Below are positions 1-54,174 of a stretch of 54,174 nt of DNA, piece after piece. Within the stretch, counting starts at the first letter, position 1, and every line of letters starts with the position of its first letter. The notes under the pieces are model-generated. The model searched no databases. It worked only from the letters and a program-made list of their open reading frames with translations, and was not told where the DNA came from. Location of the stretch: NCBI GenBank assembly GCA_003427395.1, contig BFEA01000025.1, positions 2,026,676 through 2,080,849 on the forward strand, in the 5' to 3' direction. The DNA is from Chara braunii. Its lineage: Eukaryota; Plantae; Charophyceae. The position numbers were made by a program, and so were the translations under genes.

Positions 1-980
1 AAGGAATATGGAAAGATACATAGCCATGATTTTTGTCTGCTGTGGATGTCGAGAGTAGTGCAGCGAGGCCCATTATCAATGTCCACATTTCGCGAGTAGT
101 GGAGCCAGGCCCTACACAAACCACCACGTGCCAGTGGTGGAAGAAATCGACAAAAGCAGAAAAAAAAAAGGAGAAACGGAAAAAAAGAAAAATAGAAAAA
201 AAAAAGGACATGCATAAGGACTTGCACAAAAGACAAAAGCTAAATTGGTGGTGTGTCTGGGCATGTTCTAGCGGAGGGTTCACTCTTGTTTGTTTTTTTG
301 TGCATGTGGAGAGTGGTGGAGAGAAGCTGAAGATGGGTCTCGCTCCACTACTCTAGACTCTCGAAGATTTTCGCGAGTGAGTCTAGAGCTGTCAGACTCT
401 AGAAACCACTGGAAAAGAGAACATCGCTCCACTTACTCTAGAAGGTCAAACTCAAGGCGGCCTCTCGGATGTTGGACCGCTCTTTGAGAGAGCTACACGA
501 CACGGCCAGCACGTTGCTGTCTGCCCAGACTCCAGGTGCACTCCATAAAAATGCTCAACTTTCGAAGGTCCTGGATGCCTCCCTTGAAATTCCCGCCGCT
601 GCAGGCGGGAGCTCTCGAATCGTCAAGAGTGCCACGGGAGAGGAGGTTCTGACAACTCAAGAAATGCACTTTCGTGAGTGTGTTTCATGAGGTAGTGGAG
701 CGACGACCGATTCTGGCCATTTTCGTGAGTAGACACTGACAGCTCAAGAACCCGAACTCCAGACCTGTCGTCTAGAGTAAGTGGAGCGGTGCCGTGCTCA
801 AGAAATGGGCGGTTTCTAGAGTAGTGGAGCGAGACCCGATGTCTCTGGAAGGGCGACGACCGCTCCACTACTCACCAAATCTGCGAACTGAGAATGAATC
901 GTCTCCTAGAACACTCCCAGATACATGGCCATATTTTTTTGTCTTTTATGCATGCGGTGTGTAGTGGAACCAGGCCCATG
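1..980. repeat. Dispersed repeat with GAGTAGTGGAGCGAGACCC modules in both orientations
   Basis: Module at ~53, ~94, ~335 (minus), ~819 and ~860 (minus). Same family at ~52265-52380, where ATGTATCTTTCCAT is the reverse complement of bases 8-21. Confidence 0.6.
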
Positions 981-3789
981 ATCATCAAACCGACCGGCCC
1001 CGGGTAATTCAGAATTACTTCAGTAAGTATTTTGCTCGTCTGCTTCCAGTGGAGTTCGAACTCAGCACCTGGTCTGTATTTGAAATTGAACAGTACAGGG
1101 GGTGTACCAACTGTATTTCTACTATTTGGCCAGTTGGTAGCTGGTGCGTTTGCCTTTGGCTTACCCTTTTTTTTCCCTTTTTTTTGTGGCAGAAACCGAG
1201 AAGGCTCAGCGTCCTTATGGTTGCCATAGCCCTCCTTCGTCGTTTCGTCTCATCCCTGCCTCTGAGGCGCGGCTTCGAGTTTCCTATTGGTTTTGTTAAC
1301 AAGCAGATCCTTATGGTCCTGGCTCCATTCTATTCTGGAGAGCATCACAGTCTGGTTCCGTTTTCCTCGGTGGGATTTCCAGGATCCCGGCCTCAATCTT
1401 CTTATTGCTAAAAAAAAAAAAAAAAACTTGTGGTTTCACGGTAACTTTAACCCATTTTATCGACACATGTGCCTGACCTGTTTTTCAGCAGATATATCCT
1501 CTGGCTAGGACCCCCGTCAGACACTTGGCAGAACAGAAATATTATAAAGAAAAAAGCTAAAAAAAATATAAAAAAACTGATTGTATGATGTGTAACAAGC
1601 ACTTTCGTGAAAAGTAGAGATTTCTGGAAAACTGGCCCCAATTCGAAAGCTTTACGGGAATTTTTTAGAAAAAAACAGTTTTCAAGGTTCTCACACAAGA
1701 CCTGTATTTTCGGTCAGGTAACGGAACAGACAAGCAAATATGGAAAGGGCAAAACAACATGCTTAGGCAGGGCAAATGCGGATTGCATCAACGCAGCGCG
1801 CTAGGGCGTCGCTTCTGGCGGCGCTTGGGCTACGGGGGAGCGCGCATAGCCCAAACTTGTAGTCGGGGGTGGCGGAGGCGAGAAGGGAAGATGGGCGCGA
1901 GGGCGTCGGGGGGTATCGCCTTGGGGGGGCACAGCCATGCCCCTGCCATAGCCCGGTCTCGGTCGACTTAGGTCGGCAATCCTGTGCTGATCATGGGTGG
2001 ATGGGGACAGATGTGAGGTGGTTGGCCGGGCGGGATCTGAGCGTCGTCTCATACCAGAATTATCACCTAGTCAGGGGCTTTGCCCACTGATTATAGATAC
2101 AGAAACCTAATGACTGCAGAAGATGGACATGTCGATTGTTGGACTTGCGGGGAGGTACGGAGCAGTGGAGAGGCGACGGGAAGCTGCAAGGACGAGAGGA
2201 TTGGCAAGTGCGCGTACAGATACCTGGCTCTATCACTTGGTGAAGGGGTAACCGTCCCTCCCCCTTTTTCGCTGGGAGTGCCGAACAAGACAAGATGATT
2301 GTTCAATGGCCGTGGATATCCTTCTGTAGAATTTGTAGAATTGTAGCGCTGGAATTAGCTATCGTGTTGGGAATTTACCTAGCTACGAGAATGGTTGTGA
2401 CTTTAGTAATTCATTGGGTAGATTTTGTATCCTGTAATTTCGTTTGTTGAACTTGTGCACTGGGTTTGTTTAGTTTGCTTCTAACTGGTGTTGTAAAATC
2501 GGGTTGCTTAGCTTGCGTGGTTTTAATAGGAGAATTGCAATTTCAGTGCTTAGGAATTGGTGGTGACTGTCGAGTGATTACAGGATACTAATTGGAACAT
2601 TGGAAAAATGAAAACAGAGATTAGTTGGAAGCTCAGTAGCATTAGAATTGAACTTTTTGAATTGTGCTTGGTTCTTAATGGTTGGTTAGTAGTAGTTACG
2701 GTTTGAGTAATCTCAATTCGTGCTCGTTTCTTAATGGTTGGGTACTGGTAGTTAGGGTTTGCGTAAATCTTTGATTGATTCTGGCTTTGTTAGTAGTAGC
2801 TAGGGTTTGAGTTGTTTTCATTGAATTCTGGCTGCAGTCGGGGATGGGATTAGTCAGGCGTGCTTTTCCCAGCCTCATATGGCTGCAGTTCATATGTAAG
2901 GGACGCTGGACCCGTTTTCCAGCATATAATGGAATGGTCGAAGTTCTGTAAAAAAAAAAAAAAAAAAAAAAAAAAGAGCAAGCAAATATTTCAGTAGCGC
3001 AAGTCAAATATGGAAGAATGAAAAGACAGTTCGACAAATAACAGCAAGCAAAATGGAGAGCCTGCCAGCCTTAGCACCTGCCATCTCATACAATAGGACG
3101 TCGGTTTCTAATAAGGCAGCCTAGCCCTAATTTCCCTCAGGCAACAATTCCAAGTACGTAATGGAACTGCTTTGCGAGCCTGCCGTCTTCACCCGAATAA
3201 TGGAATGCCCGGTAATCATTGCGGTATCTGGACTGAAAGTTGCACCAAATACAGGTATAATGACCGGTAGCCTTGATCGCCTTCTCACAACGAAGATCAA
3301 TCTCCACAGCCAGCACTTGCTCTTGGAGAGGAGTGTAATAACAACTGTCGTCCCTGACTGCAAGAAAAGCATCTAGAATGTACAAGTCGTTGGGTTATGG
3401 AGAACTTCCCGATGAGCCACTCCTCTCACATCGGGAGGGGTTTCTGATATCTACACAGCATCTCGTTGTCTGTAGCAAACGCATACTTCGGCGGGAGAGG
3501 TTTCTGATGAGTCGCTATAAATGACAAAGGGCCTCACTAGAAATGACAAAGGGCCTTCCTACAAATGATAAAGGGCCTCACTCCCAATGAGTCACTACAT
3601 TGCGCGTCCCCAGCAGGTCAACCTTGAATCCGAGTCGTTAAACTGAAGCTGGTGGGGTTCTCTAGTTCCAGTGTCACTATGGAAACCCCCAAAACAAGAT
3701 GGGACCAGCAGGTAGGTAGTATGATTAAGTTCTAGAAAGCGTCCAAATGCATGTGGAGTGTTGTGTAGTGGAGTGAGGCCCTTTGTCAT

Positions 3790-4200
3790 TTGTCGATCTG
3801 GCTAGACACGTTCGAGGATCGACTGTAGATTCAGGAGGGCAGCAAGAACAACGAGATGGGGAGCCATCGAGATACCCCAGTCCACCCTACAATGCAATAA
3901 TTTGAAAATGTAGATTTAGAATCACCAAACATTTGAGTAGAGCAGAGGCCCCAGCAAGAACCCTGTATGAAGAACAGGTAACCTGCTTCAAGTTCTCAGG
4001 ATTAACCTCTATCTTATGCTTTGTGAAGCGTTCCCTAACATCCACAGTGTCATCTGCACCATAGGCGCAAAGGAAGTCCAAGTTGCTGAGGGCGAAGGGA
4101 ACCTGTCCTCCAGTTTGGCACTCAGCTGGAGCATGTCACAGGATAATACCTTGACACTCCCTTCGTAGCCCTCCCGCTCAATCAAAGTCCACTCTGCAAA
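3790..4200 (-). pseudogene. Possible highly decayed hAT transposase C-terminal remnant
   Basis: Minus-strand pieces LEDRFPS, DW..PHLV and STVD/ERV (across frameshifts) loosely recall the hAT dimerisation-domain STxxCERxFS motif. Weak. Confidence 0.2.
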
Positions 4201-4872
4201 GAAAACCGAAGGATCTTGTGAGGCAGTTGCCTGCTCAACTTGCTGTGAAACGTTGCCATTGTCCCTCTAGGCCCCTGCCACCTAGTGCCTTCTTCCTCTT
4301 CTACAAAGGCTGCTGCTGCGTCGACCCTGGGGAGGGTGCAAGACCTTGCCTGGGCGCAACCATATTGACGTTTGGAAGAAGGAAGGGTTGCCGAAGGGAC
4401 CAACCCCTCTGGAGGTGGGCAAGCCCCACCAGCGCGGTCGGTTTCCTCTAACAGCATCTTACAGGTGACGAGAGACTGCTGGTTGACAACAGCGCTAGCA
4501 ACACGAACCCGTGACGAGGGAGGGGCGCACGAGAGGCCATAGGCCCCGACATCACCCCCACCTCCACTTCCCCCCCTCTCTCTACCATCTACCTTGTCGC
4601 CACCGCGATCTCTGTCGCCGATGCTATTTCCCTTGTTACCACCGGCTCCACCCCCAAGATCGCCCATCGCCGCCTCCATCTCCCCCGCCGCCGCCATCTC
4701 CCCGCCTACCTCTGCGATCTTTTTCTCTGCCATCGCTCCTGTTACCGCACCCATCATCTCCCTGTTTGTCACCGCCATCTCCCCTATGGCTGCCACCATC
4801 TCCGCCGCAATGTCATCTCCACTGCCATCATCTCCCCCACTGCCGCCACCATCTTCTCCTCTACCGCCATCT

Positions 4873-7562
4873 CCCCCTCTGCCTCCGCCATCTTCCCTGT
4901 TGCCGCCCCCATGATTCAATTACGTAATCGAGTCTCGCTTGCCTCCGATTACGTAATCAAATCGGTTGCGTAATCGAATCAATTATGTAATCGATTCGAT
5001 TACATAATCGAGTCGATTATGCAATCGATTCAATTACGCAATCGAATCGGGTACAGGGAAGGCAGAGGCAGGGGCGATGGCGGCGGTGGGGTTGGAGATG
5101 GCAACAGCGGGGCAGATGTTGGCAGGGGCAAGGGAAGAGGCGGGCGAGGAGAAGATAGCAGCGGTAGGGAAGATAGCGGTGGCGGGGATTCTCGCTGCCA
5201 CCACGATCTTCCTCACCGCTGCTATCTCCCGCTCCACCTCCACCGTTTCCCCCGCCACCATCTCTCCAATCACCTACATAATCTTCCCCGCCGCCAACAT
5301 CTCCCCTTTCGCTCCAGCGTCTCCTGGTCCACCATCTCCCACTTCGCCTCCGCCTTCTCTGCCCCTGCTGCCATGGCAATAGCGGGGCAGATGGCGGAGA
5401 GGAAGATGGCGGAGGAGGAGGGTTAGATGGGAGAGGTGGAGACGCCGGATGCAGAGGGGGAGATGAAAGCAGTGGGGAAGCTGGTGGTGGAGGTGGGGGA
5501 GATGGCAGTGATTGGGGAGATGGAAGCGGCAGGGGAGGTTGGCGGCGGTGGGGGAGGTTGGGGGCAGCGGCGGAGAAGACGGCAGAGATGGCGGAGATGG
5601 CTGCGGCATCTCAATCCCCCCCGCGGCTGCCTCCATTTTCCCTGTCGACACCTCCATCCTCCCTGCCTCCGCCATCTCCCCAACACTACCGCCATTTTCC
5701 CCGTCTCTACCACCATCTTCCTCTCCGCAGCCATCTCCCACTATGCTGCCGTCATCTTCCCTGCCTCCACCATATTTCCGTGTGCCGCCGCCATCCCCCC
5801 CCTTGTCGTCATCTCACCCTTTGCGGCAGCAACGGGGGAGACAGTGGTGGCAGGGGAGATGGTTTGTTTGTGTGTGTGTGTGTCTATGTCATCGCCACAT
5901 GGCTCGACTTTACACCACTGTTCGGAAATGAATCAATTACGTAATCGATTTCAATTTGCAGCAGGCAAAAAAATGCGTGTGTAGAAATGAAATCGATTAT
6001 GTAATCGATTGTATTTCAGCATATGCCAAATAGAATCAATTACGTAATCGATTTTGCTTTTGCACAGGCAGGAAAGGGGGAAAAGAAACTCAAAAAAATC
6101 TGAACAAAATATATGTTGTGCAGCATCCCAATACAAGCAACATTTGCCTGTGCGCCATCCAAAATTTCTCACTCAATCTTAAGGGGGGGGAAAAAACGGA
6201 AAACAAAAAACGCAGGTTTGAGGAGAGGTTTCTCGGACTTTCTCCCTGTCGTTTGTTTTTCGGTTTTTGTTTTTTCCCAGGATTTGAATACAAATTTCGG
6301 GATGGTGCTCAGGCAAATCTTGCTTGCATTGGGACGCTGCACAACAGTTGTTTTTCTCAGATTTTTACACTTTTTTTTTTTTTTTTTTTTTTGCCTGTGC
6401 AAAAATAGAATTGATTACATCGAATTCTATTTGGCATATGCTGAAAAACAATCGATTACATTTCTATGCACGCGTTTTTTGCCTTTTGTGAAAACGAAAT
6501 TGATTACATAATCGATGTCTTTCCGCCACGTGGCGCAAAGCCGGGCCCTGTGGCGATGACATACACACACACACACAGCATCTCCCCCGCCGCTGCCATC
6601 TCCCCCTAAGCCATCTCCCTGATGCCGTCGTGCCATCTCCCCCTCCGCCTCTGCCATTTCCCCCCCCCGCCTCAGCCATCTCCCCCGCCACCTCAGCCAT
6701 CTCCCCTGCTGCCGCCATCTCCCCCGTCGCCACCGCGAAGGGTGAAATGACGGTGGCACCGAGAAAGATGGCCGAGGCAGGGAAGATGACGGGTGTGTAG
6801 GGGGAGATGGCGGTCGAGGGGAAGATGGCGCAGACATGGGGGAAATGGCGGCAGTGTTGGGGAGATGGCGGCGGCGATGGAGGAAATGGAGGCGGCGGCA
6901 GAGGAAACAGAGGCGCCACGGCCATCTCCTCCATCTTTGCCATCCCCCCCTGCAACCATCTTCCCCGCCGCCACCTCCTTCTCCCTCGCCGCCATCCTTC
7001 CCCGCCGCCTCCATCTCCCCAGCCGCTGCCATCTCCCCCGACTCCACCGCCAAGATCCGCCATTTTCCCCACTGCTTCCATCCCCTCCTCTGCCCCCACC
7101 ATCTTCCTCGCTGCCGCCATTTGCCCCGCCACCACTATGGCAGCGGCGGCAGGGAAAATGGTGGAGGCGAATAGGGAGATGGCGGAGGGGGAAACACCGG
7201 AGCAAATGGGGAGATGGTGGCAGCGGCGAAGATGACATAGGTGGAGGGAGGGATGGCGGAGCAGGAGATTGTGGAGGCGGAGCGGGAGATTGTGGTGGCG
7301 GGGAAGATCGTGGCAGCAACAAGGGTTCCCCCTCCCCGCTATCTTTCCCACCACTATTATCTCCTCCTCCGCCGCCGCCATCTCCCCTTCCACTGCGGCC
7401 ATCTACCCGGCCGCTGACATCTCCCCTCCCACCGCCGCCTCTCCCCTATCTCTGCCATCTTCCCCGTAATCAAATCGATTATGTAATCAAACGTAAGAGA
7501 GACTCAATTACGTAACCGAATGATGGGGGCGCCGACAGGGAAGATGGCGGAGGCGGAGGGGG
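4873..7562. mobile_element. ~2.7-kb foldback (long imperfect inverted repeat) built from GCCGCCATCTCCCC and AATCGATTACGTAATCG modules
   Basis: ~5865-6168 is the reverse complement of ~6292-6580, and ~4873-4936 is the reverse complement of ~7498-7562. Centre is ~6230. Confidence 0.8.
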
Positions 7563-8117
7563 TAGCGGACGATCTGCGTTTTTATGCTTCTGCGGCGAGA
7601 GGTTTGATGGTGGCATTTCAGGATTGGCTCCTTTGCTCTTGTGCCCTTTGCACAATTCGAACAGTGAAAGGTTGTAAATAAATAAAAATATGCTACAATA
7701 ATTGTCCCTGGGAAAACAGGCAGTGAGCCATGTCTTTCCATTTCCTCGTGTATGTTGTCTGCTGGGGGTTCATCCATCGTTCCAACCATACTGATGGATG
7801 TCCTCCAGAGTTTTTGAATACCTATTTTTCTGCTGATGTTTGTCTCCTAAGCTTCTATTGTTTCCCGAAAACATGCTTTTAGTTGTGTTGTAGTGACACA
7901 AAAGTCATAGGTCTGTGTTTTGCTGAAAACTAGGTTTTGGAAAAAGGGCTGCACTATTTTGCAAACTGGACATTTGTCTTGGTCCAGGTTTCACCAAGTG
8001 CTTGTTGTGTATCTACCGTAGGAGAAAAAGTGCATGGAGCCCAATTATGGAGGCATTGGTGTGAAGTTCTTTTGCTCCTTGAATGTTAGCTTCCAGTGGT
8101 AATGGGTTTGTGCTGGC

Positions 8118-8590
8118 TTAAACCACCAACACCCTTCACAGGCGAAGTCTAAATCGAAGTTATAACCTGTAGCGCAGTCTTCGGAGGCCGGGTGCCACCA
8201 CCGGACCAAAATGGCTGGCGGCACCAGCCAAAACAAAAGAAAAAAGGTCAAGCTGGAGCTTAGGCATTGACAGGCAAAGCTTGGCGCACAATTCTACTCT
8301 GCCCCGGCAAAAAGACGCTGGGAGGTAGTAGTGGTTTACACTGCCAGTACACGGCCCCATGCCTCACGCCTACCAGACCACAATGGCTGGTGTAGCGCCA
8401 GCGAAAACAGAAAAAAAGTGTGCCGCCGGCGGTTCGGCAAAGCTTGGCACGCAGTTTAGCACCTCCAGGCCCTGGTGTACTGGTGGTTTAAACCACCAGT
8501 GCTCCACCAGGCGACATGCGAGGATGTCCTAGTTAACATTGTATCGCGAAAAGGCTCGGCCTACCTGACCGAAAATGCTGGCAGTGTCCA
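8118..8590. mobile_element. Tandem copies of the TTAA/ACCACCAGTAC MITE family
   Basis: Junctions GTGGTTTACACTGCCAGTAC (~8331-8350) and GTACTGGTGGTTTAAACCACCAGTGC (~8477-8502). GGCAAAGCTTGGC is shared internally at ~8273 and ~8436. Confidence 0.55.
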
Positions 8591-9346
8591 GTAGGTCATT
8601 GTCTGCGGCAGGTTGGTGTTTGGGGGTGGGCATAATCACCGATGGGAAAGAAGAGGCCTGGAGGTAATTATGGTGAACCCGAGCGAACTTGGGTCAGGTG
8701 CATACAAAACTGTCCTCTCAAGACTTCGAGTGGAGTGCAAATGCTGCTCCCCACGAATATTAGAGCCTCTGTATACGCAGAAAGAAAAAAAGAAAAAAAA
8801 GAAACAGAGACTGCAAGTGTGCCCCAGCCCTGAACACCAACCTTGACCCCGTGGCCTCCAACCCTTTTTCACAATCGCCATTGTCCCGGCCATATCGACA
8901 AAGCTCTGCTCCTGTACCTGATTGATATTCCGAGGGAATACATTTGAAAAAAAAAGGAGAAAGTTACGGTGCAGTCAGGGTTTGAGTTTGAAAATGCACT
9001 TCAGGCAAAAGGCCTGAAAATGTTGAACGTATACAAGCTAGGTTTCGGGTCTGGTAGGGTCACTTGGGGGGGTGTTATGTTCAGGGGAAGGCTTGAAGTA
9101 CATTGTCAAACTGTTTGCGTGACTGCGCCATAGTTACATCCCCCCCCCAAAAAGTGTCTCCTCTTAGATCCAGAAGTAGAAACCCTGAATGAAGTCCTTG
9201 TGAGCTAAGACATGTCCTTTTGTGGGGATGGTACCTGGACAGGCCATTTAAGTTTGGAAAATGCAGGAAATAACCCCTTCAAAATTCACCGGGATCATGT
9301 CCTTTGGGACATCCCTTAAAATTGGAATGATAGTATTATGATACCA

Positions 9347-9420
9347 ATGGGTCTAGCTCAGTTGGTACACCCATGAACTGTTGAAAAATACAGACTTCAG
9401 TTCGAATCCCAACCAACTCA
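9347..9420 (+). mobile_element. tRNA-derived SINE head or tRNA pseudogene
   Basis: A box TAGCTCAGTTGG (9354-9365) and B box GTTCGAATCCC (9400-9410) at tRNA spacing. Acceptor and anticodon stems do not pair well. Confidence 0.55.
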
Positions 9421-9599
9421 CATGAGCAAGTAAGTCTGAATTTACCTGGGGCCAGTCAGTTTGAAGATGATAGCTGAACGCCATCGCCCTTGTCGACCAT
9501 CTCTACCTTTCACAGGCAAACTCAAAACGCCAATTTGCTACAAAATGCATTCTACGGGTGAACAGTGCCAATGGACCAAAATGCCTGGCAGCACTTAGC

Positions 9600-9630
<31 letters not shown>

Positions 9631-10399
9631 ACATTGTGCTGGCGCTTTGGCAAAGCGTGGCGCGCAGGTCTTTTCCGCCTCGGCAAAAAGAGGGTTGGGG
9701 GAAGTGGGGTTTCAGAAAAAGGCGGGGGGAAGCACCTGGATGGGCACATGCCCAAGTGCATGATCTTCACCTGGCTGTACAGGTCCCATGTGCATTCTGG
9801 CTGGGCTAAGATTGTCCTTCAAAGCATACATGTCTATTTCTGTCCTTCCTCATGACCTGTAACTTTCCTGGTACCTTTTCGTTGGGCCCCATCGCAGTGT
9901 GAAAGGACAGCAACTGGAAATCACATTCCTCGGTCTGATTTGCTGCGGCAAAAGGCTGGGGACCGCATATAGAAACCACAGCTTAGTATCCAAGCCTCTT
10001 CCCAAACCCCTTTTGTTTTGTTTGTTTTCCTTGACCAGGGCTTATCCAAGCCTCTTTCCAAACCTATCGATATATATCCGGAATAATAGAGCGTGGTGTT
10101 GAAAAAATTGTTGTGGCCTGAGGTTGCCATGTGATAGATGTCCATAATTAGACCACCATAACTTTTCTCAGGGGCTGGAATCGTGGTGCACGCCAAAAAC
10201 AAACGAACTGGTTGAGGCCTCCTGCTTACAATTCCATTCCCGTTTGTTTTGTCTCCAACTAATCCATTTAAACCACCAGTACTTCCTAAAGTCGTGCCCG
10301 TTAACAAGCCACAATTTTTTGAAACGTAGCTTTTGCTTAAAACCTACCCCAACGCGTTGTACTGGAATCAACTGGAATCAACTGACGTATGGTCTTTAT

Positions 10400-12750
10400 A
10401 GCTGTATTTTGTTTATCTTTAAGTCTAAATACGGCTATAATGATTGTATGTTGTATTTGGAGGGAAAAAGGTAGTAGGCATTGTTCTGCAGTCGCCCTTG
10501 TCAGTGGGGAAGACTTGTCACAGTATTGGCAGAGCGGTAAGAGTTGGCCTTCTTGCTTCAGGTTTGCCTTGGAGACAAAGCAGTCCGGAGCAGGGAGACG
10601 TCCATAGAGTATTTGTCATTGTAGCGCCTTTTGTGATGTAGGAATAAGGTGGGTGTATCTGGGGCTGCAGTCAAAGGAGTGCAAATCCTGAGGTGTGAGA
10701 GAGGAGTCCTTAGTCCACCTTTGTTTGATGATACCATGACTTTCATAGTTTTCATGGATGGTCCTATATCCATCCTTTACGGTACATTGTTAGAGTTTGA
10801 TTTGCATATCCTTCTTCTTGTTCAGTCAGCTTCATTCGTCAGGGTCAAAGGGGAGTTGGTCGATCAGCGTGTTGCTGCAAAAAGCATACCAACCTTTGTT
10901 GTAGTCTCCAACCACTCAATTTCTCATGAGGCCCTGACCCAGGGTATCCTCTTGACCGAGTCCATCCTTCCATTGCTTATTAACTTGGTCCATCTTACTC
11001 CTAGGAAATGTAGGTCATACGCACGGAGCTCACTTCCCTTTGCTGGCATCTTCTTGAAAATTAATCTAAAAATTTTAAATATCGCACCGGGTAAACTGAG
11101 ATTGGAAGTGGCAGGTCTTTGACAATAACCACCCATGTAACCATTCCAAGGGAACAATATTTAGTAGGCTACATCCCGCATATTATTTGTGCAGTGTTTC
11201 AATTGTTCTTCCTTCTTCCAAAACTCTTCTTTGAAATCTTACAAGTCGCCTAAGGTGAAGATCCCCTTATTCACCTATGAAACTCATTGGACTTATTGTG
11301 GAGGGAGAATGGCATCCTCTTTTGGTTGAGGATAATCGGATTGTCGAAAATGATTGTCTCCACACTTTGAGTCACCGTAGTGGTGGCTTTTGTTATGTAG
11401 GGCTCATCCTACGCTAGAGGCGGATAAAGTTTTTTCAAAGCGGCTCAATGTGTGTATAACGTTTGGTCGCTATAGTAGAGTCGCCCTCCCGTCGTATTGG
11501 GTCTTTCCCTACAACGAGCCAAAAATAGTTTGGTAACTATATATTTTCATGCTTCCCTCTTTAGTCATTTGTTAACCTTCCTGTCACTCTTTCACAAATA
11601 GGCTGTGATGGTTGCCCTTATTGTTTGTAGGTACTTGAAACAATGTGATCAATTACCGCTTTGTACTAGGTTGTTTACGGCCAAGGTCCTTCCCACTAGC
11701 GATGTGTGGAACCCTTTCCATTGCGTCATTCTTTTCAGTGTTATGTCCACCCAAAATTCCCCATAATCATGAGGAGGGCCGAGAGAGGTCAGTCTAACAC
11801 CCAACACCCGGATCCCTTTCTCATTTGGTTTGAATCGATATCATTTTAATTCAGTCACCATCCCTCTATTATGGCACCATAGTTAATTGACATATCAGTG
11901 ACTAAAAAAAAAAAAAAATTATAGTATTTGCCAACATTCTGATTGAGTCCTACAACGCTTTCAGTAGGATCGTAAGATCAATAAATAATAAGGTGACGCG
12001 CATAAGGTATCGGGGAATCTCATAAAATGTCACCCTCTGAATTTCTTGATTCGATTTAATGGTTGTTGCTAAGATCTGCATTACTATGACAAAGATAAGT
12101 GGCGTTATAGGGTCCCCTTGTCTCACCGATCTTTGTAGTGAAAACGGGTGTAAGAGGTGCCCATTTACCATAATGTTCGTCATAGTCGATTGATGCAATA
12201 TAGTCACCTCACCCCCAAAGGTTTGTCTGAAATTCATTCTTTGGATATGAGAATCCACGAAGGCCCAATTTATATCATGGTACATTTTTTTTAAGTGCAC
12301 GAAGATGATTACAGTCGCCAGTCTTCTTCAGGTTCGTCGTGTGTATCGGATTGTCTCTTTGACTAAGGTGGTATAACCTTGAATGTTTCGTTTTAGGATA
12401 AGCCTTGTTTGTTATGGGTGGATGAGTTATTTTATATACGGTAGGAATTTGTTAGTCAGTGTTTTTTTCACCATCTTATACGGTATCAGTAGTAGTGTGA
12501 TTTGTTGGTAATTCTTGATTTCATTTAGTTTCCTTCTTTTGTATGTCAGGGTAGCGACACATTGGTTAAGCAGCCTCCCAAATGCTCTTTCCTTTTGGAC
12601 TGTGTGGATATAGTCCATTATGGAGTCACCCGAAAATTCCGAGAAGTGGGCCCATAACTCCTTTGGAAAGGAGTCAAATATCTGGCTTGGATTTGTAATA
12701 CGACATTATGGATCTCTTGCTTTAAGAGAGGGGCCTCAAGTTTCCCTTGT
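10400..12750 (-). mobile_element. Degenerate L1-clade LINE ORF2 (reverse transcriptase) remnant
   Basis: Minus-strand fragments match L1-type RT motifs: KNYQQITLLLIPYKMVKKTLTNKF (12427-12618) resembles NYRPISLL..YK...K.LANRL. KKMYHDINWAFV and NGHLLHPFSLQRSVRQGDPITPLIFVIVM (11950-12300) resemble KAYD.V.W.F and RQGDPLSP.LF. A CQYC Cys motif near 10520 may be the C-terminal zinc motif. Many stops and frameshifts. Confidence 0.8.
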
Positions 12751-13474
12751 TAAGTAATTGCAAATAATAAGTTTAGGTTATCCAACGTCCCTTGTAGTGA
12801 GCAAGGGGAAGCGAAGTAGCAAAGCAACAAAACAACAAGGTGACAAGGCAATAAGGCAGAGAGGAAACACAACAACAGGTCAGTGAGGCATGGAGAGGGG
12901 CGAAGCACATGGACAGCCAATTGGCAAGGAAACACATAGTACCAGCAACAGGGCAGTCGAGAAGTGAAGTACCATGGACTAGACAGCAACACAAGGCAAG
13001 CAAAAAGGCAGCAAGGTGACATCAATAAGACACTTCATTCATGCAACAGAGATTCAAACAAAACATCATCTACTCACACCACACGTATAACTTTACAAAC
13101 TATTGGTTCACACCACCACTAGAGTCAAGGAGTTACTTCGATGAATGTATGCATCATGCCAGGAATATACATGTACAAGCATCCCATACATAGCAGTTCC
13201 TCTAATCATATCACAAACACTTCAAACAAACGAGCACTGAGTATATGTCTTAAGGACTCCCACTTTGACACAGAAGAGGAGGACAAGAAAAGACTAAAGA
13301 ATGCATAAAGCAGACAAGAGAAGTAAAATACTTAGAATGAGGAAAAAAAAAAAAAAAAAAAAAGCTACACACGAAATTGCATATGATTGTGTGTTTGCGA
13401 GAGAGGGGGAGGGCAGGGAGGTAAGGAGGATAGTGGCTGTAAAGGCAATAATTTGGTTTTGATGAAACATTTAT

Positions 13475-13770
13475 CCCTCATCCCCTTCTTTTTTATCCCG
13501 TTCCTATGCCACCTCGTTTGGACATTCCTCCTTATTGGCCTTCTGCACTTCCTCACCAGTTCATTTAAGTTGTGTTTTACGTCTTCATTTGTGATGAGGG
13601 AGTGACAAATGAAGACCGCTTCACGAGGGAAGAGGGGGAGGGAAGGTTGATTCTCTGTTGAGGGGGAGGTGGGGGATAGGGGCTATATCTGTGTATGTAC
13701 GTGTGTGTGTGTGCTGTTATATTCACTATACACAACTCCACATAAAAATCATGTCACTGTGTGTATGTGC

Positions 13771-13819
<49 letters not shown>

Positions 13820-15110
13820 GGAAAGATGCCCCACACCAGTAATAATGAAGCATTGTACCCTAGGGAGTAACATGTAGAAGTACGGGGGCATCAAGGAAAG
13901 TTGAACTGAAACCGAAACGTGTAGACCTGAAACATGTCAGGTTATTTAGTTGTGATGGATCTTTAGTAATTTTGGGCGGCCGTTTTAGGGTCAGATGAAG
14001 AATTTTAGATCTTTTAGGGGCAAATTAGACAATAACAATCTTTTTATGAGCAAAATGCATGTTTCTTACCCCAAAAGAGTGTTGTGTATCAAGGAAAAAC
14101 ATTGTTGTATTATCCTATGCTTAATGAGTTAATCAACTTTATCTTAACGAAGTCATGTGTGTGTGTGGTCTTTTTTTTCCGGGTCTTCCCCTTGCGGGAC
14201 CCCACATACCTCCTCTCAACAATTCTTCCTGGCGCACCCCCACTCCCCAAGTCCTAGATATTGAGTGTGCCCAGGTTGCAGATTCCTTAGTGTCTACCAC
14301 TCAGGATGATTACCCCGCCCCTCGTCAGGTCGGATGGATGGACCACACCAATGTTGAATATAAAATCATATTGAGCCCTCGTTGAAGCATCGTCAAATAA
14401 ATCTTGTTGCACAAGAGTTCGGATGGTATGCGTATTCGTTGTTCCTCAACAGACCTCGCCGGAGACCTTCGATGACCCCCAAAATTATGTACCCATGTGA
14501 CCTTCTTTAATTTAAGTAGTTCCACATAGTTGTCATCAACAATATCTAATAGTCACACCAAGGTCTAACCTATGACATTCTACTGCGGAGGAGTATGATG
14601 GCTGCAATCATCACTGTTTGGTTTTGACAAAACAATTTTCCTCATCCCCATTTTCTTTCTTCCGTTCCTATGCTTCCTCGACACATTCCTCCTCATCAGC
14701 CTCCACAACTTCTCCTTGTTAGTCCAGTTAGGTTTGCTTTCGTTCTTCGTTTATCATCTGGGACTGAAAAATGAGGATTGTTTATGAGGGATCGGAAGGG
14801 GTTAAGGCTCTATCAAGGGGGATGCAGAGGATGAGAGTTTTACGTGTGTCTATATGTGTTATGATGTTCGCGATGCATAACTCCATTGAACCAACTCTTT
14901 GTATGCGTGTATGTGTGTATGTGTGAGGGAGAGAGAGAGAGGCTTCGCAACAGTGATTGAACATTGTACCCTAGGTAGCAACGATAAGTTCAGAGGCAAC
15001 TCATAAAGTTGAAATGAAACACAAAGGGCATATATAAAATATATCGGGTCCAACAAATGTAATGGATCTTAAGTAATTTCGGATTGGCGTCCTAGGGCAG
15101 TTAAAAGAGT
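13475..15110 (+). repeat. Diverged direct repeat pair (~13475-13995 and ~14640-15110)
   Basis: Shared blocks in the same order: CATCCCC..CCGTTCCTATGC..ACATTCCTCCT, (GA)n, CATTGTACCCTAGG, ATGGATCTT.AGTAATTT. Confidence 0.6.
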
Positions 15111-17260
15111 TTCATATTTTTCAATAAGCAAATCCATAAATTACATTTTGAAGGGGCGATATAACGCACAAACCTCACGGCAGATGTTACTTTCCTTTTG
15201 GAGTGGGTCCTAGCGTGGAGGTTTAAGGAAAGTAAAAAAAATGGGGGTGTGCCAATAATTTTTGGAAAGGGGGGTGGAGTTTCAGATCAAAATTGGGATC
15301 TCACGCATCAGTTTCATGCATGAGTCGAGCTAAGGCGAGATGTAGAAGGGATGAACCTTCTTGGTGCAAAAATCCAGCCCACTAAAAAATGTCAGGTAAT
15401 CTTGTACACTTCATTGTCTACGTCTAAAAAATCATCATGGCTACTGAGCGTCATTATCCCAAACGAAAGGGCAGAGGTATTTATACAAGGTTTCGATTTC
15501 GGGTGGTGACTTGGCTACGTGTCTCGCAAATTTGGCAGTCGTAATCGGACTATCGTAGCCATAAAGTCCTTTCCACTACTTTTGTATCTCCACGAGACAT
15601 ATATTTATACTTTTTTTCTATAGACGTTTGGTACACCTACAATTTGAACACAAGGTGTGAAACCAGTGGGGGTGATGGTGGCTTAAGGGATAACTAGATA
15701 AAGGGTACAAACGGTATTCGCGCCACGCGTTCAAAGCTGAAAAATGAAGAACAATGTGAGTCATCAAGGAATAGGTAAGGGTGATGCATTTGAGTTGTAA
15801 CCTCGTGCACATCTCATTCGCATACATATGTATTTTTCGCGTTACAGGAGAAGTCTATCGTGTACTCATTGACAACACAAGGATAAGGAATGAATCAGAC
15901 CGCCTTATCCATACAAACTGCTTAGAATAAGCGAACGTCTGTATCTTTCACACCTTACAAATACAAAGTTTATGAAAGACACCCAGTTATTTTAATTTAG
16001 TTGATCGATCACAAATATCGTACTTCGAGGCAGAGAACGTTAATGAAGAGTCTAAGACAATCAAATGTTCTTCATAATTTTTAATCAAAGAAAACGATTC
16101 ACACTCATCATGTCCACGAGTCAATATGAAACGAAACTATCAATATTCTCGAGAGCATTCCATAAAAACAGAGAGAAGGTACATAACACCAAGAAGGATA
16201 TTTTCATGCACTTCGATTTTCCATCAAAAGATAAAATAACATACTTTTATTAAATATGCAAAACAACCTAATGTAATTTCAATGCATTAGAGTAGCGAGA
16301 TGGTAGAGAGAAACACTTTCATTGATCTAGTTATCCATCAATTGTTAGTACCCAGAGAAAGGCTTATTGAAAATAAATTATTTAAGTCAGAAGATTTGAG
16401 AGAGGCACATAATTCACATTCGCTCGAAATATACTCAAGTTCAAAGGGGATGTAAACTACTTTGTTCTCAAACTTATAGTACTCTTACCAACACGCACTG
16501 ATCATCTAATGTATATGAGCGAGTGCTGATAATTTGTCATCACGCACTCAGTGATCATCTTAGCGATCGTCACCCTGTCAGTCCACCTACGACACAAATC
16601 TACTCACGTTCTCCATTCCCTCGCATCAACACGTCGATCTCGCGTAATTGCAATCAAACCTTCGATATTTTTTAACCCGCTAAGCACCAAATGCTAGCCA
16701 CTCCGTTTGAGTTGATATACAATGTAAGAGAGAGAGAGAATCACGCTTGCAAGATTTGTAGTTGCACGAATGGGGGAGCACAAATGCATGCAGGGAAAAA
16801 GGGAGAAGGACAGGGAGGGAGTCCATGACAACGCGAAGGGAGGGTTCGTGGACAATAGAACTGCGGTGTGGGGGAGTCGACTACTCTCCACACAGCAAGT
16901 TGATCAAATAAAAAAATTGTGAGGCAGAAGAGGAAGAAGATAATTATATTTGTCAAGTAAAATGTGGAGAAAGAAGAAGAAGGCGCTCAAAAGATAGGGT
17001 GTGAAAAGTGCAAATAAAGATGGCGCACATGGAAGATTGTGAGGAGGCGAAAAGGCGAAAAACACTTGAGCAACGCATCAACGAAAAAACATTTTTGTGC
17101 TTAATTTTTAATTCAAAATTTTAATAGAAATATGGACACACTTAATAAGGCGCGTGAATCATTGAAGAGTTTTGTGGATACAGTATCCAGAGTTATAAAA
17201 CATACCAACTTTGGGGACGCCCATACAAAATTCTTCAACATTCTAAAATGCAAAAATAAG

Positions 17261-17875
17261 AAACATAAAGATAGTATACAACTCGCACTAGACGTCGTCA
17301 TGAAAAAGAGGAGCACAAAAGTCTTGCACCCAAATAACATGGTTCGTCACAGCGAAATGCATATTTCTCACCCCAAAGAAGTGTCGCAGATCAAGGCATA
17401 GTATTGTTATGTTATCATATGCTTGGCGAGCTAATCATAAATGATATCATCGAAGTCGTGTGTGTGTATGTGTGTGTGTCTTTTTTTTTTTAACCACTAG
17501 TAATACCTCCGAGCCTGTTTTTGTCGAGCCTGAATTTCACTACGCTCCAAGTTTTGATGAGCCAAAAATAAGCAACATAAAGATTATATACAACTCGCAC
17601 TAGACATCGTCATGAAAAAAAAGAGCACAAAAGTCTTGCACCCAAGCAACATGGTTCGTCACAGCGAAATGCATATTTCTCACCCCAAAGAAGTGTCGCA
17701 GATCAAGGCATAGTATTGTTGTGTTATCTTATGCTTGGCGAGCTAATCATAAATGATATCATCGAAGTCGTGTGTGTACGTGTGTGTGTCTTTTTTTTTT
17801 TAACCACTAGTAATACCTCCGAGCCTGTTTTTGTCGAGTCTGAATTTCACTACGCTCCAAGTTTTGATGAGCCAA
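17261..17875 (+). repeat. Recent ~310-bp tandem duplication
   Basis: 17261-17565 and ~17573-17875 are nearly identical (ACATAAAGAT...GATGAGCCAA). Confidence 0.9.
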
Positions 17876-20032
17876 GGTCCCACCCCATTTTCTTTTCTTG
17901 CACTTTCATTGAAAAAAAAAGCAGTCGTGAAACTCACAAAAGATGGGGACAAAAAAAAAAACAAAGCTTTGGTCGTGAAATGCAGTTGTATATATTATTG
18001 AAAGTGGTAGTGTGAGTATGCCCTCAATAATGGACTAGAGTGCAATATAAAAATAAACTTTATTCTTTTTGTCGAGCCTTTGGGACCTCCGAACTTTTCG
18101 GGGAAAATGGGAAAACTGCCAACTTTCCCTATTTTCCAACATTAGCGGAGGTTGGTCTAATCCTTTTTTTTTTAATATAGATTTTTTATTTTCGTTTTTT
18201 TTTTTTGGGGGGGGGNGGGGGGCGGGGGGCGCCTACAATAGTTGCCACCAATTTATCGAACATAACCTCCGGGCCTTATAAATGAATATAAGGTTCGTCG
18301 GGCGTTATATTCGTATACAACGTTTGAGCGTTATTTTTGGGTGAAGACGATAGCGCATGTGGCTCATAATGTTTCTGTTATTATGGTTCTTGGTTGATAT
18401 GGAGTAGTTATTTACCCTGTTAGGATGACTAAATGTTGTATATATGTTGCTCCGCTACGTGCCACAGCAACGAACGCCATCACCGGAATAAATCAAGTCC
18501 CCTAATGCATATTGACATATCGTGAGGGCACGGGTGCATAATCCGTAGTTTGTATCTGTGTGAGTGATGAACAAACTTTCATTGTCCAGGTTCAAAAATA
18601 GGAGAGAGGGAAAGAGAGAGAGAGAGAGAGATGCCAGCAAGGCAGCGCGCATTGGCACACGTGCATGCGTGTGTATGATCGTGTGTGTATGTGTGCAATT
18701 GCAAGGGCCGTGTCCACTTCGGCCCAGCCCACCGTTCCAAACTTGCCCGACCACGGATACTTGCCCTTCCCATTCCACCTGGGCCCAGTGCGCCGCCCCC
18801 TCCTACCCAAAATGCCCTTGACACCAAGGTTGGCGTTGAAGTGAACGTTGAAAGTTTCTTGGTGTATAAATGCAACCCTGGCGGGCTGCAATTTGGCCCC
18901 CCTTGAAAAAATGCCAACAACGTTGACGTTGAATGTTGAAAACACTAAGTTCAAGTTGTATAAAATGCAACCCTACGGGCCATGGACAACTATATGTAAC
19001 AAACTGCCTCTGTTAAAAAAAATGCTCTGCCAGCAACGTTAACGTTGAACCTCGAAAACCCTCAGGTATATAAAACATAACCCCACAGGCTGCAAACTTT
19101 CCTAACCAAGGGCACTTACCCTTTCCAGTCCACTTGGGCCTAGTGAGGCCCCCGCCTCCCCTCCACCCCCTCAACCAATATGCCTCAACACCAACGTGGC
19201 GTTGTATTGAATAGTTTCCAGGTGTATAAAATACAACCCTGATGGGCTGTGAACACATCCTTCAGAGGGGCCCTGTTGCTTCCCACTAGCACACTCGAGG
19301 GCAGTCTACTCCTATGAGGTTCCTTCCTGTTAGCCCCTCAACCCCTGAGAAGATTCTGATACCGAAGCACGGTGGCAAGCCTCAATTCTGTTGTTATAGC
19401 AATTTGTTGATTGTTTTTTACGTTGTACTAGTACAATTGATATGCTTTCCACCACCTGACAAGGCTACCACCCAGATAAACTCTCTTAAGGTGATCAGCC
19501 CCCAAAAGAGTCTATGTTTGTTCCCCCTCCACGGACACTCTACTCTTTACGGAAGTCAGACCCCCTAATAGAGAGTCCTCCCTAGTCGTCCCTCCTTAAG
19601 GCAGATCAACTCCCCATAAAACTACGTAGCTCAAAGCGCACTGGCAAGCCTCAAGCTAAGGAAGAATTTTGTCCCTACTAATCCACTCCAGAAAACCTCT
19701 TATTGTTTCCCTTCCAATGACAGTTACCTCCCCTAGAGGGTCCTCCCTGCTAACCCCCCCCCAAGGACACATCAACTATGGCAATCCTCAGCTCTCAATA
19801 CCGCCGCCTCTCCCTTCCGCCTCTCTAGGCACTCAGGGAGGTACAATCCCCCAGCGGGGTGTCAAAATAAAACCAATTGGGAGAGGTGAGGGCGACTGAA
19901 ACCAAACCAACAACCTCTCCCTGACTATGCTAGAGCTCAAACCATCTTAGCTAATACCACATTATATCTGTATGTGTGTGTCTCTGAGTGTGCACGAGTA
20001 TGGACTTTGCAGTCTTCATGACGTCACTGCCA

Positions 20033-23000
20033 TGTGAGCCGACAACTACCAGGATGCATAAGTTATAATGATGCCCGCCAAAGAAATAGAGAATTTGTGT
20101 TCGCAACCCTAATGAGAATCCTGCCTAAAGGGAGGAAAAGGAACCTAGGAAAGAACCGAGAAGGAATTTAGCCTGCTTGGTCCTGAGAAAACAAAGGCAG
20201 TATGATGGAGGTCTCCGTTGGGGTCGTCACACTGCTTGTATGAGCTAACCAAGATGAATGACGGGGTACTCGCCGTACGAAGTTTCCCTGCCATTCGTCC
20301 GGCTAAAGTAACAAACTGATAAAATGTTTGTTTGATTGCGGCGTTGGTGACGAGAGGTTGCCGTGCAGTTCTCTTATTACATTACAGGCTAGGCCATCGA
20401 GTAATCCGGTAGGATCGTCAAGCTGCTTATATAAAAATAACTAAGGCGGATGATAGGGTGCTCGTCGTGCGTGCTATCTTTACCATTCGCCTGACTAAAG
20501 TAGCAAGTTGGTGTATTGATTGTTTGACTTTGACATTGGCGGCAGGAAGGTACCGTGCATCTTACCTATTGACCTGCAGGTTACATTAACAAAAGTCAAA
20601 CTAATCCGGTACTTCCGTGAAGTACATTCCTTCAGTTTAACAAAGTCAAACTGATCTGGTACTTCCGTGAAGTACATTCCTTCAGTTTAACGAAGTCAAA
20701 CTGATCCGGTACTTCCGTGAAGTACATTCCTTTAGTTAACGAAATCAAACCGATCCGGTACTTCCGTGAAGTACATTCCTTCAGTCTAACAAAAGTCGAT
20801 TTGATCCGGTACTTCCGTGAAGTACGTTCCTTCAGTCTAACAAAAGTTGATTTGATCCGGTACTCCCGTGGGGTACACTTTTTTCAAAAGTAATAATAAC
20901 TGATTGATCCGGTACTCCCGTGGGGTGCGCTTCTTCAACTTGACAACGGCCAATTGATCCGGACTCCCGCGGGGTACACTTCTTCAACTTAACAAAAGCC
21001 AATTAATCCAGTGTTCTCGTAGGGTACTCGTCTTCAAAGGCTAACAAAGGCAAAAGATAGCAGGAGGCTTCCGTGAAGCTCTCCTATCACTAATCGAACC
21101 AGACTGGGGAGGGATTCGAGTACTCCCGGGTGAGTGTACGAACTCCTAAGTCCGGGTCGATCTGTCCGACTTCCCGTGGGAGTCACCATGCCTTTTGCTC
21201 ACTTGCGACGCATAGGCCAGATATGTGAACTGTCAGGGCAACTCAATTGAGAGTTGTTTTTGATCTCCTATGCATTGAACTGGTGGTAGGATAGCTCCCG
21301 GGTGGGTTATCCTAACACTTGTTTGATTTGGAGGTCAACTAACGAAAGAAAAAAGTAAGGCAATTATGTTTGAACAAGTGAAAGGATACTCCCGGGTGAG
21401 TAACCTTACGACTTGTTCAAATATGACTAATGGACGATACAAATAAGTACCAAAGCAGGACATGGGAGGCTTCCGTGAGGTCATCCTATTGCTTGCTTGA
21501 GCCTATCTTAGCGAGTCTAATAAAACACTCCAACTAGAGGAGGGTCTGGTGTTTGTCTGAATCCGCTAACACAACCTTAGTTTGTCTGACTTTGAGATAG
21601 TAGTAGGGTGGCTCCCGTAGGGTCATACTGTTTCGCTTTTGAGGGAAAGATTGAGCTTTGATCAAGGAGTAATAGGAGGCTTCCATGAAGAGCACCTATT
21701 ACTAACTTTAATTTTGTATTGACACCTGAATCTAGAAAGTTATCTGAATATTGAGTCAAATGTTGAGACGACTCAACATAGACCTCCTAACTATCTGCTA
21801 ACTTATAAAAGGATACTCTCGGGTGAGTTATCCTGTCACTTGCCCTAGATTGCAGAAATTGCTTGATTGCGTGAGAACTGCATGAATTTTGAAGAGTGAC
21901 TGAGTGCTTTCGTTGGGGCGACTCGACTACTCTTCTGACTAACAGATTGCTTGGAATTGATCAAGTACTCGAGGATTCCTGGGTGAATCGACCTACTACT
22001 TGCGTATGCCAGGACAAGAAAAAGAGAAAGGAAAAAGGAGTTTTCCATCGGGAGCGACTCCAAAGGTTCCTTAAAAGGAACGTAAGAGAAGGCTAATACC
22101 GCGGGGAAAAGGAACTAAAGAAAGAAGACACCCCGTTTAGCCACAGTTCATTGGAGAAACCGCCACTGATTTGAGTCGATCTCGGCCAAGACTACCGCAT
22201 AAAGCACAAAAGGGTGTGTTTATCCGCAAGAGGGAGAATGCAAGGACTGAAAGGAGGGGAAATATGAGTTTCCCTAAAAGACAACTTAGGACATAGGCAA
22301 GAAACTCCTTGAAATAAAAGGAGAAGGAGTGACAGACGACTCAGGGTAGATAGAAACTAGAGGTTAGACTTTGGGATGTTGATCCCAAAGCTCTCAAACC
22401 AGATCTAAGAGTTTGACCCTTTGATATCAATATGTGGGAAGTCGAGTGAGAATGTTGAATCCTTGTTGACCTGTGTGTGTGCATGTCTTTGCTTTGGTCT
22501 ACTGCAATCGAAGGAGAAGTCCTACATAAAGGACTCGATTTTTTGTTATCTCTCGATAACAGGTCGGTCGTTGCCGATTCAACTTTTCCTCCTTTGACTT
22601 GACACCTACATCTAAAGTCAAACCTTGTGGTCAGTAAAACTGTCACCTGTGGTCATTGCCTAAATGGTCATGGTCACTCTCAAGGGTCCTTTGAATCAGT
22701 GTGAGGGGGTTGGGCTTGCATCTCAGGAAAGATAGAGCTGTCATGCATGGTTTGGGGAGTGAGGGACAATGTCAATGGTTGATGGTTGACACCGTTAGTG
22801 CATGGCATGTGAACTGTCTTTGCATTATGTTGTGCATGTCTGTCTTGTGCATGGTTTGGATTGGACTGGAATTGACATCGTGAAGAGTTTTGAACGCTCA
22901 ACACTTGTGAAAGTGGGAAGGGTTCCTTGTGGTAATACCTCGATATTCATTAACAGTCTTATATAACTCCTATGATATCTGATGATCAGTCATACGTTGA

Positions 23001-23471
23001 GTAGAGTAGAATATCCTTTGGTAGTGACAAAGTTTTGTTTTGATGTTTTGAACATAGTGGTCAGAAGGAGAATGTGTCTTTGGAACAGAAGCGGGAATAG
23101 ACGACCGTCTTAAAGTTCGACCTGAATATCTAACGGGTCAGTCCTAGGCGTCTTACTGCGCGTACCCCATATTATGCTACAACGATCTAGCAAACGCCCT
23201 CGGCCGACCTACCTCTACTCAGGCATGTAAAAGCCTTCGCACGTGGGCCGGTAGCTCAGCAGGGATACGGCTACCTGAGGGTGGTGACAGCCCCTCGGGT
23301 AGAGGTAAGTTGTACCTCGCGACATCCCGACCTGTCGCAGGGCGTCGTGAGAGGTATAGCACGCGCGCACGGTTGGAGTGGTGACAAGTTGATTCTTCGA
23401 AAATAAATCCTGCGTGACACGACCATGAGGTTCAGCGCTCCAAGCGGGGTGCGGGACCGCCGCTCGCAACA
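20033..23471 (+). mobile_element. Element A: TG...CA-bounded ~3.4-kb non-coding element (candidate large solo LTR) carrying a hairpin array
   Basis: Starts TGTGAGCCG and ends ...CCGCTCGCAACA. TATATAAAA at 20428. Segments ~22545-22632 and ~23172-23460 are reverse-complement homologues of element B segments ~25195-25292 and ~23860-24175. No TSD, PBS or PPT recognised. Confidence 0.55.
20585..22000 (+). repeat. Hairpin array A (~18 units, loop CCGTG/CCGGGT)
   Basis: GTACTT-CCGTG-AAGTAC at 20609, 20659, 20709, 20758 and 20809 (~50-bp period), then progressively divergent units out to ~21990 that keep the loop and stem complementarity. Confidence 0.85.
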
Positions 23472-23849
23472 ACGCTTTTCCTCTCTCTATTTCTCTGTAT
23501 ACTGCCTTTCCTCAAAAACTGAACTCTCTATTCGCTTCGCCCAGGGCCAGAATCCCGAAATCATTTCTTCCCTCGCTTGATTCCACTAAGGATCGAGCGA
23601 GTTGTGTATCCTTCGCAGCGCTCTACCTAGTTTTGTTGTCATCGCCAAACTCTCCCTCTCTCCGTGTGCACTTCAACTTGGTCCAAAAATGAGCCCTGAT
23701 TCAACCTTCTTCAGAGTCTAGCGCAGTCTGGTTCATCAACACGATCTCACATACTGCCAATTGCCCGATAGTCCGACTGACCTTCAACCCTCATATCCGA
23801 CCCGACGACGGCTTGCTCGGTCGTACTTTTGCGACCTCCATCGTAGCGT

Positions 23850-26800
23850 TGTCGGGCGCATCGGTCCGACACCGCGCGCGGCAGCGCAGGACCCTCTCGG
23901 CCGCGTCACGCAAGAGTTGGATCAACATCGTCACGAACACACAAATGGAGCTTCCTTAGGCTGCTCCGGCCGAGTGCACCAGCCCTACCTCTCGCGAGCC
24001 CCTACGACAGGATAGGGCCTAAGCGAGGCACAACTTACCTCCACCTTACGGGAGTTGTCACCTCCCTTTGGTGGGCGTATCCCCGCCGAGCTACCAGTCC
24101 ACAGTACGAAAGCTACTCGGTTGCAATCGCAGAGGTGGACCAACCGAAGGCGTTTCTCTTTCGCTGTAGCATAGGGGGTACTCGCAGTAATACGCCTATC
24201 GGACCTGCACGGGAACCGGCATCTTGGGGGGCTGAGGTCCCAAGCGAGACTCGTCGTCGGTCGACTAGGACGCATCTCACACACCATGCGCACACCACTC
24301 TACGAACGCGAAAATAAAACACACACACACATATACACGAAACGACACAGCACAAACAATGCGACAACGCTCCTAGCCCCTTAGTAGCCGTCCCATAACT
24401 TCCCGACGCGTGAATCGGATAGGCGTCGCGCGGGAGACTTAGTATAGAGCCGCGCGAACGCAGGGCCAACTCATATCGACTCGCGATGCAAGCGCACGCA
24501 AGCAGTCGCAATGATGGCGTACCGTGTAGTACCCATACTCATGCGGTCCTCGTTTATCTTGAGGGTCGCTTTCGACACTCAAGTGTCGGCTGACACGCGC
24601 CTTGAGGATTAATCTCTCGACGCTGGACAACCGCCATGCGTGGTTGAAGACCACACCTTCTCCTTGTGCAGAGGGGTTGAGTAGACAGCTTTAAGCTGTC
24701 GTGGCGGTCGAACATCAAGGGGTTTGACTTTGACGGCTGCCACGGACTATAACGTCCAACTATAAAAATCTCTAAAAAGTGAAGGGTGAAAAGGGATCTC
24801 CCTTTCTCTCTCGAGCCATAATCTGGCTAACCCTTGCGCACGATCATAATCAGTTGAGCGCATGCCCAAGGCACATATAAATATATACACAAGGCTTATT
24901 TATATAGGACGATCACTTCTCACAGTCACAGTGGGACTCCTCTCAACCATATACACATGTAATCGCAGGCAGTCACATCCAGAGTTCGAACCACAACCAT
25001 ACATGCAGTCACATCAAAGATCAACAAAAGTCCACGCACTACACGGAGTCAACTTCAACCATTCTCTAGGCTAATACCCCTTGCTTTAGCCATACAAACC
25101 TTACTCTTGTGCAACTCCCCAAAATAATTACTCAGTACTTTTGTTAAATGGCCATTCAATAAAGTCCGGGTGAAAACACAATGAAACAATTCAAACCACA
25201 CGGTTAAAGCCTTCAGGTTGAGTGACAAGAGAGGATTGAAGTTGAATCGCAAACCGACGAATCGGCTACCAACCTGTTATCAGTGATAACAGAGGATGAT
25301 CCTCGTAGGATTAGGCTGAAACTAGTCCAAGTCCTGAATTAAAACAGTCAAACGGACCTGTAGCACATGACAGGCCAATCCCAAAGCTAGATTCATAAGT
25401 TCATGGAGAATAATCCTCATATCACGATCCCACTGAAGGATCCTAATTAACTAAGCCTAAGTCTACCCTCAAGCGGTGCCCAAAGCAAAGGTAGACTAAT
25501 GGCAGAATCTCCCCTATTCAGGGTGGATCGCCAGAATCGCCACCTGTCAAAATATAATTTATCTCCTCTAAATTAGAAAAATTTCGGCAGCGCTTCCCGT
25601 AGGAAAAGTGTCTTTTCAAAATTTATATCAGTCCGAATATGAAACCAAAAATAGTCTTTGACTTTCCAAAGTCAAATTTTTGTCTAACTCCATGAATTAG
25701 CAAAACTTTGGGCAGCTTTCCCTTTAGAAAAGGAGACTTTCCAGATTTTTACTAAGTCATATACGAACCTTATACAAGTTGAACTTTGAAAAGTCAGAAA
25801 TTTGATTAACTCCTTGGATTTGCAGAAATTTCGGCAGCGCTTCCCATAAGGAAAGTAGCTTACCAAGATTTATACAAAACCAAGTATAAAACAAGATCTA
25901 AGAAAATGTGAGAACTGATCTAAGCAAAAAAACTGAGCCCAGAAATGCAGAAATTGAGCTAACCCCTATCGCTCTAGCACGTGGCAAGCCTCTAAAGCAA
26001 CTACCTGTCAACTAAAACTGAGACCAAGTAGTAACCTCACTCAGCCACATGCAAGCCAAACCACAAAGGTAAGTACTCTCGTCACCCCAAGTTAATTTAG
26101 CAAACAATAATTCATAGTCTTTCAATTATTTAACCCTTTACTCCCAGCTTACATAGGGCATTGGGATTGGTCATTCATCTTAGAAACAATGTCATCCCTC
26201 TGCCTTAATTTTACACGAACAGGCTGCACAACTACTCTTCTCTTCTTTTTGGCACATGACTAAGCCATTCATCTTAGAAACCAAGCTTAGTCGCCCTGAA
26301 CTGTTTAAATAGCCAAGTTATATATACCTTTCAGCACCTTAGTCTTCAAAGACAGGGCGTAGGGCTGAGCCATTCATCTTAGAAACAATGCCCAACCTGC
26401 CCAGGTTACCTTTAGTTATAACTCTTGATTATACGCTCTTCACTTGTGATAGGGCTATAGTCAGGTCATTCATCTTAGAAACAATGCCTGTCTAGCCTTG
26501 TTCGTATATAAGTACATATATATATCACAGTATAGATAATCATATTCCTTGGTTCTCATTATGGTCCTGATGCCTCAGACTTATACCATTCATCTTAGAA
26601 ACAATGTCTAGTCCTCTGGCCCTGAATCCTCCCTCGAAATAAAACAATCAAGGAGAGATGAGTCATTCATCTTAGAAACAGTGCTCAGCTCCCTCTTTTT
26701 CAGCACACAAAAAAAGAAGAGTCCCCTGGGTCTGACCCAGAGACTGTTCAGAAACCACCCAAGTAAACAGCGGCCAGACCATTCATCTTAGAAACAATGT

Positions 26801-28515
26801 CTGGCCCTCAAAAGTCAAGCAAGCAATACCCCTCAGAAATAAGTAGCCAGGCCATTCATCTTAGAAACAATGTCTGGCACAATTAGAGAAACACAACAAC
26901 CAAGCCATTCATCTTAGAAACGATGCTTGGTCCTTCAGAAAACAAAACAAAACATAACAGTTAGGCCATTGATTTTAAAAACAATGGCTGACTCTATAAG
27001 ACCCGTTCAATCGCAGGCAAAACCGCCTTCCTGCCAACCTTTCCCCTGATGCAACCCCTTGTGACAATCTGCTTTCAGACAAACAAGAAACTGAAACTCC
27101 CTTTTATACAAACATTCATTTACTTAGCCTGATTTGTGTTCTAAAAGTCAATCCAAAGTCAAAGTAGGGTTGCATGCAATACAGTCAACCAATACACAGG
27201 GACGTGTATAGATAAGGGTTATACTGGGTTTAATAAGGGAAACCAATAGTTACCTCTGAGTTCCCTGTCTCCAGAACTCCTCCTGAGTTCCGGCAGAGCT
27301 CCCGCAATCGGTGGGGCAACCTCCCACAGAGGCCTTGGCGCGGATTACGGGTTGCAATCCCGCCTGCCGCCTTCCTCTCAGAACCAATAGACCAGACTTA
27401 GAGGAAGAAGGGCAGAGGGAGAAATTTTGAGTCTCTCAGATCCAAGAAGGGTGCTCTCAGACTCGCAGGACAGGGCCTCGATGTCTTCGCTCGCCTAAGG
27501 GCCCCGCAATGGTGGCTAAACGGTCAACAATTTTGTCAACCCATGGTGTAATAGCGCTCTGACAGTCCTCTAAGTCGCAGCAACACCCCTTTTCCTCCTT
27601 GTAGAGTCTGATTACTTCCCCAAGTTATGGCACTACACCTACTAATCAGCAGGCCGCCGTTCTCCCAGAGCGCGCAACACTTCAAATAGGATCCGTCCCT
27701 TATGGAGGGCACAACAAACCTTACGGAAAAAGCAACGCAAGGCAACTATGCACACCAGCAAGGCACCGTGGAGCGCGACAACAACCATGGTAACCCTGCC
27801 AGGCGGATGAACCTCCTGCAGCAGTCCACAGCAGCTAGCCAATAAGGCCGTAGCGATGGTCAACAACCATCAGCGGCAGCAGCCTGCTGAAGCAGCCAAT
27901 ACGAGCGGTAGTTGAACGGCGGTGACGCCGCCACAAGTTCAATCACAACGGCGAGCCCTCCTCTCCTGAGTTCGCAGGCTAATCTCGTTGCTAACCGCCT
28001 TTTTGCCTCCGAACGATGGTCAAAGCAGCGCAGCAGCCCACAGGTAAGGCTTCAATCACATCCCCAACTTCCTGTTGTTCTATGCATCGGGGTAAGCGGC
28101 ACTCCGGCCAACCAGAAACATGCCCATAGCTCCGTTGCCAGCCTCCCGTTGTTTCGACTGTTGGCCAATCTCCCAGCCCTGGGGGCTATCCCCTCATTGC
28201 TCTCGTGGCCAACGGTGACTCTTCAGCCCCACAGCCTGGCTTCTCCTTTGAGGTAGGTACTCATGTTTTACGGCCCTTCCACCACCTCCCCGTTCTTTTT
28301 CCCTTGCTACTTTTTTTTCACTCCTCCACAGTCCCGGAGCTATGACCTTAGGTAGAATCCGACGTCACCGACTCAGAAAACACGCTTCCCTCCCGTATTC
28401 TCTCTTACTTATAGTCTCCTTCTCCCTCTCTCTATACGATCTCTAGTGGTCAAACACCCGGTCTTACTCTCGGCCAGGTTCAACCCGAAGTGAACCCCGG
28501 AGTAAAGCGCTCACA
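23850..28515 (-). mobile_element. Element B: TG...CA-bounded ~4.7-kb non-coding element (candidate large solo LTR) carrying a hairpin array
   Basis: The minus strand starts TGTGAGCGC (28515) and ends GCGCCCGACA (23850), forming short imperfect terminal inverted repeats. Minus-strand TATAAAA at 27102-27108. Collinear and inverted relative to element A. Segment 23850-25685 is repeated at 33663-35560. Confidence 0.6.
26155..26995. repeat. Hairpin array B (10 units of CATTCATCTTAGAAACAATG with unique self-complementary flanks)
   Basis: Core starts at 26172, 26266, 26371, 26467, 26587, 26664, 26780, 26853, 26906 and 26967 (last one degenerate). Intervening sequences are non-identical. Confidence 0.92.
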
Positions 28516-31094
28516 CGGAGTAACCGAGGGTGATGAAAAGGCACTATCCTGAACGGCTGCGTGAGGACGACGGGCAACCCTTCTTCCGTGCCCATAAAAG
28601 AAAGGGGAAAACGTGCAAAACTAAAAATTCAGAAAAGGAAAAAAACAATAAAGAGGCATCCAAGAGTGAATCTTCCGCAAAAAAAAAAACCGGAAGAGTT
28701 CATCGTTGCGCTGCCTTTCTCTGTGCGCAGCCCCTACACACCCCGACACCAAGTTTGCTACCCTCCTTCGAACCCGCTTTCACCAATCGAATTAGCAGGA
28801 CCGAATGAAACTTTAACGCGAAACCGGCCAGGTGCGTGCCCCCTTTTCCCTGCGCCTAGCCCCCTCTCCGCCACGTGCATCTGACACTCTTTTTTGTCCA
28901 GATTCACTTCCTATTCTAATTCCAAATCTACTAACTTTCTTTCAAATCCACCTCCACTACTCACTTCGCCCTGCCTATAAACCCATATCTACTATCCTTC
29001 CCCGACTGGTCCCGTCCAGAATCAACTAACACCTTTGACTTTCTCACTCCTTCTTCCCTGCTTCCTACCATAGCTCCGCGCACTAACCTTTCGTCCTTAC
29101 TCCTCACCTACTGATCTACTGCTAAAACTAACCCCGGATTAAGTGTCGCCCGGGCCTAAAACCTTGGACTAACATTTTATCCCACCCGAATCCATCGAGA
29201 ATCGGGCAAGTTATGCTCGTTTCTCTCTTCTTCTCCAACCTCGTTCACGCCATCTCCGCGCAGTCCTTCCTCCTTCTATCTTCTATTCTACTAACCCTTC
29301 ACTCAAGCTTACTACATAGTTGGAATCGCTATGTCAAGAAACCCTTACCCAGCAGTCTTCCCCGCCCGAGCCCAACGAAAGACGAGCGAGTTGCGGGTTC
29401 TCCCTCCCGCCATATCTCCATACCCCGCGCTGCTTCGTTCTCACTAACCTCTAATCCCGCTAACCCATCGCCGAATCTAACCACGGATTCGGATTCGCTG
29501 GCCCGGAAAACCCCTATAACCACCCTCCATTCGTCCGACTTCGTGAAGGATGGAGCGAATTGTCTATTTGTGGTTGCGCCCGACTCCCCGCTCCGCCATC
29601 TCCAGTCGCGTATGTACCTGGCGCTCAGACTCGTCTGGGTTCATCCCTTCTATGTGTGCTCACCGACTGCTCTGGCCGCTCCGCCCCTCCTTCCGCTGCG
29701 TCTGCCCCGTTGCCTTAGCACCCCCGTATTCTCTTACCTCCTTTCTCTTCCACCCCCAACCACCTCCGTCTCTCCCTACTCCGAATGCACCCGGAGTGCT
29801 AACCCGTCCGGGTTCACTCCACTCTTATCCCCCACTACTACTAGCTCAGCACTCGGTAGTAGCCCCTCCCCCACAGCTCTCTGGCATCGACTGTCCGGCC
29901 TGCTGCTTGGTTGCCCCGGCCCGCTGCTGTAGATCAACCGCCGTCACTCAGCGTCACCCGATCAGTCTCGCTGCCCTGTCGCTCTCCCGCTAGTACTCAT
30001 TGCCTGCTGCCTGTTGCCTCCGCTGCTCGTTTTCCCCGCCCCAACACCCATCACTTAGCTGTCTTCGGCAATCAAGTGCACCCGATACGCACCCGTGCCC
30101 AGGTTCCCCTTACCTCCACTGCTGCCTCTCCACCTCATCTCCCCGTCGTCTGTTTCCACTGCCCCTTTTCTCCCGGTTACTCAGCGCCCGACAACAGCGG
30201 GCTCATCAGCCGTACGGGCTGTTTGGCAGCGCCTACTTCCCTACGCGGTATTTTCGGAGGAGGCTAGTTGCTGAATGATCCGGTTAGCTACTTCAAGTTG
30301 CCCCTGCACCTCTGCCCGACAGGCAGCTCGCGGGCCAGCCCCGCCATGGACCTCCACTGGCGTCCTATATGTATGGTCCGGCCGCGCAGGGGCCTTGCTA
30401 ATCTTCTATGTATCGCTCCGAATTTTTACAGGCGCCCCAAGGAACTGGCTCACGCGCACGTTGGCTTCGTCGGCCCGCATCTTAAAGGGGTGGGGCCAAG
30501 GACCCTCACCGATCATGAGGAAGTGCGAACGGGTTCGCGCACTCGAGGTCCTCGACTTCCGCGGCGGCCGCTAAGTCTGGCATTGCGTCCATACCAACGG
30601 GGCGGCGGGACAACGGCAAATAATAAGAAGAAGACAATAACTTATTAAAAGTTTTTAATCGTCGGAACATGTCAACTGAAAGAAAAGGAAACGCTAGCAC
30701 CGTTCTGACGCCGCCGTCGGCAGAAGACCAAGCGGAATAGCCGTCGGGCCTCCGATTCCTCAGTCCCTTCGCACTGCCTTGATAATTTCGCTCGTCGTCA
30801 CTTGATCTCGATCCCTGAACGCCTCGGATGAAAATCCAACGCCGTAACCAATACTGCCAGGCCCGAGTCTGGGCCTAGCTCTGGCGGACGCCTTAATAAA
30901 CGGACACTGCGCGGCGCGCCAGGCTACCGAAACGCCTTCAAAAGTCACTTTGTTGTCGACGTCGTCCTCCGCACGTACGCACAGGTCACAGGCGAGCACA
31001 TTCATCAACGAGACGTAATTCTTTTAATCCCTATTTAATCAGACGGAAAAAAATTTGGCCGGCGGTGACACCGACTCTCCAATCATCAACAAAT

Positions 31095-32537
31095 AAAAGG
31101 ATCACGCGCGCCTCAAATCCGCGCGCCCACACACTCTCTATTCTAGTTAACCATCCAATCAACGTAAATCACGGACGCAGCCGCGCCTAGCGCGATATAC
31201 TTAAGCTTTGAACCAACTATTTTCTGTCATTTGCAAAAACCAGGGAGGATACCCTTGTAAGGGTATTCGCGCCGACAGCGCTCTTTGCCACTCCTGACCA
31301 CTTGACGAATTAGACATTATACTGGGTTGAGGTCCGATGCATTCGGTAGGATGGTGGCTACGGTAACCGATATCCATCACACGGTTCGTAGCAAGGCCCC
31401 CGTGGGGACATCCAGCCCCGAAACCGGAGGGCGTTGAGCCCCCATTCTGTTCACCTCAGTCGTGGCCACCCTGACCCTCCGACGAGCGGGAGGGCGTGGG
31501 CCAGCTACATAATTCCCTGCATGGGCCTACCCGATGTCGATCCCTGTGCAGGTCTTGGTGGTACCAGTAAATATTCAGCGCAAACCTTTGAAGGCGGAGG
31601 TTGGGAACAACTCTACGTGCGAGCACAAGGCTGAGTACAGCTACAAACTTCTCCACCGTGCCCTAGGCCGTTCTGCCTGGGTATAGCCCTCCGTTGTCGG
31701 GTCTTAGTGGCAAGCAGACACCCAAAACTTTCTCAGCGGCTCGCGGTCGGTCAACCTAAAAGCTTCAACAAAATGAAAATAGTAATCATTAAATATATAC
31801 AAAAAAATCATCAAACAAAAATTTGGAGGTTGTACCGCACGGCAAGGAAAATGAGAACAAAGAGAATACTAATATCGCCCTGGCCCTGTTGATCAACCCC
31901 GTGGTCTTGAAAACCAGGGGGATAGCCTCGTCAGGCCCTCTCCCCGTCAGTTTCCCTTTTACTGCTCCGAGGCTCCTGCGTCGTCATCCGATGGTCTCGA
32001 TCCCTAAACCTCCCTATCGAAAGTCCGACACCGTAACCTATAGTGCTAGACCCAAACTGGTTCTAGTATAGGCAATAGCTTATATAAATGGATACCACGT
32101 GGTGCGCCAGTCTACTGAAATGTCCCAAAGCCACGTCTCGGTCTACCAACTAATCCCACACCCACTGACCCTTTCGCGTCCACCGCGTGGCTATACAGAA
32201 CAGTGTCTTCGTCGACGTCGTCCTTTGTACGTATGCACTTGTCATGGTCAAATACATCAATCAGAAATAAAACATTTTTTAATTCTACTACTTTGGTCAG
32301 AAATAAAACTTTGCCGGCAACTACGCGCGCTTTTTCAATCACCAATAAGAAAAGAGATCACGCGCGCCTTAAGTCTGCACGCCCACATACTCTTTACTCT
32401 AGTCAACCATCCAGTCAGCCTAAACGATCAAACTCAACCGCAACTCGCGTGGTGTACTCATACCTTAAACTAAACGTTTTTTTCTGTCATCTGCAAAAAC
32501 CAGGGCGGATACTCGTGTAAGGGTATTCGCACCGACA
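31095..32537 (+). repeat. Direct repeat pair (~31095-31277 and ~32350-32537) ending in a hairpin plus CCGACA
   Basis: Both copies read GATCACGCGCGCCT...TTTTCTGTCAT.TGCAAAAACCAGGG.GGATAC....GTAAGGGTATTCGC.CCGACA. Confidence 0.75.
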
Positions 32538-33662
32538 GCGTTTCCCGCGTCCACGCGGTAGACAATTTATTTGAGGGACGCGAGTTAGGGTCTTGCTCCA
32601 CCACCTCCACAAATGCGTTTTGGTAAGTGGGGTAGTCGCGCCAGCGCTCACCATGGCCAATGTGTCAAAAATAAGTTTTCCTTTGGTGGTGACTTGACTG
32701 TGGTGAGAAATCGCTACAATCCATTTCCCCCCCTCATTGCAGTGCTTCTTCTCAGTCACCCACCGTAAGTGGTAACTCACTGTTTTCGTGGGTCCCGGCC
32801 ATCCCTTCCCTTGTTTTGTAGCACTCGCCCATATGGTGAGTGGTCAAGTGCGGTAAGTGGTTGCCTCCCGGCCAGCACCGATGGTGGGTGGTCAAGTGTG
32901 GCGAGTGGTGGAGCGACCCCCGCCTGCTGGTGAGAGAAGTCGCCTGGTGAGTACTCACTACGAGAAATCGAGTTTGGTGACTGGTGAAGTGAGACCCGTA
33001 GTCTGGACTTCTCTAACTCTTTGGTTATATGGTAGAAACACATGACATACTAGTAAATTGTCTACCTTGTGGGCATGTGGAACGCAAAAAGAATAATAAA
33101 AAAGACTTAAAAATAATCGTCGCGGCGATTCGGTGCATTTTTTCTTTTTGTGCCTCTTGCAAATCGCAGGACTGGACCTTCTGGTAACACCTTGCGTATG
33201 GGACTTCGGACAACGCCTCCCCTTCTTATTTTTATTTATTTTTGGGGTTCGCTTCCACCTGATTACCAGTCGTTCCTTTTTCCAAAAGTCCCGGTTTTAG
33301 AAGAGCTAGTTATAGGTCCTCCGCAATATCATCACGGACCAGTCCTTCATACAATTTTAACCCCTAAGAACCCACTTGTGCGTTAATCACCCGTCGTCGA
33401 AAATATGCCACATTGACACAAGCGTTGAAGCCCACTATACTGCAACCTTAGGAGTACGAACAGATAAGATGCTCGAGTTCAATCGAACGGATATAGTTCG
33501 CAGCCGGTCAAGGGTGCGTTTTATACCACCGTGTCATTTTTTTATCGTTTGGTTGTACCGGTCGCCCGTTCGGGTCCAAATGGTAGCTGGAAGGATGATG
33601 AATTTGTGAGGGAGGGAGGGGGATTAATGGGGAACGGACAATTGTTGCTTGCGGAGGAACGG

Positions 33663-35993
33663 TATCGAGCGCATCGGTCCGGCACCGCACAAAACGGGGA
33701 GGACCCTCCCGACCACGTCACATAGGATTCGGTCTGATCCTCATCGAGATATATACATGGAGCTTCCGCAAACCGCTCCGCCCGAGTGCGCCGGCCATAC
33801 CTCTCGCGAGCCCCTACGACAGGATAGGGCCTACGCGAGGCACGACTTACCTCCACCTTACGGGAGTTGTCACCTCCCTTTAGTGGGCGTATTTTTTTCG
33901 AGCTACCAGTCCACAATACGAAAGCTAATCAATTTTAATCGCACCAGTCGAGGGCGTTTCTCGTTCGCTGTAGCATAGGGGGTACGCACAATTTTACGCC
34001 TCTATCGGACCCGCACGCGAACCGGCGCCTTGGGGGGCTGAGGTCCCAAGCGCGACTCGTCATTGATTGACTAGGACGAATCCCACACACCACGCGTACA
34101 CCACTCTAAAGACATAAAAATTAGAACACGCACGTGCACGCATATATACAGAACGACACAAAACAAACAACGCGACAACACTCCTAGTCCCTTAGTAGTC
34201 ATCCCATAACTCTTCGATGCGGAAATCGGATAAGCGATGCGCGTGAGACTTAGTATAAAACCGAGCGGACGCAGAGCCTTCCCATATCGACTAGCAATGT
34301 ATGAATGTGCAAGCAGTCGTGATGATGGTGTACTATGTAGTGTCCATAATCAAGCGGTCCCTCGTGGGTTTGAGTACCGCTTATGACACTCAAGTGTCAA
34401 ACTCGAAATATCGTGAGGGTCTACCCCTTCACGATATTGCACGGCTGAAGGAACAGTCGTACGGTCTCCACGGCACCTCCGACTTTTAGGCTGAGTGTCC
34501 CGGTGGGCAGGGTAAATAGGCTTTGCGAGGGAGGTGATCCCTTCCATGCAGAGTCTAGGACATGGGATGTCTTGGACAAGGACCTCGAATCCAGGCCCAG
34601 GACTAACGTCCGACTAAGAAATCTCTTTAAGAAGCATACAACAAATAAAGAGGGTTTTTCTCCCTTTCGCAATCTCGACCCCAATTAAACCCTTAAGCGT
34701 GGGTCCCTCAGGCCACGCGAACACCGAAACATAGGTATATACATGTACATACGTAAAAGGGGAATAAGTATGTGACGATTACTTCTCACAATCACAGTGA
34801 GACTCCTTACAACCATATATATGTACGTGATCGTAGACAATCAAATCCAAAGTCCGAACCACAAAACATATCTGCAATCACATCAAAGAGTCAACCAGAA
34901 GTCCACACATTACATGGAGTCAAATTGAACCATTCTCTATACTCATATTCATCGCCCTAGCCATGCAAGCCCTAGCCTCTGTCCAATCTTTCATAATTAA
35001 ATACTCAGTACCTTTGTTAAATGACCATTCAATAAAAGTCCGGGTGAAAACCTTAATAAAATAATAAAACCCACCAGGGCTAAAAGCTTTTAGGTTGAGT
35101 ATTGAGGATGAATTGGAGTTAAGTCGTAGACCGACGAATCGGCAACCAATCTATTATCAGTGATAACAGAAGATGATCCTCATGGGATCAAGCATAATCT
35201 ATTTAAAATCTTGAATCAAACGATCAAGAGGACATGTAACACAGGACATGACAATCCCCAAACTAAATCTGTAAGTCCATTGAGAATAATCTCCATATCA
35301 CAATCTCACTCAAGGTTCTCCTGCAAACTAAGTCTAAGCCTACCTCTAAGCCAGTATCCAACGCAATGTAGACCTATGGCAGCATCTCCCCTATTCAGGG
35401 TGGATTGTCAGAACAGCCACCTGTCAAAATACATGTTAACTTCCTTAAACTATGAAAATTTAGGCAACACTTCCCATAGAAAAAATGTCTTCTCATAATT
35501 TATACTAACTCAAAGATAAAAACAAAAACAATCTTTAAATTTGGAAAGTCAAATTTTGTCTATGCCTCTATCGGACCTGCACGCAAACCGGCGCCTCAGG
35601 GGGATGAGGTCTCAAACTCGACTCGTCGTCGGTCGACTAGGACGAATCCCACACACCACGCGTACACCCTATGCTACAACGAACGAGAAACGCCCTCGGC
35701 TGGTCCACCTCTGCGATTGCAACTGATTAACTTTGGTACTATGGACTGGTAGCTCGGCGGGGATACGCCCACCGAAGGGAGGTGACAACTCCCGTAAGGT
35801 GGAGGCAAGTCGTGCCTCGCGTAGGCCCTATCCTGTCGTAGGGGCTCACGAGAGGTATGGCTGGCACACTCGGCCGGAGCGGCTTGTGGAAGCTCCATGT
35901 ATATATCGCGATGAGGATCAGACCGACTCCTGCGTAACGAGGCCGGGAGGGTCCCGCCCCATTTTGTGCGGTGCCGGACCGATGCGCTCAATA
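33663..35993 (-). mobile_element. Element C: truncated and rearranged copy of the element B family
   Basis: 33663-35560 aligns in direct orientation with 23850-25685. 35561-35668 repeats ~33997-34100. 35669-35993 is an inverted copy of the terminal ~320 bp. Confidence 0.7.
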
Positions 35994-36274
35994 ACGGTAG
36001 CTGACCATTGAGGCCACGGTTGTTGAGTTTAAGATTTTGAAATCGAAACGGCGTGGATCCAATTTTTCCAAATAGAAGGACACTTGGAATAAACCGCATA
36101 TGGGTTCTATTTGAATACAAAACATATATTTTTTATTCGGATTTCGATAAGAAAAAACTAGTATATTCAAATAGAACATTACCTTTTTTTTTTTTTTTTA
36201 GGTTAGCACATGCCCTTGTGCTCCCTGCCACTAACATGTTGCATGTTGCAGGGCTCTCTCTCTCTCTCTCACAG

Positions 36275-36311
36275 ACACACACACACACGCACACACACGC
36301 ACACACATACC

Positions 36312-36382
<71 letters not shown>
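36275..36382 (+). repeat. (CA)n microsatellite
   Basis: Direct reading. Other tracts: (GA)n 13773-13815, (TC)n ~37975-38192 spanning a gap, (TACA)n ~42853-42903, (CA)n(GA)n 51549-51625. Confidence 0.95.
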
Positions 36383-36385
<3 letters not shown>

Positions 36386-37973
36386 TCCCCCACCCCTCTT
36401 AAAGAAGTTCCGCTTTAACCCACTAGAGGAGGCGATATGAGTATCCCTTTATAGTGGAGTTACGACAGAATGCTCCCGTCCATTGGTTGGGAACGACATT
36501 TGCGTTGAACGGGGTCTAACGTCCCATGAACATCGTGAATAAAGCACCAACTGGAACCACCCCCCCCCCACACTCTTGGAGTCATGTATAGAGAATATGA
36601 AAAAACATAAACACAACATAATCAGTACCTTACCCTTCCTCAACCACATCGACAAGCTACGGGTTGTGTACCCATGCCCTTATGGTCACGGTAAGTCAAT
36701 CAGGGGCTACCTCCTTGGGGGGGGAAATGGAGAGGCTACCCCCTAAGGGGCAGAATGGAGAGGCTACCCCCATGTACCTGCCTGCTGACGGCGTGACACA
36801 TACATCTGCAGATTAGTAGGTGAATATAGCAAGTCGAAGACTCAACTCGTACAACCAATAAAGTGTTGAGATGCTGACCACGTTCGAGTCCACTACTGGT
36901 CATTTGAGAAAAAAAACCTAGATTCGTTGTGTGATGTTCAAACCCTCTGTTCGGGGTCAAGGTCCCACCAACCAAATTTTTCGTTCCGTCGCATCTATCG
37001 ATCTTCGGTGCACCGAATAAAATCGAATCAGATAGTTTTTTTTTATAACAAAAAAAACTCGCTCATTTGATTGCGCACACCAAAAGATACGTAGGTGCAG
37101 GGGGGCAGGAGGGAGCGACAATGGAGGACTGGGACTTTTCAGTCAAGATGCCTCGTGGTAGAGGCTCTAAAACTATTTCCTGCATATTTGTAGCTATTTG
37201 GTGTTGAGCATTGTTCGCAACCCTAAAGCTGCGTAAAGTAGATTTTGACGTTTGTGTCAAGATGTCGCATTTTGGCGATAGGTGACCAGAATGCAAAGTG
37301 GTTTTTTAGGGGGGAAAAAAATTGGGGGACCGGTCCTTGGCAAAATTGCGGACTACTTACAACTATTTCTGGTAGAATTGAGACTTTTGGAAAAAAGAAG
37401 AACTCGTCATTGGGTGGAAGCAAACCCTAAAAATAAGTGGGGGGCGTTGGACCGGTCCTCGGGTGGAAGTGGACCCCCAAAAGAAGTGAGGGCATGTGAA
37501 CTGCAAAAAAGGACCCTCAGGCCCAGGCGTTGAGGCTCGTCTTCTCAAAACAGGGAGGTAAGGCGCAACGAAACAAACGTTTTGCAAGAGGCAACTTTGA
37601 CGATTTTTTGTGCTCGGAGGAACCCACAAAAAAATATAAAATTTTGATAATCCATAAATAAGGTCGTGTTATTTCCAGAAAAAATTTTAAAAACATTAAA
37701 AAAAAATTATTTAGACTTCGAAATAATCGTTGCGTCGATTCGGCACATTTTCCATTTTTGCTACTCAGCCATATGTGGGCCATCTGAAAAATTACTCCAA
37801 ATTCATAGAGTTTTCACGCTCAGAAGAATGCATGAAAAAACCTGAAAATTGGAGTTCTCCTAGATTTTGTTGTGATATTTCCAGGAAAAATGTTCCATAA
37901 ATTAGAAAAATAATTCCAACTGTGAAATAAATCGTGGCCGCAATTTTACCTATATTTCAATTTTGCCATTCAG

Positions 37974-38022
<49 letters not shown>

Positions 38023-38146
38023 CTCGCTCTCTCTCTGTGGTAGGACCCCTCTCCGTCTCTCTCTATCTCATTCTTTCTCTCTCTNNNNNNNNNNNNNNNN
38101 NNNNNNNNNNNNNNNNNNNNNNNNNNNNNNNNNNNNNNNNNNNNNN

Positions 38147-38197
<51 letters not shown>

Positions 38198-39431
38198 CGC
38201 GCTCTTAGTCTCATTGCTTTGGCTACCTTAGGGCTGCGTTCTCCGCACCCACACGGTAGACAATTTTGTGTATCCTGGGGCTTGGTCCCTGCGGGTTTCG
38301 CCCCGTAAGCGAAACTGGGTAATGCTCCCAGATGAGGACCCTGGCCTCAAAACTTCTGTTGGAAATATAAGCCTTGGGGACTGAGCCCATGATCTGAGAA
38401 AAAAAGGAAAAAAAAAAGAAAAAAGGAAAAGATACATGGGTGTCAGGGTGAAATCCAGCAACAGAAATGGCCAAAACCAGACCGCTGTCCTGATATCCGC
38501 CGACCCTGAAACCAAAACCCCAGGCCTGAAATTGCCTCACAAACCAGAATTGGCAGACAGCTTCCCTAAAAAGCAAAAAACAGAGAAAGACCCCTTTCCT
38601 CTCCCCCCCCGGGCGAGGTCCCCCACTTACCTTGGTCAATCATTTTTGACCGTTGATTTTTGGACTTCGTAATCCACTGTCGAACATGAATACTCCGTGC
38701 AGCTGGCACCTCGCCGCTGACCATCCATCTCATCTCATTTCATTTCCAGTCCATTCAGTCCCACACCACATTCATCAGTCCCAGATGCAGTTCGAGTAAG
38801 TCCCAAGATTCCAGAGTTCTAGAGACCCACAATCGCCAACAAGGAAAGCGCGGGGTGTCGAGGGGAGCCAGGCCAGAGGTCAGCCCAGGGGACGATGGGT
38901 CGACCCGGTTCAGGTTGTGGTGTGTGTCTACTTGGGAGGTGAGTGAGAACCGAAGTGGGACCTTCCCGCGGTCCCAAGTCCCAAGCAAAAAATTGGGACC
39001 GGGAGTCCGCCGCGACTCGTTTACTGTTGTGTCGTCAGGAGGCGGGGTCGGAATTGAGTCGAGGCGGGATCGAAGAGTGGAACGTCAAACTTGGGGGGCG
39101 ATTCTCGGAAGTGCCGATGAAGTTGGGAGGAGGAGGGGGGAATGTAGCGGAGCGCCGCGCGGCGCTGCGCTTCGACTCGACAGCCATCGCGGAGACGGTC
39201 CAAGGCAAGGCCGCTGGCGCACGCAAGACGACTAACTGGCGCTGGCGCACGCAAGACGACTAACTGGCGCGAGTTGGCGGGAGCCGCGCGAGCGACTGGC
39301 GCTACGTGCGCGGTGTTTTGATTCGAAACGAATTCTCTCGATCAGTGGGGGACGAGAGCGCGACGGAGCGAATTTGCAGAGGAGAGAGGCGGCAAAGAGA
39401 GAGAGTGTGCGGTGTGGCGCTGCTCACAGGT

Positions 39432-39469
<38 letters not shown>

Positions 39470-39474
39470 CGAGG

Positions 39475-39480
39475 TATAAA
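39475..39480 (+). promoter_or_regulatory. Candidate TATA box of the HDAC gene
   Basis: TATAAA ~500 bp upstream of the ATG, within a GC/CpG-rich region and right after a (GGCA)n tract. Confidence 0.4.
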
Positions 39481-39846
39481 GGCTGGCTGGCTGGCTCTGC
39501 CAAGCGCAGTCAAGTTGAGCAGAAACAGATGAAGAGTCCGATCAGCATCAGCAGCAGTAGCAGAGGTAGCAAGCTTTGGCAGAGCCAGCAGCGAGCAAGA
39601 AGGAGCAAGCAGGGAGCAAGAAGAAGCAAGCAGGGAGCAAGCAGAAGCAAGAAGTGAGAAACAGAAGCAGACTGTGAGGAAAGCGAGGGGGCCAAGGAGG
39701 GGGGCGGAAGGAAAAGGGGGGAATAAGGGGATGCGTCGGCGGATACGCAGGCGACTTATCCGCCGCAATCAAGGTGTGCTGCCGTAAGCGTGAAAATCTC
39801 GTCCACGTCATCGTCGTCCGCGTGTGTGTGAGAGAGAACACACACA

Positions 39847-40504
<658 letters not shown>

Positions 40505-40514
40505 GTAAGTCCCT

Positions 40515-41325
40515 AACCTTCTCTTAACCCATTTACTTAACCATGTTGTACGCGTAACCCATTTTCTTAACCATGTTGTACTCGTTACGCATTTACTTAA
40601 ACCGCCAGTACCCCAGGGGGTCTTAGACCCCCTCTGGGTAGGCTCTGAGGCAAATGCATATGGACCTGCGCGGCGCACCGATTTTAGTCACCGCGTTAAC
40701 GGCCTAATAACGTGGAGGTACTGGTGGTTTAAACCATGTTGTACTCGTAACCCATTTACTTTAACCGTGCTTGCTGTACTGGACCTTGTTTGCTCTTTTT
40801 TTTTTTTTTTTTTTTTTTTTGACACATTGCTGTGGCGCTTTTCTGCAGCAGTGCAATACAGAGGCAACGCTTGAGGGGTCAGGTAAGTTAAAGTTTACCC
40901 GGCTGACCCCCGCCGTGGGTGAGGGAAAAAGAAAATTGATGTCATGTGGGCCCGAGGTGGATGGACCACAGATCAGATAAAATCAGGTTGTACTTAAACC
41001 CACCTGCTTAACCATGTTGTACTTAACCCATTTACGTCACGTAACTATGTTGCAATCAATCCATTTGCTTAACCATGATGTACTTAACCATGGTGTACCT
41101 AACTGTGATGTACTTAACCATGCTGTACTTAATTATCATGTACTTAACTCTGGTCTACCAGACCATGATGTACTTAAAACCATGGTGTACTTAGTCATGT
41201 TTAGTCATGGTGTACTTAACTATCATGTACTTAGTCATGGTGTACTTAACTATCATGTAGTTAATCATGGTGTACTTAACTATCGTGTACTTCAGCATCT
41301 GGTTAGTCATGGTGTACTCAGCCAT
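40515..41325 (+). repeat. Intronic minisatellites (~33-bp TAACCCATTTACTTAACCATGTTGTACTCG-like and 15-bp CATGGTGTACTTAAC-like units)
   Basis: Visible tandem units at 40515-40770 and 41005-41325. Confidence 0.85.
40601..40728. mobile_element. TTAA-flanked MITE inserted in a minisatellite
   Basis: TTAA|ACCGCCAGTACC...GGTACTGGTGGT|TTAA interrupts the TTAACCATGTTGTA repeat. Related termini occur at 8118-8500 and ~10267. Confidence 0.7.
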
Positions 41326-42109
41326 TATTATGGAGAAGCGCAAACAGCCGCTTTTGGAAATCCATGGTGTATCAATACTGCTACGTCGATACACACTACG
41401 AATACAATATGCTTTTTTTTTTTTTTTGGATGATATGTACATGGACAATCTGTATGCCTAAATACATGTCTGTTCGCGCATAGACACATTCACGCGCCGG
41501 TGATCGCTCAAATTTAGATATTCGGCATGTAGGAATCTTCCTTGACATATCGTAGCAGTACGAGACACTAGACGATAATAATAGTAATAAATTATTAATT
41601 AATAAACTAAGAATAATACTAATAAAATATAAATTAATAAATATAAACAATTACATTTATCAAAAAATAAAAATAAATTACAGCAATTCTATGGTAATCA
41701 TAATGTAACTACATAGTTTTTTTTTTTTTTTTTTTTAAATTTTAACTACATAGTTTTGTGTGTGGGTTTATAACGCTAAGTGTGTTTGGAAGATGGGGGG
41801 CCAGCCCGGGATGAGGGGCATAGATTATATACATCAGTAGTTCGCAAAAGAAAAGTCTGTCTGCAGCCCGCGTCTGATCGAGAGCGCAGCCTCTCTGATC
41901 AGTCCGGTGGGTGATTGGTAGGTTGGCCTAACTACCGGTGATTTCTGGCAAACAGAGCTGCTGCATTCCTTTTTTTTTTTTTTTTTTTTCCCTCAAGTTT
42001 GAAATGACCGCCTCCTGTTCTTTCTTTGATTGTGTTCTCTCTGTTTTTCCCCTTGTGTTTCTCTCTCATTTACAGGCATTGCACACTGTACTTATTTCCA
42101 GTAGTAATA

Positions 42110-42536
42110 CGTCTGATATCATGTGACAGTATATATGTATAAATATATCGTCAAACAGAAGTGGCCGGTAAAACGTAGGCAGAGAAGGAGAAGAGGACAA
42201 CAAACGAGCGGCTGTGACAAACACAATTAGTATGTATACGAATTATTTTTTCTTGTTTTCTTCTGTTTTTTTCGCCTTTGCGCTCTGATATTCATGTGAC
42301 AATATATATGCCTTCTGGCTGTGTGCAAGTGGGTCGATATGACACACGGGGATGGGGGGCAGCCGCCGCTCAACCTACATCCACGTGGGCGGCCTTGTAC
42401 GCAAGAGGAGGTTCTGAACAGGGGGAGTTGTAAGGAAGAAGATTAAAAATGAACTGATATCTTTTTTGTTTTCCTTTGTTTTTTTCGCTTTTGCGCTCTG
42501 ATATTTATGTGATGATATATATCGTCAAACAGATAG

Positions 42537-42577
<41 letters not shown>

Positions 42578-44640
42578 TGTTTACAGAGTGCGGGGGAGTC
42601 TTGGAGGATGTTGTTTCCTTTTTTTTTTCGCTTTTGCGCTCTGATAACTTTGTGACAATATATACATACGTGGGCGGCCTTGTACGCAAGAGGTTTTGAA
42701 CAGGGGGAGTTGTAAGTAAGAAGATGAAAAAAAATGAATAATTTTTTTCTTGTTTTTTTTTTCGCTTTTGCGCTCTGGTATCTTTGTGACGATACGTACA
42801 TAAATATGTATACATACATACAATTATGCATGTAGACAGACATACATATATGCATACATACATACATACATACATACATACATACATACATACATACATA
42901 CATGTGCATTTAAACGCGTGCGTGCATGATAAACGTATTAGCTAGTATATGCGTGCATATTTTCTACGCAGTTTGCATTCATAAAGTAAGGGGGAAAAAA
43001 AATACACTGTCAGACGAAACAAAAGACTGTCTGTGTGCATTGGGTTTTGTGGGGTTTTTGGATATCAGTGTACCAGATAAATATCATAAGTATGTTTTGT
43101 CATGAGGAGACGGCGAGCATGCGGGACCACCATGAAGCCATAGCCATTCGCTAACCAGAATTAAAGGCAAGCATGAATGGGGCATCAAGCATTAAGTAAG
43201 CCATTTATAACCATTCGCTGACCAGGTTTAGTAGCTTATCCATCATTTTTATTTTTATTTTCTTCTTGAATAATAGCAGCAGAAGCAGTCGTTAGGCTGC
43301 CAACGAAAACAGACCGATAACCATTTGTGTGGTGGTAGGTAAACTATGAGCTCCAGTGTAGTTCTATCTGTCGAATTTTGTCCTTGAAAGCGGAACCATT
43401 GAGAAGATGTCATGAACGTAAGACCACAATGAGGCATGTCTGTACATATTTATAACTATACATAAATGTGTATTGTCATACGTATACGTTTTATTGTAAT
43501 ATGTATACAGTTTGTCACAGCCCCCCCTCGTTTGTTGTCCTCTTCTCCCTCTCCGACTAAGGTTTACCGGGCCCACGTGGGCGGCCTTGTACGCAAGAGG
43601 TTCTGAACAGGGGGAGTTGTAAGCAAGAAGATAAAAAAATGAATTTATTTTTCTTTGTTTTCTTTCTTGTTTCTTTTCGCTTTTGCGCTCTGATAATTTT
43701 TTGACAATATGTACCTGACAGCTCTGTTTTCTTTCTGTTTTTTTTCGCTTTGCGCTCTGATAACCTCGTGACGATATGTATTTCCACTGTGACAATAGAT
43801 ATATTAAGGAAGAAGATAAAAAATGAATTTATTTCTTCTTTTTTTCGCATTTGCGCTCTGATAAATTTGTGACGATATATATGGGTTCAGCCTCCTGATG
43901 AGTGAGTCGGTGAAACTCCGACGAAACAGTTTGTCACAGCCCCCCTCGTTTGTTGTCCTCTTCTCCCTGTTGTCCCTCTCTGCCTACGGCTTACCGGGCA
44001 GCTCTGTTTGACGATATATATTTTTGGCATCCTAGATGGTTGTTTCTTCTTGTTCGGCCTGTGTGGGGGGCGGTGCTTTTATGTGGGAATCATAATCTGG
44101 GATTGTCTTTTATGTTTTTCGTCCAAGTACGAACGGTTTACAAATGGGGATACCAACGGATTGATGCCGAACAAGGCCATCTGCTGAATATAGATATGTA
44201 ATTTGGGAATCCTTTTTTTTGCAGACAAGAGTGTTTTGTCCTGGGTGGTCTTGTCCCGTCGTTTGGCCTGTGTAGGACTGGGGCGGTGCTTGCATGTGGG
44301 ACTTGTCATATAGGATCTGTTTTTTGTGTTGTTGCTTATTGCCCCCTGTTTTGTTGTATTTGGCTGTTCCCGTCCTCTCTTCTTTGCCTCTTTGCCCTTT
44401 GGCTGTGCAAGTGGGTCGATATGGCACACGGGGGTGGGGGCAGCCGCCGCTCAACCTACATCCACGTGGGCGGCCTTGTACGCAAGAGGTTCTGAACAGC
44501 GGGAGTTGTAAGGAAGAAGATTGTAAATGAATTGATACCTTTTTTTGTTTTTTGCTTTTGCGCTCTGATCTTCATGTGACGATATATATAAAATATTAAT
44601 ATATAAAATATAGATTTCTATATCTGTTTGACGATATATG
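42110..44640. repeat. Cluster of modular dispersed repeats associated with the hammerhead-like motif
   Basis: CACGTGGGCGGCCTTGTACGCAAGAGGTTCTGAACAGGGGGAGTTGTAAG-like at ~42382, ~42667, ~43574 and ~44463. CGCTTTTGCGCTCTGATA...GTGACGATATATA occurs many times. TTTGTCACAGCC..GTTTGTTGTCCTCTTCTC module at ~42150-42222 (minus), ~43510 and ~43930, with further copies at ~45100, ~52980-53070 (minus) and ~53703. Confidence 0.8.
43883..43945 (+). ncRNA. Second hammerhead-like core with a 4-nt insertion after CTGATGA
   Basis: GGGTTCAGCCTC-CTGATGA-GTGA-GTCGGTGAAACTCCGAC-GAAACAGTTTGTC-ACAGCCC. A third, degenerate copy lies on the minus strand at ~53061-53105. Confidence 0.45.
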
Positions 44641-44646
44641 TAAATA

Positions 44647-44894
44647 CGGGTCACCCTATTTTCCTGGGCGGTCCGGCCGTGCGAGGACAAGGGAAGGTCC
44701 CAGCCCCCCCCCAAAAAAAAGAAATCCAAAAAATCCGAAAAAAACTATGTTATGCAGAGAAATAAACTGAACAACTTTTGCCTCAGGGTCACATCGAAAT
44801 TCTTTACCGAATTTAAATTAAAAAATAATTTTTATTTTTTTATTTATTTTTGGCCCGGCCGGGCAAGTGGACCCGGGCCACTCTGGTAGCCTAG
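44647..44894 (+). mobile_element. hAT-type MITE lacking its left terminus
   Basis: Shares the family core (CTATGTTATGCAG...CCTCAGGGTCACATCGAAATTC) and ends CTGGTAGCCTAG. Confidence 0.75.
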
Positions 44895-46620
44895 TATATT
44901 TGTGTTTATTATGTAGATTTATATAATTTATGTATAGACTATAATATAGCTATTTATGTATCGACTGACCGGTTCTATATCACGATATATAAATGTTGCG
45001 TGGTGCTGTTACGATGCGTGGTGTGTTCTGCACAACATGTGTGTTATGCACCGGTGTGTGTGACGAATGAATGAGGTTCCAGTTACTTGAATCTTTCTTA
45101 CCTTGTTTGTTGTCCTCTTCTCGCTCTCTGCTTACGGTTTACAGGCAGCTCTGGTTGACGATAAATAGTCCTTTTTTTTTTCTTTTTGGATCTGTGGAAT
45201 TTATTAGAGATTGTTATTTATTCTTATGTGAATGAATTTGTTCTGACTTTCATTCGTTATATATTTTTTTATGAATTGATTTTTATATTTTTTTTCTGAT
45301 TTTTTAATAATCGATCTTGTTTTAGATTGCAATTTCTGGTATTATATAATCCGGTGTTATTTCTACTCTTATCATAATTTTTTATGGATGTAATTTGATT
45401 TTATTCGATAGCTACACAATTCCATGGCCAGGGTATAAAACCCTACCTTTGTTTGTTTGCCAGATAAGTTGACTTTTGAGAGCCATCGACATTTTCGTTT
45501 TTTTTTCACTGAATTTAGTGAATTTAGTGAATTTAGTGAATTTAGTGAATTTATCCCGATTTTAATTTTATTTGATTCGATAAGCTTAGACAATAATACG
45601 ATTCCCCCCACATCACATACCTACCTACCGACGTATTCATAAGCCGATGCATTTCTAAAGTATGCCGCGAAAAGACTCTCGCTTCACTTTTCAAAAGTTC
45701 GTTTTTTTACATTTGTACTGGGAAAAATATTAAAAAAAAATGCACCTTAGCCCCCCTTTCCGATCTCAGCCACTGGTCACTCAGCCCCCTGCTTGTACCC
45801 TTTTGCACTTCATTCCACGTTATTCCGTTCGTCTTCACTCCACCCCACTTCACTGCACTCCACTCCACTCGTTTTTTTTTTTTTTTGAAAAATGCACATG
45901 CCCTTCAGTTCTGGGGGCATGTCCGGTTGCTCATCACCGGTAAGCAGTCGTTTTTTTTTTTTTGAGGAGGAGAGATGTAATCAGCCTGAAAACCATCAAT
46001 CAATTCTTAATTACTTCTCTCTCCATGTAATTCTATCTGACGTTTTCAGATCAACAGTTCGAATCTAATTGCTCGTTAATCGATTTCTGGCATATTGGCA
46101 ATTTCGATTCCATGTTAATTGACAGTGCATTCGCTATGTATAATTAAGTAATTCACGATCTATAAGTATTGATTCACTATTCTATCTCTATGTTAATTGG
46201 CAATTTCGATTCCATGTTAGGGGAAGGGGGAAGGATTGTTGGTAAATGGACGGGAGTCCCTAAGATCTGCTTCGCCTTATCAGACCATTGAAGCTAATTT
46301 TTAGGCGATTCTATTTTTTTATTTTTTCAAAGATGTCTTTTGAAAATCATGTAATCATAGACGAGGTGATGCGATTTCTTCATATAATGCCCATGGTATC
46401 TATTCGGGGGGCGGTTGGCAGCTCTGGCAGCTGCTAATGATGTGCCAGCTGTATATCGGAGTTAAAGCTGTTGCTTTCTCTGGTTTCCACTTTGATTTTT
46501 CCACTTCGATTTTTGTGGGGTTTTCCTGTTTTTTTTTTTTCCATATAATTCCTCCTTGCGATGTGTTGTCGTCTCGAGAAAAACAGAAGGTTACATTTTG
46601 ATTTTTTTTTGAGGTTTTCC

Positions 46621-46873
46621 CTAGGCTACCAAGAGTGGCCCGGGACCACTTGCCCAGCCCGGCCAAAAAAATAAAGTAAAAAAAAATATATATTTTTTTA
46701 TATTTGGTAGAGAATTTCGATGTGACCCTGAGGCGAAAGTTGATCAGTTTATTTTTCTGCATAACATAATTCTTTTTTATATATATATTTTTTGTTGGGA
46801 CCATCTTTGGTCCTTGCACGGCGGAGCGCCCGGTCAAACAAGGTGACCCGGGCGGCCCGGCTGGGTAGCCTAG
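46621..46873 (-). mobile_element. hAT-type MITE, same family
   Basis: CTAGGCTACC...GGTAGCCTAG termini; TSD GGTTTTCC/GGTTTTCT (7/8). Confidence 0.8.
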
Positions 46874-47407
46874 GGTTTTCTTTTTTTATATTTTTTTTAA
46901 TTCCTCCTTGCGCATTTGTGTCGTCTCGTAAAAAAAAGAANNNNNNNNNNNNNNNNNNNNNNNNNNNNNNNNNNNNNNNNNNNNNNNNNNNNNNNNNNNN
47001 NNAAAGAAGGTAAAGTACAATGGGACGTCTGGCGAAGCTGGATGTTGGAGAATGATTAGGATTAAAATAAAATAAAATAAAATAATCAACGCTGGAGGTT
47101 TAATTAATAGATAAACGAATTAGAAAAAAAAAGGAAAAAGAAAAGAAGATAAACGGATAGATGTTAGCGAATAGGTAATGATGGATTTGCGAGAAGCGAG
47201 CTCCCTCTTGGAAAAAGGAAAACAACAGAAAAAAGAAGCTCCACTTGTAATTAATTCAAGGAGAATCTCAAAATAAAATTGTGGGGTGCATTTCGAGGAG
47301 GAAGGGTGGTGCGCATTGAAAAAAAAGAAAAAAGAGAGAAAGGAGGGGAGGATGGTTCGCGTTGTTGCAAATTTTATTATTTATTTATTTATTTTGGTGA
47401 TGTAAAG

Positions 47408-47540
47408 CTAGGCTACCAGAGTGGTCCAGGAAAGAGGCAAAAGTTGTTCAGTTTATTTTTCCTGCTGGGATCTTAGGCCCTTGCACGGCCGGGCCGTCCG
47501 GGCAAACGACGTGACCCTGGCGGCCCGGCTGGTAACCTAG
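47408..47540 (-). mobile_element. hAT-type MITE, internally deleted
   Basis: CTAGGCTACC...GGTAACCTAG termini; perfect TSD ATGTAAAG. Confidence 0.8.
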
Positions 47541-48480
47541 ATGTAAAGTGAAAATGAACGGTTAGCAAAAACGTGGCGCCTTCGTGGCGGGTGTTCATTC
47601 GTTGGCCAGCCTATTTTTTTGGGCCATCAACTCATTTGTGTCCCGCCTTGTTTTTTGGGCCGTAAAGAAAATTATTCGTTTTCCGCTCTGTTTTTTGGCC
47701 GCTGATTCATTCGTTCCTCCGCGCCCCATTTTTTTTGGTGGGCCATTGATTCATTCTTTTTCCCTTTTCTTGTCCCCGCCCGTCTCTCTCTCTCTCTTTT
47801 AGGTAAAACGATCGCTTCTGTTTTGAAAATACATATTATTATTATTATTACGTAATTGATTTCAAAAAGCTGTATTTCGACATCTTAATCTTTGTTTTTT
47901 GGTATCACGGTGCTACCGGTTTTGCTTAGGTATTCGATGTGCACATTCTGACGATTGGACCGTTCCGTTAGGCGGATAAAGACGATTGGACCGTTCCGTT
48001 AGGCGGTTGAGAGGCAGCAGATGTCGTCTTTCTCGTGGTTCCGTTAGCTTTCCCTGTGAGCTTTTTTCCTGCGAAGAGGGAAAAAAAAGGAAAAAGGAAA
48101 AAAAGAGGTACCAAAGGCGCAACAGATCAATTCCTTCGCCAGCAGACCAGTCACAAACTGACTGTTGTAACGGCCCCTAACGGTACCGATCTCATCTCTC
48201 ATGTCCTCTCCGTTTTGCTGATGGAGTCGGTGTACCGTTAGGGCCCGTTACTTGTGCTTCTTTGCTTAGCTTTGGTGGCTCCCTATTCAATAAACTGGGA
48301 GCTGCGCGCTGTTGGCGAAAGGGTGTTGCTCGCACGTGGCCCAGGGGCCACTTGGGCCACGTGCGAGCAACACCCTTTGGCCAACAGCGTGCAGCTCCCA
48401 GTTTATTTAATGGTCTGCTTAGCTTCGGTGTTTTTTTTTTTTGTCCTTTTTTTTTGGGGGGGGGGGGGGNGNGGGTNGAA

Positions 48481-49073
48481 GTNGGCTACCAGCCGGGCCG
48501 GCCGGGTGACCCTATTTTCCCGGCGGCCCCGCCGTGCAAGGGCCAGCGAAGGTCCCAGCCAAAAAAGAAAAGAAAAAGTCTCCAAAAAATCCGAAAAATC
48601 CGAAAAAAAACTATGTTATGCAGAAAAATAAACTGAGCAACTTTTGCCTCAGGGTCACATCGAAATTCTTTACCAAATTTTAAATAAAATTTTAAATAGA
48701 AAATATATAGGCTGCCGGAGTGGCCCTGGGTCACTTGCCCGGCCGGGCCCAAAAAAATAAAAAAAATAAAAATAGAAAAAATATTTTCGAGTTTTATTTT
48801 TTATTCTAAATTTGATGAAGAATTTCGATGTGACCCTGAGGCAAAAGTTGTCCAGTTTATTTTTCTACATAACATAGTTTTTTTTCGGATTTTTAGTTTT
48901 TTTTTTTTTTTTTTTGCTGGGACCTTCCGTGGTCCTTGCACGGGCTGGCCACCCGGGACCCGGGCGGCCCGGCTGGTAGCCTAGAAAAATATTTATTTTT
49001 ATTTATTTTTATTTTTTATTATATATTTTTGGCCCGGCCGGGCAAGTGGACCCGGGCCACACTGGTAACCTAG
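48481..49073. mobile_element. Nested hAT MITEs: inner inverted copy 48707-48984 inside an outer copy
   Basis: Inner copy flanked by GAAAATAT/AAAAATAT. The outer copy resumes and ends CTGGTAACCTAG at 49073. Confidence 0.75.
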
Positions 49074-49170
49074 GTTTTGAATCCTTCATCTGTCTTTTTT
49101 TGGGGTGTGGTTTTGAATCCTTCATCTGTCTTTTTTTGGGGTGTGGTTTTGAATCCTTCATCTGTCTTTT
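49073..49170 (+). repeat. ~36-bp unit repeated three times
   Basis: GGTTTTGAATCCTTCATCTGTCTTTTTTT repeated directly after the MITE end. Confidence 0.85.
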
Positions 49171-50298
49171 TTTTTTTTTTTTTTTAATAGCTTCCGTGGT
49201 TTACGGTGACGTTCAGACCTCTGGAACATGGTCCCATTAGCAGTCGGATAGGAGTGTGGCCGATTGATTGTCACACTGAGTGGCAGCGGCACTTAGTGTC
49301 ACTGAGAAAAAAGAAAGGCAAGAAAGAAAAAAGAAACAGAGACCTCCCACCAGAAATCACGGCAGAGTGCTTCCCATCCATCAGATCACAAATGATCTGA
49401 TGGTGGTGGTTGCAACAACAGTGAACAAAGTAACTGCCACATTTTCCTGGAATAAACTCGTCTTCTGTCAGCAGTGATCATGACGCCCTCCAATGAGATA
49501 ATTGCACCAACAGCAAGCAAAATACTGAAAATCTTTTATCCAGTGGGCCTTCGGCGGACCCCACCCCCTTTTTGCGGTTGGTCATACCCCCAACGGATTG
49601 AAAAAAAAATTTCGGGAAGCTTCCTTTGCACGGGCATGCCCGGTGTTAAGGAGAGGAGGAGAAGGGGAACCAAAAAAAAAAAATCTCCTTCCTTTTTTGG
49701 GTAATATATGTAAAGAAAAGTACTGACCGTGGGATCACTCAAGAGTACTGCACGGCAGGATTTGGGTCACTCTCAACTGCCACACAAACTCTTTTCTATC
49801 CTTTCCCGTTGCTAGTGGGACCATGCTCCTGATGATTCAGCTGGACTCGTCGCTGATATCTCCTTTTTTCCGTAAGCGGTTTAAATTAATAAATTCGCGC
49901 TGAGACTCGATTCGTCGACCCGTGAACAGTTCTCTCTCTCTCTCTCTGTGTCTGTCTTTTGTGTGCCCGCGCTTGGGTCTTCTTTCTTATAACCTTTCTG
50001 TGTCTGGAGCCCTCACCCCACCTCTCATTCTCTCTCTCTCTCTCCCATCACCCCTCTTACCTTTCTCTGTCTCTTTTTCTCTCTCGCACCTTCTCACCCC
50101 CTTCTTTTTACCTGTCCCGTGGTGTATTTGTCATCTCTTGGTTCCTCGTGCCATCTTCTTTATAGCCCTCTTTTTTTATAACCCTCTTCTTTGTACCCTT
50201 CTTTCTTCATACCCTTCCCTATACCTCCTTGTCGTACCTTTTTCACCCCTCCATCGTGGCCCCTTCTGTATCTCTCTCACGTTTTTTCTTCTCTCCCG

Positions 50299-50330
<32 letters not shown>

Positions 50331-50624
50331 GTGTGGGTGGGTTTGACGTATAGAGAAGGTAATTGAGTATTAAACCCCTATCTACTAGTTTTGTATTGCC
50401 AGCGGGGGGAGTGTGTTGGAGAGTAAGGAGGGGCCTGTCTACGAGTTAATTGATGTATATGTATAGGCCCCTCCTTAACCCACCAACACACTCCAACAGC
50501 TTCGTTTCAACATTTTGGCTGGCATGGTGTCTTCGTGGAGCATCGACATTGGTGTCAATGTTGTTGGCCTAAGGGAGTGCTAAAAACCATCTAGGACTGC
50601 CCTGGATGAATCTGACCTAAACCA

Positions 50625-50742
50625 TTGCCAGATTCCGTTTATCTATTTTACGAGTACGAGTATGCCCTAAGCCATCCTGTTCTGCCAGATTCCGTTTATC
50701 TATTTTACGAGTACGAGTATGCCCTAAGCCATCCTGTTCTGC
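50625..50742 (+). repeat. 57-bp perfect tandem duplication
   Basis: TGCCAGATTCCGTTTATC...CCATCCTGTTC occurs twice. Confidence 0.9.
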
Positions 50743-51140
50743 TTGGGGGGGGGGTAGACGCAGGTAGGGTTGGACAAAGGACGAGAGGGTGAGTGGAGGG
50801 GAAATAACTTTGGAAGCCTGAAGGTAATGGATAAGAAAAGAGTTGCCTCTGTCCTCTGTCGTCTGTTCTCTGTCCTCTGTCCTCTGTGTTTTGAGGGAAT
50901 GCAGGTATTGACGTGAGTGGCAAAGGATGAGAGGGCGAGTGGGGGGTAGGGGGGGAAGAGAGGATTGGGAGGGAGGTAATGGAGAGAGAATGAGTTCCGT
51001 TGGTCCACTGTCCTTAGTGTTTTCAGGCAATGGAACAGGTTGAGCTGTTTTTATTTTTTATTTTTTATTTTTTATTTTTTGTGAAGATATTAGACTAGAT
51101 CAGAACAGGTACTAAATTTGATCTTTAAAAAGCCGAAAAG

Positions 51141-51506
51141 CTAGGCTACCAGCCAGGCCGCCCGGTCACCTTGTTTGCCCGGGCTGCCCGGCCGTAGCAG
51201 GTCCCAGCAAAAAAAAAAAGAAAATCCAAAATTCTGAAAAAAGATTATGTTATGCAGAAAAATAAACTGAACAACTGTTGCCTCAGGGTCACAGCCAAAT
51301 TTTTTACCAAATTTAAAATGAAAAATAAAATGAAAAAAGACCAATTTTGTATTTTTTTCCCCTTTTACTTTCCCTCAGGGTCACATCCAAATTCTTTACC
51401 AAATTTAAAATAAAAAATTAAATTAAAAAGAGCAATTTTCTATTTTTGTTTCTTTTATTTTTTTTGGCCCGGCCGGGCAAGTGGTCCAGGGACTCTGGTA
51501 GCCTAC
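51141..51506 (+). mobile_element. hAT-type MITE, full length
   Basis: TIRs CTAGGCTACCAG...CTGGTAGCCTAC with a perfect 8-bp TSD CCGAAAAG (51133-51140 and 51507-51514). Confidence 0.85.
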
Positions 51507-51546
51507 CCGAAAAGTCCTTTGGGACATCCGTAAAAGGATTGAAACG

Positions 51547-51625
<79 letters not shown>

Positions 51626-51914
51626 AAAGGAGGATGTTTTTCCAAGTATCCAGGGCTACTCTGGCTACGCGAGGATAAGGATGACACACATAAATTGAGA
51701 AATGGTCCGGGGAAAAAAAAAAGAAGGAGAAAAGGACGAGGAGGTATTGCAGACCGTTGTGTTCTGTGTCGCGCAGCAACTTTTTGGTGTTGTCGTTAAG
51801 TTCTCTTTTTTTTTTTGATTTTTTTGATTTGTTGTTTTCCTCTCTGTCAAAGAACTCGTTTTCTGCAACATGGGTGTCAGTGAACCTGTGTTTCCGCAGA
51901 ATCGGGTTCAATTG

Positions 51915-52175
51915 ACTTAGTCCTGAAAGCGGGTTTTAGTGGAGCGCGGAGCTGTTTCTGAACCGGGTTCAGTGGAACCAGGACCTGTTTCTGAACCAGG
52001 TTCAGTGGAACGTTGACCTGTTTCTGAATTGAGGACAGTGGATCTGGATCTGTTCCTGAATTGGAGGGGCCATGGAACCTGGACCTGTTTCTGACCCGGG
52101 TTCATTTGAACCTGGACCTGTTCCTGAACCTGTTTCTGACCAGGGTTCAGTTGAACCTGGACCTGTTCCTGAATT
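51915..52175 (+). repeat. ~30-bp minisatellite GGTTCAGTGGAACCTGGACCTGTTTCTGAA
   Basis: Several diverged tandem units; source of the spurious GPGSTEPGSE ORFs. Confidence 0.8.
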
Positions 52176-53660
52176 AGGGGCAGTCTTGACCGCATGTTGG
52201 AAATTGTGGTTTGAGAGAGTGGGCCTCACTCCATTCCTATGGACATGCACAAAAGACAAAACTTAGTAAAAGCCATGGCGATGTATCTTTCCATGTTGTA
52301 GCGGAAGATTCACTCTCGCTTTGCACATGCCGAGAGTAGTGGAGCGAGGCCCAGTACTACTTTTCGTGGTGGCAGTTGGATATGGCATGTGGGTATGGTC
52401 CTTTTCTTTTTTTNNNNNNNNNNNNNNNNNNNNNNNNNNNNNNNNNNNNNNNNNNNNNNNNNNNNNNNNNNNNNNNNNNNNNNNNNNNNNNNNNNNNNNN
52501 NNNNNNNNNNNNNNNNNNNNNNNNNNNNNNNNNNNNNNNNNNNNNNNNNNNNNNNNNNNNNNNNNNNNNNNNNNNNNNNNNCACACACACACACTCGCCC
52601 CCCAAAAAACAAAAATAAAAAAATGTTGTCTGGCCTACCGTTCCCCAGCAGAACAAAAGTGGAAAGAAAAGGTGAACTTTCTAGTAGATGCTAGCTCTTC
52701 GCGTGGCGGTAGCTTGCCTTTTTTTTTCTTTTTTTTTCCCCAACTGCTTGTTGCATAGGTGGCTTGCCCTTAACGGGCAACCTCAAGGAGGGATTCCAGA
52801 AACTTCCTCAAAAAGGAAAGCAGGACTCTACCTCCAGTGTAATCCAAAAGGTACTCTTTTCGCGGTTCAGTTTTTCAGAAATCGTAGGTAGTGGATATAA
52901 AGCCAGGCCAAAGGTGAGCGAGGTGGCCTCCAGGCGGGGCATTCTCTTCGATACATATCGTCGAATAGAACTCCTCATCGTCAAACAGAACTGCCCATTG
53001 TCAAACAGAGCTGCTCAGTAAAACTGTAGGCAGAGAGGGAGAAGAGGACAACAAAAGAGGGCCTGTGACAGGCTGTTCCGTCGGCGCATCAGGCGGCTGA
53101 ACCCTCTACAGTCTGCAGAGTCGCCAAACCAACGATATTGAAAGTGATAATCCACCTTAACCCCGGTTGTGGTTAGGCATGAGATGGGCACCAACCACTG
53201 GCTTCAAAGTACCGGTGATGAAATCAAAGCAAAGCAGACCAGGCGGAAAAATCTACACATGCACATTCGCACCCCACATCACAAGCCAGCAAAACACCCA
53301 CTAAACAAGAAAGGTCTGCCACAGCCAGAAAACACACTCCCGGCACCCCCCGGGCACTAGAGGCACAGCATGGCTGCGTAGTGACGGCCCGGACCTCTGC
53401 CAAACCGTGGCCTTTATATATATATCGTCAAATAGAACTGCCCGGTATATATGTATATATGTATATATATAGTCAAGTAGGAGATCCAATGTCTCGTCTT
53501 TCTTGCGTGGACTTGCTAAAGCCAGGCCTTCAGCTTCGCCCACTTTGTTTATATATATAGCTTCAACAATGACTCGACAACAACATGGTCTGTGTTCACA
53601 TGTTTTCCTTGACAGAACAAAGGAAGTTCTTGCGGCATGCACTTCCAGAATATATATATA

Positions 53661-53715
53661 GGTTCAGCCTCCTGATGAGTCGGTGAAACTCCGACGAAAC
53701 AGTTTGTCACAGCCC
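53661..53715 (+). ncRNA. Hammerhead-ribozyme-like core (type I layout; stem I not evident)
   Basis: CTGATGA (53672), stem II GTCGG/TGAAACT/CCGAC, GAAA, stem III ACA/GTT/TGT, then C (GUC triplet ending 53708). Confidence 0.55.
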
Positions 53716-54174
53716 CTTGTTTGTTGTCCTCTTCTCCCTCTCTGCATACGGTTTACCGGGCAGTTCTGTGTGACGATATACATATATATACGATATATAT
53801 ATGATATATATATATCTCTGCCATTCTATGTGTCTCCTCTTTTTTACGAATAGCTCCTGTGTCTTTAGCGGCATCTAATAATTCATTAGCTAATTAAAAA
53901 ACCATATTTTTGCCTGTTCGTTTTCGAGAAGCAGTAAGTAGCCATCTAATTGCTAATGAATGTCCTTTTTCTGGTTTTACCTCTACAGGAACTTGATAAT
54001 TAGAGCCACCTATTCTACGTGCTTTTATACTAGGAAGATTTTCATGCCCGGCCGGGCACCCGGGCGTGACGACCGGGGTACCCGGGCATGCAAAATATAT
54101 ATATATATACAGGGTTACCGGCGTTTGGGATGGGCCGAACGCCCGAACCCGAACGCCTGAACGTACGGGACCCC

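Follow-up and report, generated by a model that had tools for sequence, protein, structure and literature searches.

Arrays of short motifs inside long terminal repeats (LTRs) are known from the Sireviruses (Ty1/copia, SIRE), whose LTRs carry high-copy, family-specific symmetric motifs that form hairpins and vary in number; in the accessible text of the two papers these motifs are palindromes with a CGG-CCG core, placed upstream of a conserved TATA (PMC2829016; PMC4728375). The arrays analysed here, from the charophyte Chara braunii, differ from them in having a fixed loop and varying stems, in lying downstream of a splice donor that is used, and in belonging to a gypsy-type element, and they show neither the CGG-CCG core nor the Sirevirus arrangement with respect to TATA. 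A similar pattern is described for VANDAL elements, in which short, family-specific motifs of one orientation grow by tandem repetition, occur also in introns and accompany an accessory open reading frame (ORF). However, the VANDALs are DNA transposons of the Mutator-like kind, and the motifs recognised by VANC are double-stranded, according to the accessible text, whereas the extra ORF of the family described below is without a Pfam match; the word 'hairpin' is used 0 times in the main text of that paper (PMC5735166).

By analogy, retroviral Psi is also close, being a structured 5' RNA that separates unspliced from spliced transcripts for Gag (PMC8096270; PMC5035971; PMC12789967), and structures requiring sequence past the major donor are reported to guide Gag to unspliced RNA (PMC8096270). 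As those sources present it, Psi is made up of a handful of hairpins that differ from one another and for the most part follow the primer-binding site (PBS), whereas here 10-21 similar predicted hairpins lie inside the LTR. Among plant elements, the soybean Athila-lineage element Diaspora resembles this family in its tRNA-Asp PBS, in the length of its LTR and leader and in having donors within the LTR and acceptors where gag begins. These splice sites are predictions only, and the 2005 paper knew of no intron upstream of gag, whereas the LTR donor described here has read support. The accessible part of that paper mentions no hairpin array (PMC1142308). Our search, largely of the open-access literature, found no description of such an LTR hairpin-array arrangement, which does not establish its absence from print.

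We hypothesise that the arrays are putative multivalent sites, specific to each subfamily, by which unspliced genomic RNA is marked for packaging or export, a reading which we hold tentatively and at somewhat less than an even chance. A more specific form of it, which we consider rather doubtful, is a swappable RNA address label in a charophyte gypsy element: an intron would begin about 275 nt into a 3.5-kb LTR and contain 10-20 hairpins, the loop of which would be a putative subfamily code read by Gag or by a dedicated 236-aa accessory protein that belongs to no known family, which would restrict export and packaging to unspliced RNA of the matching subfamily.

Identity and boundaries of the LTRs

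The window analysed is a stretch of 54,174 nucleotides (GCA_003427395.1, BFEA01000025.1:2026676-2080849), and the two elements within it, A and B, are LTRs from a very high-copy retrotransposon of Ty3/gypsy type, each of a different subfamily. LTR A (20033-23471, plus strand; TGTGAG..GCAACA) represents a diverged subfamily, and its terminal block is 65% identical to the PBS-adjoining LTR end of a relative on contig L001. LTR B (23850-27529, minus strand; 3680 bp, TGTTGAC...CCGACA) is of the very high-copy subfamily, is 87% identical to the same LTR end and is probably a 3' LTR; a 15-nt putative polypurine tract, AAGGAGGAAAAGGGG, followed by TGTTG, is found at 27586-27600 on the minus strand, 56 bp upstream of its family-typical start. 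Both A and B thus have terminal TG...CA ends, and the L001 end reads CTCGACA.

The initial annotation had placed the end of B at 28515, with a TGTGAGC terminus in common with A. Aligned from there, A 20033-20292 and B 28515-28220 score at chance (293/1000 shuffles) and the summed DNA depth drops from 23,621 to 66 across 27552, so that the common terminus is a coincidence; the true end is 27529, where the 5' ends of A and B align, with diverse loose DNA ends at 27516. Contigs joining 27516 to 27585 number one each in X1 and X2.

Significant homology between A and B was found by shuffle tests in four blocks. The U5-end blocks (A 23145-23471, plus strand; B 23850-24198, minus strand) score 230 against a null maximum of 42 (0/200 shuffles; BLAST 67%, 4e-37), the TGTTATC..GATAACA hairpin blocks (A 22520-22632, plus; B 25195-25310, minus) 60 against 43 (0/200), and the stretch between these two blocks 68 against 48 (0/200). 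The fourth block is the 5' exon, A 20033-20292 with B 27529-27235 (0/1000, with boundaries picked post hoc, after seeing the data). In these four blocks the collinearity proposed in the initial annotation is upheld, but it is not confirmed in the stretch from TATA to GGCAGGAAGG, which shows no significant likeness (25/200; 258/1000 shuffles); a shared 10-mer arises in 171 of 2000 shuffles. The two arrays are unalignable to each other, 190 of 200 shuffles scoring equally high. In a consensus fold of five terminal blocks, covariation contributes just -0.36 kcal/mol, both sides having changed in 10 of 81 pairs; a hammerhead-like reading of this block was rejected by eye, there being no CUGANGA core.

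A third copy, C (33663-35993, minus strand), overlooked in the initial annotation, retains the 3'-most 1.9 kb of a B-type LTR (73%). In front of this lie a second U5-end block in inverted orientation (35660-35993) and a direct duplication of 108 bp. The copy has neither exon 1 nor the first array, and is flanked on both sides by ACGG, a 4-bp target duplication. No target-site duplication was found for A (5' flank GCCA, 3' flank ACGC), which also has no PBS behind it and no polypurine tract before it, nor for B, where ACGC stands 3' of the U5-end block. The U5-side flanks at the three independent sites (ACGC, ACGC, ACGG) fit NCGN; the 5' flanks of A and B do not.

Elsewhere in the window, a Pfam scan of six chosen ORFs matched HDAC alone, and tblastn of 161 proteins gave one match, at 12.4-12.6 kb. 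No Rfam family reached its gathering score over the whole window (five chance-level matches at 22400-25500) and no tRNA gene was found in it. The terminal-block pattern occurs at one locus in metagenome contigs and at none in viral or prokaryote contigs.

Relatives and lineage

Contig L001 runs from the terminal block through a PBS and an extra ORF to gag, the closest matches being Chara braunii proteins. Directly behind the LTR end CTCGACA come GG and then, at 6390, the PBS TGGCGCCGTTGCCGGGGA, which we take to match tRNA-Asp. A 2-kb leader follows, with an acceptor-like site immediately 5' of the gag ATG. Just the final 247 bp of the LTR are present on L001, which leaves no array connected with a gag or an extra ORF.

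The gag ORF has a CCHC knuckle, and PF03732 was matched in 2 of 4 relatives at E 0.002-0.003, under the curated cut-off. A gag profile search gave 178 matches, and of the 18 scanned 11 have pol domains; distant relatives carry pol behind gag (gag-RH-INT in P0021, gag-PR-RH-INT in P0023, RT-RH in some), while no pol was found in L001, no gag match in the window and no gag locus in viral contigs. The gag model (pLDDT 43) gave weak Foldseek rows that include Arc, PEG10 and Ty3 capsids, none at E<=0.001. The extra ORF is open at equal length in another copy (236 aa, 78%), and its model (pLDDT 39) reached a best Z of 6.4, with generic helical repeats; a likeness to MobL relaxases (Atlas scores 0.86-0.87) lay under the tool's own reliability line, and none of these model and likeness results is counted as evidence. 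The inverted ends of copy C prompted a comparison with Penelope-like and DIRS elements, as far as these are described in the accessible text of PMC8557442, and this identity is ruled out by the TGG-type PBS and gag of L001; no Rfam ribozyme was found.

In the accessible text of a survey of land-plant elements, TatII, Athila, Ogre and Phygy resemble this family in LTRs of 3.4-3.7 kb and in repeat arrays (PMC6317226). There, a 5' extra ORF is given for 23% of TatII and 21% of Ogre, a PBS read as tRNA-Asp for 72% of Athila and 37% of TatII, and a 4-bp NCGN target for 100% of Phygy, 49% of TatII having a 4-bp target (PMC6317226). The NCGN target of Phygy recurs in the U5-side flanks here, but Phygy is compact, with a tRNA-Trp PBS and no extra ORF, whereas L001 differs in its PBS and has an extra ORF as well as a leader of 2 kb. 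Athila has a 5-bp duplication in 95%, whereas the sole duplication here, in the atypical copy C, is of 4 bp. As far as that text goes, no listed non-chromovirus lineage combines all traits of this family (PMC6317226), and the combination of an NCGN target, a tRNA-Asp-type PBS and a 5' extra ORF is listed for no land-plant lineage.

Hairpin arrays

Array A (20586-22000, plus strand) contains 21 loop motifs of the types YTCC-GTG-RRG and CTCCCGGGTGAG, found at 20612-21976 by a regular-expression search over 20400-22200 with at most one mismatch. The first eight lie within a young 50-bp tandem repeat (20586-21037), and the 3' part consists of diverged units with long, unit-specific stems. When arms were swapped between units, their own arms gave the better folding energy (0/20000 for all 21 units; 4/20000 for the 13 diverged units), as they did when Watson-Crick pairs alone were counted (2/20000 for 11 diverged units, the other two of the 13, at 21014 and 21867, being left out).

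Array B (26150-27000, minus strand) has ten units at 26981-26186, spaced 53-120 bp apart, with the core CATTGTTTCTAAGATGAATG and, in nine of the ten, the exact 15-mer TTTCTAAGATGAATG. Its stems are short and of modest stability, with a 12-nt loop, and own arms again exceed swapped arms over all ten units (335/20000 by energy; 12/20000 by Watson-Crick pairs alone). The claim of the initial annotation that the arrays are different, each with a fixed loop and variable stems that stay paired, is therefore borne out in both A and B. At 26584, 26681 and 26922, 98-99.8% of the X1 contig depth has a base consistent with the core or the pair, which marks B as a decayed copy. Unit number and order differ among family copies, with joints that skip whole units.

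A and C have one copy each of a second hairpin module, TTTYC-N3-4-GGGRAG, at 22041 and 35483 respectively, and B has three (25854, ~25733, 25607). In A and B the module lies further downstream than the array, and it resembles the loop motif of array A. In B it forms three units of ~125 bp with TTTYC-N3-4-GGGAAG hairpins (25546-25892, minus strand), to which the single unit of A, TTTTCC-ATC-GGGAG (22037-22060, plus strand), is the positional counterpart; aligned alone, this region of A and B is not significantly alike (154/200). The module was overlooked in the initial annotation. A loop weight matrix from A has a 15.4-bit site in the terminal blocks of B and C, at chance level for the window.

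Neither array shows a sense-strand folding bias. Mean z for sense and antisense is -1.92 and -1.82 in A and -1.17 and -1.83 in B, where the antisense folds slightly better (Wilcoxon p=0.049), and the excess of G-U over A-C is not significant in A (20:5, p=0.086) or in B (4:8). It therefore stays plausible, if on balance unlikely, that these are DNA-level motif arrays of a Sirevirus or VANC kind, that is, double-stranded cis-elements for a host transcription factor or a VANC-like element protein (the extra ORF being a candidate), forming an internal promoter or enhancer after a very short U3, with stems as a by-product of palindrome expansion. Such an explanation draws on the dense, same-orientation, tandemly growing and partly intronic motifs of VANC targets (PMC5735166) and the family-specific palindrome arrays of Sirevirus LTRs (PMC2829016; PMC4728375), as accessible in those papers, and on three features of the locus: both cores contain TTC-N3-GA, 14 of the 19 TTTGACT motifs in the window fall within these LTRs (copies in the A repeat not being independent), and reads extend to within ~30 nt of the LTR 5' end, leaving scant room for an upstream promoter. 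A duplex motif, however, needs no unit-specific complementarity of 10-25 bp, and both arrays have a significant preference for own-arm pairs.

Alternatively, the arrays may be (nearly) neutral, arising by slippage or template switching in reverse transcription, with fold-back repair keeping the arms paired and recent homogenisation keeping the loop constant. The plain young repeat of A, the varying unit number among copies and the mostly Watson-Crick stems without strand bias agree with this, as does the frequency of tandem arrays in large non-chromovirus LTR elements, as stated in the accessible text of PMC6317226. We nevertheless regard it as improbable, for the 20-nt core of B is 0.93 identical between units against 0.37 and 0.45 for the arms, with unalignable spacers; fold-back repair would leave the loop unprotected, and a single design has been retained at this slot by two subfamilies.

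Transcripts and the splice donor

In X5 and X7, both of them stranded poly(A) runs, transcripts of the family span 27500-27254 and are spliced at 27254, which together with loose ends defines an exon 1 in LTR B (27254-27529, minus strand) with an AG|GT donor (GT 27253-27252). The reads stop at this donor and jump to unrelated exons, so that the TATA-like motif of B (27102-27108, minus strand; 145 nt into the intron) and array B are intronic, which would confine the array to unspliced RNA. Loose RNA ends at the donor lead to several unrelated sequences, three of four not beginning with GT, whereas DNA loose ends go on with GT. Stranded sense depth in X7 is 27-147 in exon 1 against 0-2.6 over TATA and array, the latter ~17-fold under the prediction from DNA representation and equally low further along the LTR. 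Exon 1 is also the most widely shared part of the family (DNA depth 170,000-340,000 at 27261-27454 against ~5,000 past the donor), and since family-wide conservation drops at the donor, the slot behind it is subfamily-variable.

The spliced reads derive from other members of the family, for the most part 85-95% identical, and could represent LTR-host chimeras. None of the four downstream exons matches the L001 gag acceptor or the window, bar one 12-nt match at chance level. The read data list no sharp transcription start. LTR A has almost no RNA reads, and its exon-1 homologue (20033-20274, plus strand), with GT 20275-20276 aligned to the B donor, is predicted to be spliced likewise; its TATA-like motif (20428-20436, plus strand) lies within the putative intron, and a promoter role for it is unsupported.

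The donor upstream of TATA was overlooked in the initial annotation, which had likened the arrays to HIV TAR, as 5' transcript hairpins just after TATA. With the donor upstream of TATA and near-zero sense reads over TATA and array, this placement is not supported; from the broader proposal of family-specific, multivalent recognition, the distinct arrays with unit-specific stems are retained and the TAR-like leader is not. It could still be argued that the TATA at 20430 and 27108 drives genomic RNA, with the array as its leader and the exon-1 reads as U3 exonised in host transcripts. TATAAAA precedes GGCAGGAAGG in the same order ahead of both arrays, a U3 of ~400-450 bp would be ordinary, and the copies are probably mostly silent, so that genuine genomic RNA may be scarce enough to escape notice. 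We think this very unlikely, given that the TATA region is among the family's least shared parts, with conservation stopping exactly at the donor, and that sense reads past TATA are almost absent. The B TATA and array lie ~400 nt behind the 5'-most reads, and in about half of the contig depth the A-run of this motif is one base shorter. Little chance, finally, is given to hairpins that act in single-stranded minus-strand cDNA while an unusually long R-U5 of ~3.4 kb is reverse-transcribed, or as hairpin-RNA or siRNA sources or decoys, which the slightly better antisense folding of B, the excess of antisense-type over sense-type reads over B in X6 and the siRNA hotspots at Sirevirus palindromes (accessible text of PMC4728375) would favour, since the B stems are short with a 12-nt loop and the both-strand X6 reads may include DNA.

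Proposed mechanism and significance

Under the preferred reading, that the arrays mark unspliced genomic RNA, sense transcription would start at or near the LTR 5' end; spliced RNA would lose the array and full-length genomic RNA retain it. Many copies of Gag/nucleocapsid, or of the 236-aa extra-ORF protein, would bind the loops of the unspliced RNA and pick it for packaging or nuclear export, thereby favouring their own subfamily. Tandem duplication would enlarge the array, as the 50-bp repeat of A and the gain and loss of units among B copies suggest, and the stems would drift with selection acting on pairing alone. The slot could pass to a new loop motif, and the motif of A may stem from the second module common to A, B and C.

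How plant and algal LTR retrotransposons pick out their own genomic RNA among thousands of defective relatives is largely an open question. In the element described here, reads support a splice donor that lies within a giant LTR, ahead of gag, and gives rise to many chimeric transcripts. The combination of a fixed loop, free stems and a putative code for each subfamily makes a swap of loops or arrays a direct test of protein specificity. If the arrays are instead DNA motifs, they would be a gypsy parallel to Sirevirus or VANC arrays. If the address label is real, it would amount to a retrotransposon equivalent of Rev/RRE combined with Psi, evolving through tandem amplification and motif replacement.

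Element identity and LTR boundaries

The conserved block that ends A (20033-23471, + strand) and B (minus strand) was found in one contig of a metagenome collection, L001 (87% identity to B and 65% to A), where its last bases are CTCGACA. Next come GG and a primer binding site (PBS) of 18 nt that begins TGG and that we take to be of tRNA-Asp type. Behind the PBS lie a leader of about 1.1 kb, a 246-codon extra ORF (L001 5317-4580, minus strand; 236 aa from the first Met) and a gag that has a CCHC knuckle but is interrupted by stops and lacks pol, with sequences resembling a branch point and an acceptor (CTAAC...TTCGACAG/GTGATG) immediately 5′ of the gag ATG. Because the block in L001 leads into PBS, extra ORF and gag, it is a U5 end and A and B are LTRs, which bears out the orientation of the initial annotation.

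A gag profile from four relatives matched 178 proteins, with pol domains in 11 of the 18 scanned, two of these in the order gag-(PR)-RH-INT. The named database matches to proteins of the L001 relative were all Chara braunii gene models, which makes Chara the probable host, on the evidence of the element and not of any host gene. Seven other gene models carry the extra ORF at 67-83% identity, and in another copy its frame stays open over 236 aa; its protein matched no Pfam family and its predicted fold is of low confidence. In P0010-P0014 it is joined to a different gag-like sequence, and in the Chara gene model P0006 the element's gag is fused to a kinase. Another repeat, downstream of gag in L001 (788-1478), recurs in the window at 30955-31280 and 31910-32540 (62-85% identity).

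DNA contigs place the 5′ end of B at 27529, with a summed depth of 23,621 in 27455-27551 against 66 in the adjoining bin and diverse loose ends at 27516; the start first annotated, 28515, gave no significant alignment to the 5′ end of A. With B starting at 27529 the first 260-295 bp align significantly (0/1000), as do the terminal block, the GATAACA block and the stretch between both (each 0/200 shuffles). For the arrays, the stretch behind them and the TATA-GGCAGGAAGG stretch, shuffle tests gave no significant alignment. Exact-match pieces have a depth of 8-22, which is not equal to copy number, and the family is therefore very abundant. A purine tract 56 bp upstream of B suggests that B may be a 3′ LTR belonging to an internal type of low copy number.

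Copy C and target sites

The third copy, C (33663-35993, minus strand), is 73% identical to B across 1.9 kb. Two U5 ends, inverted relative to each other, and a 4-bp duplication, ACGG, give it the look of a copy that inserted as one unit, MITE-like; in a contig from read run X8, 33658 is connected to 36010 through 26 other letters, much as an empty site within a related repeat would look. The tails of A and B face each other across 378 bp (23472-23849), each LTR without a matching 5′ duplication, and the pair may be two insertions brought together by a rearrangement. No target duplication was found in the flanks examined for A or B. The U5-side flanks are ACGC (23472-23475), ACGC (23846-23849) and, on both sides of C, ACGG (33659-33662 and 35994-35997), all NCGN, a preference listed in the consulted portion of PMC6317226 (supplement file 3) only for moss Phygy elements.

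A splice donor in front of the array

Over 27256-27809, reads from the stranded poly(A) (oligo-dT) runs X5 and X7 come overwhelmingly from one strand (14.5 vs 0.35 and 26.7 vs 0.14, respectively), and finer X7 bins read 26.9, 59.4 and 146.8 across 27551-27261, dropping to 6.9 in the bin that holds the donor and to 0-2.6 across TATA and array. An AG/GT at 27254 on the B strand is a used splice donor, because RNA loose ends at 27259-27261 run on into four or more unrelated sequences, of which three lack an initial GT, while DNA loose ends there proceed with GT. Array RNA is about 17-fold under-represented relative to DNA, as is the widely shared bin 26000-26096, which fits an intron through the remaining LTR. 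Family-wide DNA conservation falls about 60-fold at the donor, and the slot behind it therefore differs between subfamilies; contig joints that skip entire array units reflect varying unit numbers among family copies. The initial annotation is thus confirmed in part and its interpretation supported in part: the array itself stands, but its setting is behind a splice donor instead of just behind a TATA box taken as promoter.

The spliced reads derive from other family copies, mostly <95% identical to B, and their downstream exons match neither the gag acceptor of L001 nor the window. A is nearly uncovered by RNA reads, and a sharp transcription start site was not found in the listed read data. 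The LTR first exon, joined in poly(A) RNA to several different downstream exons, possibly marks LTR-driven host transcripts. Reads of run X6 over LTR B (23932-27255) fall on both strands, the antisense type being two to three times commoner in most bins.

Hairpin arrays

By motif search, array A has 21 loop motifs (20612-21976), units 1-8 forming a 50-bp tandem repeat, and array B has 10 (26981-26186), nine with an exact 15-mer. That the stems vary yet stay paired, as first described, was confirmed by comparing each unit's own arms with swapped arms: for folding energy 0/20000 in A (21 units; 4/20000 for the 13 diverged units) and 335/20000 in B, and for Watson-Crick-only alignment against other units' arms 2/20000 in A (11 of the 13 diverged units, with 21014 and 21867 excluded) and 12/20000 in B. 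Identity between units of array B is 0.93 in the 20-nt core and 0.37 and 0.45 in the arms. Mean folding z is -1.9 in A and -1.2 in B, against -0.2 to -0.4 in neighbouring tiles; no sense-strand folding advantage was found in either array (antisense z -1.8 for both), and the ratio of G-U to A-C is 20:5 for A (p=0.086 vs swapped controls) and 4:8 for B. The design, unit-specific stems around a constant loop, is real and looks to be under selection. Behind the array comes a second hairpin module, with a single copy each in A and C and three copies in B; its loop is similar to A's loop motif, which may derive from it.

Other features of the window

The window is judged eukaryotic because it holds a histone deacetylase exon (39794-40516, + strand; PF00850, E 4e-31), with a 125-bp (AG)n run in front of it, and is rich in microsatellites. 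A 2.5-kb fold-back region (4660-7521), 65% self-complementary and made of GC-rich 21-mers, includes a 17-bp near-palindromic repeat (4946-5049). A reverse transcriptase remnant of LINE appearance lies at 11950-12630 (minus strand; ORF; tblastn E 2e-6) and a 313-bp head-to-tail duplication (95.6% identity) at 17251-17875. Of the 19 W-box-like TTTGACT motifs in the window, 14 fall inside the 9.4 kb of LTRs A, B and C.

Discussion

We found no description of such an LTR hairpin array in the literature, subscription papers and Chara genome supplements lying outside the search. Sirevirus LTRs also have family-specific, hairpin-forming repeated motifs, but these are palindromes upstream of a conserved TATA (excerpts of PMC2829016, PMC4728375). 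Long LTRs also occur in large non-chromovirus elements, together with extra ORFs and arrays of tandem repeats (excerpts of PMC6317226), TatII, Athila and Phygy being the closest lineages on features, and Diaspora has predicted donors in the LTR and acceptors at gag (excerpts of PMC1142308).

Starting with the intronic array itself, we infer every step. We tentatively favour RNA sites, since an intronic array, present on full-length and absent from spliced RNA, parallels the way in which retroviral Gag gives preference to unspliced RNA (excerpts of PMC8096270, PMC5035971); that the loops form a subfamily code on unspliced RNA is possible, if doubtful. A duplex DNA motif array is rather unlikely; VANC targets, which are duplex motifs, likewise grow by tandem repeats, introns included (excerpts of PMC5735166), but here unit arms match their own partners. 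Neutral amplification of hairpin units, to which the tandem units and varying unit numbers could belong, is distinctly unlikely. The TATA-driven, TAR-like reading of the initial annotation is improbable; roles in cDNA or small RNA are equally so.

On the RNA-site reading, a hairpin row just inside the intron would be retained on full-length RNA and removed from spliced RNA. Such multivalent, subfamily-specific sites might then serve packaging or export of unspliced RNA, with Gag or the extra-ORF protein as putative reader, a proposal to which we give somewhat less than an even chance.

Follow-up and report, generated by a model that had tools for sequence, protein, structure and literature searches.

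The window analysed here, a 54,174-nt stretch of the Chara braunii genome, holds between 20196 and 22002 a field of about 25 short stem-loops that form one family, all of them on the + strand and spread over 1.8 kb of non-coding DNA. The field is made up of nine 50-bp units (20586-21040) and about 16 further hairpins that carry the same apical motif on different stems. In all 25 hairpins the motif is C-CG(GG)U-G, part of this conservation being built into the set as the hairpins were gathered via the loop motif. It takes the form of a C-G closing pair over either a CGU (Y-R-Y) triloop, as in the majority of the hairpins, or a CCGGGU hexaloop. Below the apex come two or three pyrimidine-purine pairs and then a stem of any sequence. 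Duplications within the field form a hierarchy of 190-bp blocks, 50-bp units and older multi-hairpin blocks. The first-pass annotation had placed the start of the field at 20585; the 50-bp units and the hairpins it quoted (at about 21056, 21287, 21370, 21668 and 21810) were each found where it put them, but the hairpins begin at about 20196.

No open reading frame of at least 90 aa and no Pfam match above threshold was found between 19 and 22.3 kb. In the window as a whole, no Rfam family reached its gathering threshold. A tRNA scan found none, and no convincing LTR primer-binding site was detected. A covariance model built from the hairpins (R1) gave no comparable match on either strand of the remaining 52 kb. 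Direct repeats in the flanks of the 1.8-kb field are limited to one 22-nt purine-rich match. The surroundings are repeat-rich, with transposon-like inverted repeats and a RT fragment. The sole gene that could be placed in the window is an HDAC exon, whose closest named matches are plants at about 76% and whose best match overall (84%) lies in freshwater-looking metagenome contigs. Those contigs have only this exon in common with the window and hold no R1 matches, and a motif search of the window for the next HDAC exon was negative. The upstream part of the field and the tandem units are laid out as follows.

20196..20400, + strand: block X1, the first copy of a duplication of about 190 bp (X1/X2 alignment, folds, R1 matches)
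20401..20590, + strand: block X2, the second copy (X1/X2 alignment, R1 matches)
20428..20439, + strand: putative TATA-like A/T run, within X2 and inside the hairpin field
20586..20836, + strand: units U1-U5, young, 82-94% alike (sequence identities, fold)
20837..21040, + strand: units U6-U9, older, 62-78% alike (sequence identities, fold, tree)

Tandem Repeats Finder reports a 50-bp unit in 5.8 copies at 89% (20586-20877) and, extended, in 9.0 copies at 79% (20586-21037). The 18-mer GGTACTTCCGTGAAGTAC is present in five exact copies and one with 3 mismatches, all on the + strand, where 0.03 would be expected from shuffles. Each of U1-U9 contains a 7-bp hairpin with a CGU triloop, enclosed by a 4-bp outer stem; in U1-U5 a YTAACAAAAG spacer accompanies the outer stem ACTGA/TCAGT and the inner stem GTACTTC/GAAGTAC around the triloop. 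YTAAC is commoner on the + strand (8 per kb versus about 1). As the first-pass annotation had described, the sequence then changes: U6-U8 have GTACTCC-CGT-GGGGTAC and the outer stem TTGA/TCAA. Inner-stem changes in U6-U9 run from U-A to C-G (compensated) and from U-A to U.G, with C-G to U-A in U9, while the path of the outer stem from C-G through U.G to U-A is readable neighbour to neighbour in U4-U6; U8 also has a 1-nt deletion. Along the array the neighbour identities are 0.94, 0.92, 0.92, 0.84, 0.78, 0.76, 0.77 and 0.69, and identity falls with distance (r = -0.57, permutation p = 0.0013), so the divergence gradient claimed earlier is real within U1-U9. The unit tree likewise follows position, splitting (U7,U8,U9) from (U1-U6) with support 96/98 and giving U1-U5 very short branches. 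Among U1-U5, 13 of the 34 columns outside the 17-nt hairpin are variable and none inside it (Fisher p = 0.002).

Five diverged family members lie upstream of the array, with centres at 20218, 20275, 20363, 20466 and 20555. Three of them are in X1 (20196-20236, 20253-20299 and 20347-20380; fold z -1.8 and -4.0) and two in X2 (20452-20478 and 20538-20574), the first hairpin of X2 being without its 5' arm. The TATA-like run, which had been taken for a promoter, has three hairpins upstream of it and aligns with the non-TATA TGTAT-GAGC in X1. Of the proposal that units are added by duplication at the promoter end and then diverge under structural constraint, local tandem duplication with stems kept and the + strand folded was borne out. 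Addition at the promoter end was not, given the diverged hairpins upstream of the array and the run's place inside X2. Beyond U9, moreover, decay is not monotonic and the distal sub-families point to block duplications. Nor does one-end polarity extend to array B, whose most similar units are at the opposite (right) end, so that this array (A) and B have no common polarity. To judge by the diverged upstream hairpins, the position of the TATA-like run and the distal sub-families, the homogeneous units arose by recent amplification on the spot, within a hairpin field that is older than they are, and not by promoter-end growth.

Among the distal hairpins are the sub-families T1 (21073, 21475, 21685) and T2 (21129, 21301, 21395, 21822, 21982), which indicate block duplications. 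The distal members are listed here.

21056..21088, + strand: T1 hairpin GGAGGCTTC-CGT-GAAGC (z -2.8; 84% to 21674-21705)
21111..21147, + strand: T2-like hairpin CTC-CCGGGT-GAG, weak alone (z -0.3 in wider context)
21168..21184, + strand: triloop hairpin GACTTCC-CGT-GGGAGTC (fold, descriptor)
21260..21338, + strand: long three-tier hairpin, 79 nt, with T2 core at 21287-21314 (-36.5 kcal/mol, z -5.2)
21364..21426, + strand: long hairpin, 63 nt and about 26 bp, with T2 core at 21382-21407 (-28.2 kcal/mol, z -6.1)
21453..21498, + strand: T1 hairpin with extended lower stem and 4 G.U pairs (z -2.75)
21602..21632, + strand: hairpin GGTGGCTC-CCGTA-GGGTCATAC (motif and model matches)
21664..21708, + strand: T1 hairpin with CAU triloop (CpG to CpA) and 9-bp lower stem (z -3.3)
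21810..21834, + strand: T2 hairpin CTC-TCGGGT-GAG (fold, sub-family alignment)
21891..21935, + strand: hairpin with apex CTTTCGTTGGGG and 5 G.U pairs (z -3.0)
21962..22002, + strand: last and weakest hairpin, ATTC-CTGGGT-GAAT (z +0.35)

None of 200 shuffles folds as well as the hairpin at 21260..21338. The mean z of the individual hairpins is only -1.3 (41-nt windows), and those at 21111..21147 and 21962..22002 are no better than shuffles; with its z of +0.35, the latter is doubtful as a member by itself. A second covariance model (R2), trained on U1-U9 only, gave no significant match to the distal hairpins (E 0.5-8.6), so that what ties these to the array is the apex they have in common with it, the YTAAC linker and weak blastn alignments.

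Pairing in the field is preserved beyond what shuffled alignments give. In alignment A3, 71% of the cells are paired, compared with 62.6% after shuffling, and covariation scores 0.421, compared with 0.258; none of 500 shuffles reaches either value and all slid controls score at or below 0.19, although with one locus and no orthologue this covariation lies entirely among paralogous copies of one array, whose relatedness inflates shuffle tests. RNAalifold, run independently on U1-U9, returned the 4-bp outer and 7-bp inner stems with 3 pairs compensated, and all one-sided changes in the inner stem are G.U. In the inner six pairs of all hairpins, G.U cells outnumber A.C cells by 26 to 3, and in the 16 non-array hairpins by 19 to 3 (binomial p = 0.002 versus the compositional expectation), whereas mis-registered outer control columns hold 14 G.U and 13 A.C (Fisher p = 0.011). 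G.U makes up roughly a quarter of the paired cells and A.C hardly any; the inner stems of U6-U9 hold 7 G.U cells and those of U1-U5 none. The earlier statement that substitutions are largely compensatory or G-U on the + strand thus holds for the covariation, the RNAalifold stems and these counts alike. Folding favours the same strand, with the distal region at -316 kcal/mol on + versus -280 on - (z -5.1 and -4.8), 36 kcal/mol better, and the hairpin at 21453..21498 at -15.6 versus -4.6 kcal/mol. A descriptor independent of stem sequence (YRN triloop, C-G closing pair, two more Y-R pairs, at least 3/4 lower pairs) places 11 of its 14 + strand matches in 20180-22020, where region shuffles give 0.2; 3 matches lie outside the tandem array versus 0.1 expected (Poisson p = 1.8e-4). 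The loop CpG is retained in 23 of the 25 hairpins, regional CpG o/e being 0.62-0.85, and the two loops without it carry the deamination products CA and TG. These results favour a structural constraint acting on the + strand, and pairing kept on one strand only suggests a repeat-built structured RNA without known relatives.

Palindromic repeats in tandem are widespread, and most have no function. The main rival reading, possible if rather unlikely, is that the field is a functionless repeat or transposon relic, a quasi-palindromic minisatellite amplified in situ with no selection on RNA. Its pairing would then derive from shared descent, from replication template switching that repairs quasi-palindromes and from a mutation bias linked to transcription or replication. 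The tandem structure with its three periodicities would fit such a relic, as would the setting among repeats, inverted-repeat elements and a RT fragment. So would the slight G+T excess of the + strand at 21-22 kb and the excess of TpG over CpA, which are compatible with some strand bias. One template switch can moreover both generate a perfect stem and preserve it (PMC8794818). Yet the stems that template switching yields are Watson-Crick, which does not account for the quarter of cells that are G.U, and the control columns lack the G.T/A.C bias, so that 19 versus 3 is not explained by compositional or mutational bias alone. The hairpin core is also invariant while its flanks vary, and the loop motif persists on stems without common sequence.

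An absence of relatives from viral, metagenome and prokaryote collections is likewise in keeping with a relic. The T2 hairpin pattern had 0 matches in viral contigs, and a two-hairpin pattern had 0, 0 and 0 in metagenome, prokaryote-genome and viral contigs. A looser pattern, CTTCCGTGAAG twice, matched 68 metagenome loci; these are nearly all either repeats within bacterial coding sequence, for instance of a D-A-F-R-E-A peptide, or tandem repeats of no relation, and none is homologous. The loop 20-mer of array B had two matches in viral contigs, both without hairpin context and consistent with chance.

The asymmetry between G.T and A.C also bears on a reading of the field as double-stranded DNA, an enhancer or promoter repeat whose palindromic sites a dimeric transcription factor would bind. 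The core, TTCCGTGAA, has the palindromic form TTC-N3-GAA, and its 7 copies in the window all lie within the field. The half-sites, however, are not conserved because unrelated complementary sequences replace the stems, and the asymmetry would be meaningless in duplex DNA; this reading is already disfavoured and we regard it as highly improbable. It is very unlikely, too, that the hairpins act as single-stranded DNA, whether as the repeated ends of a mobile element, rolling-circle (Helitron-like) or other, or as its origin-like signal. At a Helitron 3' end a terminal CTRR follows a hairpin by about 10 nt, the 5' end is TC, and the family encodes Rep/helicase. The CTAA 11 nt after the hairpin at U5-U6 would fit that ending, the + strand enrichment of YTAAC is in line with it, and the one-strand folding would agree with such a role, G.T pairs being tolerated in DNA hairpins too. 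Against this, the hairpin-to-CTAAC distance is not kept among the distal hairpins, no Rep/helicase ORF or other transposase is present in the window, and neither a second copy within the 54 kb nor a terminal structure was found.

The longer distal hairpins raise the question of a small-RNA precursor cluster, in which Dicer-like cuts would release miRNA-like RNAs or siRNAs and the young units would be raw material. The hairpins at 21260-21338 (79 nt, z -5.2) and 21364-21426 (63 nt, z -6.1) have precursor-like size and stability, and a Rfam search of 18-28 kb at E<=1 gave a single match, to a plant miRNA family (- strand, 20243-20307), which was weak, below threshold (E 0.33) and attributed to chance. 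No miRNA family reached the Rfam threshold, however, and only 2 of the 25 hairpins could form a duplex of at least about 21 bp; at 11-15 bp in most members and 7+4 bp in the young units, the stems are not long enough for Dicer. Conservation lies in the loop and closing pairs and not in an arm, the opposite of miRNA families, and we consider such a cluster improbable.

On our best reading, held at a little short of an even chance, 20196-22002 would encode a + strand transcript in which a protein-binding stem-loop is repeated many times. The RNA, whether non-coding as a whole or an untranslated section of a longer transcript, would display about 25 stem-loops, and many copies of one shape would offer a multivalent landing platform for an RNA-binding protein. 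Such a protein would read the loop and the shape of the stem and not its sequence, and the RNA could serve it in scaffolding, sequestration or decay control. The field grows by local tandem duplication, and on this reading the copies then drift while selection keeps the stem and apical motif. We infer transcription, a protein partner and any function. More doubtful is the extension in which A and B would belong to a class of ncRNA not yet described, algal or plant, either as separate genes or as domains of a single long + strand transcript. The class would be built entirely of one-stem-loop arrays read by shape, with Roquin-like triloops in A, a 12-nt loop on variable stems in B and birth-and-death of units; the homology search between the arrays found nothing beyond an 18-nt motif.

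If transcribed, the field would be a natural non-animal case of an RNA gaining valency by duplicating a protein-binding stem-loop, with all unit ages, from fresh duplicates to covarying hairpins, side by side at one locus. The birth of repeat-built structured RNAs, along the route supposed for Xist repeat A or NORAD, would be open to direct study. As the young units match the animal Roquin decay-element consensus exactly, there would also be the question of which protein reads such triloops in a lineage not known to us to have Roquin. If not transcribed, the field would caution that paralogous palindromic repeats can mimic covariation.

With CRISPR arrays the field shares only the idea of an age gradient along the array. 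A CRISPR-type array was rejected since the repeats diverge, the linkers are homologous and conserved, and the genome is eukaryotic; leader-end growth was rejected with family members on both sides of the young block. The likeness to minisatellites and transposon tandem repeats is closer, with nine copies of a 50-bp period, a homogeneous block grading into degenerate copies, and a head-to-tail unit of 10-100 bp (TRF period 50, 9.0 copies, 79% matches). Unlike them, the field has strand-specific G.U-preserving substitutions and a motif kept on unrelated stems, neither of which we know from ordinary minisatellites.

Smaug/Vts1 proteins are known from fungi and animals. Their recognition element has a CNGGN0-4 loop on a non-specific stem (PMC4053848). 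The hexaloops at 21129, 21301, 21395 and 21982 (CCGGGU or CUGGGU) fit that loop, a resemblance only, while the CGU triloop majority does not.

Constitutive decay elements (CDEs), which Roquin reads, occur singly or paired in animal 3'UTRs, and we know of no Roquin in the plant lineage, where the HDAC exon has its closest named matches. A CDE is one hairpin with a YRY/YRN triloop on a 6-8-bp stem, read by shape; Y-R pairs at the top of the stem give a 3' purine stack, and G.U pairs weaken the element (PMC6294493). U1-U5, 21073 and 21685 match TTCYRYGAA exactly, these 7 being all the matches in the window, and 11 hairpins of 20180-22020 have a YRN triloop on a 6-8-bp stem. With few exceptions the alignment rows have C/U in columns 17-20 and G/A in columns 24-28, in agreement with the 3' purine stack of the TNF-type consensus. 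Unlike CDEs, the hairpins here number about 25, have no ORF upstream and often contain G.U (19 cells in the 16 non-array hairpins, 7 in U6-U9, none in U1-U5).

Tandem hairpin units also make up modules of lncRNAs, as in the repeat units of NORAD and the stem-loops of roX. The Xist A-repeat consists of 7.5-8.5 tandem short hairpin-forming cores with low-complexity linkers between them; its structure counts more than stem sequence and it is thought to be a protein multimerisation platform (PMC5742192). The field differs in having no sequence similarity to it, a CGU or CCGGGU loop in place of the AUCG tetraloop and a host that is not a mammal; its units also have diverged hairpins around them, which make up the larger field. 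Like the A-repeat, it strings together nine units of about 50 nt, each a 17-37-nt hairpin with an A-rich YTAACAAAAG linker.

The 25 hairpins found by their apical motif at 20196-22002, all on the + strand, form a field that is real, statistically supported and strand-specific, with a tandem array (nine 50-bp units, U1-U9) that includes a young block. The field comprises:

20196-20400, + strand: X1, ~190-bp duplicated block with family hairpins
20401-20590, + strand: X2, ~190-bp duplicated block with family hairpins
U1-U9, unit layout in order: linker YTAACAAAAG; outer stem ACTGA/TCAGT; inner stem GTACTTC/GAAGTAC; triloop CGU
21073, 21475, 21685, + strand: T1 distal hairpins, GGAGGCTTC-CGT-GAAGC
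21129, 21301, 21395, 21822, 21982, + strand: T2 distal hairpins, GGATACTC-CCGGGT-GAGT

Every hairpin quoted in the first-pass annotation was found in the sequence. TRF places the 50-bp unit at 20586-21037 and counts 5.8 copies (89% identity) or 9.0 (79%). The 18-mer of the hairpin core occurs in five exact copies and one with three mismatches, on the + strand only (shuffle expectation 0.03). Given the nine units unprompted, RNAalifold returned exactly this two-tier hairpin of outer and inner stem, with three compensated pairs; the one-sided changes within the 7-bp inner stem are all G.U. An outer-stem pair passes along neighbors from C-G (U1-U4) through U.G (U5) to U-A (U6), and the 17-nt hairpin itself contains none of the 13 variable columns of U1-U5 (p = 0.002).

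Constraint on pairing extends across the field. In an alignment of its hairpins built on a covariance model, 71% of cells pair versus 62.6% when shuffled, and the covariation score is 0.421 versus 0.258 (0/500 shuffles as high in either case; slid controls all ≤0.19); since all sequences are paralogues within one locus, the events are few and the shuffle tests generous. The most telling of these results is the strand test. The six inner pairs hold 26 G.U against 3 A.C, or 19 against 3 among the 16 non-array hairpins (binomial p = 0.002 against compositional expectation), whereas in these rows the outer columns, which are mis-registered and act as an internal control, give 14 and 13 (Fisher p = 0.011). 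A functionless repeat or transposon relic could have its quasi-palindromes repaired by replication template switching (PMC8794818). However, that process yields Watson-Crick stems rather than a G.U excess, and the control columns lack a G.U/A.C bias; a relic is the main rival reading, though rather unlikely. Sites for a duplex-DNA factor conflict with both the covariation and the strand asymmetry and are the least probable explanation. Signals acting in single-stranded DNA, from a rolling-circle element, are very improbable.

On the + strand the distal kilobase reaches a folding energy of -316 kcal/mol, versus -280 on the - strand (z -5.1 and -4.8), and the tandem array has z -4.9 (+) and -2.9 (-). 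Individual 41-nt hairpins are only modestly stable (mean z -1.3), and two members of the field fold no better than shuffles. The loop CpG is retained in 23 of the 25, the exceptions being CA and TG; CpG o/e in the region is 0.62-0.85. Two hairpins are of a size suited to small-RNA precursors (z -5.2 and -6.1), but the loop is the conserved part and most stems are too short, making precursors improbable.

A covariance model of the 25 hairpins found nothing comparable elsewhere in the window (next best match E 0.7). As this search is circular, the model being made from the hairpins themselves, a stem-independent descriptor was applied (YRN triloop, C-G closing pair, two further Y-R pairs, at least 3/4 lower pairs). 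It matched 14 times on the + strand of the window, 11 of them within the field, and six times on the - strand (field shuffles 0.2); three of the matches fall outside the tandem array versus 0.1 expected there (p = 1.8e-4). A model trained on U1-U9 alone did not significantly recover the distal hairpins, so what ties them to the units is the apex they have in common, weak blastn alignments and the YTAAC linker (8 per kb in the field versus ~1 elsewhere, + strand only). The CTAAC pentamer that punctuates these linkers recurs in pyrimidine-rich sequence at 28900-29500, where (A)CTAAC is present nine times within 0.6 kb, + strand only.

The hairpin field has no known family. It matches nothing in Rfam and, above threshold, nothing in Pfam; no relatives appeared in viral, metagenome or prokaryote collections or on contigs of the nearest relatives. 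There is no ORF of at least 90 aa at 19-22.3 kb.

The first-pass annotation proposed duplication followed by divergence under structural constraint, and the unit tree, the covariation and the + strand G.U excess support this. Within the nine units the proposed polarity is real, given the identity gradient and the tree: identity between neighbors falls from U1 towards U9 (0.94, 0.92, 0.92, 0.84, 0.78, 0.76, 0.77, 0.69), array distance correlates with identity (r = -0.57, permutation p = 0.0013), and the maximum-likelihood tree separates (U7,U8,U9) from (U1-U6) with support 96/98, the U1-U5 branches being very short. Growth at the promoter end is not supported, and the field starts before 20585. 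X1 and X2 lie upstream, each with hairpins of the family; the TATA-like run (20428-20439) is inside X2, aligned to TGTAT-GAGC in X1, with three hairpins upstream of it. Beyond U9 there is no steady decay but rather the sub-types T1 and T2, and pairwise matches of 84%, 73% and 70% among distal hairpins indicate duplication of multi-hairpin blocks. The most parsimonious course of events starts from an old field of hairpins, within which a single unit has recently been amplified four or five times. Just upstream of the field, 18728-19255 (+) holds four diverged tandem units, possibly repeated promoter-like modules. Every one of them combines AACGTTGA-type motifs and a GTATAAAAT box with a small CCC-loop-GGG hairpin.

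The window contains a second, separate hairpin array:

26165-26990, + strand only: array B, ten hairpins (26172-26986), irregularly spaced at 53-120 nt

A 20-nt apex, CATTCATCTTAGAAACAATG, recurs almost unchanged in its hairpins and folds into a 12-nt loop and a small upper stem containing a bulged C; the stems that carry it are entirely different. Fold energies do not discriminate the folding strand. A polarity common to both arrays is not borne out, as the units of B are most alike, and closest together, at its right end. AAGATGAATGAC in X1 (20251-20262) is the exact complement of GTCATTCATCTT, found at 26170-26181, 26465-26476 and 26662-26673, the 5' edge of three B hairpins (loop plus the stem base before it); this 12-nt match is not significant (BLAST E 14), yet it links the two arrays. 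In an unrelated AT-rich metagenome contig, OCZT010109401.1, probably bacterial or phage, a separate array has a 181-bp tandem repeat (760-1190) with three hairpins per unit, all framed as AAATGGTA-stem-loop-stem-TATTT, two sharing loop TTCCGTGAA on different stems.

The window DNA is eukaryotic and not human, with long dinucleotide microsatellites, runs of N and very few ORFs. Its coding traces are:

11953-12300, - strand: RT fragment
39974-40516, + strand: first exon of an HDAC1/RPD3-type deacetylase, 180 aa

The closest named relatives of the exon are land-plant HDACs (~76% identity), its best match overall is to metagenome contigs (84%), and human HDAC1 in PDB shares 70% identity with it. 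The source is thus probably an alga of the green lineage or a relative of plants. It follows (AG)62 (39850-39974) and precedes an apparent intron (40525-41292) with a 15/30-bp minisatellite; a motif search found no later HDAC exons. A ~1.8-kb segment occurs twice (23852-25686 and 33665-35562, 77-79% identity). Inverted GC-rich repeats of ~330 bp (33663-33987 and 35660-35993, 87%) flank a ~2.3-kb element; another inverted pair (23145-23356 and 23986-24198) adjoins array B. This arrangement resembles a non-autonomous element bearing terminal inverted repeats; it has no ORF with a Pfam match. At 4180-7560, GC-rich 21-bp repeats in inverted duplication (5061-5794 versus 6747-7456, 73%) would be translated into low-complexity peptides rich in Gly/Asp or in Pro; ORFs overlap there on both strands. 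Short MITE-like repeats occur across 42100-53800 in many copies and both orientations (e.g. 44713-44828, 48584-48703, 51212-51336), some such repeats having a T-run then a G-run (18182-18226, 48431-48475).

Because the constraint on the hairpin field falls on the fold of one strand, a + strand RNA is its most economical reading, and a conserved apex on freely changing stems is what marks a site recognized by its shape. We tentatively propose that the field is a multivalent protein-binding RNA, whose many stem-loops would present apices read by shape as a binding platform. It would be more interesting if transcribed. Roquin and Smaug are proteins known from animals or fungi. TTCYRYGAA occurs seven times in the window, always within the field. 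The young units fit exactly the Roquin decay-element consensus, in which a YRY triloop and three Y-R pairs top a stem of 6-8 bp (PMC6294493), and the hexaloop hairpins fit the Smaug loop, CNGGN0-4 (PMC4053848). The source organism looks plant-like, and these likenesses are analogies of mechanism, not membership. By architecture, the nearest known system is the Xist A-repeat, a protein platform of 7.5-8.5 hairpin cores with simple linkers between them (PMC5742192).
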